Made by a program: the position numbers and the translations under genes
The notes under the pieces: model-generated
What the model was told of the DNA's origin: nothing
What the model saw: the letters and a program-made list of their open reading frames with translations, nothing else
The model's database searches: none
Source of the DNA: Amphiscolops sp. MND2022
Lineage: Eukaryota
Assembly: GCA_964187785.1 (NCBI GenBank)
Contig: OZ076418.1
Location: forward strand, 16,554,001-16,618,000
Length of the DNA stretch: 64,000 bases
Reading direction: 5' to 3'
In this document: positions 1 to 64,000 of the stretch, in pieces
Position numbering within the stretch: position 1 is the first letter of the stretch
How the letters are laid out: every line of letters begins with the position of its first letter

Positions 1-3000
1 CACAAGAAGAAAACTAACAGAAGCAGCGGTACACGCAGTACAGAAAGTTGAGATTATATTCGACTATCTCTATTTCACTACTTTTTCGTTTCTTTTTCCA
101 GGAAAGTTTGCGTAGCGCTTGAAAAAACTTATCACAATGTTTACAAATAGTTTTCATTTTAACTTTGTGATATGCGTTCAAGTTGTAATACGTGTTTGAA
201 AAAAGGAACTATTATCTACAGAACGTAGAAGAAAAGTTCATTAGATCAAAACTTTTGACTCCTGCATCGTTTTGAATTTTCAAAACTCATAAAAACTGCA
301 ATTCCCAAGGTGTCCAATTGTAGATTCCCCATGATTCATCCATGAATCATGGCACGTTATGCCATGCTCCATGTCACGGACCATGAATGGGAATGAATGG
401 AACATCGATGAATCATGAATGATTATCCATGAACTTTCATGAATCATAAATGACAGTACATGAAACTATTTCTAGATTTTATACTGATGCAGGGTAAATA
501 GGTGATGCGAATTTGTTTTTGATCTTTTGGATCGAAATTTCTTTTACGAGTTTTTCTATCACAATTTCTTTGATTTTATCTCATGAATGGTTATTCTTGA
601 CCTGAGAGCGAAAAGCCAAAATCATCTCTGAGTTTCCTTGAAACTAGTATTAAGTAGTAGACCAATAGTTGATAATACAAGATAATTTATGACAGACAAC
701 CTGTAATTCTACAGATTGTTGTTCAGCTTGTACTTTAAATACAGGAGACCTCTTTAAAAAGCTCGAATCTAATTTAAAAAACGCCTTTACGTTATTATCT
801 GGCAACTCTCAAGAACTTCCAATCTCAAAAACCACCATGAAAACCGATAATTGATGATTGAATGCATTCTATTATCTACTTGTGATTATCAATCATGATT
901 GAGTGACAGTGCTATAGAGATTATGATCAGTCGCATTAGAAATCACTTGATTTCTGTAACGTACGTTTAATTAAAATTCAGTTCAATATTGACAAAGTTT
1001 ACAGTGAACTAATTAAAAAAGGAGGAATCCGTCCGTTTCACGAAGAAATTACTTGAACATATTGAGATCAAAATTGATTTTTTTCATGCAACCTTTGAAT
1101 GGAGATCTAATATTTGCATTTATCATATCATTTGCTTTTTTTTACAAATTAACTTTACAAAATTAGTTTAACACTAGTTTTTATAAGGTACGAGACAAAA
1201 ATTACAGCAACAACCGAAGACTACCGAAACAATAATTTTTTCCTTTGATTTCAATGACATATGTGCGTGGTAGATAGTTAGAATTGTTCCTGTTTTATTC
1301 GGCTAAAATGGAGGTCCGGCATTTTTTTGGAATTCTTGACACTAGTTTCATGGCTTCCGGCATTCTATGAAAGTGTCACAAAGAAATATATTTAGTATTT
1401 CGGAAAATCCGGAAATATTTGTTTTTAGTGTCAACACATGCGAACCCGACAAATTCCTCCAGATAAATTCAGCAAAAACTATCAAATTATACTTGAAATT
1501 GATAACTTCTAGAAATGCTAGTAACTAATAAAGGAAACAGCTGGATAGTTATTTTGATTGAAAATAGTCGGGCAAGAAAACGAACAGACAGAGTTTGTTT
1601 ACCAATTATCTAAATGGGTGGGTTCCTGGAAATAGCCGCCGAACATGGAAGCGAGCAGACATGATTACACAAATAGCACAAGAAGCAGACGTACAAAGTG
1701 GTAGTTAAATTCTCCGAACAATATTTTAGCCGAACGGTAATAGAGAAGATATTGCTCAAGCTGTGAGTACAAACTACTGTAAGGATGGCATTGACTGTAG
1801 TCTGTGATCAGCTCTCGCTAGATTAGTTTAATAGTTTCGTCAAAATTACCGATCTGCTATATTACCGTTAAAAAAAGTTAATTATAGTTACTTTTCACTA
1901 GAATATTTTTCTCAAAAAGACGAGCGTGCAATTGACCGACTGTTAAAGTGACCTGCTACTCAGAATACACTGTTTTGACCCATTTTGGCCATAATGATCT
2001 TCTTGACCATAAACATTCTACTTTCGATTTTCCTTTGTTTATTGACATCTGAATTTTTGAAGCAAATATATTGCGGCGTTATTCTACTAACAGAAACAGC
2101 TTGATGCGTCTTATTATATCATTTTCTTACTTTTAGCCGTTCAACTTGTTTTTTATGTATGGTAAATTTTTCTTCTAGTGCTGTTTAAGAGCATCACCAA
2201 CCCAGTAATGAACGAGAAAGTGGGCTTTTTCGAACATCTAGTTTCATGCTAGATACCTATTATCGCCAGGTTAATACATTTGCATGAAACTAGATTTTCG
2301 AAAAGGTCTCAGAAAAAAAACTACCATAAATTAAAAATAAGTTGAATGGCTGAAAGTAACAGAAACGATATAATTCGATGAATCAAATTTTTTGATACTA
2401 GAGTAACGCAATGCACTTGTTTCAGAAATTTACTATTCTAGTGTTTTATTCCAGGGTTTTATCATTGTCATCCCGGACATCATAGATTTTCACTAACGAT
2501 TATCCATGAAATCGTGGGTTTTCAAGAAATGTTTTCCAGCGCGGCGACCCCATAAGCATCGAGGAATCATGCATGAAAAAGCAGTCGCTGGCAAACCTGT
2601 GGTTTGCATTGATTAAATATTGCTGCAAAAAATCATCTCATTGAATTTGTTCCTGGTGCAACTTCTAATTGACAAAAACTACCTCTATAGATTATTTAAA
2701 ATCAAATTTTACTTTTTTCGGTTTAATAGAAGAGATTTTACTGCATTTGCCTAATTATTCCATAATTTAAATCGAACGCTTGAAATTGCTCTTTCCCGAA
2801 TTTGTCGGCCAATTGCGCGTTTAGTTGATTAATCTAAAATCATGTTGAGCAAAAAACATTATCACCATTACTATTTACAGGACATCACCAATATTACATC
2901 ATGATCTATTTATAGACATCACCAATAGTGTACATTAGCAGAAGTTACTTCCCATGTTTCTGTGTTTTTGGTTACTTCCCCAACACTTTTAGGGTTACAC

Positions 3001-4638
3001 GAAGAAGGAATAACACGTGAACGTCAAAAATCAATGCCGCGCGTAAAGATCAAAATTTCATTGAAATTCCGAGCGTGGGTTTTGTGAATTTTTCATCATT
3101 TTCGGAGTTGCAACAATACCCGAAGGGACGACCTGCGATCTCGAAAAGAGTTTTCTTCTGATTGGAATCTTCAAAATATACTCAAATTGACGGGAAAAAC
3201 AAAGATGCGACACTTTACGTTTGAAAACAGCCTTTTTGAAAGTTGAAATACGAGAAAAATGAAGGAATCCCCTCTAGTGAAGTAGGAAACTTTTCAAAAA
3301 AAAATTGGCACTGTGCCGAAAAAATACGAAAGGTGGGATCCTTTGACGCGTCGAAGGTTTGCAAATGAAAATATTTAGTCCAATTTAGATATGGCGCCGT
3401 CTGCTGTCTGTTTGGGAGTGCCCATGCTAAGTTACTGGCTGCGTGAACAAACTGGTGGTGTGAACAAAAACTGTTGAAAAACGAACCATTCGAATACATT
3501 CTGTGTTATTACGAAGAAAAAGCGAGTCATTGCAATCGCTGGGCACAATTTCTAAACGAAAACACGGCTTGACCCTCAAGTATGTCAATTCGAGACCTTA
3601 TTTCGACCATGCTACCACCCGGACAAAATTCCATCTTCAATCGCTCAACTTTTCAAAACACATACAAACTTCGGTACTTGGAAGTAATAATATAATTTTT
3701 AACAAATTCAACTAAAAAAGTGTCTTGGTTGCCATTTGAAATCATTTATGTTGCTTGAGTTCAACAGGGCACAGAGTACAAACGTTAGTAGAGCAAAGCG
3801 ACGCTTCGTAAATGAGAAATAGGCTGATTTGCCTATACTAACGCTCCAAGCAAATCGAGATGCGATTGCACAACGATGGCGCCACGATTATGCCAATTGC
3901 AAGCCGTGATTTCAATTCGTACTTATATGGGTGTCATGCCGTGATACAACTGTAATTCCAAATATGGTTGAGTTCGTTTGCGGTGTCCGCAACGCATGCA
4001 CACAACTCAAGAGAAGAATTACTCTTTTTTTAAGAATTACAAGCAATTTTAAGTATATTTCATACTACTATTCATGAAAATGGGAGTATAATTTGTACAC
4101 AAATCGATTAGAAGAAGCGGAATTGAAACTCATTCGCCTTGAAGATCTTGTCCGGTATACAAAGTGATTGCAAGTGACAAGATGGGGCTTTCAAATACTG
4201 AAATTTGAACGAGAAATCCCAACTAATTCACCATTTTCAGCCATTTCAAGTTTTTGGTATGATTTATGATCAACCAATGCAATGCCCGAACTTTCATCAA
4301 ACGCTGTTGCAAAAGAGGGATGCGCTTGGAAAACTTCAGTGAACGAGCAATTAAATGAACAATGCAACAGAAGTGTCATGCTGCCTGATTTACTGTACGA
4401 TAAAAAACATGCATTCGTATTATGGCCCGTAGAAGAATTCGTAATGCGGGGTCCGTGACTGATACGGTCTTGTTACAATTTTACTACAATAGTTGTTAAT
4501 GACTCATTAACTCGAACTCACAAACTACTTTTTCCCCAAACATTTTGATTTCTTGTGTTGACTTTGTTCACATGGGGTTTGACTTTAATACTGAACAGTT
4601 AATTGACGAATAGAACTTTATGATCCGTTTTATTCATA

Positions 4639-4956
4639 TTGGCGCTCCTGGGTGGGTTTGCTTGCAATTTGAATAGTCTCTGGCAACGCCTGCTACACGA
4701 GATTACCCCGCAAATGATTGGACGACCCAAATGGAACAAACACGATTCACAGCTGAAAGAAGAAGAATATCTTGTGTGGATTCTGAATGACAACTGCCCT
4801 CGAGGTGTCCGGCCATTGGGTATCGTGGAAAAGACGCACACCGGTCCCGATGGAGTCGTTCGATCATGCTTACTAAAAACCGCCCTCGGAAAAGTAACTA
4901 GGCCAGCAGTAACGTTAAGCTTAGTGCACCCAAAAAACATTCCTCCTCAGAACTAA
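4639..4956 (+). pseudogene. BEL/Pao Pol C-terminal fragment (DUF5641-like)
   Basis: LWQRLLHE...RPKW...LKEEEYLVWILNDNCPRGVRPLGIVEKTHTGPDGVVRSCLLKT...VTRPAVTL matches the conserved BEL post-integrase domain. No ATG start. Confidence 0.85.
4640..4660 (+). promoter_or_regulatory. Primer-binding site complementary to a tRNA-Asn-like 3' end
   Basis: TGGCGCTCCTGGGTGGGTTTG reverse-complements to CAAACCCACCCAGGAGCG-CCA, resembling the ...CCCACCC(A/G)GGAGCG-CCA end of invertebrate tRNA-Asn (recalled, not searched). Confidence 0.7.
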
Positions 4957-6879
4957 GCCCCCCCGGAGAATGTTAATGATCATTAACTCGAACTCACAAA
5001 CACCGTTTTATTCAATAGTCATGAGGGAAACACTCCTGGCCACTCCATCAATAGCCCCATAAACCTTTGATGCCAACGGGTGGACGCAAATTTTCTCATT
5101 AGGACATCAAACGACCATCGATGAAAACGTTTCGCAACTATGTAAATTCCGTTCCGTTGTTGAAGCGTTCACAATTTCAGGATTACATACCAGAATCTTA
5201 TGCCAACGAAAACAGTCGGAATCAGCGTATATTTCTCGCTGCTTTGTATGATATATCGTTGGTTTGAGATCTGATTCGGTAATTTGAAAATACTTGAAGA
5301 TGTTAGATCAACTTAGAACATAACAAGACGGCAGCTGACCAGCAGGATATTTTCCGTCGCAACTGTTCCAGCAATGACATATTTTTGAGGCTCAAGAGTA
5401 GCCATTGCACTATGAAAACGCATAGAGGTTTGATGAAGAAAGGTTTGACACTTTTTGAATAATGTCATGCCATTTCAGAAGGGAATATTTCATGAAGACA
5501 CCGCACACCTATTTGGTTTTTCGTCAGATTGTGTGTATTCCAGAACCTAACCAATTGATTTTTATTTATATTTGCGCGAAGTCGCCAAAAACGTCGAAAT
5601 TTCTACAATTTTGCTTTTTCGACAACTTTGCGGTCATTTGAGGAACTTTTATAAGAAACTGTAGATGTCTTTTCAAAAACGCATATTGGATCACGGGTCC
5701 AGTCGTTCTTAAATAACAAAATTGCTCGAAACGTTTACAAAAAAGTACATCAACTTTTCAAAAACGAAAAATTGATTTTCACTAAATTTCAAGTCGTTCT
5801 GACGAACTTTTTGCATGCACAATTGTAGATTTTTTTAAAGTTCTGCATGTCTACTCCAAAAGGTTAGACTTCTGGACTATTAAGAAGTTTTGATAACTTT
5901 CAATAGAAATTCACTAATTTGTCGAACAACTGCCAAAACTTGTTTTTTTTTCGACTATTTTGGGGTCATTTTGAGGCTCTTTTCTAACGTGAAACTGCAA
6001 TTCACCTTCAAAAAACCTACTGAATAACGCATTCGTTCGCTGTTGGGGGTTTTCTGTCTTACCAACAATGGTAACGGCTCAAAAAATTCAGAACTTTGCA
6101 TATGAAACGTTGAATTTAGACTTTTTATTTCCGATCACGGTCACTTTTGAAGTACTTTTGAAGTACTTTTGAAGCAAAATACTGCAACTCTCTTAAAAAT
6201 AGCGTACTGCATAGCTAGCTTTTTTGTTTTCGAGTGTTTTGAACTTTCCTAGTCACAAAAACTTTCAAAATTTGAACACAAACTGCAGGAAAAACTCTTA
6301 ATTTGAAGTATTTCTGATATAAAGCACTGTAATTTTATCATCAAGAAAGGAAACTACATGTTTTGAACCATCTAACTCAACGAATTCTCAAAAATTGTAC
6401 CCAAATAACATGAAGAACCTACATAAACTGGAAACGTTTGAAGTTTTCGACAATTTTTGAGTCAAATTAAAGCACGTTCGTTACCAAAACTGGCACTTAT
6501 CCAGATCAAAAAGCCCACCAGATAACGCCTTCAGTTGTTGTTGAATCGTTTCAGAGTTCTTATCCATAAAAAGGTTGAAACGTTTACAAAAATTGCGTTG
6601 TAAAATACAAAAATGTAAAAAAAGAAAGAGATTTTGACTACTTTGGGATCCATGTGGCAATTCTTTTTTTTACAAAACTGCATTTATCAACCCTATTGGA
6701 CAACGAAATCATTCGTGGTTGAAGGTATTCAACGTTCTGATCCATGAAAGCTTCAGAAATTTGACAAAAGTTGCATGAAAACGTGAAAAATAGGTACATT
6801 TTGAAGTTTTTGTCATTTTTGGTCGCAAATTGTGCGTTTTTTTTCCTTTAAAAACTTCGTTTCTTTCTTAAAAAAGCCT

Positions 6880-7330
6880 TTCTGACAATCAATTTGTTCC
6901 TTGTTGAATGTCTTTGTAATTCTAAGCCCCCAAGGCATTCGAAAATTACACAAAAATTGCATAAATTATTCAAAATTTTAATTTTGTTTGTGTTTTTGTC
7001 AATTTCGGTCAAAATTTGATGCATTTTTTCAACACCAATTGCTTTTATCTCTTCAAGGAAGCCTCCCGGACAACGAATCTCTTCCTTGTTTGACGTCTTT
7101 GAAATTCTAAGCCACCAAGTTTTTCGACAAATAGACAAAACTTGCATAAAATTTTCAAAATTAAGAATTTTCGAGTATTTTTGTCAATTTGGGTCTGAAT
7201 TTGAGGCATTTTTTCAATAAAAAATTGCATTTACTTCTTTGAAAAAGCCTCTTGGATAACAATTTTTTTCTTTCTGGATTGTTTTCAACATTCAAAGCCA
7301 GGAAATTTATCGATAATATGACAAAAATTG
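6880..7330. repeat. Degenerate tandem repeat, about 186-bp period, 2-3 copies
   Basis: ATAAATT.TTCAAAATT...TTTTGTCAATTT.GGTC...ATTTGA.GCATTTTTTCAA recurs at about 6961 and 7147. Boundaries approximate. Confidence 0.5.
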
Positions 7331-7750
7331 CACAAAATAGGAAAGTTTTGCAGTTTTTACTTTTTTGGGGTCATTTTTGGGTCATTCTGGGGTCTTTGGG
7401 GGTCAACCAAAAAAGTCCAAAAATCTCGACAAATACATACCGCATGATACTATTTTTACGTCAGTGGAATTTTATGGGTAAAACCCTTTACCTATGACGT
7501 AATTTAATTCTTGGCAAATTTTGTAAAAAAAACCGTTTGATTTAAATATTTTTCTTTTCCATATGAAATATGGACAAAAAATAACAATTACTGAATACAA
7601 TCTTCCAACTATATCGAAATGCCGACCAACCTAATATGAGTCACCGTGTCAGGCAGTGTAGCATGGCAATTCGAAGTGTAAGTTTTGCCGATCGTGAGTT
7701 TTTTTCAATCATATTAGGAATGTTTGAGCACATACAATTCATGTTAGGAA

Positions 7751-8204
7751 CAGGGACCGGATTTCTACGTAAACACATAACCTATATGGGATTCCAATAT
7801 TTGGTGGAAACTTTTCAAAGAAATATTTGCATATTTTGGCCTAAATTTCTCAGGAGAAAATTGCGCATGCAAAGCGGAGGCCTAAATTTTTCAGAAACAT
7901 CAACTTTGCAAATGTCAACATACACTGGGCAATTTTTTTGTCAAAATTTAAGTGAATTATTCGAGTTTCAGCTGAAATTTGTGAAACATTTTCTGTTATG
8001 TCAATCCTAGAATATCAGAGACTAAAATTGACTTTTGATAATTGGTGAAACCATGTTTTTATGAAATTGAATGCATTTGAAGACAAATAAAGAATCGTTT
8101 TACCTATATCTTTGCATTTATTTGAGTTTTTACAGCTATAGTTTCTAAACCTATATATTTATACCCATATTTCGATTATTTGAGACATATAAATCCGGTC
8201 CCTG
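7751..8204. mobile_element. hAT-type MITE
   Basis: TIRs CAGGGACCGGATTT (7751-7764) and AAATCCGGTCCCTG (8191-8204). Degenerate 8-bp TSD GTTAGGAA / ATTAGAAA. Confidence 0.7.
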
Positions 8205-9404
8205 ATTAGAAAATGGGAAGCAACTTCAAACATGTTTGTTGTTGGTAAACAACAAGCTAGTAGAACGTTAGTACATTACGGGTGAAATCTGACCTCTGTA
8301 ATTGGTTTTGAACTAACCTTTCACCTCTGAGCACAGCCGACACTTGGGTCAGGCTAAACTTGGCTGTCACCACCGAAGCCTATCACCAAAATACAAATAC
8401 TTCTAAATAATTTATTCCAACAATACCTGAAATAATTCAAAGCATGAATATATTCGAGTAAGTTCTCATTTGAATACTCGAATATCCAATATTAAAGTTG
8501 TTTAAACATACTTGCAAACAATAGTTGGATGAAGCCAGATCGTGATTGCAGTTCGAAAACTGCTGGAGAATTTTTAAAACGCAGATATAATTTATTGAAA
8601 GTTTCCTGAAAAACTACGAATTTAATCCTTGAGATATTTGGTATCAGTTTTCAAACTCGATTTCGTCTACAGCGTCAAACAATCAATTCCTCCTAAAGTT
8701 CTACAAATGATTTCAAAACATGATGATTGTCAGTTTTGTTACACAAGAAAGTAATTGGCAATAATTACGTCTTTATAGACATACAATTCGTATACAAACT
8801 TCGAATAAAATCCTGGCACATAAATCTACAACAAAACATGAATATTTTATCACAGGGTGTTCACGATTGTTACAGAGAAGTTTTTAGATCATGATTTCAT
8901 CGTAAAAGTTGGTCGAGCATTTACGAGGTTCGACCAATAATTATTCCGTATCAATCGGTCTTCATGTTTTGAATAAATTCAACTTTAGACATTTAAATCT
9001 GCAAATGGTGAATGGTACAGCGCAGGCATCAAAATAATTAATTGTAAACCCTAAAAACTTTTGGTCTGAGCTTTTTCTGGAGTTTTCCGATTGAGATAAT
9101 CTTGTTTACATAAACATTTTAACATTTTACCTTTGTAGTTTATAATTCCAAAATGAGATTTGTAGGCATTACGTAATTCAGGGTCAAATGCACCGTGATA
9201 TGAAATATTGCCTGGAACAAGATTTCGAAACCTAAATTTCCAAACCACTTAAATCGACCTCGATTGTAGAAACATTTGGATTTATACTAGACTACATTGA
9301 ATGGACGCCAAGCGAAAGAAGGAACACTTAATTACCATATTATATTCTTTGTCTACTCATAGCTAAACAGATACGCAATATTTTTGGTATCAAATCTAAT
9401 CTGT

Positions 9405-9945
9405 ACAAGCCGGGAACGCCCAAGTCGGCGCCGCGCTCAAGGTTAAAAAACCAAGTTTATTAAACATGCAAAATTCATAAAGTTTACAGTGCTGGAAAAA
9501 TCCCTGAGATAGCCATACGACACAAAAACCGCGTTTTCCCAACTGGAAATATCAAAAAACAAATTTTTTAAATTGAATTTTTTTTCGAAAAAATTTTTCC
9601 TTCGGAAAAAAGTTGCACAGTGCCGAGAAAAACCGAATGTCTTTTCGACAATTATAGAGAAAACTCTCATCAGTGTCAAAGGACCAAAAATAAGTGTTTT
9701 GAATATGCGAAAAAAATATCAAATTTACAGCGCCAAATAAACTAGAAACATCAAAAATCCAATTTTTTTTAAAACGAATATCGAAAGGTTTTCTATCTAT
9801 TTTTTAAAAGTTAAGAGGTTCGGAACTTGAAAACACTTAGTTCGGAAAACGTTTTTTCCAAGCCAAAAACCTAAAAAAAGTAAAAGGGGTACTATTTGAT
9901 CTATTGAAGTGTTTTCCGAAAAAAGCGACACCGTGCCGAAAACTC
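9405..9945 (-). mobile_element. HINE/DINE-1-like repeat, partial diverged copy
   Basis: ACAAGCCGGGAACGCCCAAGTCGGCGCC terminus plus internal GCACAGTGCCGA motifs shared with the family at 37998 and 47176. The other end is not found. Confidence 0.5.
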
Positions 9946-10870
9946 CCAGTTCTACCGGATACAATACCTATCACCACTGAGCTTATGTAACCAACATCAG
10001 AACATCTAATCGGACGATCATATTGATCAGCTGTGAAGGTGCCTCTTCATTCGTGCGGAAGAGAACTTCCTGTCTGATTTGTGTGAACAATAATTTCAAG
10101 GTGCAGCTATCAATAACTTTGATTATGAAACCTTCTTCACCAAACTAGAAGAATCCAAAACAAGAAGAGTGTTTTCAAATTTCCCTTCTACCCAGGAATT
10201 CTGGCTGTATTACTCGGCTTTTCTACTTGCAGGGCCCATGGACTCCAGGTCGGCCTTTGCCAAAATCAGTCGCAGGGACTGGTAGTGGCACGTCGCTCCA
10301 AGTCGCTCCTGCATTGAGAGCACTAGAGGTATGGAGGCGTTATCAATCATGATCTTATACTTAAATGTTGGAATATATCTAATTTTGTGACTGAAATTAT
10401 TCGGATTTTCGGACAAAATAAAACTTCGGACAAATGAGACTCCCTGCTGTGAGGTTTGGTAATTCGAACTTACTGTGCCAAACGGGGTGTACAGCAATCT
10501 TGTCGTAATATGTTCAGCTGACATTGTTTCATTTCAATCACGTAATTGACTAATTTTCAGCGGCATCCGCCAAAGTTGATAGTGGAATCGATCAAAAGAC
10601 GTTCAGAATGTAATGCATCTGTTGCAATAGAAAGGCCACATTTAGAATTTCAATGGATTTAGCTGCAAAACATTATGAGTCCACAATATTGATGGAATCA
10701 ACAAAACGTTTCCCGTGCATTATCATTTGCTACTGGAATTCACTGCTCAGAGCTAAAAACAACTGAAAAGTGCAGGGGAATTCGAATGAGACTTGTTTGC
10801 CAATTTCGCTGCGGACTCTCGAAATGTGCCTACGGTAACATCCACTGAAACGTCCATGAGTTTGTTACGG

Positions 10871-12054
10871 TGTCACAACCTCACTGTTGTGCTGGTGCCA
10901 TTGGGCAATTCTTAAGAAAACGAGAACTGCAAAACCCGATTTCCAGAAATTCATGAATTTTAGATGGTCAACAAGGACAATAAACTAATCCCCCAGCTTC
11001 TTACTTTAGTCATGTAACTTCATATTTATTAACCAAATTCCATACTGAGTTCAGATTGTTATACATCTGAAGGGTTAGAAGCGTAAATTTCATTGATCAT
11101 TACATACTATTGAGAGCTCATGATTGCATAAAACCCAGGTTAGAGTAGAGCAAACACGTGCTAATGAGTAATATGTTACGTAATAATGATTCTTGTCTAG
11201 CCCAATTTAGCTTAATTACCATTTTGTGCTAGTGACTATGCGGTACTATGCGGTTCGAGTAGTACCGCATACTCATCATTATGCGTTTTTGTCAAGTTCA
11301 CTATGCGGCATCATACGTTTCGAGGTGCGACGAGTACTCGTCACTATACGTCACAACACTATACGTCACACTGCGGTTCGAGTAGTGACGTATACTTGTC
11401 ACTATGCGGATTCAGCAGTATTAGCTACAAATACCAGTGTTGCTAGAGTAATCTAAATTGCGTTTAAAATAACCATTTGTATGATGCTATTTATTGAATT
11501 CTAGGGTCTTAGTGCTCTATATTTCTTGAGATATAAATAGAATGACGTCTCCTGACGTAATTCTATTTTTGCAAATTCCTGTATGATACCTGTAAAAAGG
11601 AGTGTCATACTTTTAATTTTGAGACATTAGTGCAGTTTTAGACCGATCATTCCAAAAAATAACTTCAGTTGAAAGCAGTAACTCTCAAAAGAAACTACCC
11701 AACTGCCATGCAAATCAATTTTCATCAACTTTGTTCACCAACTGAACTTTGCTTCATCATAAAACTGCAAAGTAATTCAACTTTTTCTCGGCAACAAAAC
11801 CTTGTTTTTCAATTGAGTGAGATGGGAAACAGAAGAAACAGGAGACAAGTGATATTGAAAAAGACATTCGGGATCGAAAAATGAGAGGTCTATAGGAGTT
11901 CGCGCATCTAATAACAAAAATCCAGAATCAGAAAACGACGATAATCCTCTCAGAGCTTCAAAAATGAAAGACTTAAGACATCCAGCCAAGTCATTGTACC
12001 AAAACGAACTGAACTTAGAAGACGAAATAATAGTTTCAAAAGAGGATTATCACA
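10871..12054 (+). repeat. 5' LTR of element B
   Basis: Near-identical (a few percent divergence by eye) to 13456-14639; TG...CA termini. Confidence 0.93.
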
Positions 12055-13455
12055 TGGTGACAGGAGCCAACCGACAACTCAGTAGACAAATCTCCCAAAA
12101 TGCTCAATGTTTATACGACACGACAGGATCCCACGCAAGCCAAGACACATCAAATTCAACGAAATTACAATTTGACCCAAATAACCAAATGGCAATAGCA
12201 ATAAAGAAACTGGATACTCTCAACCATTGCTTTTTCATCCAAAAACAACCACCTTCCCTCCCTCGTCAGTTCAAGAAACAGTGGGGGAGCCCAGTGGAAC
12301 AACCCACTGGACCAAAAGGAGGAATTTTGATAGAAAGTCCAACAAACAGATGATGATGATTTAGTTACACCAAAAACTCAATAATACAAAACGAATCTAC
12401 CCACAAAAACAGACAAACAACCCCAGAAAACTCCCAAAATACCTCATTACAAAGCAAACACAACAAGATGCGAACGAATAAACGCTGGAAAATACAACTT
12501 TGGTGTCAATCATAACCCAAACTACACAATCGTATACAGTTTGGAAACAACTGACACAAATTCAAATTATCTGACTTTCCTTGCTGAGTACTAATTAAAG
12601 CATTGACTCAATTAATTGTGGATATTCGGAAACAAATGTAGTGGCTGGCACGTTGAACAAAGGAAGATATTTACTAGTGGGCGATCGTCCCGGCGATTTT
12701 TCAGTAACACTGAGTTCAACCAAAACAAAATTTCGTTCATTTCTTGTGCAAAAACAGAAATGAAAATTAAGTTCGGAAGCATGAGCGTACTTCAAACCGC
12801 AAGTATTTGAGTGCATCCACAAGAATCCTGAAGCGTTGAAACATGCTTCAACTGAAATCCGGAAGCATGAACCTACTTCCTCCATACAGCAAGTATTGGA
12901 ACGTGCTCCCACAAGAATCCTGAAGCGTTGAAAAATGCTTCAAATTAAATTCGGAAATATGAAAATACTCCAAAAGAAACCCGGATGTTGTCTGAATTAT
13001 ATTAGGTTATCTCCAATGCAAGCCTGGCCAGCTTAGCACTAAAATCAAAGACTAGTCAAAAAATCAAACACTTCAAAGAACCGGGGGAATGGAAAATTCT
13101 TGACAGAAAAATGTCAGAATTGGAAACGACCCAAATGAACTCAGGAGATGACGTTCTCGATTGGTACTCCACGACAATAAATTTCTACTTGACATGCAAG
13201 CCCTCTCGGATTTCCTCAGGATTGAAGAGTCTCCATCGAAATCCTATTTTACTTTAAAACTATACTGCAATACAAAATCAAAATGAACCGAACTGATCAC
13301 GCACTTTTCAAGTGCGGGACAAATGTTGAAGAATGGAAGCACCGGGACAAACATCTCCTACCAACTGCCTACGATGGGACGACAGTAAAAGACAAGGTCC
13401 AGATGAGTTTTCGACGGGTTTGAGGCAGCTCTGTTTTCTTTTAAAAGTGCGGGAC

Positions 13456-14639
13456 TGTCACAACCTCACTGTTGTGCTGGTGCCATTGGGCAATTCTTAA
13501 GAAAACGAGAACTGAAAAACCCGATTTCCAGAAATTCATGAATATTAGATGGTCAACAAGGACAATAAACTAATCCCCCAGCTTCTTACTTTAGTCATGT
13601 AACTTCATATTTGTTAACCAAATTCCATACTGAGTTCAGATTGTTATACATCTGAAGGGTTAGAAGCGTAAATTTCATTGATCATTACATACTATTGAGA
13701 GTTCATGATTGCATAAAACCCAGGTTAGAGTAGAGCAAACACGTGCTAATGAGTAATATGTTACGTAACAATGATTCTTGTCTAGCCCAATTTAGCTTAA
13801 TTACCATTTTGTGCTAGTGACTATGCGGTACTATGCGGTTCGAGTAGTACCGCATACTCATCATTATGCGTTTTTGTCAAGTTCACTATGCGGCATCATA
13901 CGTTTCCAGGTGCGACGAGTACTCGTCACTATACGTCACAACACTATACGTCACACTGCGGTTCGAGTAGTGACGTATACTTGTCACTATGCGGATTCAG
14001 CAGTATTAGCTACAAATACCAGTGTTGCTAGAATATTCTAAATTGCGTTTAAAATAACCTTTTGTATGATGCTATTTATTGAATTCTAGGGTCTTAGTGC
14101 TCTATATTTCTTGAGATATAAATAGAATGACGTCTCCTGACGTAATTCTATTTTTGCAAATCCCTGTATGATACCTGTAAAAAGGAGTGTCATATTTTTA
14201 ATTTTGAGACATTAGTGCAGTTTTAGACCGATCATTCCAAAAAATAGCTTCAGTTGAAAGCAGTAACTCTCAAAAGAAACTACCCAACTGCCATGTAAAT
14301 CAATTTTCATCAACTTTGTTCACCAACTGAACTTTGCTTCATCATAAAACTGCAAAGTAATTCAACTTTTTCTCGGCAACATAACCTTGTTTTTCACTTG
14401 AGTGAGATGGGAAACAGAAGAAACAGGAGACAAGTGATATTGAAAAAGACATTCGGGATCCAAAAATGAGAGGTCTATAGGAGTTCGCGCATCTAATAAC
14501 AAAAATCCAGAATCAGAAAACGACGATAATCCTCTCAGAGCTTCAAAAATGAAAGACTTAAGACATCCAGCCAAATCATTGTACCAAAACGAACTGAACT
14601 TAGAAGACGAAATAATAGCTTCAGAAGAGGATTATCACA
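13456..14639 (+). repeat. 3' LTR of element B
   Basis: Direct repeat of 10871-12054. Confidence 0.93.
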
Positions 14640-14858
14640 TACGGAGATAACAGTAGTCGTTTAGACTAATAAGACAGTTTATGCCAAAAAGGACAATGTT
14701 CTGTTCTCATGCTATGAACTGTGCTAAGTGATATACTTGATTTAATTCTGTTGAGATACACAAGTTTGCTACTGATATTCATCGATTTTAATTCAACTTA
14801 TATATTAGACTTTGCCCTAGTCTATTACATGGCGCAGTCATAAAAGAACTATCTGAGA

Positions 14859-15887
14859 ATGAGCACCGATCCAAACATGTCCGAACAATCGGGACAATCC
14901 GAACAATCGGGAACACAAAATCAATCAACAGCGATGGAAAGAATGGAACAGAACAAGTACAAGATACCAATTCTATCAGACCGGGAGACAGACTTAACAA
15001 AAACCAACCCAAGAATGTCGTGGGAGCAGATATCGGAATATATTGATCTCACATACCACGAAAACTTGGAAGACTTGATGAACCACGGAACCGAAAGTAT
15101 GGATACCCATACAATTTACCAGCTAAAGGGCGATGTCATTTGGGCTCTGGGCCGAAAAGCAAATCATGAAATTATGAGAGGCCAGTGGGGCCGAGAGTTG
15201 AAAGAGGTCAACATTCAAGAAATACTGAAATTATTCAAAAAGACGATCATGCCCGCTCGAAACGTATTTCACAGCAGAGCACATATCTTTAATGTAAAGC
15301 AGGAAGACGATGAGACACTAGATGACTACTGGAAAAGATTAGTGGATATTGAGAGAAAAGATGAGTTCAACCGAATAACGCCCGAAGAAATTATCACATA
15401 CAATTTTACAGCAACGACTAATGACAAAAAGGCCCGGGACAAATTCATCAAAGGCCTATTAAAACTGTCCTAGAAACTATAAAACTTGACAAACTACAAT
15501 AGTAAGTACGGCGACAAAAAGCAAAGAAACATAAAGTCGAAGAGGGCTTCCTCAAACATTGGCTCCAGCGGAGAACAAGTTGCTTTCACTAAGCCTGTTC
15601 GGAAGCGAAGACCGCTAGACTCCGAACGGAAAAAGCCCCCAACCCGGAATTGCCCTTTCTGCGGGAAACCTAACTGGACACCGGAACATACTTGCCCTGC
15701 ACAGTGTAATATTTGTAAAAAGACCAGACATTTTGCCAGGGTTTGCAAAAGCAAGACCATGAACCGGATACATGACGAAGATGAAAAGGACAGCAACACC
15801 GAGCCATGGCCTGAAGTGGATCATATTCAGTCCACCAACGACGTCAACCGGATAGACTTCTACAAAGCAATCCTATTGGTGGAGTGA
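14859..15887 (+). pseudogene. gag of element A (frameshifted)
   Basis: Capsid-like KQEDDETLDDYWKRL segment. Zinc-knuckle remnants CPFCGKPNW...HTCPA and CNICKKTRHFARVC. Split over two ORFs. Confidence 0.85.
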
Positions 15888-18800
15888 CAGCCAATAGAAT
15901 TTATCATTGATACTGGATCCCCAATTACCAATATTCCACCGATAATCAATCCGAAGAAACTGACGAAGATAACAAAATGTTTCGTAGACGTTAATAAAAA
16001 TCCGATAAAATTCAAACGCGAGGCACTGGTAGAAGTCAAGACGGAAAAAAACAGAGTTATGTTACCAATTCTTATAACCGAGAACAAAGATACAAGGCCA
16101 TTACTGGGCCTTGACTGGTTAGATAAAATGGAAATCGGATTGCAAGGCAACCGGAATACGAACATAGTCCGGAACATAACTGTAGACGAGAGAAGCACGA
16201 AAGTTCTCGACGAATTTGAGGATCTGTTTAAGAACAACCACACGATAGAGTGCCTAACAATCGATATCCAGTTGAAAGAAGACGTCAAACCCATCCAACA
16301 GAAGGGGAGACCGGTGCCAATCCACTTCCAGAACAGCGTACGGCATGAGTTAGAAAACTTTTTCGAAAAAGGACACCTAGAGAAGGCAGATGGAACGACA
16401 GAAATGTTTTTTATTTCACCGGCCTTAATAACCATAAAGAAAAATAACTCGGTCAAAATAGCCTTGGACTCCAGAAATCTGAATGAATCCTGCATAAAGA
16501 GAAAGGCTGCCATGCCGAACATGGAAAAATTGATCAGCAAAATTTCCGCAGAAGTCACTAAAAACAATGGAGAATTATGGATGTCAAAAATTGACCTGGA
16601 TTATGCTGACGGACAAGCCAAATTGTCCAAGGAAGCCATAAAGCGTTGTGTATTCTCCATAATCGGCGGCAACTTCACGGTCACTACCGATTCAAGAAAG
16701 GTTTTTACGGGCTGTCAAACTTTCCAACCGTCTTTCAAGAGCATATCGACCAAGTATTGGAGTTCAAAACACCAGTATGGTTAAACGACATTATCTGTGT
16801 AACGAACGCCTCTGTTGATGACCACGAACGAGAACTAGGGCAAATACTTTCTCAATTTGATGAAGCTGGATATCGTGCAAGCGCGAAGAAGACCGAAATG
16901 TCCAAAAAGGAAAGGACATGGCTCGGCTATTACATAAACCAGAACGGAGTAAAGCCAATAAAAGACGAAACCGAAGCAAAAACAAATTTGGCCGCCCCGA
17001 AAAATGTGAAGGAGCTAAAATCATTTCTGGGCTCGATTCAACACCTGTCCAAGTTCATAAACAACATATCCAAGATTCCAAGTGGAAATGGACGACCGAG
17101 ATAGATGACGACTTTGAGAAATTGAAGAAAGAGATCCTTGGAGCGCCGTGCCTGACGCACTTTAACCCGAAGAAGGACAACTACGTGACTATCGATGCAT
17201 GCAACATTAATTTGAGAGCCACATTGTGGCAGAAAGAGGGGGAGGTTTTTAGACCCATCGCTTTTGCTAGTAAATTTTTAAGCGATTGTGAGAGGAATTA
17301 CGCGAGTAATGAGTTGGAATAACTGGGAGCAATGTGAGGGTTAGAACATTTTAGATACTACGTTTATGGAAAAAAGGTAAATTTGTTAACGGATCACTAG
17401 GCGTTACAGCTGTTGCTAAAACGCAACCGAGCTCACAAACAGTATAGTGCAAGATTACCGCGTTGGCTAGACCGCTTGAGCCACTTCAATGTAAATGTCC
17501 AATACACCGCCGGTAAAAACATTCCGCTGGCGGAATATCTAAGCCGTCATCCGAAAGCGCACTCCGATGAGTCCGAAGTGAATAACAAAACGATCCGTCT
17601 AGACGAGACGGAAGAACAGTTCGTCATAAATCAGATATACGGCTTATTTGACTTTAACCGAACATTTGGAAGCATTACGCATTTCATTGAACAAACGACG
17701 GCATTGCAGCAAACCAACCGACCAATCACAACGCGACCAGCTAATACGCGAGCTGCATCGAACCGGTCATTCATTTGAAGCTTTATTGAATAACAACCGT
17801 TAAAAGCCAGCATGATTAGGTGAACGGAATCGAAAGGGAGTTCATCTTCAAAAGAAGGGGCCATGCCCCCGAAACCGACCGCTTAAGAAAGGAGAGAAAC
17901 CGTAACCTGAAACCGGACAGGATGCGAATTGTCGGCGGAGAAGGACAAGGAAACGAGAGACTGCAGGAATACCGGCCATCACAAGAAGGCTGCAAGCAAG
18001 TTGAAAGACTAAACATCGAAATCTATAACAGATTCTTCAATTATTGCGCGACACTTGGCACTACTCCCTTCCAAGAGTACCAACAAAAAAATCACGAGTC
18101 CTGGTTGAATTACTCAGACGGAGAAAGTCAAGAAAGCCGCTTACAACACGAGAATTGCCCGACGAGCGTCCTGAAGAAACCTAATAAACACGAAAGCGGT
18201 AATTTGATCCGACTCAAGCAAACGGCCAAACGGAACACTGTGGAGTCTGAGCAAAAAGAAAAACTGCTGAAGCTATCCAGAGGGCCGAGAATAATTTTGC
18301 ACTGGATCTACCCATGCTAGTAGAAGAGACGGCCCGGGATGTGAAAATCCTAAATGCAATTTCGGCCCTAGAGTCCAATCAAATTGAGAGCATCTTTTAC
18401 CCCTACCGCCCCCACAGAAATCATCTGTCTACACGATATTGCTTGCTATTTTACAATGAAAAAGTCATCGTTCCGGAAGCAATTGGGACAACAGTGGTGG
18501 CGATGCTACATCATGGACATGCAGCGGTCGACAAGATGAGCCAAGCAGCGGAAGCCTTCTGGTGGCCAGGGATGTACCGCGAAATACAGGAGAAATCTGA
18601 AAATTGTCCCAGCTGTAGAACTGCAGACAAGAACCCTAAAACGCAATAACCAGCCAGGGAAATAAACTGTTTAGAAATTTCAACCGAACCGAACCAAGAA
18701 TTTCAATTGGACTTCGCTGGTCCAATCAAATCCAAAACTCGCAGTGATGTTTATATTTTAGAAGGTGTAGACCGTTTTAGTAAGTGGTCCACCGCACAGA

Positions 18801-20308
18801 TTAGTAAGAATACGGACACTCGGACCGTAAAACAGTTTTGACGAAATTTTTCTCAGACAACGGAAACCACGGACCATCCGTACCGATAACGGTACCTGCT
18901 TTAAAAGCAACGAATTTAAAGAATTTTGCGCCGGCGAAAATATAAAACGCATCCGCTGCACACCGAACCTTCATACTGGCAGGGGATTTGTCGAAAGGAC
19001 CATCCGAACAATTAAGTCGCTAACTAGAGCCAATTTGGAGGATGGATAAACTTTTGAAGAGAGTGTCCAATTAGCCATTAAGACGATTAGACAAACACCG
19101 CATAGTAAATTAAATATGACTCCTTTTCAAATGCATTTCGGGAGAAAACCGCGCACGACGATTACCAATATGATTGGCCAGCCATCATGCCTGCTGTCCA
19201 ATTGGAAGAAAACTGTGACCAAGTACGTTTTAGCACAGCTGACAGAGCTGCAGGTGTTTACTATACATGACTCTGACGGAGAGATGGCTGACTACCTCGT
19301 CCTGAATGAAAACAAGATCTCGCTCGGTAAGCCAACATTTTAAACAGTACCAGTTATACGAAAAGGAGGATAAACCCAAAGCCATGAAGTGCAGGTTCAA
19401 AACAAATAAAACTCTAACAGCCGTGAAAGAATCAGGCCTTACTATCACCACGGCGGACGGGAAAATAATACAAAAAACTAGCCTCTAACCCGTTGAAAAT
19501 TCAGCCACCAAAGAAACCGGAAGAGTCCAGGAAGCCAACCAACAGGTGCCGCAGATGCGGTAAATTCACCCAGGGTGACTTTTGCGAGACCCACCAACGA
19601 TTAATGTCAGTAAAGCTGAAACAAGACAAGGCCAGCACGAGCAAGTCCTTCCGGAAAATACCGAACCGTGATGCCAAAGAAGACAGAACCACCATCATGA
19701 AAATTTAGCCACTAAAGAAACCGGAAGAGTCCAGGAAGCCAACCAACAGGTGCCGCAGATGCGGTAATTTCACCCAGGGTGACTTCTGCGAGACCCACAA
19801 ACGGTTAATGTCAGAAAAACTGAAACAAGGCGAGGCCAGCACGAGCAAGTCCTTCTGGAAAATTCCGAACCGTGGTGCCGAAGAAGAGAGAACCGTCATC
19901 ACAATCACGACGGACAGCCAGACGACCGATGCGGAAGAAAGTAGAACTGCAGCGGACGAACACCCCGAAGCCGACGAGACCACGGTGATCAAAGCCCCAC
20001 CGCCGACCACAGTCACAGGCCGCACACTAACGACCGAAACCCCAATGCCGTCCTCACCCATCTGTTGCAGCACCGGAATTAGCACCCGTACCAACGGACG
20101 GGACCCAACGGCAACTCCGACAAAACCATCGGATACCATCGCCGAACCGCCGGAAGAAGGTAGAGTATATGGTAGGAGAGGGGGGCGGGTAGAAACCGCT
20201 AATAAAGACGTAGATAAAGTTTTTAAAAAAATCCCAAGTGAAAATCAGGATGTCAGGAGGTCTAGTAGGATAAGAACCGCAAAACGGGTGGAAAAGATGG
20301 GGGCATAG
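15880..20308 (+). pseudogene. pol of element A (PR, RT, RNase H, integrase, C-terminal extension), multiply disrupted
   Basis: FIIDTGSP (about 15900). RT motifs VKIALDSRNLN, MSKIDLDYA, FGL..FPTVFQ-like and PVWLNDII. RNase H IDACN and FASKFLSDCERNY...ELE. Integrase HHGH...WWPGMY...CPSC, LDFAGP and DNGTCF. Many stops and frameshifts. Confidence 0.9.
19496..19905 (+). repeat. About 204-bp tandem duplication in the integrase tail of A
   Basis: AAGAAACCGGAAGAGTCCAGGAAGCCAACCAACAGGTGCCGCAGATGCGG occurs at about 19511 and 19715. Confidence 0.9.
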
Positions 20309-20468
20309 AATGTTTCTGATAACACTTAGTTGGTTTAGAGAAAGACACGACGTCACCCAGGCGCATCATGAAAACTTTCAAGAAGCTCAAGCTGGACCAG
20401 CAAGAAAAGACCGCAATCAAGAAATCCAAGGAGTGGTTTCCCTGATTCCTCATCCACAAAGGGGGGAA

Positions 20469-20661
20469 TGTTACGGAGATAAGAGTAGTCGTTTAGACTA
20501 TTTAGGCAGTACCTGCCAAAAAGGACAATGTTCTGTTCTCATGCTATGAACTGCGCTAAGTGATACGCTTGATTTAGCTTTGTTGAGATATACAAGTTGG
20601 CTACTGATATTCATCGATTTTATTTCAACTTATTTATTAGACTTTTCCTTAGTCGATTACA
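20469..20661 (+). repeat. 3' LTR of element A
   Basis: TGTTAC...ATTACA, preceded by the PPT and followed by TSD GAGTT. Confidence 0.92.
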
Positions 20662-21372
20662 GAGTTCCCTGTTTGGCCCGGTAATGTGTGTTTGGAAGTT
20701 TAGGAAAAAAATCCCAAAATTTTTTCCAGATTCTGCAATTTTGAATCACTACATTCTCCAATTTTCTGCCGATAATATTGACCCTCTATAAAATTACTGT
20801 GAGTACTGTGTCAAATGGCGAAGAAAATTTGTTCCTGTTACTGTTTGAGTTGAAAAGCCAAACTAGACAAAAATGATCCAAATTATTGGCAACTTTTGAC
20901 CATTATACCAAAGGCCAAGTGGTTCCCGACTAGTTTCTCAAACACAAGGTTTTTCCCAACTGTGTTGATTCCAAAGAAGGTTTTCAAAACTCTCTCTCTA
21001 TCGTTTTTTCTATCTGTGTTGGTGGTGGTCCCGTCATTGAGAAAAGGATTCAGAGTATTTCGAAAAATGGGTTATGATACTCATTACTGGCTAAGTAAAG
21101 GCGAAAAACGTTATATAAACTTCGTGTTAACTGAATTTTTGACAAACGGTAATTTTGCTTGTCAATTTGCAATATCAAATTTGGAATATTATTGTATTAA
21201 TCCCTGTGGCATCGAAGGCTCTCAAAATCAAATGGATCAGCATTTCAATCACTTTACGCAAAAAAACTCGATACTCTTTGGGGAAAACCTTGGCAACAAA
21301 ATTGCGGTAACATTGAGTCGGCAAATAGTGAACTGGCAAAAGCAGACAATAGAGAAAACATGTCAAAGTTTA

Positions 21373-21663
21373 GCTTCTCTGGAAAAATGTTGTTCGGATT
21401 TTTCTTAACTGTTTTCCTGAAACCCAGTTTCAACTTTCGAATGAGTGTTGATGTGAATTGGGCAAAAATATGTTTGCGTATCTTAGTTTGTAGCTTTTGT
21501 TGAAGTTTCAGCGATCAGTTTGAGTTACAAAGAATGTTGAGTATCTGGAAACTCATCACCTTTGGCGAAAACTTCTTGTCTTTCCACGTGAAGAGTCTAT
21601 AGACTATACTGGGTTTCAGGAAAACAGTTAAGAAAAATCCGAACAACATTTTTTCAAAGAAGC
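21373..21663. repeat. Foldback/inverted repeat (about 56-bp arms), right arm truncated by element C
   Basis: 21373-21428 is the reverse complement of 21608-21663 with 2 mismatches. Confidence 0.85.
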
Positions 21664-22731
21664 TGTCGCAAGCTGCCGCCTGCGACGGCATATTCTATCA
21701 GATACCAGGAAACAGTACTCTTAACCCCCCACCAGGAGTATTGCCAATTTAATCAGCATCGGACCACGAGTACGAACGCCTACAAACAATATATTACTGT
21801 TAGACTGAAATTAATTTCACACATATTCGACCTTAAGTCGATTTGCCTACAACAAACTTATGTATTAATTAAACGCACTACTGGTCACTTGTAATATGCT
21901 TTTAGTATTTGTGTTTGTAATACCTTTTGGAAATCAATAAATTGTTGTAATGTTAGAATGTAAAAGGCGCTATAATTTAATACTTGAATTGAAACGCACA
22001 AGTAAGCAGGTTACAGGAAACGAGTTCAAATGATCGTTTCCTGTAGCTAGCTGTACGCGGCGTCCTCCAATATATTGACCAATCACAGCGCTGTACATTT
22101 AGTGTAGACGCATGGACCGGTGGTCCGCTTTATTATTATTTGCTGTTGCCATTGAACTATTGTGCTTAGTGCTGTAGACGCATGGACCAATGGTCCGCTA
22201 TAGTGCTTTTGATTTAAATAGGTACTCATCGATAGAGTAAAGTGTTTAGACGTGATTTAGATCTAATTTAATGTTGTTTGCCAATACATTAGTAGCCTAT
22301 TTGAATGAATGTCATGTAATACTTGAATAATCATGCATTTTACATATATATATATTTATATTAATATATACATATATACACATATTCGTGTTACTATTAA
22401 ACCCAGACCTTAGGGCTAAGCCGCCTTGTCCTTCAAAGTTACTTTGATGCTATTTTTATCTGTAACAATCAAGTGACGTAATGTTGATGTAATCCCTTAG
22501 AACTATTTCTGGAATTCGTTGCCTATTTATAGTAACATGACAACCTAAATTATGCTGATCATGCAGTGTGACATATAAATAGCAGGGACGATAGGTCCCG
22601 GGGATGATTATTGTTGCTATCTACACCCATACAAACGTTCTCAACATTACGATTATTGTTCTCTTTGTTTGATGAAACTATCACGGTACAACCAGTTCAA
22701 TCAATTTTATTATTGAATTGACTAATTTTCA

Positions 22732-24495
22732 ATGCCTTCAACTAGAAAGCAAAAGGCCAAAGAAAGGCGCTCTAGGCAATTGGACATCATGTCCGATGTG
22801 GAAAATGTCGATATTATGCTAGGAAGTTACTCAAGGGATGGTGAGGGTAACGCTAGTGAAGATGAAATGAATTTGGACTCAGAGTCCAACAGGCTACAAC
22901 AAGGTTCAAACGTTATCGGTGAAGACTTTAGGTCTTTATTAAATACAAACAGTAGAGAAAACAGCCAGGTTACAATTGAAACCACTAGAATGATTAGTGA
23001 TGAAATATCTAACCAAGTCTCAAGAAGATTAAATGAAATCAAAACTAGCTTAAATTTCCAAATACAAGACGCAATTAGCAATGCAATCACTGAAAAAATA
23101 CTTCCGTCTATCCAAAATACGCTAGAAATGCAGGGGAGACCTAATTTCACCATGGTGGACCGAAGGTCCAACGGGCTACATCCCAGCCCAAAGTCGACCG
23201 AATTCACCATGAAGGACCAAAGGTCCAGTGGGCTACAACGGAACGCCGAAGTAGGAAATTCGCAGGAAATGGTGGAAAACCGCCCTAAAACGTGTTTTAC
23301 ACAGGAAAATGGTAGACAGATGTCTAGAGAGAGTTCAACAGACTCTATAAACAGCGAACAAAATCGCGACATGGTGACAGGAGCCAACCCTACCCCACAT
23401 ATGGTTCCTGAGTTTCTCACTGGACGTCCCATGCAATCCCGTGAACCCCTGCAACGTCGAAACTCCAACAATGACGAGTCCCAGGAAACAATCCCCCAGG
23501 TTTCTGAGACTACAGCACCTACTACTGGTTCTGACCCCATTAACCGCCTAGCTGAAGTATTGGTTGGCATGAATAACAGACCATCAGCGCAAACACTAAT
23601 GGTACGTCCTGTCAGCTCCACCACGCTGACATTTGACGGCAAGTCAGAGAAATTCGAACTTTTCGAAGATCTCTTTCACACAATGATCAAAATGCAACCA
23701 GATATGACTGAAGCCATGAAAATCAACCACTTTCATTCATTGTTACGCAAAAACGCCCTACAAACTTTTCGTAACATTAACACGGCAAACAGGCAAACCT
23801 TGGAGGACATCCTGGCAGTATTCCGCAGGAAATACGTCAAGCCTGAGTCCCAGGCGACCGCCAAACACAAATGGCACCGATTAGTGTTCGATCCAAACAC
23901 CATGAAACTGCCCGACTTCCTTGAAGAACTCAATCAAGGAGCTGAAAAAGCGTTTGGCGAGAACGCCCAGGCCATGATCGATAGCCTCCTTTATGCCAAA
24001 CTGCCGCCAAAACTGAAACGCTCAGTCAATATGGCTAGACTAGAAAATGCGACTTATGAGGAAATAGTTACTCATCTGGAAAGAGAATTAGAACTCAATG
24101 GACTTGAGGAGGGTGATGACATTCCAATCCCAACAATGTCTACGGCCCCGACAGCAACACGACCGGGTACAGGCCTTCTTTCCTCTGGAATTGACCCGGG
24201 AATTACCTGCAATTATTGCAAAAAACCAGGTCACACAAAGGATGATTGCCGCAAATTAAAAAGGAAAGAAGAACAAAAACGCAATGACGGCCAGAATACC
24301 AGAAAAGAGTATCCAAAGTGCCCGACTTGTGACAAAACGAACCACCCGGCGGAACGGTGTTGGAAAGGCGCTGGAGCCCACCTCAAACCTAAGAACCTCA
24401 AACTAGAGGACTCCAAAACTGACGACCCGTCCACTAGTAACAACGATGTCCAACACAAACAAACAACCTCTATCCTGAAAAACCCAAAAAACTAG
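22732..24495 (+). CDS. gag: Gag polyprotein of element C (587 aa)
   Basis: Capsid-like FDGKSEKFELFEDLF...INHFHSLLR region. Two CCHC knuckles CNYCKKPGHTKDDC and CPTCDKTNHPAERC. Uninterrupted. Confidence 0.93.
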   Translation: MPSTRKQKAKERRSRQLDIMSDVENVDIMLGSYSRDGEGNASEDEMNLDSESNRLQQGSNVIGEDFRSLLNTNSRENSQVTIETTRMISDEISNQVSRRLNEIKTSLNFQIQDAISNAITEKILPSIQNTLEMQGRPNFTMVDRRSNGLHPSPKSTEFTMKDQRSSGLQRNAEVGNSQEMVENRPKTCFTQENGRQMSRESSTDSINSEQNRDMVTGANPTPHMVPEFLTGRPMQSREPLQRRNSNNDESQETIPQVSETTAPTTGSDPINRLAEVLVGMNNRPSAQTLMVRPVSSTTLTFDGKSEKFELFEDLFHTMIKMQPDMTEAMKINHFHSLLRKNALQTFRNINTANRQTLEDILAVFRRKYVKPESQATAKHKWHRLVFDPNTMKLPDFLEELNQGAEKAFGENAQAMIDSLLYAKLPPKLKRSVNMARLENATYEEIVTHLERELELNGLEEGDDIPIPTMSTAPTATRPGTGLLSSGIDPGITCNYCKKPGHTKDDCRKLKRKEEQKRNDGQNTRKEYPKCPTCDKTNHPAERCWKGAGAHLKPKNLKLEDSKTDDPSTSNNDVQHKQTTSILKNPKN

Positions 24496-24497
24496 AT

Positions 24498-26168
24498 TTG
24501 CCACGACTCCAATTTAACGAAAAACTTCGTGTCCGACAATATATAATTTCAGACCCCTCAAACATATATTATACTGAATATTATACCTCTCTTAAAGAAA
24601 CATCATCAGCTGACTGGCAGCAGCAGATGAAGACTCCTCCTACCTCTCACACCAATTTGGACCCTATGTCCAACAGACTACAAAACAATACTACTACTAT
24701 ACGACTTATACCCCTTATTGATGACTATAACCCATACTACCAGGACCCAGACTATGGTTTTGACCCCTACTGGGACGCTAATTGCTACAATCAACATCAT
24801 CTATACTTCTATAGTAATTTCAACAAACCAACTCATAATAGAGAACCAGACTCTTATGAAATTGACCGAGCCTTGAATATGGTTCTTGTGAAAGCCAAGG
24901 TCGATCCATGGCAACAAGACACAACACCGAGTTCTGAAGTCATTCATACTGAGATTGACGATGAACCTCACCGTGCGGGACCACAGGTCCCACTGGCCAC
25001 AACAGTGGCTGCCCGTTTTGTAAACACCTTAATCACAAGAACAGGTGAACCAGACTATGTTCCGCTGACAACTAATCTCGGCCTCAAATACAAGCGACGA
25101 ATGCTCTATTTTCCAATGGATTTTGGCGAACTAACATTAGATGGCCTTGTAGACACGGGAGCTTTATCTAGCGCGATCCCAGAAGCTGATCTACGTAAAA
25201 TCCGATTACTAGCCCCTCAGTCAATTGTCAAAGAGGGCCCAGCCCCTGGCTTCCAAATTATGGTTGCTAATGGACAGCTGGAGACTCCAAAGAGCACCGT
25301 CGAACTGAAGTTTGAAGTCGGCGATATTGAATTTCACGAAATATTCATAGTCATGGAAAAACTCACCAGTCCATTGATTGGTCTTTCGTTCCTTCAGAGG
25401 AACAACACCATTCTGGATATGCGACAAGGTGTCCTGAATTTCCCATTCTTTTCAATGCAGTTAAAAACTGCAGACCACAAATACACAAACGTCATGGAAC
25501 CCATTTGCATTAGAGAGGATGTAACCATCCCACCTAATGACCGACACACGGTCCTCATGGCTTCACAACTGTACGAGGATACTACAGTTACCGGGATCCT
25601 TCAACCGAGCAACACCCTTACCGATGATGGCGATATTGCTTTCTGTGCTGCTCTAGTCACATTGACCAATGGTCAAGTATCTGTTCACCTGAACAACTTT
25701 ACCGACAGTCCGTATACCCTCAAAAGAGGTACACAAGTTGCTAATTTCACTGTCCTCACGCCGGAACAGATGAAATATGTCAAACCTATTGACCCAGTGA
25801 CCACCTGGCACCTTTTGCAGGACAATCCTGAAAATGCTGCTTACTACGCAAGTAGTTTGATCAAATCTACCAAACCTGAGGACTTCAAAGAAAACTACTG
25901 GTTTCCAACACCAGAGGACCCTGGGGACCCTCAGCAGCACACGCCAATCCAAAAACGGATTTTGTCAGAGCTGATCAATCTTCAGCAATTAGAAAAACTC
26001 AATCCTCAGGATGACCCTGAGTCGAGACGCCAATTCTTGTCCAATTTTGACTGGACTGACTCTATGCTACAACCTGCGGAAATAGCTCGCATAGAAGACC
26101 TACTTGTCGAGTTTCATGATATCTTTGCCAGACATCGCTTCGACATAGGTATGAACGAGGACTTCAAG
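24498..26168 (+). CDS. pol: Pol of element C, partial (aspartic protease, dUTPase-like spacer, RT N-terminus)
   Basis: LVDTGA protease motif; VTIPPN...HLNNFTDSPYTLKRGTQVA spacer; LLVEFHDIFARHRFDIG pre-RT motif. Lies in the -1 frame relative to gag and runs into the gap. Confidence 0.9.
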
Positions 26169-26368
26169 NNNNNNNNNNNNNNNNNNNNNNNNNNNNNNNN
26201 NNNNNNNNNNNNNNNNNNNNNNNNNNNNNNNNNNNNNNNNNNNNNNNNNNNNNNNNNNNNNNNNNNNNNNNNNNNNNNNNNNNNNNNNNNNNNNNNNNNN
26301 NNNNNNNNNNNNNNNNNNNNNNNNNNNNNNNNNNNNNNNNNNNNNNNNNNNNNNNNNNNNNNNNNNNN
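26169..26368. other. Assembly gap (200 N)
   Basis: Run of N. Confidence 1.
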
Positions 26369-26453
26369 TGGTTTTGTAGAAACAATGTGTAGTTGTCTCA
26401 ACGTGTAGCGGCGGAGAGCACGAGTATCGGGTAGAACTTAAACAGAACCAACG

Positions 26454-26947
26454 TTTTTTAGTCGGCGCTTTTCTTTAGAAAAGAGTCGACTATAGTCATG
26501 GCTTTTCGTCAGTGTTTTTTGAGACCACCTGAACTGACCAAAATAGTTCTACAAAAGTTCTACAAAATATTATTGCACCAAATTGCACCATTTGGCCTAG
26601 CGAACTGAACCAAAAAAGTTTTTCCTGTTTTCCCGCGTAACATACCATAACGGGCGAGACCAAAGGGTCCCCCCTTTCAGTTTTTTTTTCGGCATTGTGA
26701 GACTTTTCCGGAAAACAAAATTTACCCCAAAGTGTCCCCCTTCATTTGTTTGCTGTTTTGCGACAGAATGGATGTTGGAAAATCCCAAAGTGTCCCCCCT
26801 TTCAGTTTTTTCGGCACTGTGAGACTTTTTTCCCAAAAAATTTTCATAAAAGGGTCCCCAACTCACCAATACTTTGACATATTGAAGTCCTTTTGCTATT
26901 TTTGAGCCTTAGATATGGCGCCGACTTGGGCCGGTCCCGGCTTGTTT
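26454..26947 (+). mobile_element. Helentron-associated (HINE/DINE-1-like) non-autonomous element
   Basis: 5' T-run, then AGTCGGCGC subTIR with an adjacent partial IR. 3' GGCGCCGACTT subTIR, then a short hairpin and CTTGTTT. Internal GGCACTGTGAGAC and CCCCCTTT motifs. Confidence 0.7.
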
Positions 26948-28919
26948 AGCCTTATTGTGTTTAGCTAGGCAATAACATTCAAGGACCTTTACCACCCCTA
27001 ACTTGTTCACCTTGCTCGAGTTTGTAATTCTCAGTTGTTTTTCACCCGCTTCATTGCAAGATGTAGCTTTTCATGCGTAAAAATCAACTCAAAATGCGTA
27101 AACAAAATTAAACTAATAAAAAATTATGCGCTAGAATATGCATATAGAAAAAAGTGAAATGCGTCAAACATTTAGTGTGCTTTTATTCTCGGTCATCAAG
27201 CGAATCATACCAATAATGTGTAATTGACATGCGAAGCACCTCTGAGTCAGATGTCGTCTCCGGTGACTCAAAATCTGGCTCATAGAAAAAAATGCCCGCT
27301 CTCTTTCAGCCGAAGCAAGATGGGCGTATTTGAACTTCACATATGTAGTGGGCTGATATTGACAGTTTCTTGTCATTTTATCGCCAAAATTCTTCCATAG
27401 GATTTTAGAATAGATAATTCAGGGTTTTTCGACGAACATAGTATCCGAAAGGGCGCCGACTTAGACATCGCGGAATTGGAGAACTTAACTTTCTTCTGTC
27501 TCATTTGCAAACGCAAACACTATAAATATGCGTCTGAACATGCGTTAACCAAGTGCCTGGCTCTTTGTTTTTTTAAACATTGGTGATGTTTTCATATTGA
27601 ATCTTGTTTTTGAGATACATGAGTATTGAGAAACCAAACTTTCATGCGCCTTCTGTGGATTAAAAAAGTCACCAAAAAATTTTGAAAGACCCAGTTGAAT
27701 GATTGGGCCACGCATACATGTAATAAAGTTGTGCGCAGGAAAAATGTTCGGGAAAACTTTCTTGGAACGAAACGAGAGGTCTTTTTTCGTACCATTAATA
27801 CGCGGCTCTTTTAGATGCGAAACCTCGTCGCAGCAGTAAAAGTTTCACATGAAAGAAAAAGTTTATTTGCCCAATTCCGCGTTGCGGAATAGGCGCCCTT
27901 TTGAATGCTATCTCCCCAAAGCAAACTATGTTATTATACTTGCAGCTAAGTGGTCAAGCAATGAAAGGCGTGAAGCTGTGGCTTGAGAATGATTTCCCAA
28001 GGTCACAAAATTCTGGCTGCTCACCGTTGCTGTTTTTGTTTTTGCTAATAATAATAATCCTAATGCGAAAATTCAGTTAAAGTGGTTCTTTTCTTAAACA
28101 GTCCCCTTCTGAAATATCACTGTTTCATTTGGAAAGAAGCCCTTAGCCGCTGGAATATCAACAACCAAACTCTACATTCACACAGTGAAGTGTCAGCAAA
28201 CAAGCCCCATATTAACACAGTGGTTTTTATAACAAGACACCCCCACTGAGCAGCGCGATATTTTCAGCCCCGAACGAATATAATGCGACATTTCCTATGG
28301 GTGAACCATTTCCTTCAATTTGGTACGACATTGGAACATGGCAAATTTTGGAAAAAAATAATGAAAAACTTGGTTCGGTTAGTAATTTCCCTTTCTCATA
28401 TGGGAATATGGGCGAAAAATAATAATTTGCATAAAATCTGGAATGTTTACACTGATGGCTAACAGTAATCCAGCGATCACTACCGCAGAAATTCAAGATA
28501 ACTCCTCGGTGGTCCGCTGTTGCGACATTGGTAGACCGGTGCCTTTATGAGTTACAATTCTTTTTGATTAAAAAACATCTGAAAATTGATCCTCAAAAAT
28601 CTGATAATGCACTTCATACGTAGTTTACTTCCTAGAGTTTTAACTTAAGTCAACCCTTTCCATCAGCTGAGTGTTAAATGTATCGATCAAGAGCATGTTC
28701 CATTGGAAATGTAAAACGTGAATGTAACATATAAAATATTCAAGAGGAGCGCTAATGCCTGCAGCGTAAAAATGACCAAGAGATTGTTCCCATTGAACAC
28801 AAAATCTTACAACTCTTACAGTGGCAATTTTTTCTTCAGTCACAGTGGAACGTCCACTTTTATTAATTTTGAATGGGTCATGAATTTTAAATGCAAGTGG
28901 CCCAGTGGAACTTTGGAGC

Positions 28920-29187
28920 TTTCTTTCGGAACTTTTTGTCGATTTCGCTTTTTTATGTTTGCAAAGGTTAAGGAAAGACCAAAGGGTCCCCTTTGGGTTT
29001 TTTCGGCACTATGCGACTTTTTCCGCAGGAAAAAATTTCGACTTTATTTTTCAAAAGTTGGGTTTTGGATGCTTCGAGTATTTTTCGGCGCTGTAAATTT
29101 GATAACATTTTCCATTGAAGTGTCCTTTCACATATTCTAAACGATTTGCTCTTTTTGAACGTTGAGCGAGGCGCTGACTTGGGCGTT
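28920..29187 (+). mobile_element. HINE-like element, 3' part
   Basis: GGCGCTGACTTGGGCGTTCCCGACTTG terminus and CGGCACTATGCGACTT internal motif. Confidence 0.55.
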
Positions 29188-29565
29188 CCCGACTTGATCG
29201 AAATGCCAGTATTCAGTATTAATACCAACGGGACGAGGGCGTATGGCTCAATCGAAGTCAAGTATCAATTCAAAAACTCTCAAACCTACTGCTTTCCAAA
29301 ATTGTTTCTTTCTTATTGCAGAGGAATGTTCTTGGATGTATTTTCTTAGGTTTTCCACTTGGATTTAATACAACACGGAATGAAAGCAATCTGGAGAATT
29401 CAGATAATGTTTGCAAAAGTAATGAAATCAGTTATAGTGAACTATATGTATACATCTAGTGCATGACATTGATTTACTCATACAGTTAGTAGTAGCTGAA
29501 AAAGTTTCATTGAAAAATGCTTGTATATATTAGACCATAAAATTGCAACAAAACTTACACATTAG

Positions 29566-29789
29566 TGAAAAAAACGAACGGACATTTTTGACAACAAATA
29601 TTGAGCTCAAAAAGTGAGCTTTTTCTTGATTTTATATATTATCTGATGTTTCGAAATCAAATGTACTATATTAGTCATGACTAATATAGTACATTTGATT
29701 TCGAAACATCAGATAATATATAAAATCAAGAAAAAGCTCACTTTTTGAGCTCAATATTTGTTGTCAAAAATGTCCGTTCGTTTTTTTCA
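29566..29789. repeat. Perfect 224-bp palindrome with no spacer
   Basis: 112-bp arms are exact reverse complements about the centre TTAGTCA|TGACTAA (29677/29678). Confidence 0.97.
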
Positions 29790-32261
29790 GTGTTTCCGTT
29801 TTTTCTGTGCACAGTGTTTCAGGTTCATGACGTAAATTTGACGTAACGATTGATCATAATTATTCTACGGCGGACTAAATGCTGCTCGGAAAGTTTTGAG
29901 ACGAAAACAAGATCTGCGAAAACAACATAAATCATCGCGTGCTTTGTTTTAGAAGTGCAAAATTCAAGAAGCAACAGAAATGTTTTGACTAGCAATTGGT
30001 CGATCATCTCAGCAAATGCCACAATCGTATAAGTCCATTCAACTTACGTTGAGCCGAGAAGACTAAACCTGAAAGTTTCCTCTATTGAATCGAACTCGTC
30101 AACCAATAATATGTTACGCTGCATTTTTAGAGCCCGAAAGGCTGAACTCTGATGATTTTTTCCGAAATACAGTCGGAACTCGGTTTACCGCACCTCTTGG
30201 GGAGTATTTCATTGATTACATTAAAAAGAAGGGTTCTTTTCTGTTTTTCCCTACCACCAAAAATTTTTGAGATTTTTTTGAAAATATTACAATAGAAAAG
30301 AGTGGAAGCCGCCGCATCAAAAACTTTTAATTTTAAACTTAATTTCAAGGTGACAGTTTAGGATACCAATAAAACTTTGTTTCCACGATGTTCCCTATAA
30401 AGTGACTCATTTTCAATTAGGAAATCAACAGCGGTCTGTTTTGAGTGACAGAAAAGTTACTTTGAACATAATCACAGTCAAAGTGAGTGAAAAATGTTTT
30501 GTTCAAACGCAAAACTATTCCAATAAAAGTTGACTGTTTTGGAACAAGATTTCTCTTCCAATCAGGCCAGTTCGATGGGGGCGAAATGCCAGAAATTTAC
30601 GTTATTCCGAAGACTTGTTTGAGTACTTGATTTTGATTGGCCTAGAGCTCAAATTGCTGCATTGCGAGAATTACGTTGTAGCGATGCTTCGTTGTAGTGA
30701 GGCCCGACTGTATCATATGAAAGTTAGCTCAAAATTTTTCATCATAGATAATTTTTCAAGATCTTGGAATATTCACAGCTTGGAGATTGTAGACGAATCA
30801 GATAGTCAGCGACCACTTAGTCTGTGAAAATTAGGAATTTTTAAAAGAATTTCGCACAAGACTTTCGTACAGCACGCGTCGTTTGTACATACTTCGATTT
30901 TCAAAAAAATATTGCACGGTATTTCCAAGCACTTTCAATTAATTGTTTTTCTTGAGTGCGCAGTTGAAAAAAATGTAAGAACTAAAGCTCTATAAATGAA
31001 GTTAAATACTTTAGCAAAATTTTTGAATGCTAACTAGTGTTGCCAAATCTAATTATAACATGAATGCAACCATCACTTATTGAACCACTTTCGGTCTCGA
31101 AAAACCTTTGGATCTCAAAGGCTTGAAAAATTTCATTATTTTTTAGAATTTTCGATTTTTCAGTTTTCATTTTAACTGTTCAATGCATTTGGAATGCTTT
31201 TCTATTCATTTCACTCCAATTTAGTTCAATGCAAATACAGGATTTACATATTTTGGAATCAACAAGATTGGATTTTGGAACGTACAGAAAACAATAAAAA
31301 TGTAGGCAGCCAAAATCTGGGAAAAATTGCAGGACAGATCCTATGACGGGGTATAAGGCATAATGCAATTCTAAGGCTCAAGCAATTGTTGATAGAATTA
31401 GGAAAATTTAGTTCACTTTTGCGAGAGACGTTTGCTACTTAAAAAAGGAAAAAGCAACGTTTTTGCGACGTCATTCCCACATTCACTGATTCCAGTAGGT
31501 CTACCCGTGAAAGCTCAGAAAGGTTTCAATATTACCCTGTCGGAACGAAGCATGCTTCGCTTCCCACGCAAAAAAACCCAAAGTGCTTTCAAGTTGGCTG
31601 GCGACTGACTGCTAAAGGCTTTTTTCATCAATCTTATTAAAATAAATTGGAGCCTAATTTTTTCCAGACGAAACCCATTGCGGATGTAAAGAAACCAACC
31701 ATTTGTAATTTAGAAATTCAGGTCAACTAGTGGGATATCTTTATTTTAAAAAAAACTCAAAAGCTTGATTTTTAAAAAACAAAAATTGACCTGTAATGAT
31801 CATCAATGGTTTCTGTGAGTTATTAACTGAAGAGATATCTTATCTGGTCAATTTATTACTTACTATCTGAATTTACAAATTTCATTTCATGACTGTTTGT
31901 AATTTTTTCAGGATATTTTTAGGTTGCGGTAATGTTTTTTGAGCACGCAAGCAAACAGTCCCAAGATATAATTGTTAACCGCGTCCAAAAAAATCCAGTG
32001 CAAAAAAATCTTGAAAGATCTTGCATATTCTTACACATTCCTCTTGAAAGTCTTGATAAAATCATGTTCATTCTAGCTTCACATAAGCTTTTTGACTTTC
32101 TTACCAAGAGTCTTCCGAAAAAACATTTCAAGAAAAAAATTACCTTACAGAACAAACAGCACTTTTGTTTTCAAATATTTTGCTATTGTTCGTACTACCA
32201 ACTACTCTATCTCTTTGAATGCTGGTTTGAGGACAACACTAAGTATTAATTGTCCTTTAAA

Positions 32262-33539
32262 ATTGTCCTTTAAAATCCACGACACACATATTTTTTACTT
32301 TCAACCCAATGTGAGGTCTCGAAATTCTTCTTCAGATTGCTGCAGTTTTGTGAAACCTTTGGTAGGAATCTTGGCGAAGAATTTGTAAAATCTTGCAAAA
32401 TCTTGCCACGGGTTTCAGGAAAAAAGTTGTGATTGCAATGAACGAAATCCGTCGCCAAATGCGGGTTGTTCTGCGTACCTATTGTGTATCAGCTGTTCAC
32501 GCTACCAGCCAAGCAATTTCAATTGAAAGTCAGGACGTGACAGCTTGGTTTGTAACGATAAGCGCTGGCGCTTGAACCGCAACGTAGAGTGGAGGAACTA
32601 GAACAGCGAATATAATCTGGGACCTAGATCTCCGCGGCCCTAGCTCATTTTCCCTCCGAAGGAGCCAGTCCCAAGGTGGGGGAACCGTCTTGTAGGACGC
32701 TCTCTGGCCTGGTCCTAGTCTGTAACTGCTAAAAGTAACAGGCATCTTGCAAGACTCAAGACCACTGCTCAACTAGCCTTTAAAAATTGGGCTGAAAATC
32801 GATGAAGGTTGAACCGTAATATTGGAGAATCTGATAAAATCGCCAAATCGAATAAACAGATGTTAAACAACAGCTCTCGAGCATATTAATCTACCACATC
32901 GAAAATACAACAAGAAATCAAGAGTTCAGAGTCATTAGATGAGAATTGACCTCAGGTTCCCAGCGCTAGCGCTAGTTGCCACACAGGATACCGCAGGGAT
33001 ACTCAGGCGAACATCTGGAACACTGGTTTCCTTTACTGTAGTAATGGATATCTCCTAGAGATTGACACAATACCGTGTTCTGTATGCGTTGGGGACGTCT
33101 TCGTAGTCGTCTCCGGTGCTTGTTCGTCGCGAGCGGCGGTTTCTGCTTTTCTGGGGTGCTTTTTCTGGCAGGTACTTCGTCTTGAGCATGTTTGAGTGCC
33201 ACGTCAAATTTGAACGAATTTTTGACAAAATTTTCTAAACATGTCGAAGTTGCAAAGTTGGTTGATATTGCTGTACCAGAGCTTGCCGTTACAGTTGGTA
33301 GCGTGAACAGCTGATACACAATAGGTACGCAGAACAAGCCACATTTGGCGACGGATTTCGTTCATTGCATTCACAACTTTTTTCCTGAAACCCGTGGCAA
33401 GATTTTGCAAGATTTTACAAATTCTTCGCCAAGATTCCTACCAAAGGTTTCACAAAACTGCAGCAATCTGAAGAAGAATTTCGAGACCTCACATTGGGTT
33501 GAAAGTAAAAAATGTGTGTCGTTGATTTTAAAGGACAAT
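32262..33539. repeat. Long inverted repeat pair (about 245-bp arms) around a 788-bp GC-richer spacer
   Basis: 32262-32507 is the near-perfect reverse complement of 33296-33539. Confidence 0.9.
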
Positions 33540-34949
33540 CTGCCGTTGTTCTCAATTATAAATACTCGAGGATATTCCTAGTTGCAGCTTGGCTGTGAAA
33601 CCCTTTTCGCAGTTTGTTGACTTCGCAAACTATGCTAATGAAATTGTAGATAGATTCTCACAATCTCATTCCCATGAATTGGGAGAAAAATCTTACAACA
33701 AGAATGGTACTTAATTTTTTTCAGCGTTTTCAATTGGACAATTTTGGTAAAATTGTAATTGAACTTCTCATTGGAAATACCTCTTTTCAGAAAATGTTTT
33801 AAGTCAAGGGACTATTGGCCTGAAACGTTCGTGTGTGGTTTTGGTGCTGGTATTGTGATACTAAAGCTTTGAAAAGCAACTAGCTCAAAAACTGGCGATG
33901 AATAAGAACTGGAGATGTTCGGAAAAATTCTCCTGCAAGCAAAGTCTTGTTCAAGAACGTTGCTTGAAACAGTTTTTATAAGTTGTTATTGCTCTTGCTT
34001 ATTTTGTTGCTTATCGCTGGTTATTTTTTGGCGTGAAAAGTGCAGTAAAATGTCCGAGGTAGTCAGAGGGCCGCTACAACCAGTCAGAAGGCATGGTATC
34101 ACTTTTTTGTAACCTACTCACAGCTCGTAAAAGGCCTCGAAACTCGCCAATAGGCCCTTGGTAAGAACAACAAACTTTGATCCTTAGAATTTTTCCCCAT
34201 ATCAGGTTGGGTTTTGTTTGTTCGAATAAAGTGACCCCCAATATTCTATCGTCGAAGTCGATGATTATCTTCAGAACAAAGTAAGTTTGCAAGAAAACAA
34301 AACCATCTGATACAGAAAGGCGATTGTTTCGTAAACGGAGCAGTGGCGTTAGTATTTTTTTCAGTCTGCTCTTTCATTATGATTATTGATGCAATTCGAA
34401 ACAGTGAAAACAAATCATTTGAACAATGGCTTCGTTATTAGTATCGTAATTCGCGGAATTCATCAAAGAGCTCAATTCCCTAGTTCAAACAAAATGCCTA
34501 TCTTGCAAGATTCTTCCGTTTTATCTTTAGAGAAAATGTATTTTTCTTGAAGAAATCTTGCAAGAATCTTGCAAGATAAACATTTTTTCAATCATAATCT
34601 TGCAAGATATGCATTTTCTCAAAAAATCTTGGAATTCTTATTAAATGAAAAGAAACTATTTTGCATCAATTAGGCTCCTACTCTTGGTTAAGAGCCAATT
34701 TGAGATCAGTGAGCGCAGTGTTAAGACGACGTATGCCCTAGTAATAAATACCCGTATTGACCTCCCATGCATTTCCATGTATGAACATGTAAATTCCATG
34801 CATGCCATACATGATCATGCATAGTGCCTTCATGGATCATGCATGGAATCGCTGTTTTTCAATAGAAGCTTGCTTTAAAAAGCGGAAAAAATAGCTTTTT
34901 GCGCTCAACATACTACGAAAATCACTCAAAAAAGTTTCTAAAGTTTCTG

Positions 34950-35450
34950 ATACTAAGTCTTATTCCAGTGGGTTGAATTTTCATAGTAAATCTATATCTT
35001 ATACCAGTACTTTTAGATCTTATTCCAGTATTTTTAGATCTTAATACTGTGTATTTAGTTTATATTCATATTCCCAGTGCTTTCAGTTCCTAAACCTAAT
35101 CATTCTCTCTGACATGACACATATCCTCGTCATTTTTCTAGTGCCACGTTGGTCGTAATATTGAAGGGGTGGTTAAAGGTTGGTGGCTTGGAATCATCTT
35201 GGAGTCAAATCGCTATTTCTAGTCATTTTAGGTCTTATTTCATCGCTTTCTAGATCTTACTGCTGTTCTTTTCGATCATAATCTTCGTAAGTTTAGATCA
35301 ATTTCATTACCTTCGCATTTTCCTAGTGATTGTTTCAGATTACTTTCCAGCGATTCCAGATGTTTTTTGCTACTTCAGATTAAATTCCACTGGTTTTAGA
35401 TCTAGTTCATAGTGTAATTTGATTCTATTCCAGTGCTTTCAGATGTTATA
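34950..35450. repeat. Degenerate minisatellite, about 20-bp unit (TTCCAGT...TTTAGATCTTA)
   Basis: Recurrent AGATCTTA/TTCCAGTG motifs. Boundaries approximate. Confidence 0.55.
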
Positions 35451-37997
35451 ACTCAACTTTGATCTGAAATTTTGTTTTCTCAACCAAAAAGATATTAGGG
35501 AGTGGAAAAAAATTATGGACAGCTGAAACTGGTTTTCGTTTGAGCAGGCACAATCTATACTTAAAGTACACCGCTAATGTCTCCACTACAAGATTCAATC
35601 CACGAGAGAGCTGGTTCTATGTCATTATTATCTCCAATGGTAAACATTTTCCTTACCTAATTCAGAATTTTGAGATTTTGAGTTCCATGTATGGGTTATG
35701 CATGGAACACGCATGGACCTTGCGATTTCATGCGAAATGGAAATAGCAAGATCATATACATGATTAAGCATGGAATTCACATGGATCAAGCATGTGGACC
35801 ATGCATGGAAACACATGGTTTGTCAACACAGGTAGTTATACATGATAAAAATTATTCACGCTTGGTAACTGAATTTTGTGTAACATCAAAATGCACTAAC
35901 TATAGCAGATAAAGCTGTGATATTGAAAAACTTAGTTGAAGGTTAGCTCGTAAGAAAACTAAAGGTTTGAATGAAACTCAAAATCCATTGGACAGTTTTC
36001 GTTACGTACGTTCTGAGATTTTCCCTGCCAAGAAATTATCAAACGGGCCATGCCGCGATAGAAGAAAAGTTTTCATACACTTAAAAAAATAACTTTTTCC
36101 ATATCGTCGTGACTTCACAGCAGTTGATTTTCTTCATTTTTTCAACAATGATAGAGAATTGAAAACAAAAAAATGGAATATTTTTTTCCGTTCAGCACAT
36201 GATAATTGTTGACATTATTCTAAGTTTTAGAGGTTTTAGAGCTATTGATAACATTTATAATACTCTGTGATAGCTTGAATTTTACATTTGACGTGAAACT
36301 TTACTTCGAAGCAAATTCCCATTTTTGTGCTTTCATTTTGAAAAATGAGTTTGAAAAACAAAGTTGGAAAATAAAACGAAATTTCTTCTCACTTCAGTTG
36401 GTTGCCGATTTCTTTGCCGTCTTTCCAGAAACTTTGATTGCATTTCGTGTTGCACCTGTGAACAAAAAAAACATGAATAAAATGCATGTGGCAGCAAGAT
36501 GTTTTACATTGATGTTAAAATTTATGATCATAATTATTGCGAAACAAGAAAATTTGGAACTCAACTTTCGATCAATTTTTTTAAAAACTATGACGCTTCC
36601 TTTTTTTACGATTAATTGATTCCAAAACGTTCCAGGATATTTCAATATAAAAAATGAAATGAATGGTCTTTCCTCCCGCCAGTAAAAATAAATGAGAGCT
36701 TTTAAAATTCTTTTCATAGGAAATGTGTACAATCTATCCATGTTTATCCCTGCGTGTACTTTCGGGTTATTTTCCCGCCAAAAATGGGGGCGTAAGCCCA
36801 GTAGGCACCTAGTAATCCATTTATATTATTAACATTTCCATCCATCATAAACTGTCCCACTTTTCCCCTAGCAAATACTAATACCGCTTTATTCCTTTTA
36901 CTGCGACTGCTATTTTAGGGAAATGGGGAAATTTCCTTGGGGAAATTCGGTAGCTTCAAACGGAAGGAGGGCCCGCAAAATTTTTCAATTCTCGGGGTAA
37001 CGGTTGCAAAATGTGTACGAACATTTAGCAAGCTTCATTGGTCAGATGAAATGGTCCATGTTAAATTCGCGTATCAAACAAGCCCTACACAGAGCTTGAC
37101 TTTGAATTTAAAAAAAAAGAACAATGGAACTCATTTCAATTTTTCAATGTTTTGACAGTTTTCGCTGTTTTTGGCTATTTTTTGGCCATTTTTTGAACAT
37201 CGAGAACGCAACATGCGCCATTCACAGCGATAGTTTAATAAGATTGCAATACTATTTTGAAAAAATAGCCTTCTTTTTTCCTCAACGAGAGACTGTTTTC
37301 GCAAAAATGAATTTTAAAAGTAATGGCAGACAGATCCTACATTTTTCAAAATATTTTTTTCATATAATAGTATTAACTTTACGAGCCTCTTTTGAATTAT
37401 TTTCACAAATTCAGAGTGTCTCTCACTTTTTGGATAATCGATTTTCAACCTAAGTTTCTGTACGACCTGGTCCAAAAATTGGCAATTTTGCCGGTCCAAA
37501 AACATTTCATGCCCTCGGTAAGTACTACCATGATTGAAATCCTGCAATTGGCATACACGAACCTTGTGGAACAGAATTTAAAAAATCAAGCAAACAAACA
37601 AAAGGAACCATCGTTTCATTTTCAAAGTTAAAAACAGTTAGTGTGCGATTCTCTCTATTGAAGTCACTATTGTTGGGTCTTGAGCAAGTCATTCATCCCT
37701 AGTTTAGTGACATAGTCATGACAAAAAACAACGCATTTGGTGGAAAAAAGCAACAATAAAAACGGAACAGCGTGTACCGGCAGGCTGCCGCTTAGCTTGA
37801 CATTGTTACAAGAGTAGGAGGAACCTAAGGGGATGGGGCTTCCATGCACGGGACGGGTTCCCATCTGCCAAAAGGCCAATTTTGCCTCCTTAGGGTGTTG
37901 TCCCGTAGGGAGGGGCTCTCGCTTCCTGTTGATATCCTCCGATCTACCACAGCTTTTAATTGTTGAATGTAACTGGAATTTTGCCTACCTAGAACCT

Positions 37998-38527
37998 AAC
38001 AAGACGGGAACGTCTCAAGTCGGCGCCATATCTAAGGCTCAAAAAGCTCAAACTTTTTGGAATTGTAAAAGGGGGGGACCTTTTGGGTTTTTTGAAAAAA
38101 AAGAAAAATCGAAAAATAAGAATTTTGAGCCAGTCTCATAGTGCCGAAAAACTTGAAAGGGGAGACCCTTTGGGCTTTTTGAAACTTCAATTTGCTGTAA
38201 AATATCGAAAAACTTGAAGGGGGGACCGTTTGGAGACAAAAAAAATTTCGAAAAAAAGTCGCACAGTGCCGAAAAAAACTCAAACCCTATAGTCTCGTCC
38301 TGTTTTGTATCTTACGATAAAATGGAGTAACTGAAAGGGGGACTCTTGGCACTATCCTAAATGCCCTCCCCGTTTGCCTTTGCCGGTCCAGGGTCCAGTA
38401 GTTTAGTACTGTATTTAGTAGTTGAACGTTAATTTTAAGGTTCGTCGCTTCGAGTCTGTCTTAAAGAAAAAAAAACGAGTGACTGTAATAGTCGGGCTCT
38501 TTTATTTATAAAAGCGCCGACTAAAAA
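37998..38527 (-). mobile_element. HINE/DINE-1-like element
   Basis: AACAAGACGGGAACGTCTCAAGTCGGCGCC at one end and AGTCGGGCTC...AAAGCGCCGACTAAAA at the other. Confidence 0.72.
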
Positions 38528-39025
38528 CGATGCCAAGAAAACTTCAATATTCCGAGAATAAACAGCACAAAAGGAATAACATTTAATTGTAACCGCAACT
38601 CATGAGTTTAACGATAGAGTCACGTTCAACAATTAACAATACAGAACTATAACATGGCAGTCCTCACAACTAATAAGCTCAAAGTACAGAATAAAGCTAA
38701 TTAGGCAACGAGACACACTCGGGCAGTTTACGCTAGTTAGAGTAGTGCCTGCCTGACATACAAAATTACACTTTAACTGCATCGAAGATATAAGTAGCAC
38801 CTGGTCTATTTGATTTTCATCATTTTCATCATAATCAAAAGCAGAGCTGCTTATCCAACCAACTTTATTGAGGAAATTAACTTTTTTATTACTCATAAGA
38901 GCAAGATTTTCGAATAGATTTGGTAGTCTGGACAAAGATGTAGAAAACTTAACAGCCAAATGGTTTTAAAAATCAAATTGATTGATTAGTCCATATTTCC
39001 GACATCCGATTGTCCATGGAATATA

Positions 39026-39608
39026 CAAAGTGTTTTTTTTAGTTGTCACACTTTTTAATTGCAATAACTTCCCTTGACGTGGAGCTAGAAATACGAACTT
39101 TTGCATGTGTCGAGCTAAGATAATAGAAGAGCGTTTGTGTTAACATGAAACGATTACTAACGTTACCTCGTTTCACAACATGTGAAAGAATTTTACTTCC
39201 GATTCAAAAACCGCCGTGATAAAATACCACTTTGCACAATGCTTTCTCATGCAGAAAACGTCTTTCTGTTGGAAAGTTTTTACAAGACTGGAAGCGTTAA
39301 GCTTACACAGAACGAGTTTGACGATATTCGAGGCGATACAGGTCTATTTTTGCGAGTTTGGGCGAATCTGTTACACCGTTGCAAATTGGTGGTGGAAAAA
39401 CACGGTGAACACATTGAGCCGCTTTCTAAAACCCAGCGAAAAATTTAACTATCTGTTACGGTTGAAGTAAATTGAATTGAAGCAATTTTCTGTTATAGGT
39501 CTTTCTTCTGTTATCTTGGCTTCATGCGTGCAAAATTTCATCTTAGTAGCTTAACTGGTCAACGAGATATTTAAAAACAAAAGTGTGACAACTAAAAAAA
39601 ACACTTTG
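39026..39608 (+). mobile_element. Internally deleted Tc1/mariner-superfamily element
   Basis: About 30-bp TIRs CAAAGTG(T)8AGTTGTCACACTTT and TA TSDs (39024-25, 39609-10). The remnant ORF joins an HTH-like N-terminus (ENVFLLESFYKTGSVKLTQNEF) to a transposase-like C-terminus (RVWANLLHRCKLVVEKHGEHIE). Confidence 0.85.
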
Positions 39609-39924
39609 TAGAAGGCCTGTTGTGTTTAGATTTACAACGAACACCGAATTTATATCTTTAAAAGTTTTCATATATTCTAGCAACTCTAGCTTCTTAAAAT
39701 TCACAAAATACCAAAGTCCAAAGTGGTAAGTAGTACACGAGTTCTATTTGATTTGTCTTTCAAAGAAGACAAGAAATTGGTTACAGATCAAACTTCAGAC
39801 AACTCTTCAAATAAATGAACTATAACCTTCTGGAGTGATCAAATAACTTTAGAAAATCTCTTTGTCAACAGAGATGGGTGATTTTGGAACTGGTTTTCCA
39901 CGACAGCTGTTCACCTCGAATTTA

Positions 39925-40283
39925 TTTTTAGTCGGCGCCTTTTCCCTTAAGGAAAAAAGCCCGACTCTTACAGTGAGTAGTTTTTTTTTCAGTTGACAAT
40001 CTCACTCTGAGTGGTCCACTTTCTTACAATTTTTGTTCATCTTTCATATTTGTTCATCTTTCATCTTCGACCCAGCCGGAGAGCGTGGGTTCGAATCCCG
40101 CACTAAACCATAAATTTTTTAATGAGTTTTTCGGCATTGTGCGACCTAAAAAATATTTTTTTTCGAAAAAAAATCAAAATTTTTTTTGAAAAAATTTTTT
40201 TTTCCAAATTTTTCCAATAGTTGTTCCTTGAATATTTTTGAGCCTAAGATATGGCGCCGACTTGGGACGTTCCCGTCTTGTTT
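39925..40283 (+). mobile_element. HINE/DINE-1-like element
   Basis: TTTTTAGTCGGCGCC...GCCCGACT at the 5' end; GGCGCCGACTTGGGACGTTCCCGTCTTGTTT at the 3' end. Confidence 0.72.
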
Positions 40284-41269
40284 CTATATACAGTTTTTGC
40301 CTGAGCGCGATATTACGATTAATTGAACGATGATAATATCCGATGTTGTGACATCCTTACTCAGTCTGATATTGTTTCTAGGCCTACAGTAAAGGTTTTC
40401 CGTGTATTTGAAGACAATTGGTGTGTTCGTACTCAAGAGAAACACAGGGCTTGCGATGAAAAATTCCCTTTGGAGAATTAGCTGACTTTGAAGAGCTCTA
40501 ACTTGGACCTCAATGAAAGAATCAACCCAGGAATAAGTGCTTCTCCCCACATCGCATCCTAGTTACCGATTTATTTCAAAAATGTTCTAGTTTTCAACAC
40601 GGATTAATAACGTTTTCGGGGACCCTGCTAAAATTCCAATGTAAAATTCATGCCAGTGACAGGCTGACGGTTCGAACGCCTTAGCTACTAGAATCAGCCT
40701 TTACATCAACCATGAGATAATACACTGCGATTCGGATCATAAACAAATGGGCAGAACGTGAGAAACAATCCCTTCGAAATCGAATAACATCTTTATCAAA
40801 CTGTCTTTTTTAAACCAACGGTGTGATTGATTTTCTTATTTCACCGCAACTGAAGTGAAATCCAACATTGCACGATTTGGCGCGTTACTCAAATTTATCA
40901 CCTCAATATTTCTGTGGAGCGCGGAAAAAAATTGAGTTTTCATGGTTTTCGAAACTTCTACTCGTTGCGTTATTTTTTTCGGTTTCTCGTATTCTCGCTT
41001 TCATAGCTGATTTCGGCTTAAGAAAAAGTAGTTGGCCTGCTGAAGGCTCTTTTTAGCACTGTGAGACTTTACCGAAAACGATTTAGAGAAAATTAAATTT
41101 CAAAAATTATTGTTTCTGTGTTTCCAGTTGGGGAAAATGTGGTAGAAGCAGTAGATTACAGTAGTTGGCAGAGTACGTACCAAAAAAGTCTGAACTTTTG
41201 TTTTTCTATCATTAACCAAAAATAGAACAATTGTTTACTTAAGTCAATAACAAGCAGTAGTTTTCTAAC

Positions 41270-41311
41270 CTCGCTGTTGCCGAAACAGAAAACTGTTGCC
41301 ACGAAGAATCC
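41270..41311 (-). CDS. Class B (secretin-family) GPCR, 42-bp TM7 exon
   Basis: TTTCCAG|GFFVATVFCFGNSE|GTTAG. Matches the GFFV..YCF.N.E motif and the conserved 42-bp phase-0 exon of class B GPCRs. Confidence 0.9.
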
Positions 41312-43281
41312 CTGGAAACAAACGAATAAAACTTTAGAAATCAAATCAATTGTGAATTTTAACGCATTATGAGCCTTATAAAGACAACGCTTCATAATTT
41401 TTATTTAACATTCCCGTTCCAAACTTGAGAAAAAACTCAGATTTAATGTTTCATCATTGTCTGAACTGAAAAAAATAGTATTCAGGAAAATTGTTCAACG
41501 GAGGAACCGAGTTTAATGGTTAATTTTTCCTTCTTTTTTACAGTGATCAGGAAAGTTTTATGCTAACAACAAACCTTTTATTCCGAGTTGGACCGAAAAC
41601 ATTTTTTTTCTTTTCATCTTTTTTTTACATGCATTACATCGATCCATATGAGACCGTTTCAACATACTTGCATATTTTCTGATTCCTTCTTTGAAAATTT
41701 AATCGTATTTTTGTAATCGTTTCATCTACAGCTTCATGTATTTACAGTTATAAAAATTATAGAATAACCTAAATTATGCTATCGAATTGAAGAGTTCAGT
41801 CCTCATTTTGTAATCTGTTTTTTCGTTAAAAATGATAATATGAAATTTGTCATTAAATTATCATTAAAACCCGGAACTGTCAACTTTGTTTCAAACTCGG
41901 GGCAAATTTGGGCCCCGACTTATTAAAATTCTAGCTTGAAAGCCCGGATGCAATGATTATTTTCCAGCGGAAATTGAAATTTTGGACATCTGTCAAATTA
42001 GTTTGTCCCTTTTTCATCAATGTCATGAATTAGTCAAGCACATATTGCAAGTCCTGAAGGTTTGTCAAAATACGATCTAAAGGATTTCAATATCTCGCTA
42101 TACCCGGCATTTGGAAATTAGGAAGGAAATTCACTAGGGAAGGTAGAATCTAATTATCATAAAACGGAAGCCCGAAATGGAGAAAAGAATTCATTTCGTA
42201 TTCATGAAGAATTTGTTTTTTTTTGCTGAATTCTTTTTGAAATGTACCGTGGAGAAATACGCGTGATCTTTTTCAACCTAATTTGTTTTGAATAGAAATC
42301 TGCCAAAAGAAGCTTTTTTCTCAAAGGGTCGACAAATTTAAAAGGCTAAGTGAGCTTTTTCAAAAAATCTATTTAGAAAGGCGTAGCTTCGGATTTCATT
42401 GTGGTTCTTGCTCTAATTAAATTAGCATGAAACTCTTTTCAATTTGACGGCAGAGTTCTTTTGTCAGTTAGCCTAATTCTTTCTTCCTGTTCTCGGAGGT
42501 ATTTCGGTCTTTGACCTCTTCGATAAGTGTGGAAAAACAGCTGGTTTACAAATAAATACAAAAAAATCAAGCAGCTTTAATTTGAGTGGTGGTCATTTCA
42601 CCGCAAGTTCAATTAACACCATGCGGTTTCGCCACACGAGCAATTTAACAACGCTCAGCTACCCGTAATGTCATAATCCGTATTTAAAGATGTCTTTTGT
42701 ATTAATTGTGCTATCTTATATTAGGCAACGAAATGATTCTTAAGAACATTAACTTCAGTTGATATTGCAGACGTTAAAGCATAAAAATGTTTCGGGTAAC
42801 AAAATTTTTTGAAAGAATTTTCCAATCTCTAAGAATGTCTGTACCGTTTCAACACTTTTAGTTTGAGAAAGTGAGTTTATTGAGATACCTTGAAATAAAT
42901 GATTTTTTAATGGAGCACTTTAATAATTTGGAAGTCTCAGCGATGTTTCTTAGGACTAAGGTCTTCTGTCTAGGGAACCCAAGAAACTCCCTTGCTCAAG
43001 ATCGTGCTCTTTTGCTGGGCGTTGCTGTTGAAATGGCAACGGTGGAAATTCCATATATGGAATGTCATGTAACCGATGTCGACATAATCGTATTTGAACC
43101 ACGTTTCCTAATTGCTATTATATGGGAAATAAAAAACATGCTCTTGAAATCTTCTATTTATTCGAAAAATTTTCTCACATAATGAGATTCTTCGAATGTG
43201 TGCCCCCCTTTTGAAAGAGGCGGCGGGGGGGGGGGGCAGTGTTGGTTGTCCGGGGGGGGGGGGGGGGGTGGGGTGACTCAC

Positions 43282-43417
43282 CTGGAAGGACTGGAGACAT
43301 GCCTGTACTATGCCAAGTACTATGTGGGCATCCGAGTCCTCTTGTGGCATCCACAGAGTGATAACTGTATGCACCCCGAAGAGAGGCGACAAAAAGATGA
43401 TTGCTTTTGCACTTTTT
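43282..43417 (-). CDS. Class B (secretin-family) GPCR, TM6-ECL3-TM7 exon
   Basis: TTTCAG|(R)KSAKAIIFLSPLFGVHTVITLWMPQEDSDAHIVLGIVQACLQSFQ|GTGAGT. Starts in phase 2 and ends in phase 0, as in CRF/calcitonin-type receptor genes. Confidence 0.9.
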
Positions 43418-43862
43418 CTGAAACACACAAACACCACTGTAGTAGTTGAAAGATGGATGAATCATAAGGAACATTGCTGCTGAGGAAATTATGGTTCTTT
43501 ATGGACTCAATAGCTGATCAAAAATGATAATGGAGAAGGAAATGAGTATTTTCATAAATGAGTATTTTCATTTGTGAATGAGCATTTTACACTATTGATC
43601 CTAAAAAATCTGGACCACCATTTTAAACCAGTTTTATCAAGCACAATTAAAGTCGCAAGCACTTAATTTATAATCGTGTCACAAATAGGGCCTGGAGCAG
43701 TTTAAAAAAGCTTTAATCGATTAATCGGCTCAAATTAATCGATTAATCGGTTAATCGACCTTTCACAAAACACGATGTAATGACACAAATTTTTGTAAGA
43801 TTTTTAGTTTTCCAGTAGCTTTAACAATACATAAGATTGCTCCACTACCACTCAATTAAACC

Positions 43863-45190
43863 CGTAGGTACCATGCACGAGACAAGGACTGGCTGAGTAT
43901 CTACATAAATTTATATTAACTTCAACCGCAAAGAAGAATCAATACAATTGAAGACGGTGGGAGTAAGTGTGACTAAGAAATCACGTTCTTTGACTATCTT
44001 TGCTATCAGGTCTCTTTCTCGGGGGTTTGTCTCGCTACTCTTATGCTGTTAAAAATACGAGGGGGTCTTTTCGCGAATGAAAAGAGCAGTTTGAACATCA
44101 ATTAATACAAAATAATAAAATAAGACAATTAATAGACACAAACACAATTTCACAACCACGAATAATAGAATGTACTATGAGGTAACATCGATAAATACGG
44201 TGAATATTACGGCTAATACTAGAAGGCATATAACACAGACAATTAATAAGCAGGGTTCTAGCAAGGTGTTGATTTTGGTTATCCGTGAGGATAGGGAGTG
44301 ATATCAGTAATATATCGAATAAAGCAACTCGCCGCAAATCTCTATCGGTCTTGGAGTGAAAGCAATTGTATCCTAACGACGGTCTTGGAGTCCAACACCT
44401 CACGCACGATTAAGAGTACAAGAATGTTCAACGACGGTCTTGGATTCTCACCTCACGCACGATTGAACAGGGTTCGAGAACGGGTGCCACAACGGAGGTC
44501 TTGGAGTCACCTCACTCGCGATTGCAACGGTTTGTTCCAACGACGGTCTTGGAGTCTCACCTCACGCACGATTGGAACGCTTCAACGAAGGTCTTGGCGT
44601 TCCACCTCACTCACGATTGAAGCTAAGGATTTTGAAGAAGGTCTTGGAGTTCCACCTCACTTACGGCAAAATCCTGTTCCGAAGTTATCTCAACACAAGG
44701 TCTTGGAGTTCCACCTCACTTGTAGCTGCAGATAAAAATCGCCGACACAACAATAAGTCAAACTGTTCTCTAGGTTTTAACTCACGGTGTGTGTCTCTGA
44801 ATTGACACACACTTCGGCCAAAGTTACTTTTTCGGCACTTTAGTCATTTACGTATCCGTAATTTGTCATCTTTCCTTTTTGGGGGCCTGACTAAGTGTTG
44901 AGCAAATCAGTTTTCCTTACTTCGGTACTGAAGATTCGTCAAAAGTACATTTTCTCATCACGAGTCGGTCCTAGTTCCACCTCCTTGTCAATCATGACTG
45001 GTGGTTTTACTTCGTTTTCAATAGAATTTAAGGGGCGGTGTTACTGACTCAGTTTTTCCCACTTTTGTAAGCACGACTAGAACTTCGGCTTACTGATTGA
45101 CATTTGCACTTTTTGCCAGGTCTATTTTTCCCACAAGGTTCCTGACAACTCTCTCCAGCTAAATCTGGCTGAAGGAAATAGTTTCCTACA
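43863..45190 (-). mobile_element. Probable solo LTR
   Basis: Minus-strand termini TGTAGG...CCTACG (one mismatch from CCTACA) and an internal repeat array. No TSD found. Confidence 0.5.
44347..44722. repeat. Array of 8 about 30-bp repeats with variable spacers
   Basis: GGTCTTGGAGT(T/C)CCACCTCAC(G/T)CACGATTG starts at 44347, 44381, 44436, 44497, 44545, 44590, 44640 and 44699. Confidence 0.9.
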
Positions 45191-47175
45191 ATTTACAATG
45201 ACATAAAAGGTGAATTTATTTTATGTCCTGAAAAGTCGATTTTCGTGTTACACATTCTGAGGGCAAAAACTAGATGTTCTGATCACCGGGATTCAGAACC
45301 TAGTTTACTAGTTGAAAGTCCAATTCAAGTGCTACAAAAGCTTGCTTCATAGTTTTCTTTCTATTTCAACTTCTTCATGGTGAAAAACGCCTTTAAAGTT
45401 TGGGAGTCAAAAATCACCCGTCGGTTTTAACGCAAATCTCAACTTTGGAGTGCTAGTACTCAGTCAATTTGAAAGATACAGGCTGGGGGCTTAAATACAT
45501 CGTTAGTCCAAGCCAATAGGAGTATTTTTCACTTTAGATGAGGTCTCTATCTTTTCTCAACAAAGTTTGATAGTACTTTTTCTGAAAGTAGTCATTTTCC
45601 CGATTTTTATGTCTGGACTCTCAACTTTGGAGGACAATATCTCAAAACTAGGGCATTTTTCGGAAAAACGCTTCTCCTAAACGTTGTGCGCCTGGGTCTT
45701 GTGCGTCTACCCTGAAAGTTTCAGCTTGATACCGCCCAAAACGTGCGGCGGGGGGGTTAGCATTTTGGTAGGTCGACATCCCTATCGGTAGAAAGAAATC
45801 ACAACTTTAAATTCTTGGGGGTTCTTCGCTAGCGTGCCGCAGCACTCTATTTATTATTCTATTCACTCCTCCACTTCAATTCTCAAGTACGCTGTGAAGG
45901 GGGCGGCTATTGTGCGCTTACTCGTTGAGTACTAAGCGATAACATGCGAAAAACAGCTTTTTAGGTCATTTTAGGGATGTTTTTAACGTTTGTTGGCTCA
46001 GTTCTCAGAAACTACTGAATATTATTTATTTTCCATTTAACACAAGTTAGGGCATTCATTTATCTTTAATTTAGGCCATTTTCAAACCTTTTCTGACAAC
46101 TGTAGCGATCACACGAAAATTTCAAAGGAAACTCATTTTTGGAAAATCGTCAAAATTTTATACGCACTTATTTTCAAAGCTTCCCCCAATATGTTCTCGT
46201 CATTGCACGGGGCTCATATTCTCAACTTAAGCTCTCCTTTGGACGGGCTGTCGAATGCTGAAAACCGTTTGTTGATATCTTTTTCCAACTTCGAGAAATC
46301 GCGTTTTGATTTTTAGTTTGCATTAAGAGAGGGGGTAATTCCAAAGTGTGCGGCGGCCGTTTTCTTATTAGCTACGCGTACAGCCACTCACAGCACGTTC
46401 TAATTTTCATTCCTTTCGCTTTCTGCCACGCGTAGCTGAGTTGTATTCTATGCTGTTCACGCACACAGCGGAGTTTTCACTCTCGCTTACCCTCAAACAC
46501 ATGTATTAACATAGTAATTTGACTAAATTTCTATTCACAGTATTTTATGACTTCTAATGCTTTTTCTGTGGAAATTCGTTACTGAAAAGTTCTTAAATGT
46601 TTACTCAACACGTAGTCAGGTCAGAAAGGAACATTTTGGTGGTTTAATTTTTCTTATATTCGCAATAGGTATTGAGAAATTCAATGTTAAAGTTTCGTTC
46701 CGAATAGAATTTTCATACATAGTTCCGAGTGGTGGCGACCGTATTACTGCATTAATACGTTGCGCGGTCGCTTCATTGTAGCTAAGAATGGTTATTTTGG
46801 TTGTCAAAGGGACGGAATACAATAGTATTGACATTAAACAATAAGGCGAGGTACTTAAAGTACTTACTGTTATCCTAACTTTTATAGATATCACACCCGG
46901 ATCATCTACCTTGCTGAAGGCATAAAATTCAATAAACACCATCTTTCAGGCGAAAAAGTCAAAAATCCTACAATTTTCAATTTTCAAGATTAAATCACAA
47001 AAACTTCGAGTTTTTGTTTTAGAAAAGTACAGCCTCAGCAGTCGAAGTTTTTAGCGACATCCGTTTTGAACAGTAAATGTTTCCAAATGTACTGAAACTT
47101 CGTTCGGAACTAGCACTTGTAGCCGGAATTTGGAGACATTTTTGGGCAAGTTTACTGATACTCACTAAAAAACAA

Positions 47176-47902
47176 AAACAAGCCGGGAACGGCTCAAGTC
47201 GGCGCCATATCTAAGGCTCAAAAATAGCAAAAGGACTTCAATGTGTCAGGTATTCTCTTCTACAAAACACACGTGAAGAAAAAATAGAAAAAAAATTAAT
47301 TTTTTTTGAAATTTTTTTGATTTTTTTTGGTCCTCGGTAAGTCGCATAGTGCCGACAAATGTAAAAAGAAAAATAGGAAAAATAGGAAAAAATGAAGGGG
47401 GGACCCTTTGGAGACATTTGAAAAATTTGCGAAAAAAGTCTCACTAAGCCGAAAACAACTATTGGAAGCATTTGAAAAAATATATATATATTTTTAAAAG
47501 TATTCGGTTAAAGTCGCACAGTGCCGAAAAACCTAAAAAGAGGTCATTTAGGCCCATTAACCGTTTTTTACAAACCGAAAACTTCAAAAAAATGCAAGGG
47601 GTAACCTTTGATGATATTTGAAAATTTTCGAAAAAAGTCGCAGAGTGCCGACAAAAACCCAAAGGGGGGACCCTTTGGTCTCACCTGCTGTACTTTTGGA
47701 AGCATAAAAATATTATGGTTTAGTGCGAGAATCGAACCCCCGCTCTCCGGCTTCAGAAATCTAGTTGAAGATGAACAACAGAACAGATGAACAAATTGTA
47801 AAAAGTGGACCATTCAGAGTGAGATTGTAAGCTGAAAAAGAAAAACAAACTACCCACTGTAATAGTCGGGCTTTTTTCCTTAAGGGAAAAGGCGCCGACT
47901 AA
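47176..47902 (-). mobile_element. HINE/DINE-1-like element nested in the hAT element
   Basis: Same termini as the 39925-40283 copy, in opposite orientation. Confidence 0.72.
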
Positions 47903-47914
47903 CAACGTTAGATT

Positions 47915-47990
47915 GTCTCCAGTAGCTCAGTCGGTTAGAGCGCAGTCCTGCATTAAAGTGGTCACGGGTTCGAGTCCGGGCGGTGGTGTG
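47915..47990 (+). pseudogene. tRNA-derived sequence (pseudo-tRNA or SINE head)
   Basis: A-box TAGCTCAGTCGGTTAGAG and B-box GGTTCGAGTCC at tRNA spacing. Acceptor and anticodon stems do not pair. Confidence 0.65.
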
Positions 47991-48769
47991 TTTGTTCTTC
48001 ATTAATCGAATAATTAAATTTAATCGAATAAAGTTTATTATTCGATTAATCGCCTAATCGATTAACTGCTCCAGGCCCTAGTCACAAATACTTTGTATAG
48101 CTGTGTCACTAAAACTCAGCGTTGTTTCTGTTTTTTTAGAACATTTTTAATGCACACTACAGGCACTTTACTTTGTCTAGAAAAATTGTCTTGAAATTTT
48201 CAGCATAGTTTCCGATGATCTTTCAGGGTAAGTTCACGGTCATTAACGTTTCGTCTCGACTGTTGATAATGTTCCTTTTCGACACACTTTAGATTGAATA
48301 TACATATCTGGAAGATTGCAAAAAAATGTATCAACTGGCAATAAAAGATGGCTTGATAACTGTAACACATGATTCAATAAAAGCGTAGACTCCAAGTAAC
48401 TGCAAAATGTCAGCGATGCCCACTTTCAAAAAAGTATGAAAAGTGAGTTGGTTACTAAAAATTACAAAAACATTTGATGAGTTTTTACCCGCGCTTGAAA
48501 ATTTACTCTTTGAATAACTTGGTAAAACACTTGGTAAAACACAAAAAACACTTGGTAAATATTAGCACATATTTTTAGTAGCCAACTCAATTTCCGATTG
48601 TATTCTTTTCATGTTTTTCGAAAGTGTGAAAGTAGAGACAGTTGCAGATAACAAATGTTTTGTAATTTTCATCCCAAGTGAAAGTGAATGGTTTTTGTCG
48701 CAAAAATTTTTTTGATATTATTTGGTGTGAATGTATGTCTAGGTTCGTCATTCCTCACAAAACTCATGC

Positions 48770-49085
48770 AGAAATCCAGAGTACATGAGAGAAAACATTC
48801 ACTGAAACTCTAGAGATGATTTTAATCATACATACATGCGGACATGGTATATAGAGCACCATACACATGACTATACTTGAATTTATCAAAATACATGGAA
48901 AGTTGACTTGATTTTGAAAAGTAATTTTAAGGCTGAATCCGATTGGTGACCCGGATTTGAATTCATAAGGCTTCCATGGAATTTCATGCATGAAACCATA
49001 TGATCATCATAATTCCATGCGATTCCATGCATGGAACCATGACACCGATAATTTTCGTGCGTTTTCATGAATGAAACCATATGGT
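48770..49085. repeat. CATG-rich low-complexity interspersed repeat (similar patches at about 325-470, 34760-34850 and 35685-35820)
   Basis: Dense CATG/CCATG/CATGC motifs. Confidence 0.5.
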
Positions 49086-50462
49086 CCTACGGAACATACG
49101 GGACCTACGGAACATACCAGAACCTATGTGGTGTTTCGTATCGAACTTAATGAAATCTCTAAATAACAGTTATGATAACGTGGTCAAAAGCTACACCGAT
49201 TGTCAAAATTGAAGGTTTTTTGTTTTTGTCTCTTTTAGGTCTTTACGGATCTAATTTAAAGTCTTGAATCATATGCAGAATGTGTGCGGGTTCTTTGTTT
49301 TTCAATGAAGATCGAAGCTGTGTTTCAAATGCCAGAACACTTATACTGAGAACAAGTATTCTGGCCATTTTTCTAAAATCACGCTTCTAGATGTATTGTT
49401 TTTTCTGAAGCTTATATTTTTCGGCTTATCAACAGTTGATGATAAGTTGCGGGATGCAAGATGGCTGTAGCAAAATGCTTGCTTTGTAGTATCTTCCCGT
49501 TTCTTTAGAGAAACTGACATAACAAGTTACATTAAAATAAACAAGGGCCTTTTCAAATGCAGAAAGTTTCGTTTTTGTGATCAACGGATTAAATTGTCAG
49601 TTTATACTGCCCTTATAGAAAGAGAATAGAAAAATTTCTTCTTGCACCCAATAACAGTTATTCCAAATGAATATAGCTACTATTCTGCCCGTATAAGCCC
49701 CGAATCAGTTTTGGAGTTTTCCGTGCTTCACTTCATATGGCAGCGAATCTTCAGGATTCCCCGGGAAAGATAACAGGGTAACACAAAAGAGCCAAAGTAT
49801 ATACTCAGCGCAAAATATTTTGAAAGTATTAGCCAAGAGCTTACATGTTGTTACATGTTGTCACATATTCTGTTAACTATTGAAAGCCTTGATACGATCT
49901 GATTCATAATTACTTCACAAGAACCTGTTAAATTTCCGAAAGTGAATCTAGAGAATCTAGGTGAAGATAAATAAATAAATAAATAAATAAATAAGTCAAA
50001 TAAATAAATAACTTGCAAATCAAGCATCAATACTGTTGACAACCACTTTACTACTGTTCGCAGAATCAGCTAGCTAGACTATCAGCAATTCAAGTGTTGA
50101 ATATGTGACAACAAAAAGTATTGAATTTCAAGATCTGATAATTTGATTGCTATTCACGAGTCTGAAAACAAGTTTTAATTTCCACGAGTCCGAAAGATTG
50201 CTGAGCTCTTTTGTTGTATCTTACATGTATTAAGATACGATTTTGAAATATAGCCACTTAAAACAAGCTCGTACTAATACAATTTACAATATTTTCGAGA
50301 AAAAATAATTTGTCAGATTCGAAATGTTTGGGAGAATTTTTCTGTCAAAATTATTTTGAAATCAAAAAATTTTAAGTGGGTCAAAAATTCAAAAAACTTA
50401 AAAAATGATGTTTTCGAAATCGCTCTCGAGCAATGAAATGAGCGCGTGAGACGTTATTTAGC

Positions 50463-51176
50463 TGTAGCATACAGAGCTAAGCAAACAGGAAATGACTTTT
50501 ATATATGAATACTGCTTAATACAAATACAGTGTACACGTATACACTCTGTTGCTATATACACATCTATATATTAAAAAAAAATTAACTGCGTTGCTTAAT
50601 ATACATTGTAACAATAGGTGTGCACATTTTACTTTTTAAACAAATTTTACAAACAATTATCCAGGCAGTTCCAAGCAGTGTGCAATTTAAAAAACCTCGT
50701 GGTCGTTTCTAAAATTTCAGCTGCCTTGCAGTAATAAATATTTTGTTGAGTCTGATTCAACTTCCCCTTTTTTCAGCTGCCCCTTATTTAAAGCTGCTCT
50801 TATTATTTTATGCGCCCAATTCAGCTGCTCTTTTATTTAACATTCATCAAAAGCCCCACTCTTACCCAGTGCAGGATTAATTATTTATACGTTTCTTGCA
50901 CCTGCAGAAGTATCTTCAGAAGCAGAAAATTATCGAAGCCATAACTTCATCCATCAAGCCAAATGTAAGTTGTGTTTGTTATTTAACATTTTTGATTAGT
51001 AAAAATCGTTTTTTTAAAATTGAGTTTTCATATTCTTATAGACTTTTTTCTTGTCCTTTTTTTTAGAAATATCCACCAGTCACTTTTGAAAACAAAATAT
51101 ATCCATTTACCCTAACAATCGCCCCGCGCATCGAAAGTTGAAACGAATAGAAATCTAGTAAAAAGCGATTGTTAAA
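50463..51176 (+). repeat. 5' LTR of element D
   Basis: TGTAGC...GATTGTTAAA; direct repeat of 62028-62740. Confidence 0.95.
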
Positions 51177-51177
51177 A

Positions 51178-51195
51178 TGGTGACAGGAGTGGGAT
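51178..51195 (+). promoter_or_regulatory. Primer-binding site, tRNA-Leu-like
   Basis: TGGTGACAGGAGTGGGAT versus the tRNA-Leu(CAG/CAA)-type PBS TGGTGTCAGGAGTGGGAT (17/18, from recall). Confidence 0.75.
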
Positions 51196-52304
51196 ATTTG
51201 TAAAAAGAGAAGTTTTTTTTTACAAAAAAAATTAAAGTAACTTAGAACCCCCATCAAAACATTCTTAGTCCTAGACCCGATCCAAAAATTTTTTTTTGAA
51301 ATGTGCCATTTCCTGGTTCGCCAGTGTTGCCCATAAGATTCCCAATCCGGACATGGTCCGTGCCTAGTTTTCCAGCTCAATGCTGTGTCTTTCCGCTTCG
51401 GCGTGTCTCAGGCTTTAAAATGGCACATTTGACCCAATGTCCTTAAGTTTTAAGAAGTTACACGGTAAGTGCTTGTCATAAAACAAACAGTAGCCAATTT
51501 TTTGTAACATTTCTATCAAAATAGTTCCGTTTTCTTTTTGATAACCTAAATTCTAATAACCGCCGCGAGTTTTTTTTTGTTGATATGCCTTGTGCTCACA
51601 ATACGCATTCTCACCTACCGTTGTACGTTTTTCCCCAACGACCGCTTCGACCATCAAGTCCTCCGCCCTCTTACAGCAAAACACGTGAAAGACCGATATT
51701 CACGCCCTGTTTTTTAAGTTTTCTACTCTTGATCCTCTGTTTTGCGCTTCTCTTGACCGTTTTAGCCCTTTGTGCGATGTCGTACGAAATCAACAAGATA
51801 AATATAACTTGTAAAGCACTTCAAACCCAAAGAGTGGACTATACGTCTCTGTAGGAGCGGCCTAATGTATGCTTTTAGCATACCTGTTTCCGTTTTGTCA
51901 AACACACCGCCTCAAAACTTCGTTATTCCTTGCTACTTCTGCCAAGTGAAACTTTTCAAAATTCCATTATCGCATCAACCAGAACGTCGTTTTACGGCAC
52001 ATGAACTGTCGATTCATTTGCGTCTTGAGGCTATCCACAATTGGCAACATCGAAACGTTTGTTCAACTTTCCCGTATGGTCGTGTTGATAACAATGCAAG
52101 TGTAAAAGCTTCCTGGGCGTCCTTTTTCCCTCAATTAGCCAATATTTGGGCTTCTCATATTCAATTTCTAGCAATACACGTAACGAATCCATTCTATTTG
52201 GTCTATCCCGACTGCAAACCACCTAGTCTCAATTTTGGTCCGCTGCGAATGGATCGCATGTGAAACGTTCTAGACCTAACGTAGACTTTAAGCGTTCAAA
52301 TACA

Positions 52305-53191
52305 ATGAGCACTCAACCAAGCACCCCACAACGGCCACCTCGACAGCGGTAACCAATACTACTACAACCCCAGTTACTAGTGGTGGTGCAAGTAGCTCCC
52401 AAGCACTAGCACAAGCACCTACCGTGGGTTCTACAACTCCTAACACTAGTACAACCCCAACAGCTTCCTTTTTCACTCTGCCTGGCGGTAGACAAAACCC
52501 AACAAGTGTTCCATACATAGCCCCGCTTCCGTCATGTCTGATGCCAGAGTCTTTCACAGGAAAAGGTGATTTCGAAGATTACCTGCAACAATTTAACACA
52601 GCAGCACTTCTCTCAGGCTGGTATTCGAACGCACACGATAACAGACCACATTATTTTGCGTTGCGATTGAGAGAAAATGCTTTGCCTGGAGATTGAGAAC
52701 GGAAACCCCCAAGCCGCTCAAACAGTTAACTGAGTTAGTACTTCTTCTGAAGCGGAGCCATCAGCGTCCAAAATTATGGCTGATTTTGTTCGATCATTAC
52801 AAACTGAACTTCAGTCGTCAACGTATCGGTCCAATAATGATTTCCATCAACGAGGAGACACAAAATCATCAAACAAAAATGATCACTCGAGATCGCAGAG
52901 TAATGATTCCAATCGGAGTGGCCAGTCAGTACGATTTCAGTCGTCACAAGGACGCGAACGACCAAATAACGCAGGCAGATCTGACAAAACACAAAAACAA
53001 CAGTATCGCCAAGATTCCCCCATCCCAAGAAACAAGGCAACAATAACAACACGCAAAACAATCGGAAGCCGTGCGAGCGTTGCACACGCAAAAATCATAC
53101 AACGAAGGAGTGCAAAGCTTGTTTCAATTGTTTGAGAGTCGGTCATTTCCAGAATGAATGCAAGGCTCCCAAAAGGAAACATTTAAACTAG
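52305..53191 (+). pseudogene. gag of element D (internally deleted, frameshifted)
   Basis: PESFTGKGDFEDYLQQF capsid start truncated at about 52685. CCHC knuckle CFNCLRVGHFQNEC near 53118. TAG at 53189. Confidence 0.8.
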
Positions 53192-56100
53192 AAATGTCTA
53201 CGCTACCGGGTCAGAGCGCAGACAAGACCACAAACCGAGGCCCACAAATTCAGACTCTTAACTCTGTGGTGGATCACAGAAGTGTATTTGTCCAATTATC
53301 TATTTTTAATACGGTGATTGAGGCTGTGTGTGATAGTGGAGCAAGTGTATCTTGCCTGAGTTCTGATGCATTTGGGAAATTGAAGAACGGGAAGAAATTA
53401 GAGCTAAAACCGTCAGACACGAAGCTAGTAGCAGCCAACAAACAACCTATAGTAACACGCGGCATTGTGCAACTACCTTTGCAAATCGGTCCGAGACATT
53501 ACGAACATGCGTTTCACGTTCTGGAGCAAGCAGAAGCTGACTGTCTACTCGGCTTAGACTTCCTTAGAACTCATAAATGTGACCCGTTGTTTTCCCAAGA
53601 TATACTGCGTCTTGATGAAAAGACGACAGTCCCCCTGTATCATCGTCAGCTCACTGACGCTACGACAACAGTGTTCCGAGTGGTGGTGTCGGAGACAGTT
53701 TCGGTACCGCCAAGACATACAATGATAGTGCCTGCGCACATCAAGGACTGGAAACGCCCAATGAATGAGGGTGTAGCAATTTTCGAGCCGCACGAACGGT
53801 TCGATGGCTGTAAAGATGCAGTGGCCCCAAGCATTTTGTTCAACATCGGTGAAGAAAACATCCCGGTAACGATAGAAAACTCCGGAGAAGAGCCACTAAT
53901 ATTGAATGAGAAGACGACTTTGGGTACTTCAGAAGTAGTTCCTGATTTACCCATACAAAATATAGTAACCGAAACAAAAAGCTTGAAGTCTAAAATAGAC
54001 GAAAAAGACGAATCGTACGATTTGAAAAACGTCGTGGATGGAGTTAGCCCGGAAATTCCATTCAAAGTAAAACAGAAATTTGCAGAACTTGTTTACGAGT
54101 TCGAAGATGTGTTTTCGCAAAACCAATGGGACATTGGTCGTTGCGAAGCCACAACACACAAAATAAACTTATACCCAGGATCAAAGCCGATTAAAATTCC
54201 CAATCGAAGAATGCCTCTCCACTATAAACAGGATCTCCAAGAGAAATTAGATGCTTTTCTGGACAAGGGATTGATAGCTCCTTGTCATAGCCCCTACAGT
54301 GCTCCAGCCATGCTAGTCCCGAAGAAAAACGGCAAACTCCGCCTGGTCATTGACTATAGGCAATTGAACAGTCAAACAATCAAGTCGTGCTGGCCAATCC
54401 CATCGATTGAAGAAAATTTCGATACTCTAGATGGAAGTTCTGTCTTCTCCACTATAGACATGAGTTAGGGATTCTACCAGTTGCCCCTAGACGAAACCAG
54501 TCAAGAGTATACTGCTTTCAGCACGCCGTTTGGTTCCTTCAAATGGCTTGTAATGCCGATGGGACTCACGAACAGTCCACCGACGTTCCAAAATTTAATG
54601 GAAATCGTTTTGGCGAAACTTATCTGGAAAACAACAGTCCCCTACCTTGACGATTGTATCATCATTGCCGCTTCACCGGAGGAACACTTAGAACGAGTAA
54701 GGGAAGTTCTAGGCAGATTTAGACAAGCCAACTTGAAAATAAACCCCCTAAAATGTGAATTTTTTCGCAACAAAGTCCACTTCTTGGGCCATGTCATCAG
54801 CAAAGAAGGCCTTCAAGTTGACCCCACAAAAATTGCAGTTGTTAAAGAGTTTCCGGTCCCAATTAACCAGACACAGGTGAAGTCATTCTTGGGCCTTTGT
54901 TCCTACTATAGACGTTACATCAAAAATTTCGCTGAAATTGCTCGTCCCTTGCATAAAGCGAGTGAAACCAACTCGCCTTTTAAGTGGACAACCGAGGCAG
55001 AGCAAGCGTTTGAAGATCTAAAAGCACGACTCCTCACAACACCAATTTTAGCCTTCCCAACAATGGAAGATCCTTTCATCCTCTACACGGATGCCAGCCA
55101 ACTAGCAATGGGAGCCGTTCTAGCCCAAATACAAAATGGCCAGGAACGTGCTATTTGCTATGCATCAAAGGCATTCTCCAAATCCCAATCAAAGTACTCA
55201 GTGACGAAACGAGAACTTCTGGCAATGGTCCACTTCACTCGGTACTTCCGACATTACCTACTCGGAAGAAAATTCAAAATTGTCACAGACCATAGTGCAC
55301 TTCGCTGGTTACACAATTTCAAGGAACCCGACGGTCTCATTGCACGGTGGATTGAAAAACTAGCAGCTTTCGATTACGAAGTGCAACATAGACCAGGCAA
55401 ATCTATCGGACATGCCGACAGTCTGTCCAGAATACCACTTGAATCCGTCCAATTAACGCAAGAATGCCGAACAGGAGTCCCAGGTGCAACAAAAATGAAG
55501 AATTGCAACAATGACGAGGAGTGGCCCAACGCACAATCTAACTACAGTGTTCATCTATTGCCTAGAGATACAGCATCAATACCACTCCAAGCTGTCATTG
55601 AACTCAACGAAAAAACTAATATTCACAGCAAAGACAAAACCGGCGATCTTCTCGAACATGAGCAACCACAAGAAAAGCCTCTACAAGAAGAACTAGTCAT
55701 TACAGAAACAGGGATTGTCAAGTATCGCGAGGTGAAGGGCGATTTGTTCAGTTCTTCTGAGTCCCTAGCTCACTGTATCTCAGCTGATTTTAAAATGAGT
55801 TCTGGAATAGCCTGATCATTCAAAAGGAAGTTCCCAGCACAGTATCCAGAGGACATATCGAAGCAAACTGTGCCACTTTGGGTACAACCGCTACCTGAAG
55901 ACGGCCGTTTCCTGTATCACTTGCTGACTAAAGAACGTTACTACCAAAAGCCAACCTATACTTCACTTCGAGCTTCCCTGGAACACATGCGTAGCCATGC
56001 TGAAACGAACAACGTCCTAAACAATTAGTATGCTTCAAATCGGCTGTGGAATTGATAACCTTGAATGGGATTTGGTTCGCAGACTTATCCGAGAAGTCTT

Positions 56101-58099
56101 TGACGGATCCAATGTTTGTATAACTATTTACTTGCCTCCATCGATTTCACTTGGTCGCAAAGACCCAGCCGTAGTAACCGCCAATGATACCGATCCAGTG
56201 CATACGGACATTGATGTCCGCAATGCTCAAGATGAGGACGAGGCCTTGCAGATCGTGAAAGAATGGGTTCGTAAGGGTCGTGTGCCGCGGAATAACGACC
56301 TACAAGGCACTCCCGAATTAGCATGGAAACTTTATAATCAGTTCTACAGTCTATATCTGGTCAATGACGTCCTTTGTCGAAGGTATGAACCAGTTGGAGG
56401 TGAACTCCCGCACCTACAGCAAATTGTTCCTTGTGCCTTGGTAGAAACTATCCTAACAAACTTGCACTCTTCCGCTACCAGTGGACATCTAGGCCTAGCC
56501 AAGGTAATGGAGAAAGTTCTACAGCGTTTTTGGTGGCCCGGTTTCAAAGAAGATATTAAGCTTTTCATAAAACGTTGTTCCGAATGTCAGCGACGTTCAA
56601 ATCCTCCGAAAACTCATCGTCACTCCCTCGTAAAGTGGAAGGCTAGTTACCCTTTTCACCACATTGGAATCGATTTCATGGGCCCACTGCCGGTGTCAAA
56701 TGGAAATAAAGTAATTTTGTTGATCGGGGATCATTTTACAAAATGGTATGAGGCAATACCTTGGCTGATCAGCAAGCAACAACAACAGCTACTGCTCTTA
56801 TCGAACATTGGATCTGTCGATTTGGTTGTCACTACAGTATACACAGTGACCAAGGATGTAACTTTGAATCCAAGTTGTTCCAGACTCTCATGGCAAGCCT
56901 CCATATTGACAAAACAAGAACAACTGCTTTTAGACCCCAATCTAATGCAGTGATTGAGCGAATGAATCGAACACTCCAGAACATGCTAGCAAAGTGTGTA
57001 AACGCTGAACAAAGCAACTGGTCCCAACAATTACCGTACGTGATGATGGCCTACCGGTCATCTGTACATGAATCAACCGGATATTCGCCTCAATTTCTTG
57101 TACATGGGCGAGAGATCTCCTTGCCAATCGATTTGATGTACCCTGTACCTGAAACCGAGGAACCGATGTCTACTACTGATTTTGTATACCATCGAAAATT
57201 GGCCTTCCAAAAAGCGTTTGAACTACTGCGAGCCAACATTAATAAAAACCAGAAACGTCGCAACGCCATTTACAACGAAAAGATCCATGGCCCTACCTAC
57301 GAACAGGGACAGAAAGTGTTGCTCCACACACCAGTGGTCCCAGTTGGTCAAACAACCAAGTTTCACAACCCATGGCGTGGTCCATATGTGATACTTGACT
57401 GTTTCAATGATGTCACATACAAGATAGGAGAATTGACTACGTCCAAAGAACTAGATTGTTCATTACGATAGATTGAAGCCTTACTACGAAAAACCAGCCA
57501 CGTCAAATGTTCCTACAAGAAATATAAACCTTCCACAACCCAATACACCAGTCCAATCCAACGTTCCTACACGGAATATCGATTTGACTTCAACAATACC
57601 CGAAACCTCGCATAAATGTTGTATGCATTTTCAACAGCCACCGCTGCAGCCTGTGAACCTCCACAGTCCTCCTCATCAGAATCAACAGATCACTCTCACA
57701 CCACAATCAAACCGCCACAATGCTCAGTTACCGACCCAAACTCCAACTCCCGCTTCCATCTCTGGTAACCAGCGCTCTCAAACTTTCCAATCTCCTGGCG
57801 TTCAGACAATGGCCACTCCCGAAACTCCTTCAGTCGACAGCCCTAGTTATCGTTAAGCTCCAACATTCCATTGACTTCTGTCCAACGAACACCGAAACAT
57901 CGTTGAAAACGCCGCTGTTCAATTTCAAGATATGACAAACATACCATACAATCTCCGCGCAAGTACACGCACACAGCGATTGGCGGAACCCCTGTGTAAT
58001 TCTTCAATACCTTCTGAGCTGACTGACTTCAACTCACCGCCACAGCACAGCAAACCGCATTCCACCAAACGTTTCACAAATTATACAAAAAAGAAATAA
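53182..58099 (+). pseudogene. pol of element D (PR, RT, RNase H, macrodomain, integrase, tail)
   Basis: CDSGA; LRLVIDYRQLN; FSTIDMS*GFYQ; YLDD; LYTDAS; HSS..SGHLG..WWPG..CSEC; IDFMGP; HSDQG; ERMNRTL; WRGPY. Stops at 54466 and 55813; frameshifts near 56020, 56762 and 57455. Confidence 0.93.
55717..56131 (+). pseudogene. TARG1/OARD1 (Poa1p-like) macrodomain embedded in Pol
   Basis: VKGDLF...SLAHCISADFKMSSGIA*SFKRKF...YHLLTKERYYQKPTYTSLRASLEHMRSHA...ISMLQIGCGIDNLEWDLVRRLIREVF...ITIY follows the TARG1 motif pattern over its full length. Confidence 0.92.
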
Positions 58100-58180
58100 C
58101 TTGAAATAGTCGCTTTTCCTTTCGTTCTCCTGTTCTTTTCCCATCACCAATGGCCTAACAAGGCTCCTCTGTTTTTCAGG

Positions 58181-60526
58181 ATTTCCTACTTTCCAAACTC
58201 TCAACAATTGTGGTTCCTCTTTCTGTTCGTCCGTTGGTCGGTCCTGATCTTTGCGGATGTGCAGTTCACAACACACCTCAACGATGACCTGGAAAAACAC
58301 GTATTCAAAAAAGGTGCAGCGTTTGTGTTCAAATACCAAGCTGTTACCTCGGAAAGTGAAAGCAAAGTCCGTGTGTTCTCTCCCTTCCCCAAGATGCCTC
58401 AAATCAACATTACCAATGCCATTAACATGATCAATGCCTTCCAGACAGCCCCTCGAAGCATCGGGGGCATGTACATCAATACTAATTGCAAGTTTACAGA
58501 AGTTAATGACACGTATGACCTCCTCCTGCAACAACTTATGACAAGAGTCAATTTCCTGCAAACAGAATTGGCGGCAGATCAACAAGAGGAAGACACTCTT
58601 CTGGAAGTTGTGAACTCTTTTATTCCGCCAGCTGTTAGACAATCTGATGACATCGTTCGACCACGTCGAGCAATTGCCGCTATTGCTGCAATCGCGGCGG
58701 GTGCCGGAATGGTCTTGGGCGAACCCATCAAAGACGCCGCTTGTAGCGCCCTTTCTATATTTAACCTCTGTCACACCAATGAAGATCTGAGTCGCGATGT
58801 GGAACGCATAATGAATACACAGCAAGAAATTGTTGATACACTGCAGCGTGTTCAAACTCGAAATGACAAGAATTTCTTCCTGCTCGGAAACGAGATTAAA
58901 CAGACCCAGGAAAGTGTCCAGAAGTTGAAAGAAAGTGTCGGTCTCCGCTTCCAACAAATGGAGTTTTACCTAGTTAATGCTACTCGCTACTTGGCTGCGA
59001 CTAGCCTTGATTGTGATAAAGTGATTATTCGCCATCTTAGCCTTCAGCAATTCTTGAGAAATTACGTCTATCAGCTAGGGACACTTTATACTCATCTCAA
59101 GTCCTACCGTGCAGCGTTTTACGCTTACCGCATTTCGCTCTACTCCACCATTTCCTCGTTAGCTAGTGGCTACATTACACCTCAGTTTCTTCTGCCTCAA
59201 CAAGTGGCGCAAATTGTCAAAGACTTAGCAGATGACGAAGTAAAGCGAGGCACCAAACTGTCCCCAGCTATTCGACCTGGTTTCGAGGCAATTTACTATG
59301 AGATACAATTAGTACTCGAAGTAACTTTGATACCACGTGGTATATCTGTCATACTCGGGATCCCCATGAACTCAAAATCGTCGACGTTTGACATTTACCA
59401 TGCTACGTCTCTGTATCAGCCCAACAATGACCAGAAAACTGCGTCGCTCTTCAATTTTGCGAACCCTTTTTTGGCAGTATCTACTGACAATAGTAGATTT
59501 GCAGAGCTCGGTGCTAATACGCTGCAGCAATGTTCGGGCAACAATCGTATCAAATTATGTAGAAAAGGCTTCTCAACAACAACCGATGAAACTCTTCTTT
59601 GCTTAGGATCCTTGTTCTATAACTACGATGTTCCCGCCTTACGCAATTGCGAAGTCCGCGCAGTACTTTTACCCGACGCTCCTCAGGCTTTTTATTTGGC
59701 GGATGGGATGTACCACGTCATATCACGGTCTCCCACCCTCAAATTCAAAAACGATAGCCAAATTGACGGCCTTTCTATCTCTACTATCACCTGTCAGGCG
59801 TGTGTCATACGCCCTAGCTGTTCGAGTACACTGTCTTTCAACCAGGGTGAACTGGTTCTTCATCCTGACATGGATTTTTGCGAGACCCGGCCGGAGCCTT
59901 TTCTTGCGTCGATTGAGTTGACACCGTCTTTGAATCAAGTCTTCGCGCATGTACCCGCCATTGGTAGCGCCGAATTTCAGGCATATTCTACTAGTGAAGC
60001 TCGTCAGTCGGTTCTTGGCAGTCTACGAATGGAACTAGCCGAACTACTTGACGTCCAACACATGTCGCCGGAAACTTTAGATCAACTGACAGAGCCAATC
60101 GCCAAATATTATTCTTCGATCTCGCCGGCCACATCCGCAGCTTTACAGTCTTATTTACACACACGTACTGCTTTTTTACTTTCGTCATTGTCAATCACAA
60201 TGTCTCTTTTAACGTTTTCTATAAGTTTTACTTTGTTTAGACGTCATTGGCAGCGTCTCTTTACAAATCCTCAACGCTTTTTCCGAGCTACTTCCGGTAG
60301 ATTTATTAATATAGTCGAATCTATGACCCCGGAGTATGATTTGACCGGTTCTTCATTTTTGTATTTGACGGACGCTGAATTCCGTGCACTGATTTTGCTG
60401 GCTCGTGAAACAATTCGTCAGGCTGAACCGAAACCATCCAATTACACTGCACCCAACGTCCCTACACTTCCACCACGTGTTTATCCTAATATTAGTGCGT
60501 CAACTTATGAGTCTACTTCGACGTGA
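58181..60526 (+). CDS. env: Envelope glycoprotein, class I (F-type) fusogen-like; probably expressed by splicing
   Basis: Hydrophobic N-terminal signal. Furin site RPRR (58658-58669) followed by the Ala/Gly/Ile fusion peptide AIAAIAAIAAGAGMVLG. Heptad region, Cys-rich domain, N-glycosylation sequons, TM near 60170-60238 and a cytoplasmic tail. No stops. Confidence 0.88.
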   Translation: MSYFPNSQQLWFLFLFVRWSVLIFADVQFTTHLNDDLEKHVFKKGAAFVFKYQAVTSESESKVRVFSPFPKMPQINITNAINMINAFQTAPRSIGGMYINTNCKFTEVNDTYDLLLQQLMTRVNFLQTELAADQQEEDTLLEVVNSFIPPAVRQSDDIVRPRRAIAAIAAIAAGAGMVLGEPIKDAACSALSIFNLCHTNEDLSRDVERIMNTQQEIVDTLQRVQTRNDKNFFLLGNEIKQTQESVQKLKESVGLRFQQMEFYLVNATRYLAATSLDCDKVIIRHLSLQQFLRNYVYQLGTLYTHLKSYRAAFYAYRISLYSTISSLASGYITPQFLLPQQVAQIVKDLADDEVKRGTKLSPAIRPGFEAIYYEIQLVLEVTLIPRGISVILGIPMNSKSSTFDIYHATSLYQPNNDQKTASLFNFANPFLAVSTDNSRFAELGANTLQQCSGNNRIKLCRKGFSTTTDETLLCLGSLFYNYDVPALRNCEVRAVLLPDAPQAFYLADGMYHVISRSPTLKFKNDSQIDGLSISTITCQACVIRPSCSSTLSFNQGELVLHPDMDFCETRPEPFLASIELTPSLNQVFAHVPAIGSAEFQAYSTSEARQSVLGSLRMELAELLDVQHMSPETLDQLTEPIAKYYSSISPATSAALQSYLHTRTAFLLSSLSITMSLLTFSISFTLFRRHWQRLFTNPQRFFRATSGRFINIVESMTPEYDLTGSSFLYLTDAEFRALILLARETIRQAEPKPSNYTAPNVPTLPPRVYPNISASTYESTST

Positions 60527-60599
60527 TTTAATTGCTTTGCACAATTCTGTCTCACTGTCAATTTCAGCTTCTTTATCAACTACTTAAGATGTCCCTTTT

Positions 60600-60790
60600 C
60601 CTAGTTGCTTCCTTAAGCAGCTAGTGCCTGTTTTACACATTTCCGTGTTACTTACTTTCCTCTAGGTTGCCTTTTCCTTCCTAGTTGCTTCACTACGCAG
60701 CTAGTGCCTGTTTTGATACACGTTTCCGTGTTGAATACTTTTCCGCTAGGTGCATTTTCTCCTAGTTGCTTCGCTACGCAACTAGTGCCT
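60600..60790 (+). repeat. Three about 80-bp repeats, each with a CTAGTTGC...GCA(G/A)CTAG hairpin
   Basis: Unit starts at 60600, 60680 and 60761. Confidence 0.85.
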
Positions 60791-60916
60791 AACAACACAC
60801 GTTTCGGTATCCGCAATTAAGTTTCAAACAATTAGTGCCTAGCAGATGCGTTTCCGCATCATATAGGATTTTCGTACACAGTGTAATCGGTGCAATCATT
60901 TTTTTGTTGTTTCAGG

Positions 60917-61987
60917 TTCCAGTTTCCAGCAGCCCCAGTGCCAGCGCCCTTCCTCCTCAGCAGCGGCCGCGTGCAGCCTCTAGCCGAGGGATATGTGGTC
61001 CGCCTGTTAGACAAAGATGACTATCGCGTCAAGAGAATAAACCCAGCAACACAAACAGTCGTACTACAAAAAATAAATTCAACCAATCGTTGCTTTGCTC
61101 GACCGGCTACGGAAATCTGGCTTCCTCCCCCAAGCAGTACCAGCCTGAGCGTGGAAGTGGACTGTCCTCCCCCTCCAGCAATTTGTGATTGCTCGCCAGT
61201 ACCTCCTAAATTAATCGTGGACACCTGCGATGTTGCGGTGGATGCGTCCCTCGACGCCGATGACAGCATGGAACTCTTAGTCTCAGAATTTGCATCGGTT
61301 GGCGAACTCAATAAGGGTTTTGAAGAAGCCCGAGCAAATGCTAACAAGGCACGCATCGAGTGTGAGCATACATTCGACCTCCTTTGCGAGGAAATGACTC
61401 TTCGGAAGGCAAAAGAAAACGAACTTCAAACAGCAACACTCGAGCTCTCTGCTCTACAAACCAACATTGCTTCTCAAGTCGTCGCCCTCGCCGAAAAAGA
61501 CAGCGAAATAGCAGCCCTGAAGACGCGCCTTAGTGCCCTAAGCGACGAAAACAGCTCTTTGCTCCAACACAGTCTGCAGCAAAGCGAAGAACTCTCTAAC
61601 CTTAAACTTGCCGCCAACAGGGTTTCAGATGCCCATCTAACTACAGAAATGCTAATCCATCAGCTGTCAACATATGCAATTGACCTGGATTTCAATGATG
61701 ACAACCTGTTCTTCGATGTCCTCGGACTGACACCAACCTCAGATGTTACCAAGATAAACATTTATGCTCGGCATCTCCTGCGCCTGGTCCACCCCGACAA
61801 GAATCGATCCATTCCAGCAGATGTCGCCCAACTTATTCCTTGCCTCAAAGAAGCTAAGAGCATCCTCACCGATCCCCAATTGAATAAAATATATCAATGT
61901 TGCGGTATGTCAGGTGTCCGCCGGGCTCGTCGCAAACTACGGACTTGCATGGATTGCGACTCCCATATGTCAGACTGGTTCGAATAA
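60917..61987 (+). CDS. Accessory ORF: coiled coil plus C-terminal DnaJ-type J-domain
   Basis: FFDVLGL...INIYARHLLRLVHPDKN...LKEAKSILTDPQLNKIY (61703-61905; HPD at 61790-61798). Heptad-rich segment at about 61305-61620. ORF is open and ends just before the PPT. The 5' end is uncertain (splice acceptor at 60915, or ATG near 61268). Confidence 0.85.
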   Translation, partial: FQFPAAPVPAPFLLSSGRVQPLAEGYVVRLLDKDDYRVKRINPATQTVVLQKINSTNRCFARPATEIWLPPPSSTSLSVEVDCPPPPAICDCSPVPPKLIVDTCDVAVDASLDADDSMELLVSEFASVGELNKGFEEARANANKARIECEHTFDLLCEEMTLRKAKENELQTATLELSALQTNIASQVVALAEKDSEIAALKTRLSALSDENSSLLQHSLQQSEELSNLKLAANRVSDAHLTTEMLIHQLSTYAIDLDFNDDNLFFDVLGLTPTSDVTKINIYARHLLRLVHPDKNRSIPADVAQLIPCLKEAKSILTDPQLNKIYQCCGMSGVRRARRKLRTCMDCDSHMSDWFE

Positions 61988-62027
61988 ATTGGCTGGCGAG
62001 GACGCAGCCTCACACGGGGGAGGGCAG

Positions 62028-62740
62028 TGTAGCATACAGAGCTAAGCAAACAGGAAATGACTTTTATATATGAATACTGCTTAATACAAATACAGTGTAC
62101 ACGTATACACTCTGTTGCTATATACACATCTATATATTAAAAAAAAATTAACTGCGTTGCTTAATATACATTGTAACAATAGGTGTGCACATTTTACTTT
62201 TTAAACAAATTTTACAAACAATTATCCAGGCAGTTCCAAGCAGTGTGCAATTTAAAAAGCCTCGTGGTCGTTTCTAAAATTTCAGCTGCCTTGCAGTAAT
62301 AAATATTTTGTTGAGTCTGATTCAACTTCCCCTTTTTTCAGCTGCCCCTTATTTAAAGCTGCTCTTATTATTTTATGCGCCCAATTCAGCTGCTCTTTTA
62401 TTTAACATTCATCAAAAGCCCCACTCTTACCCAGTGCAGGATTAATTATTTATACGTTTCTTGCACCTGCAGAAGTATCTTCAGAAGCAGAAAATTATCG
62501 AAGCCATAACTTCATCCATCAAGCCAAATGTAAGTTGTGTTTGTTATTTAACATTTTTGATTAGTAAAAATCGTTTTTTTAAAATTGAGTTTTCATATTC
62601 TTATAGACTTTTTTCTTGTCCTTTTTTTAGAAATATCCACTAGTCACTTTTGAAAACAAAATATATCCATTTACCCTAACAATCGCCCCGCGCATCGAAA
62701 TTTGAAACGAATAGAAATCTAGTAAAAAGCGATTGTTAAA
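62028..62740 (+). repeat. 3' LTR of element D
   Basis: Direct repeat of 50463-51176, followed by TSD TAGC. Confidence 0.95.
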
Positions 62741-63133
62741 TAGCCAATGAGATTTGTTTATTTGCTTTCTTCCGTCTTTGTTGCTTTTAATAATATCACT
62801 ACTGTAGTTATTTTGCAACTTCATCCAGGTATTTACCTAAAATTAACTATTCTGCGCGTCAAACGAACGAGTCCCATGGAATAGTAAATTTAAATAACTA
62901 GTAACAAAAACTCGAAAAAACGAAAGTCTATTTCAGTTAAATACTTTGGCACAAATAAGACATTCCAATAATTTTTAATTACCGAGTAGCAAAAAGTTTT
63001 TCGCTTATTTAGATGACTTCATTCATTACATGAAATTTTATTTGTGCAAGATTAGTTTTTGAACTCATGGGAATTAAAATTAATTTTCGGACTCGTGATC
63101 TTGTGGACTCGTGGGAAGACGCCAGTAGTTTGG

Positions 63134-63358
63134 TTGGTAGCTTGAACGGCTGCGGTAAGACAGGTACACTTGTCTAGCCACAATTGGCGACGGTTTTCTC
63201 AAAATTTTTATACACTTCTGTTGACTTTTCCCTCGAAATTCGTGGCGAAATCTTGCAATATCGTACATATTATTGGCACTCTTGCCAAGATTCTTCCGAA
63301 GAGTTTCACGAAAATCCAAACACTTATCAAGAGTTCAAAAAATTTCCACACTGGGTAA
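63134..63358. repeat. Diverged relative of the 32262/33296 inverted-repeat arm
   Basis: TGGTAGCTTGAAC...GCCACAATTGGCGACGG...GCCAAGATTC...CACACTGGGT parallels 33296-33498. Confidence 0.6.
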
Positions 63359-63514
63359 GAAACAGTATACTTCGTTATGTCTAATTATTGCTATCAATTG
63401 ACATGTGCTCTAATTAGGACCTTAGTATACAATTGAGAAGAAATCAATAAGAATGAAAGAAATGATTGAAAAAATTGCACGCCGCTTCGATTCTAACGTT
63501 GAACAATCCTTTAC

Positions 63515-63568
63515 CTTATTTGGGAGAGACGAGAACGCTCGCCTACAGGGGTAGAGAAACTGAACAGC
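63515..63568 (-). CDS. Probable class B GPCR ICL3 exon
   Basis: TTTTACTGCAG|G LFSFSTPVGERSRLSQI AG|GTAAAG. Ends in phase 2, so it joins 43417 in frame as ...SQIR-KSAKA. Starts in phase 2, compatible with a ..TK|L junction. Confidence 0.5.
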
Positions 63569-64000
63569 CTGCAGTAAAACCGAAAACAGCATGAATTAAT
63601 CGAGTCATAGACCAATTTGGCTTCTTTCGATGAAATTTCGTTGAGTGCCTCTGATGATTTTTCTGTCGGCCAAAACAAGGCTCCGGTTATCTCAGAGATT
63701 AAATTGGTTCCAGAAACAAATTGAAACAAATTTCTTAGAACAAACTTTGGTATTATGTGTAAATAAAAATCGCACCACACAAAGAATTATATGATCAAGG
63801 AAGGGAGAGATACCCCAAGTTTACCTGGAAATTCAAAACAACAGCAACAATGTTTTCAACAGTATTTTTAATCGAGGAAAACACCTAATGCTGCAAAAAC
63901 GTTTTTTCCCGTTTAACATTATCGAAACATTCCTAGGGAGTTTTTTGCATTCGAAGAGTGCTCTTTTGTAAAACGCCGTACTATGCCAAAGCGACATTCG

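Follow-up and report, generated by a model that had tools for sequence, protein, structure and literature searches.

A recently mobile Ty3/Gypsy family in Amphiscolops sp. with a macrodomain in Pol, an F-type env and a J-domain gene

Does a retroelement that carries a macrodomain, an envelope gene and a J-domain gene represent a family with that gene content or a single copy with chance captures, and what might such genes do for it? The question is raised by a 12.3-kb Ty3/Gypsy provirus at 50463..62740 (+) of a 64,000-nucleotide stretch of the Amphiscolops sp. MND2022 genome (assembly GCA_964187785.1, contig OZ076418.1, positions 16,554,001 to 16,618,000), here called the window (Table 1). We find that this copy is a defective member of a Ty3/Gypsy (Metaviridae) family that has seven genes and was recently mobile, and the architecture of that family, its conservation across subfamilies and the selection on its extra genes can be read directly from its copies. 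Our overall reading, to which we give a probability of roughly 0.62, is that of a complex-retrovirus-like Ty3/Gypsy family in which the macrodomain, env, the J gene and two leader ORFs (ORF-A and ORF-B) are expressed and function as proposed below.

Table 1. Features of the provirus, in window coordinates.
Feature	Position	Strand	Remarks
Left target-site duplication	50459..50462	+	4 bp, TAGC; flank comparison
5' LTR	50463..51176	+	714 bp; ends TG...AA; single AATAAA at 50733
Predicted splice donor in LTR	50963..50970	+	AT then GTAAGT; AT = first two start-codon bases
Primer-binding site	51178..51195	+	18 nt, complementary to host tRNA 3' end
ORF-A	51585..51854	+	89 aa; proline-rich N-part with PPPSY (PPxY), then strongly hydrophobic helix
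ORF-B	51865..52263	+	132 aa; soluble, family unassigned, conserved CxxC
gag	52305..53191	+	broken; 332-bp deletion near 52684; one-base shifts near 52323 and 53016
Slippery heptamer	53182..53191	+	immediately 5' of gag stop; predicted -1 frameshift to pol
pol (PR-RT-RNase H-macro-integrase)	53158..58099	+	broken; stops near 54466 and 55813; one-base shifts near 56021, 56756 and 57452
TARG1-like macrodomain	55717..56137	+	between RNase H and integrase; one stop and one frameshift here
F-type env exon	58180..60526	+	open here
RPRR furin site in env	ends at 58669	+	
J-protein exon	60916..61987	+	open here
HPD motif of J-domain	61790	+	
Polypurine tract	62016..62027	+	
3' LTR	62028..62740	+	713 bp
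Right target-site duplication	62741-62744		TAGC; flank comparison

The first-pass annotation had described one unit bounded by a target-site duplication with LTRs about 99.5% identical, and this was borne out: TAGC is found on both flanks and the LTRs are 99.4% identical, with 4/714 aligned columns differing (three substitutions and one indel). In the two other copies compared, the LTR pairs differ at 2/685 and 1/520 columns. The tRNA primer site, polypurine tract and short target duplication accompany the LTRs as Ty3/Gypsy hallmarks, and Pol follows the Ty3/Gypsy order of protease, RT, RNase H and integrase. The primer tRNA was assigned as an intron-containing tRNA-Leu(CAA), the anticodon being assigned by eye, and would prime reverse transcription; its 3' end has 1,206 matches in the genome versus 0 for a reversed control. 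The single tRNA locus taken scored 49.7 bits for the Rfam tRNA family, and ARAGORN called no tRNA there. The RT-RNase H of a sister copy has yeast Ty3 as its nearest solved relative (E 7e-83), followed by the next entry at 5e-57 and retroviral RTs at 2e-34 or weaker; in this similarity ranking, which is not a tree, Ty3 stands nearer to the RT of the element than retroviral or caulimoviral RTs do.

Pfam searches of the window ORFs recognized an aspartyl protease, RT, RNase H, an integrase zinc finger and DnaJ, and both sister gag sequences scanned (2/2) matched Retrotrans_gag and zf-CCHC. The module order proposed earlier holds in that protease, RT, RNase H, macrodomain, integrase, env and J are all present, but gag and pol are not intact here, and the earlier gene list overlooked the two conserved ORFs upstream of gag. 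Every lesion that we located in the window copy falls in gag or pol, leaving env, J, ORF-A and ORF-B with open frames. The slippery heptamer at the end of gag is kept in 19/20 sister copies, and full-length LTR RNA would be translated into Gag and, by a predicted -1 frameshift, into Gag-Pol.

How env and J are expressed is suggested by their start codons. The J ORF has no start codon of its own in 20/20 copies, nor does env in 14/14 copies of the window copy's subfamily, and in exactly these cases (20/20 and 14/14) the acceptor phase would complete an ATG, versus 5/204 background frames. The LTR donor is kept in 19/20 sister 3' LTRs from both subfamilies, and its 10-mer is confined to the two LTRs within the 64-kb window. 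We infer that splicing from this single donor to env and J acceptors would yield both mRNAs and create their start codon. The second subfamily differs: its env carries a Met of its own, and the acceptor there does not complete an ATG. Readthrough from pol to env is disfavored: in the window copy's subfamily env is in frame with the preceding pol stop, but it lies in a different frame in the second, and splicing is therefore preferred. A similar device is described for Drosophila elements of the springer subclade, in which env RNA is spliced onto an upstream AU dinucleotide that opens the frame (Senti et al., 2025; PMC12992720). Although the springer/gypsy insect ERVs share the spliced Env RNA and AU start, one donor apparently serves both env and J in the element described here, and the available sections of that account mention neither a macro nor a J gene (PMC12992720).

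To establish what belongs to the family, we compared 20 sister copies from two subfamilies. All 20 carry protease-RT-RNase H-macro-integrase, an F-type env and a J-domain ORF, with macro, env and J in fixed order; as the copies were chosen from the env and J match tables, the macro count alone is independent of that choice, and nearly identical copies do not amount to separate observations. Among the matches listed, 47/52 env loci have a J-ORF match within 6 kb downstream, 39/52 have a macro match upstream, and 31/52 have macro, J and ORF-B together, while 25/71 J loci lack a listed env upstream (scoring covered only 56 of the 841 env candidates). More distant subfamilies have env near 55–60% identity in the match tables. 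Between the two subfamilies, compared for rates as a single pair, synonymous sites are saturated in 8/11 regions and the seven ORFs are all open. Estimates of dN/dS were 0.08 for env and 0.11–0.15 for J within the subfamily, and 0.09 for the macrodomain and 0.14 for ORF-B between subfamilies (one pair each), values that indicate purifying selection on env, J and the macrodomain. Within the subfamily, ORF-A and ORF-B show zero synonymous changes and few replacements, and so give no support for selection.

These results bear on whether macro, J and the leader ORFs ride along neutrally or were captured by chance, as the broken macrodomain of the window copy might suggest. We consider this very improbable indeed, given frames that stay open across subfamilies despite saturated synonymous sites and a gene order fixed in 20/20 copies. 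For macro, env, J and ORF-B, the passenger reading is refuted by conservation together with dN/dS; for ORF-A, the case against it consists of one between-subfamily comparison and the open frames. Chance capture in one copy, which the first-pass annotation had named as its own possible undoing, is ruled out by the 20/20 copies, purifying selection and co-occurrence at the listed env loci, and the modules are therefore family traits.

RNA viruses reverse host ADP-ribosylation with macrodomains, and the macrodomain in Pol had first been read in that light. Its TARG1-like nature was confirmed in sister copies, where the domain matches human TARG1/C6orf130 structures at E 2e-34. Both sister macrodomains scanned match Pfam Macro (2/2), and neither of the two pieces of the broken window domain does (0/2). 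The domain was found in 20/20 sister copies, with the catalytic Lys kept in 20/20 and the Asp in 19/20, and the equivalent residues are present in 72/75 and 71/75 related Pol macrodomains. In TARG1, which removes ADP-ribose from DNA, this pair is K84 and D125 (PMC9967889). The RNA-virus comparison was overstated: by sequence family and catalytic Lys/Asp, the sister-copy domain belongs to the TARG1/DarG (ALC1-like) class, its window counterpart being broken, and the solved structures closest to it are of cellular proteins. It shares the ALC1-like macrodomain and catalytic residues with human TARG1/OARD1 (PDB 2EEE, 4J5Q) and bacterial DarG but, unlike them, is embedded in a Pol polyprotein, an arrangement common to many related Pol proteins. 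In an unrooted tree, the retroelement copies fall on one side of a well-supported branch (100/99) and ten cellular-type sequences on the other.

The macrodomain would be an active ADP-ribosyl hydrolase that enters the particle with Pol and strips host ADP-ribose marks off element proteins or cDNA. We consider such counter-defense somewhat probable and give the remaining weight to repair-type housekeeping at integration, in which the domain, like TARG1 in DNA repair, would remove the ADP-ribose that PARPs attach to DNA ends or proteins while reverse transcription and integration proceed. That role, which we rate as a serious but lesser possibility, fits a domain that adjoins integrase, is closest among solved structures to human TARG1 and DarG-class proteins, and resembles an enzyme known to undo DNA ADP-ribosylation (PMC9967889). 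Against it stands another family, abundant in this genome, in which an intact macrodomain lies behind gag and protease in a 6,459-nt unit with no RT or integrase frame (one locus taken), and both macrodomain motifs are kept in 14/14 of its proteins. Retention of the domain without RT or integrase suggests a role not tied to an element's own integrase. If counter-defense is correct, a family that keeps this enzyme without RT or integrase would point to ADP-ribosylation as a standing anti-retroelement defense in the host.

The env product has a signal-like stretch, the furin site (kept in 19/20 copies), a fusion-peptide-like stretch, heptad helices, a membrane anchor and a cytoplasmic tail, and this post-pol F-type/gB-type layout of signal peptide, furin site, fusion peptide and anchor is that of an errantivirus-like env. 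A single-sequence search of the PDB with the env ORF gave no match, and no Pfam fusion-protein family exceeded its cut-off, Baculo_F falling just below (23.0 vs 24.1). Against the PDB, the structure model (mean pLDDT 78) matched the F proteins of RSV and Nipah virus with a best E of 4e-6, at a low TM of query of 0.19–0.28; against predicted viral folds, it matched baculovirus F and glycoproteins of the chuvirus type with a best E of 4.5e-20. On this model, Env is classed as an F-type fusogen. The earlier description of a furin-cleaved class I fusogen thus stands for the furin motif and the F-like predicted fold, while cleavage and fusion are predicted activities.

Env would act as a furin-activated class I fusogen that carries particles between cells, most likely from soma to germ line, and we infer that the family may form infectious enveloped particles. 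Alternatively, the family might spread within cells only, and env and the extra genes might persist on other grounds, for example because they benefit the host or interfere with competing elements. The confinement of lesions to gag and pol in the window copy fits host retention, and would equally fit chance or mobilization in trans. We regard intracellular spread as improbable, since copies are dispersed in the genome with near-identical LTR pairs, env is 96–97% identical over 12 full-length sister copies and constrained as strongly as RT, and 7/20 copies have pol, env and J all intact.

Env itself has many relatives (765 matches at E 0.001 or better), and its presentation as an unusual accessory module was overstated because F-type env is widespread among animal Ty3/Gypsy elements, as described for 1,512 env-carrying elements ('errantiviruses' in the wide sense) by Chary and Hayashi (eLife 2026; PMC13524379). 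Those elements share the LTR-gag-pol-env order, an F-type env that has a furin site and a fusion peptide, a tRNA primer site and multi-copy recent animal insertions, but their RNase H-integrase bridge contains pseudo-RNase H or mini domains (PMC13524379). Word searches found no 'macro', 'DnaJ' or 'J domain' in the text of that paper and no 'DnaJ', 'OARD' or 'TARG' in its seven supplements; 'macro' occurs at 10 places in the supplements, and the 4 of these that were displayed are species names. The scope of the study was gag, pol and env, so extra ORFs were possibly left unannotated.

The coiled-coil/J-domain ORF was confirmed as such. The protein comprises a small N-terminal beta region (low confidence), a 120-residue coiled coil, a C-terminal J-domain and a Cys-rich end. 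Pfam DnaJ matches the window ORF over cut-off (E 7e-8), a profile search of the PDB gave matches from E 6e-7, and the predicted fold agrees with a J-domain (Z 9.3, rmsd 2.4 over 74 residues); the N-terminal part was scarcely covered by the fold search, and an Atlas search with the J protein gave scores all under 0.8. With a J fold and HPD between helices II and III, it belongs with class C J-domains. It is divergent, with 21–29% identity to solved J-domains and, in the alignment, fewer basic residues in helix II than DnaJC5. Outside the family, 10 related proteins have 42–96% identity (ENA records).

Polyomavirus T antigens recruit Hsc70 by HPD J-domains, and by analogy the J protein would dimerize via its coiled coil and bring Hsp70 to an element or host complex, which on this sequence evidence we think is on balance the probable function. 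A competing view is that it serves as a scaffold, decoy or nuclear-export factor instead of an Hsp70 activator, with the coiled coil and N-terminal part doing the work. Helix II is indeed divergent, the N-terminal part is conserved like the J-domain between subfamilies (60% vs 59% identity), and a spliced genome requires export of unspliced RNA, a task that the Cer1 CERV is described as performing in C. elegans (PMC10309623). We nonetheless find this rather unlikely given the confirmed fold and an HPD kept in 20/20 copies and in the relative P0009 at 49% identity, although it is lost in 2/13 full-length rows of alignment A5. Virus-encoded J-domains with HPD occur in a baculovirus J domain protein and giant-virus DnaJ (database matches), as in polyomavirus T antigen, and the baculovirus protein also pairs its J-domain with a coiled coil. 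The J-domain of the element is C-terminal, unlike that of the viral proteins, and viral matches are confined to the J-domain and therefore do not establish a common origin with the element's J protein.

Of the two leader ORFs, ORF-A has no Pfam match, a hydropathy peak of 3.06, and 45–48% identity in the second subfamily, where it is stop-free in 8/8 rows with the PPxY motif kept. It would be a small membrane protein, and it is plausible, if still short of an even chance, that PPxY acts in budding or in down-regulation of a host membrane protein. ORF-B has no usable match in Pfam or the Atlas; it is 54–57% identical and stop-free in 8/8 second-subfamily rows and 32–39% identical in more distant copies. 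It might be a regulatory protein that possibly exports unspliced RNA, an assignment we consider speculative. MDG1-group elements likewise have two small ORFs before gag, one with a transmembrane helix, but lack env, and their sORF2 is a myristoylated FAST-like fusogen (PMC11952523). At 89 aa with one helix, ORF-A fits the size (63–107 aa) and topology of sORF2/FAST-like proteins (PMC11952523). Compared by description, it differs in having PPxY, accompanying a full env and lacking an N-terminal MG motif: MGxxxS/T is absent from 4/4 leaders examined, all of which start MPC.

Accessory genes are a hallmark of complex vertebrate retroviruses, whereas, to our knowledge, descriptions of Gypsy elements seldom go beyond gag and pol plus, at the most, env or a small ORF or two. 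Three separate accessory genes together with env and a Pol-captured enzyme, all conserved, would show that Metaviridae independently reached similar complexity. The first-pass label of a complex retroelement was in this respect understated, as ORF-A, ORF-B and the predicted splicing plan add to that complexity. More tentatively, the family may represent a new lineage of infectious animal viruses within Ty3/Gypsy whose complexity parallels that of complex retroviruses. Its env and accessory mRNAs would be alternatively spliced from one LTR donor, and it would encode a packaged TARG1-type enzyme that counters ADP-ribosylation by the host, a J protein that recruits Hsp70, a membrane protein with PPxY and a regulatory protein. 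The macrodomain would permit a direct test of animal ADP-ribosylation against retrotransposons, and the J protein would offer a handle on retroelement use of host chaperones.

Parts of this gene content are already known, namely env-bearing Gypsy elements across animals and macro ORFs in fish ERVs. In literature searches whose coverage left out most subscription papers as well as the catalogs Repbase, Dfam and GyDB, we found no report of a macrodomain in Gypsy Pol, of an LTR element with a J-domain gene, or of macro, F-type env and J in combination. Basta and colleagues reportedly described macro domain ORFs in teleost epsilon-like endogenous retroviruses in 2009. Such ORFs in fish endogenous retroviruses are likewise a case of a retroelement with a captured macrodomain, but in Retroviridae as opposed to Metaviridae (PMC4977317). 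Oikopleura Tor elements are also non-insect LTR elements with env, and env of Tor3b/4b uses an internal promoter, in contrast to the splicing predicted here (PMC4402516). Bdelloid LTR elements also capture enzyme ORFs (ORF3 types), and those named are a GDSL esterase, a DEDDy exonuclease and a dUTPase, one ORF3 at a time (PMC5408684).

Most of what the first-pass annotation described as a single LTR-bounded Gypsy unit with macrodomain, F-type Env and J-domain modules holds in the window copy (C10:16554001-16618000 of the 1.07-Gb assembly gives the window). The LTRs are near-identical and duplicate-flanked, with a primer site directly past the left LTR and a purine tract ahead of the right one, and Pfam families follow the expected order of protease, RT, RNase H, integrase and DnaJ. 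However, gag and pol are broken, and this copy is defective: in gag, 332 bp are deleted and two one-base shifts occur, and pol has three such shifts and no fewer than two stops, with one stop and one shift falling within the macrodomain. The one-base shifts may be assembly errors. Env, the J ORF and the leader frames ORF-A and ORF-B are open. A sister copy's RT-RNase H has yeast Ty3 as its nearest relative among solved structures. Over 18 nt the primer site complements the end of a host tRNA (1,206 genome matches; reversed control, 0); the single match fetched is an Rfam tRNA with anticodon CAA (Leu) by eye, for which ARAGORN made no call. The same tRNA 3′ end also lies in long tandem arrays, and the one array unit read holds a tRNA-Leu(CAA)-like gene with an intron.

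Coordinates of the element, of related repeats in the host genome (G000) and of other repeats in the window
Feature	Position	Remarks
LTR pair	50463-51176; 62028-62740	mismatched in 4/714 columns; identical four flanking bases
ORF-A	51585-51854	89 aa
ORF-B	51865-52263	132 aa
env exon	58180-60526	
J exon	60916-61987	
Primer-tRNA arrays	G000:C8:35595871-35636393; C11:5996586-6011546	
Gag-protease-macro locus	G000:C8:49495600-49502400	
J-domain match pairs (examples)	C4:53678460 + C4:53679544; C3:17356350 + C3:17357449; C8:5386700 + C8:5387791	
Decayed tandem J-ORF-related repeats	G000:C12:47298629-47302951; C8:55925479-55933223; C5:40871705-40877551	
Direct repeat pair	10871-11170; 13456-13755	99% identical, 2,585 nt apart, internal 58-65-nt subrepeats
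Decayed/truncated Gypsy-like elements	14640-20661; 22726-26408	frames resembling gag, protease and RT, judged by eye
Perfect hairpin	29566-29789	112 nt, loopless
Inverted repeat pair	32284-33519	224 nt, 788 nt apart, MITE-like

The macrodomain, env and J gene are modules of the family rather than captures by one copy. The J ORF has 138 genome matches (identity 96% down to 27% outside the window) and env at least 69 (56 of 841 candidates scored). From these match tables we sampled 20 copies over the pol-to-3′-LTR part, 14 close to the window copy (env 92–97%) and six from a second subfamily (env ~75%), and every one of the 20 shows PR-RT-RH-macro-IN followed by env and then J. Ten of them have an unbroken pol, and seven an unbroken pol, env and J. 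Hand-merging the match-table rows, with 97 macro rows taken as another family's left out, gave 52 env, 71 J, 58 ORF-B and 53 macro loci among the matches listed. Among the listed env loci, 47 of 52 have J downstream, 39 a macrodomain upstream, 37 both and 31 ORF-B as well; env is listed upstream at 46 of the 71 J loci. Partial LTR pairs in two further copies differ at only 2/685 and 1/520 columns, and therefore both subfamilies were mobile recently. Comparison of 60916–62740 with sister copies gives signs of recombination inside the family: one copy pair has a synonymous distance of 0.57 in the J ORF against 0.16 in env, and the LTRs split into two types (98–99% and 90–91%).

The sampled copies share a putative expression strategy. 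A slippery heptamer precedes the gag stop in 19/20 copies. No Met stands at the start of the conserved frame of J, in either subfamily, or of env in the window copy's own subfamily. Each of these frames opens at an acceptor rich in pyrimidines; the first base of this acceptor, joined to the LTR's AT before a consensus donor (19/20 LTRs), would form ATG. Such an acceptor occurs at J in 20/20 copies and at env in 14/14 of the own subfamily, compared with 5/204 background frames; second-subfamily env has its own Met. The donor lies 3′ of the LTR's AATAAA and so would occur at the RNA 5′ end only. From these sequence features, we infer that splicing from the LTR donor supplies the start codon of both env and J. 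The env start of the Drosophila springer subclade is made alike (PMC12992720).

Env has hydrophobic stretches at its start, past an RPRR site and close to its end, with six N-glycosylation sequons and 12 cysteines, and the furin site is retained in 19/20 copies. A profile of 53 sequences matches a solved fusion protein (E 5e-6). The env model (pLDDT 78) finds pneumovirus and paramyxovirus F, with low TM-scores, as well as baculovirus F and chuvirus-type and lispivirus glycoproteins. F-type env is widespread in Gypsy elements across animals (PMC13524379), so this part of the element was already known.

The macrodomain of a sister copy matches human TARG1 (E 2e-34). Equivalents of K84 and D125, the catalytic residues of TARG1 (PMC9967889), are retained in 20/20 and 19/20 copies. 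Judged by sequence matches, this family does not stand alone in having a macrodomain in Pol: among the best 120 longer proteins listed in a macro-profile search, 77 also match a family for RT, RNase H or integrase and 14 match protease only (hand count), and 75 Pol macrodomains among relatives retain Lys in 72 and Asp in 71. An unrooted tree was built with 39 cluster representatives, which stand for 101 of 121 proteins (17 unlabelled and three short ones excluded). It separates 27 Pol and two gag-protease domains from 10 cellular-type domains with branch support 100/99; a single old capture may lie behind the retroelement macrodomains. For endogenous retroviruses of fish, ORFs with a macro domain have been reported (PMC4977317, citing Basta 2009).

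A second high-copy family, about 97 of the 150 macro match rows listed, has a 6,459-nt unit encoding one 836-aa protein, in which a gag-like region and an aspartyl protease are joined by a TARG1-like macrodomain that is intact; the unit is bounded by repeats that are either LTRs or tandem units. No RT or integrase frame was found in the unit at the one locus read. This family is probably non-autonomous, having retained the macrodomain past loss of its replication enzymes. That an abundant family encodes an intact macrodomain without such a frame favours a macrodomain role separate from integration.

In the model of the J protein, a low-confidence beta region at residues ~30–64 and a helix of 120 residues precede a J-domain at the C-terminus; this J-domain aligns to ERdj5 (Z 9.3, rmsd 2.4 over 74 residues). 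All 20 copies retain HPD. Beyond the host genome the protein has 10 relatives, and matching to viral J proteins is confined to the J-domain. Many further J-domain matches, unrelated to the element, form pairs ~1.1 kb apart at dispersed sites across the genome and may belong to a further repeat family that carries two J-domains. Decayed tandem repeats related to the J ORF also occur.

ORF-A and ORF-B, absent from the first-pass annotation, both lie between the primer site and gag. ORF-A has a hydrophobic helix and a PPxY, a late-domain-type motif. Family matches were sought for both and none obtained. In the second subfamily both are open in 8/8 table rows (45–48% and 54–57% identity, respectively), and ORF-B is detectable in more distant copies at 32–39%. 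The layout resembles sORF1 and sORF2 of MDG1 elements (PMC11952523); unlike that layout, ORF-A has no myristoylation motif and the element here has a full env.

In a single between-subfamily pair, synonymous difference was 0.67–0.91 across 11/11 regions (eight saturated) and non-synonymous difference 0.11–0.40; dN/dS, where defined, was 0.09 for macro and 0.14 for both ORF-B and protease. Within the window copy's subfamily, dN/dS was 0.08 for env, 0.11 and 0.15 for J, 0.14 for RT-RH and, with few changes, 0.19 for macro; ORF-A and ORF-B had zero synonymous changes, and thus their dN/dS gives no information.

The set of genes and how it is conserved are direct observations; knowledge of the protein families suggests what each product may do. 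The element would most likely be a particle-forming retroelement exiting the cell via its F-type envelope and bringing several tools for coping with the host. Its macrodomain hydrolase would remove ADP-ribose marks. The J protein would be a coiled-coil adaptor recruiting Hsp70, ORF-A a small membrane protein with its late-domain-type motif, and the remaining accessory protein a regulator. Precedents exist singly for env, for enzymes captured in Pol and for small leader ORFs, and two of the three modules first proposed are precedented. The element stands out from routine ones by its J gene, by both additional ORFs and by a start codon made by shared splicing. No paper on a J-domain gene within an LTR element, and no account of the whole combination, was found in the literature searched, a collection that takes in few subscription papers and not the repeat catalogues Repbase, Dfam and GyDB. 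The text of the 1,512-element survey of env-bearing elements (PMC13524379) does not mention macro or J domains, and the 4 of 10 occurrences of "macro" read in its supplements are species names.

Elsewhere in the window, the direct repeat pair probably represents either a tandem duplication or a small element of LTR type, and the second Gypsy-like element terminates in a 200-N run.

Follow-up and report, generated by a model that had tools for sequence, protein, structure and literature searches.

A probably young Ty3/gypsy retrotransposon carrying an F-type envelope gene and a fourth reading frame for a predicted J-domain protein

The window, that is, the whole 64-kb stretch of DNA that was analysed (64,000 nucleotides), contains a Ty3/gypsy element spanning positions 50463-62740 (12,278 nt, 12.3 kb), inside which the env gene lies at 58181-60526 (Table 1). 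The element has two long terminal repeats (LTRs), a primer-binding site, a polypurine tract (PPT) and a target-site duplication. None of the tRNAs tabulated in PMC13524379 matched the primer-binding site exactly. The LTRs agree at 710 of 714 positions (99.4%) and differ by one indel in 1427 nt; this near-identity, together with the target duplication, indicates a recent insertion. TATA-like sequences were found in the 5' LTR at 50554-50571 and at 50785, and an AATAAA at 50733. Four genes lie between the LTRs: gag, pol, env and a fourth open reading frame (ORF4), the last located between env and the PPT. Neither ORF4 nor the macrodomain in pol had been mentioned in the first-pass annotation of this DNA, which was also silent on the lack of an env ATG and on the breaks in gag and pol.

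The 64-kb window contained no tRNA or Rfam match, and Pfam detected no host gene in 48 scanned frames, of which 45 belong to the 64 listed to the left of the element. The sole non-mobile Pfam match in these frames was IFRD (E 0.004), situated within a gypsy pol. Vertebrate genomes are strongly depleted of CpG. In the flanks of the element CpG was not depleted (observed/expected 0.96), which argues against a vertebrate host; this compositional evidence is the one support found for the non-vertebrate origin proposed in the first-pass annotation.

Table 1. Features of the element, in positions of the window.
Feature	Position	Strand	Remarks
Target-site duplication, 4 nt	left 50459-50462, right 62741-62744	.	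flanks the element
5' LTR, 714 nt	50463-51176	+	termini TG...AA, not the usual TG...CA
Candidate splice donor in LTR	50963-50970	+	GTAAGT at 50965, preceded by AT
Primer-binding site, tRNA-Leu-like	51178-51195	+	agrees at 10/12 positions with two Leu tRNAs tabulated in PMC13524379
gag, broken	52305-53188	+	split into pieces that differ in frame; zinc knuckle E 1.7e-4
pol, broken	53158-57853	+	order protease-RT-RNase H-macrodomain-integrase
Macrodomain, TARG1/OARD1-type, broken here	55720-56150 (right end approximate)	+	between RNase H and integrase
Candidate env splice acceptor	58150-58179	+	branch-like CTAAC, pyrimidine tract, CAG
env, F-type class I fusion protein (by predicted fold), open	58180-60526	+	frame, sequence features, profile, predicted fold
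Signal-peptide-like hydrophobic stretch	58205-58270	+	residues 9-30; hydropathy only
Furin-type site and fusion-peptide-like stretch	58658-58729	+	hydrophobic residues 163-183
Transmembrane-like stretch	60167-60235	+	residues 663-685
Cytoplasmic tail, ~96 aa	60236-60523	+	conserved YPx[ILV] at 60482-60493; YPNI at residue 768
Tandem repeat, 81-nt unit, 2.4 copies	60598-60790	+	between env and ORF4
Candidate ORF4 splice acceptor	60895-60915	+	ranks 3rd among 681 AG sites and first among those outside the LTRs; phase as env
ORF4, open	60916-61987	+	SH3/KOW-like barrel, Pro-rich linker, ~120-aa coiled coil, J-domain with HPD (61709-61894), Cys-rich tail
Polypurine tract	62016-62027	+	
3' LTR, 713 nt	62028-62740	+	

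Gag and pol are interrupted by about eight breaks, approximately three in gag and five in pol. In pol, two are in-frame stops, at 54466 and 55813; the other three are shifts of frame near 56020, 56750 and 57460. Some of the gag-pol breaks may be assembly errors. The window copy does not have the three uninterrupted ORFs by which the catalogue of PMC13524379, in its accessible parts, defines an intact element; this concerns the autonomy of the copy and not the family to which it belongs. The RT-RNase H region was nearest to Ty3 (E 8e-56), followed by MLV-type (7e-26) and foamy (7e-22) enzymes among 12 PDB matches. The domain order protease-RT-RNase H-integrase and an RT closest to Ty3 place pol with the Ty3/gypsy elements, a placement based on PDB matches and not on a full RT tree. 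A single RNase H domain was detected. The macrodomain matched PDB 2eee (E 5.6e-21) over 55699-56025, and Pfam gave nothing for this region. Macrodomains reportedly occur in some gypsy elements. Macrodomain ORFs have been described in fish ERVs (PMC4977317, accessible parts), the only precedent that we found in the literature searched, whose coverage was incomplete enough to make the absence of others weak evidence.

The env frame (58100-60526, plus strand) is open for 808 codons; the longest frame in 500 base shuffles had a mean of 113 codons and a maximum of 345. With residues numbered from 58181 (781 aa), a signal-like stretch, an F2-like part, a furin-type site, a hydrophobic fusion-peptide-like stretch, heptad patterns, a Cys-rich region, a transmembrane-like stretch and a tail with YPNI follow one another in the order given by the first-pass annotation. 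Behind the signal-like stretch the F2-like part measures about 138 aa, less than the 150 aa estimated there. The description of the envelope as intact applies to the frame but not to the element, whose gag and pol are in pieces and whose env has no ATG before the signal stretch. RX[KR]R was found once (residues 160-163). Env contains 12 Cys, eight of them in 451-567, and six N-glycosylation sequons. Hydrophobic residues occupied 11 of 22 heptad a/d positions after the fusion peptide (12/55 elsewhere) and 8 of 17 before the transmembrane stretch (7/44 elsewhere), the best register having been picked post hoc in both cases. CX6CC is the motif of retroviral TM proteins. Env has no adjacent cysteines and hence no CX6CC, so that the combination of this motif with a retroviral RT, typical of vertebrate retroviruses with SU/TM, is not seen here, the RT being nearer to Ty3.

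A model of the env ectodomain was built with AlphaFold2 from a 120-row alignment (pLDDT 81.5, pTM 0.76; pLDDT below 50 in the cleavage/fusion-peptide region). Foldseek against BFVD ranked a baculovirus envelope fusion protein first (E 1.8e-19), with F-like glycoproteins of insect RNA viruses also among the top ranks; against the PDB, all 39 matches listed were pneumovirus or paramyxovirus F proteins (RSV, PIV5, Nipah, hMPV; best E 2.1e-9). The VIA alignment of the model to F covered 372 residues at Z 9.8 and rmsd 6.3. In the wide VIA search the seven highest Z scores (up to 11.1) belonged to short helical bundles (104-151 residues) and F proteins had Z 7.3-8.9, and alignments of at least 290 residues came from F proteins only. 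The predicted model has the F-type head-and-stalk over most of the ectodomain (VIA rmsd 6-7 over 370-410 residues), at 6-13% identity and TM-scores of 0.2-0.35 to solved F proteins. The env family profile matched PDB 9w4c, 'fusion protein' (E 3.1e-6). Pfam Baculo_F was recognised in 4 of 38 env family members (best E 3.4e-8) and, weakly (E 0.002), in 1 of 20 distant relatives; for the window env sequence alone, neither Pfam nor phmmer against the PDB gave an F-family match. The top Atlas clusters for env carried Baculo_F (12-23% of members) and Fusion_gly (85%), with scores of 0.94-0.95 and low recognition (1446). By its predicted fold, env is an F-type class I fusion protein, encoded by the third ORF of the element, after pol. 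The first-pass annotation had proposed such a protein and not a retroviral SU/TM envelope; the predicted structure does show the F-type fold, and the profile search agrees with it.

Env belongs to a well-populated family. A word search gave 127 relatives among 8000 scored candidates (120 listed, 43-97% identity, nearly all ENA-derived) and the profile search gave 1056 representatives at E<=0.001; a 97%-identical cluster comprises 33 member sequences. Conservation was analysed in 38 sequences, namely the query and 37 near-full-length matches chosen from the 120 listed. The furin site was kept in 37/38, directly before a hydrophobic fusion peptide (mean hydropathy 1.4-2.3), and each Cys was retained in at least 36 of 38 sequences (the first Cys in 31/31). 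YPx[ILV] was present in 32 of 36 tails, compared with 350 of 7200 shuffled tails (5%). The window copy deviates at 6 of 233 conserved columns (family range 0-35). Among 18 mostly more distant proteins, counted with no shuffle control, PSAP/PTAP, PPxY or YPx[LIV] was located close to the C-terminus in ten, while two more had LPxY alone. Motifs of the PSAP/PTAP, PPxY and YPx[LIV] types resemble ESCRT late domains, and the env tail motif may serve budding instead of, or besides, endocytic sorting. In a quick tree the window env fell in a 6-row clade with a support of 100; long branches met among the distant rows. A GTDB scan with the env alignment produced 35 pattern matches, none of them confirmed, and the phage collection gave no match.

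Position 58181 is not an ATG, and the first in-frame Met (residue 72, 58394) is downstream of the signal stretch; env is therefore probably spliced. Judged from the sequence, a good candidate for its start, and one that we consider likely, is an AUG made by joining the AT in front of the LTR donor at 50965 to the G behind the acceptor at 58179, in frame with the signal-like stretch. GTAAGT occurs at two sites in the LTR and internal region, one of which is preceded by AT (background 41/603 GT sites). The second GTAAGT (51465) was rejected as the env donor, as it yields no in-frame start. On a crude custom score the env acceptor tied for the 11th to 14th place of 681 AG sites. The env and ORF4 acceptors are both followed by G (background 39/329) and share the same phase, the chance figures being post hoc. 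In the Drosophila springer subclade, splicing of env to an AU dinucleotide has been mapped (10.1101/2023.08.03.551782, accessible parts). Four of the 19 relatives listed (~60% identity) have Phe-Arg at a distance of 40 residues upstream of a shared motif (42 in the window env) and no Met after it; the Phe-Arg might be a trace left by an env-type acceptor. The other 15 are without this pattern and many begin at the signal stretch, several relatives (e.g. P0002, P0013 and P0037) having a called start right there. Some lineages may use an env ATG of their own.

The first Met of ORF4 itself is residue 118, and its putative transcript is probably joined to the same donor (50965) as that of env. Pfam detected DnaJ above cutoff (E 7e-8). 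In the ORF4 model (pLDDT 75, pTM 0.33) a beta barrel is followed by a linker without order, then by a helix of 120 residues and finally by a J fold. VIA aligned the J-domain over 74 residues (Z 10.0, rmsd 2.4), and the HPD motif is present in the fold. The barrel best matched Spt5 KOW (Z 7.3-7.4), which is a lead only. Foldseek gave nothing at E<=0.001, with J-domains heading the list, and Atlas was uninformative, with no cluster above 0.79.

The 25 ORF4 relatives, with identities down to ~42%, all came from ena, and 16 of them are fragments without the J motif. Nine relatives (42-96% identity) reach the J-domain; HPD is kept in eight of these and CCG...CxxC in all nine. [FY]R was found at the acceptor position in the five upstream-extending relatives of the first alignment (5/5) and was absent in three further extended fragments. 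The alignment of one relative, P0123, continues past the PPT into the LTR, and two env/ORF4 pairs occur on contigs of equal size (P0002/P0124, 7243; P0005/P0281, 35179), a circumstantial association; the env proteins of both pairs are within the 6-row clade of the window env in the quick tree. From P0123 and the two pairs we infer that ORF4 travels with the element. ORF4 shares the J fold and HPD with J-domain (Hsp40) proteins, but its J-domain is C-terminal, behind a barrel and a coiled coil, and inside an LTR element. The polyomavirus T antigen is a viral example of a J-domain protein. To judge from its domain, ORF4 would most likely recruit host Hsp70 via HPD to particles or their RNA. No J-domain in errantiviruses or LTR elements was found in the literature searched, whose limited coverage makes this absence weak evidence.

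F-type env errantiviruses have been reported across most animal phyla, with ~1,500 rows in the table of the survey of Chary & Hayashi (eLife 2026, PMC13524379); earlier cases are TelKA of rotifers (PMC5408684) and Tor of Oikopleura (PMC4402516), all three sources being cited from their accessible parts. F-type env in invertebrate Ty3/gypsy elements is thus already known, and the window env is a further, very divergent branch. Xenacoelomorpha is not among the groups in the accessible text of PMC13524379, and six related names are absent from seven of its supplements; this would matter only if the host were an acoel flatworm, which is a guess. The element shares with the errantiviruses described there the LTR-gag-pol-env organisation, Ty3/gypsy pol, an F-type ectodomain with furin site and fusion peptide, a tRNA-Leu-like primer-binding site and the multi-copy state; it differs in the extra J-domain ORF4 and in the macrodomain in the RNase H-integrase bridge. 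The available main text of that survey contains no occurrence of DnaJ, J-domain, chaperone, macro or splic; its 'ancient errantivirus' group has RNase H plus a 'mini' domain in the bridge. Insect errantiviruses, as far as the sources available describe them, have a duplicated RNase H, whereas a single domain was found here.

Drosophila ERVs (gypsy, springer, ZAM; 10.1101/2023.08.03.551782 and PMC4276936, accessible parts) have signal peptide, furin site, fusion peptide, Cys and transmembrane stretch in common with the window env and make env-F from spliced RNA, with an AU join in the springer subclade, as predicted here. By contrast, the window env is distant in sequence (Baculo_F being recognised in so few family members), longer, and has its ~96-aa tail. 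TelKA and Tor are, like the window element, non-insect LTR elements with a furin-cleaved env, that of TelKA being paramyxovirus-F-like. The ORFs captured by rotifer elements are, in the accessible descriptions, esterases and exonucleases that replace env, whereas ORF4 is added to env; Tor3b/4b have an internal env promoter (PMC4402516, accessible parts), whereas a splice is predicted in the window element. Domain order and predicted fold are common to the window env and the F proteins of baculoviruses and pneumo/paramyxoviruses; however, identity to these is 6-16%, the window env is encoded by a retroelement, and no receptor or partner protein is known for it.

Two alternatives concern the state of the copy. 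With gag-pol broken and no ATG before the signal stretch, the copy could be a silent relic in which env is open merely through youth and untranslated for want of a start codon. The LTR indel rate predicts ~2.4 indels in env plus ORF4, and our arithmetic gives p~0.09 for finding none, which is in keeping with a relic. However, the ~8 breaks all lie within the 5.5 kb of gag-pol, the 3.4 kb of env plus ORF4 being free of them (p~0.02 under random placement, by our arithmetic and post hoc), the deviations at conserved columns are inside the family range, and donor and acceptor fit the env frame; we regard the relic as unlikely, although it deserves to be taken seriously. The restriction of the breaks to gag-pol might also mean that the host is domesticating env, as a fusogen or restriction factor, while gag-pol decays, and the first-pass annotation had considered the gene raw material for a host fusogen. 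A young, multi-copy insertion, with LTRs 99.4% identical, a target duplication, a 97%-identical cluster of 33 sequences and 127 related proteins, makes domestication very improbable; moreover, ORF4 is just as open, and mobilisation in trans of a non-autonomous copy accounts for the pattern equally well. The distribution of the breaks fits a non-autonomous copy retaining env and ORF4, or chance.

The other two alternatives concern what the element and ORF4 are. A vertebrate-type retrovirus, with an SU/TM envelope or from a vertebrate lineage with an F-like env, is suggested by a fish retrovirus envelope that came 44th in the search of viral folds (E 6e-5) and by the fish ERVs with macrodomains (PMC4977317, accessible parts), but the RT is closest to Ty3, CX6CC is absent, the fold matches are F proteins and CpG is undepleted; we give this origin hardly any credence. 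ORF4 could be a one-off, host-derived passenger with no role for the element, as its narrow range, its many fragmentary relatives without the J motif and the uninformative Atlas result would allow. Against this stand the nine relatives that reach the J-domain, eight with HPD and all with the Cys motif conserved, the alignment of P0123 through the PPT into the LTR, and the two env/ORF4 pairs; a passenger is therefore improbable.

The explanation that we prefer, and hold to be probable, is an errantivirus, an env-bearing Ty3/gypsy retrotransposon of which the window holds a young copy, with an F-type env, a predicted spliced start, putative class I fusion and a putative ORF4 co-chaperone. In such an element the transcript would start in the 5' LTR and be spliced from 50965 to 58179, forming an AUG with the signal peptide first. 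Env would enter the ER, be glycosylated and trimerise, and furin would cut it into disulfide-linked F2 and F1. It would then coat budding particles, with the tail YPx[ILV] serving sorting or ESCRT budding, and refolding of the heptad repeats would lead to fusion with a neighbouring cell. The most plausible route would be from soma to germ cells, by analogy with Drosophila gypsy (PMC13524379 and PMC4276936, accessible parts); of the cell-to-cell or horizontal transmission suggested earlier, cell-to-cell spread is the best inference, and the same analogy is its one basis. Without working Gag-Pol, the window copy would depend on intact sister copies, and env might still be made. The ORF4 J-domain protein would recruit Hsp70, likeliest for particle assembly or uncoating, which is the weakest step and one to which we give about even chances.

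A bolder reading, which we put forward tentatively as possible though less than evenly probable, is that of a complex errantivirus lineage that arose independently of the vertebrate complex retroviruses, perhaps in a phylum that the published survey did not cover. In this lineage one LTR donor and two acceptors, each making an AUG, would produce Env and an Hsp70-hijacking ORF4 whose barrel serves for RNA or chromatin, the macrodomain would counter an ADP-ribosylation defence, and the late-domain-like tail would drive budding. The common splice-made AUG is a sharp prediction for RNA-seq.

Env alone bears on the history of F fusogens and, given the 2026 survey, would come as no surprise to specialists, whereas ORF4 would. 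ORF4 is the more unusual part and, if our reading is true, would be the first retroelement-encoded Hsp70 co-chaperone that we could find. It points to conserved accessory genes, acting on host chaperones, in the infectious retrotransposons of invertebrates, and it opens a direct test of what Hsp70 does when retroelement particles assemble or uncoat or when retroelements escape silencing.

The fourth ORF (ORF4) of the main Ty3/gypsy LTR element is the most unusual feature seen in the window, and the tandem repeat that separates it from env, the F-type class I fusion protein gene of the same element, is a possible RNA signal. An intron-like GT-AG stretch was present within the LTR (50965-51066 in one copy and 62530-62630 in the other), and its acceptor was the top-scoring AG of the whole element according to our own splice-site score. 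Splicing at this stretch would form no AUG. There was also a further acceptor-like site at 50776 in the 5' LTR.

Features of the main element and of the other repeats in the window
Feature	Position	Description
DUF5641 piece	4624-4953	E 6e-13
Dispersed repeat family	9406-47905	both orientations; e.g. 26875-26947, 37998-38052, 40233-40283, 47176-47248
Second Ty3/gypsy element	10871-20661	degraded; gag, RT, RNase H, integrase
Two long open frames	22732-26408	gag-like and protease
Perfect palindrome	29566-29789	112-nt arms, no spacer
MITE-like element	32262-33539	246-nt terminal inverted repeats, 97.6%
Macrodomain, TARG1/OARD1-type	55720-56150	in pol of the main element, between RNase H and integrase
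Tandem repeat	60598-60790	81-nt unit, 2.4 copies; between env and ORF4
ORF4	60916-61987	inside the LTRs; SH3/KOW-like barrel, coiled coil, J-domain, Cys tail; conserved

The palindrome is either a real foldback or an assembly artefact. One piece of the dispersed repeat family harboured a tRNA-like box (40074-40121), and no tRNA or Rfam call was obtained in the window, the box included.

DUF5641 is typical of BEL/Pao elements. The second Ty3/gypsy element harboured a 1185-nt repeat (10871-12055 and 13456-14640, 98.4%), with nested hairpin-like repeats of approximately 60 nt inside it, and a 190-nt repeat (14640-14829 and 20472-20661). The two long open frames run into an N gap (26169-26368); the gag-like frame carried DUF1759 and a zinc knuckle, and the protease frame showed a weak dUTPase match (E 0.002), a domain that PMC5408684 describes as rare in retrotransposons.

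Follow-up and report, generated by a model that had tools for sequence, protein, structure and literature searches.

Env-carrying invertebrate retrotransposons are described as simple gag-pol-env elements. Ty3/gypsy elements with F- and gB-type envelopes, the "ancient errantiviruses," occur across animals, and the method section of the study reporting them annotates gag, pol, and env only (Chary and Hayashi, PMC13524379); the available parts of its main text mention no DnaJ, J domain, Hsp40, or "extra ORF," and seven of its supplements mention no DnaJ. Additional ORFs, including a GDSL esterase and a DEDDy exonuclease, are present in LTR retrotransposons of bdelloids (PMC5408684), in a paper whose accessible text names neither DnaJ nor a chaperone. 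Viral J-proteins are reviewed for phages, polyomaviruses, and HSV ICP22 (PMC13254874), and the string "transpos" is absent from the accessible text of that review and from that of another account of J-proteins, viral ones included (PMC10410713). The host factors of Ty1 include Sse1 and Zuo1 (PMC3522557), and neither the available text of that paper nor that of two others (PMC6338049 and PMC3383448) offers a precedent for a J-protein encoded by a retroelement. Throughout the literature searched, which lay mostly outside subscription papers and repeat databases, we found no retroelement-encoded J-protein.

The element analyzed here, in a 64-kb stretch of DNA (the window), carries a J-domain ORF downstream of env. 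It is a 12.3-kb Ty3/gypsy retrotransposon with the hallmarks of that group, namely, LTRs, a primer-binding site, a polypurine tract (PPT), a target-site duplication (TSD), and the order protease, reverse transcriptase (RT), RNase H, integrase (Table 1). The LTR-gag-pol-env order and the presence of multiple young copies are shared with the elements of Chary and Hayashi, as described in the available parts of PMC13524379, and so are an F-type env in the window lineage and a gB/chuvirus-type env in a second lineage discussed below, but here a fourth conserved ORF follows env. The ORF3s of bdelloid elements, as far as the accessible text of PMC5408684 describes them, likewise provide host-derived 3' modules in unrelated retroelement lineages; those ORFs, however, replace env, whereas here env is intact and the J ORF comes in addition to it.

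Table 1. Features of the J-carrying element in the window; a slash marks a splice junction.
Feature	Positions	Strand	Basis or remark
5' LTR	50463..51176	+	714 bp; 99.4% identical to 3' LTR; TSD TAGC at 50459-50462 before it
Predicted splice donor AAT/GTAAGT in LTR	50962..50970	+	Exon ends in AT; downstream of AATAAA at 50733
Primer-binding site	51178..51195	+	Starts TGG; sequence directly 3' of 5' LTR
gag position, fragmented in this copy	52292..53157	+	Short frames, no Pfam match; putative gag by position
pol (protease, RT, RNase H, macro-like insert, integrase)	53158..57856	+	Pfam; broken by stops and frame changes
F-type env, open	58180..60526	+	Atlas, anatomy; starts at phase-2 splice acceptor 58179/58180
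Three repeat units of ~80 nt between env and J ORF	60598..60795	+	8-bp hairpin each; repeat family D5, fold z -4.1
J splice acceptor, poly-T TGTTTCAG/G	60900..60916	+	Sequence, conserved in relatives; phase shared with env acceptor
J-domain accessory ORF	60917..61987	+	356 aa, without own start codon at 5' end
N-terminal SH3-like (KOW/Tudor-type) beta-barrel, residues 10-68	60944..61120	+	pLDDT about 95
Long helix / coiled coil, residues 114-251	61256..61669	+	AlphaFold2 model, heptad analysis
J-domain, residues 264-330	61706..61906	+	PF00226, model; HPD at 61790-61798
C/H-C ... CxxC tail (residues 328, 329, 344, 347)	61898..61957	+	Column counts; candidate zinc site
Polypurine tract	62016..62027	+	Sequence
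3' LTR	62028..62740	+	LTR comparison; TSD TAGC after it

The env frame is open from 58100 to 60526, and neither Pfam nor PDB sequence searches recognized its product. An Atlas comparison of language-model features gave a score of 0.95 to Baculo_F/Fusion_gly clusters, a score of low recognition value, and placed 10 of the 10 best named matches in the F clan. The anatomy of the protein agrees with this class, with a signal-like N terminus, an RPRR furin site with a hydrophobic, fusion-peptide-like segment, and a C-terminal hydrophobic segment that would span the membrane. The repeats between env and the J ORF, with their conserved hairpins, are a possible splicing, export, or packaging element.

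Several minor features of the carrier element were also recorded. The gag/pol region of the window copy (52292-57856) contains several stops and frame changes even though the LTRs differ by only 3 bases and 1 gap, whereas the env and J frames are uninterrupted; this copy may have moved in trans, or the breaks may be assembly errors. Sister copies have open pol frames of 1646 aa. The LTRs of the window clade end in TGTTAAA rather than in the usual CA, and those of some subfamilies begin with TAT instead of TGT. A macro-like domain lies between RNase H and integrase in pol of the window clade and of an env-less family (window 55730-56110; L079; L064); PF01661 (Macro) matched one open sister copy at E 0.0012, which is below the cut-off, Pfam gave no match in L064 or L078, and the domain is not evident in the lineage with a class III env.

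No start codon lies near the 5' end of the J ORF, which begins at a conserved splice acceptor (60915/60916) whose G is the third base of a codon. The original prediction of an intronless gene thus holds for the body of the ORF but not for its start. Joining of the LTR donor to the two acceptors, which share the same phase, would give AT+G for env or for the J ORF, and splicing to the env acceptor would in addition yield a signal-peptide-like start for env. In the 64-kb window, the donor pattern is confined to the two LTRs, and plus-strand matches to the acceptor pattern are confined to the env and J starts, both patterns having been drawn from the very sites tested. The donor AAT/GTAAGT was found in 17 of 22 close loci (one lacks it and four are not assessable) and in three of four distant ones. 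At ~30 to 50% identity, all five open-frame representatives (L025, L031, L032, L033, and L084) have a phase-2 J acceptor, as does a metagenome contig (L034), and the distant env acceptors keep their phase in 3/3 cases, followed by G in two and by A in one. Exceptions are L013, without the main donor, L024, which lost the acceptor, and L032, which has the acceptor and no AT/GT donor in the stretch examined. These patterns make a strong case that the J ORF would be expressed from a spliced subgenomic RNA, with the LTR donor supplying the AT of the start codon; since env would use the same donor, the two ORFs would be alternatively spliced. The env ATG of the springer subclade of Drosophila iERVs is likewise formed by splicing from an AU dinucleotide, according to the available text of PMC12992720, the difference being that here one donor would serve two acceptors.

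Between stop codons the J frame extends from 60887 to 61987, and its stop lies 28 nt before the PPT. The Pfam profile PF00226 matched residues 265 to 326 with 33 bits (E 6.6e-8; cut-off 27.8) and matched 14 of 24 alignment members at E <= 0.01; the ORF contains the motifs HPDK (292-295), LKEAKSILTDPQLNKIY, and CMDCDSH. An AlphaFold2 model of the product, built from a 51-row alignment, had a mean pLDDT of 86.4 and a pTM of 0.40, so that the model does not fix the positions of the domains relative to each other. Six strands within residues 10 to 63 form the N-terminal barrel, which is followed by a low-confidence or disordered linker with 10 Pro in residues 66 to 100, by one long helix whose heptad signal peaks at residues 174 to 230, and by the J helices (residues 264-338), with a domain pLDDT over 90. 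The original prediction had placed a beta-rich segment, a Pro-rich linker, a coiled coil, and a J-domain with an intact HPDK loop, in that order, in an open ORF just upstream of the PPT, and the frame, the profile search, and the model agree with it on each of these points.

The J part superposed on solved J-domains with Z scores of 9.3 to 9.8 and rmsd values of 1.8 to 2.5 A over 71 to 74 aligned residues (Ydj1: Z 9.3, rmsd 1.9, 71 aligned). When the whole model was searched against the PDB with Foldseek, J-domains topped the list and none reached E <= 0.001. The barrel aligned with an Spt5 KOW domain at Z 7.5 (rmsd 2.2, 60 aligned; VIA-align), and when it was folded alone, KOW, Tudor, and chromo folds tied at Z 6 to 7.5, none reaching 8. 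As modeled, the barrel is a generic SH3-like fold and names no ligand; Foldseek found nothing for it among viral models at E <= 0.001, and residues 1 to 150 gave no usable match in the ESM Atlas. We detected no signal peptide and no membrane segment (best 19-residue hydropathy, 0.96).

By this model, the protein is a soluble one of class C architecture, with a C-terminal J-domain behind a barrel and a coiled coil. It shares the J-domain fold and the HPD with cellular class A/B Hsp40s but has no N-terminal J-domain, G/F region, or beta-sandwich client domains; identity with that class is ruled out by the C-terminal position of the J-domain and the lack of a DnaJ_C match. With polyomavirus T antigens and phage Rki, as presented in the available part of PMC13254874, it has in common a parasite-encoded HPD J-domain that presumably harnesses host Hsp70, but here the J-domain is C-terminal, follows an SH3-like barrel and a coiled coil, and belongs to a reverse-transcribing element. 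Identity with a polyomavirus T antigen is also ruled out, as the architecture differs, T-antigen domains are absent, and Pfam and PDB searches gave no T-antigen match.

Exact HPD is present in 28 of the 39 alignment rows covering the site, and many of the other 11 look like decayed copies. Lys295 is kept in 34/40 rows and a basic residue (R/K) at 285, on the Hsp70-contact face of helix II, in 30/40. In the tail, C/H328 (33/37), C329 (35/38), C344 (33/39), and C347 (29/37) are kept. The Cys/His cluster that had been predicted from CMDCDSH therefore stands in part: the motif is present and its Cys set is conserved, but His350 is not, being kept in only 5/37 rows. Another conserved cysteine pair, a CxC in the disordered linker (residues 90-92, window 61184-61192; 30/33 and 35/36 rows), may be lipidated or bind metal between chains.

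Searching the 1.07-Gb genome of the same animal with the J ORF (114 of 229 candidates scored) gave 143 matches, whose identity ranged from 96% to about 30%; of the 13 full-length ones, 12 were free of stops. Manual merging, in which split and tandem pieces were collapsed, reduced the matches to 71 loci, and we treated the env matches in the same way (69 matches, with 56 of 840 candidates scored; 53 loci). A J ORF lies within 3.5 kb downstream of env on the same strand at 47 of the 53 env loci; four others have one 4 to 30 kb away, and two have none on that strand. Conversely, at least 46 of the 71 J loci have a listed env. L078, considered as an env-less copy with a J ORF, was rejected, being an internal deletion that keeps the 3' part of env. 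A distant family member, L058, has other sequence upstream of its J ORF, and at L052 (G000:C6:14207470-14207770) a J-domain lies near the start of a 1373-aa stop-free frame.

Over the whole ORF, dN/dS was 0.11 to 0.16 in all five unsaturated between-subfamily pairs, with two saturated pairs set aside together with one near-identical pair, whose value of 0.39 rests on 9 changes. The J-domain plus tail gave 0.07 to 0.12 in the four pairs having synonymous changes, and the barrel gave 0.03 to 0.2. The 3' third of the J ORF has recombined between subfamilies. Mosaic J ORFs were seen when L001 was compared with L002 and L008, where the swapped 3' third and LTR start are 98 to 100% identical at the DNA level versus 71 to 82%.

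Protein relatives beyond this genome comprised 81 representatives at E <= 0.001, a few of them ordinary J-proteins, and most could come from the same or a close species. A metagenome scan confirmed two of 97 candidates, the relative L034 (45% identity) and one ordinary DnaJ, while viral contigs gave one unrelated J match for the window family and none for the second lineage. The J family is so far documented in one animal genome and in these database relatives. Family-wide synteny, dN/dS near 0.1, subfamilies diverged to ~30% identity, and a J clade apart from the sampled host J-domains support the view that the J ORF is a long-resident accessory gene of the element rather than a fresh capture. 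This had been anticipated from the single copy.

In a PF00226 scan of the genome, many matches came as pairs spaced by about 1.1 kb. Among these paired loci, L037 is an LTR element with 526-bp LTRs that are 96.6% identical, a gypsy pol, and a class III env (PF24664, E 9.8e-19), followed by two ORFs in tandem. Both ORFs encode a short module at the N terminus, then a coiled coil, and a J-domain at the C terminus (E 1e-17 and 3e-12). The paralogous pair (L037:6982-8785; G000:C5:54011982-54013785) is 31% identical and has dozens of mostly decayed copies. All 20 best env matches of this second lineage have a first J ORF within about 1 kb downstream, and several more distant env matches have no J ORF among the matches listed. 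Exact HPD is found in five of six copies of the first ORF and three of five of the second, and most of the J ORFs have an acceptor-like site and their own ATG. RT/RNase H of the second lineage, represented by its copy L063, is 47 to 49% identical to that of the window clade, which is internally 66 to 80% identical. Close copies gave dN/dS values of 0.6 to 1.9, and between subfamilies pS was saturated (0.79 to 0.85) at a pN of 0.26 to 0.39, so that the near-neutral close pairs fit decay after insertion. In a high-copy env-less gypsy family, the single control, the 4.5 kb downstream of pol contained neither env nor a J ORF; the association of env with a J ORF rests on the two lineages and this one control family.

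In a tree of 43 rows and 74 columns that included 17 host fragments, a sample of the host DNAJ genes, the two sets of element J-domains formed separate clades (98/92 and 96/92), apart from the host fragments and not sisters. L053 and L056, in which no HPD-like frame was found, were left out of the tree, and L055 was entered as L058. A single clade for both sets was not rejected (p-AU 0.235). The N-terminal modules of the two lineages gave no alignment, and profile similarity between the lineages (probability 94.8) extends into the coiled coil, an extent that may reflect low-complexity matching. The host locus L043, which we take to be DNAJA-like by its N terminus, was the best host match recognized for L058 and likewise for the first of the two L037 ORFs, a weak lead. 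We advance tentatively the reading that a J-domain was captured separately by the two enveloped lineages, whose fusogens (class I F-type and class III gB-type) are unrelated. In each, the J-domain would have been joined to the end of a small beta module and a coiled coil and put after env under splice control, and it would bring host Hsp70 to some step of the extracellular and infectious part of the cycle. If true, the products would be the first Hsp70 co-chaperones known to be encoded by retroelements, and accessory genes would have evolved convergently in invertebrate retroviruses.

As the best explanation overall we favor, with some reserve, an env-linked class C J-protein that would recruit host cytosolic Hsp70/Hsc70. 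From the conserved motif and fold, the J-domain would quite probably stimulate Hsp70, and recruitment of Hsc70, already proposed in the original prediction, is likely. The atypical helix II described below and the 11 of 39 rows lacking an exact HPD weigh against this explanation. The protein would be cytosolic and coexpressed with Env through alternative splicing, the basic barrel would anchor it to the RNP or particle of the element itself, the coiled coil would oligomerize it, and Hsp70 brought to that site would act in the assembly, release, or post-entry uncoating of enveloped particles. We give this sequence of barrel binding, oligomerization, and delivery slightly less than an even chance, the client step being its weakest part. 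A role in Env folding, which had also been suggested, is unlikely in the usual luminal sense, since a protein without a signal peptide is not targeted to the endoplasmic reticulum, where the ectodomain would fold.

The same recruitment of Hsp70 could instead serve a host complex, with the barrel binding a defense or regulatory factor, such as a small-RNA or chromatin protein, that Hsp70 would remodel, by analogy with SV40 T antigen and Rb-E2F or phage Rki and sigma32. Known viral J-proteins do act on host regulators (PMC13254874, available part), Tudor and chromo folds tie with KOW in the fold search, and the weak macro-like insert in pol may be a second host-facing module. We nevertheless regard a host client as unlikely, because the low dN/dS of the barrel gives, at this resolution, no hint of an arms race and the splicing that env and the J ORF would share points to the particle-producing phase.

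Less likely still, stimulation of Hsp70 may not be what is under selection: as a decoy or J-like module, the domain could inhibit Hsp70 or bind it weakly, or it could play a structural role in a coiled-coil/zinc adaptor. Helix II speaks for this, having lost much of its basic charge (net 1.95 in 19 element rows versus 3.71 in the 17 host J-domains) and its usual conserved Tyr, which is mostly Ala or Ile in element J-domains, and so do an extra conserved Pro in helix III and the fusion of the Cys tail to helix IV. Against these features, HPD(K) is kept across about 30% identity, and in the second lineage, where most copies also keep the HPD, helix II is canonical, with a net charge of 3.75. That the ORF is a functionless passenger, a host DNAJ retrocopy captured recently, is very improbable: J-domains abound in the host genome and close copies of the second lineage are near-neutral, but dN/dS is about 0.1 in the window family, the second-lineage values fit postinsertion decay, none of the 17 sampled host J loci is among the 143 matches, and the element J-domains form their own clade.

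With recruitment of host Hsp70 by an env-linked J-protein, reverse-transcribing elements would join DNA viruses and phages as parasites that encode J-proteins. A conserved and presumably splice-expressed fourth gene makes these elements "complex," like retroviruses with accessory genes, and the HPD/Hsp70 handle makes that gene biochemically testable with purified protein. That J ORFs occur beside two unrelated types of envelope suggests that enveloped life cycles share a requirement for chaperone power, a point relevant to how retrotransposons acquire infectivity.

Other repeats were noted in the window. Positions 22726 to 26408 hold another gag-pol element (DUF1759, zinc knuckle, protease, and a weak dUTPase), cut by a run of N, and a relative of it adjoins the distant J ORF in L058. 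In the regions 10871-14640 and 14844-20661, a direct repeat of 1185 bp with 98.4% identity lies beside a decayed gypsy element that contains a 204-bp tandem duplication at 19494-19901.
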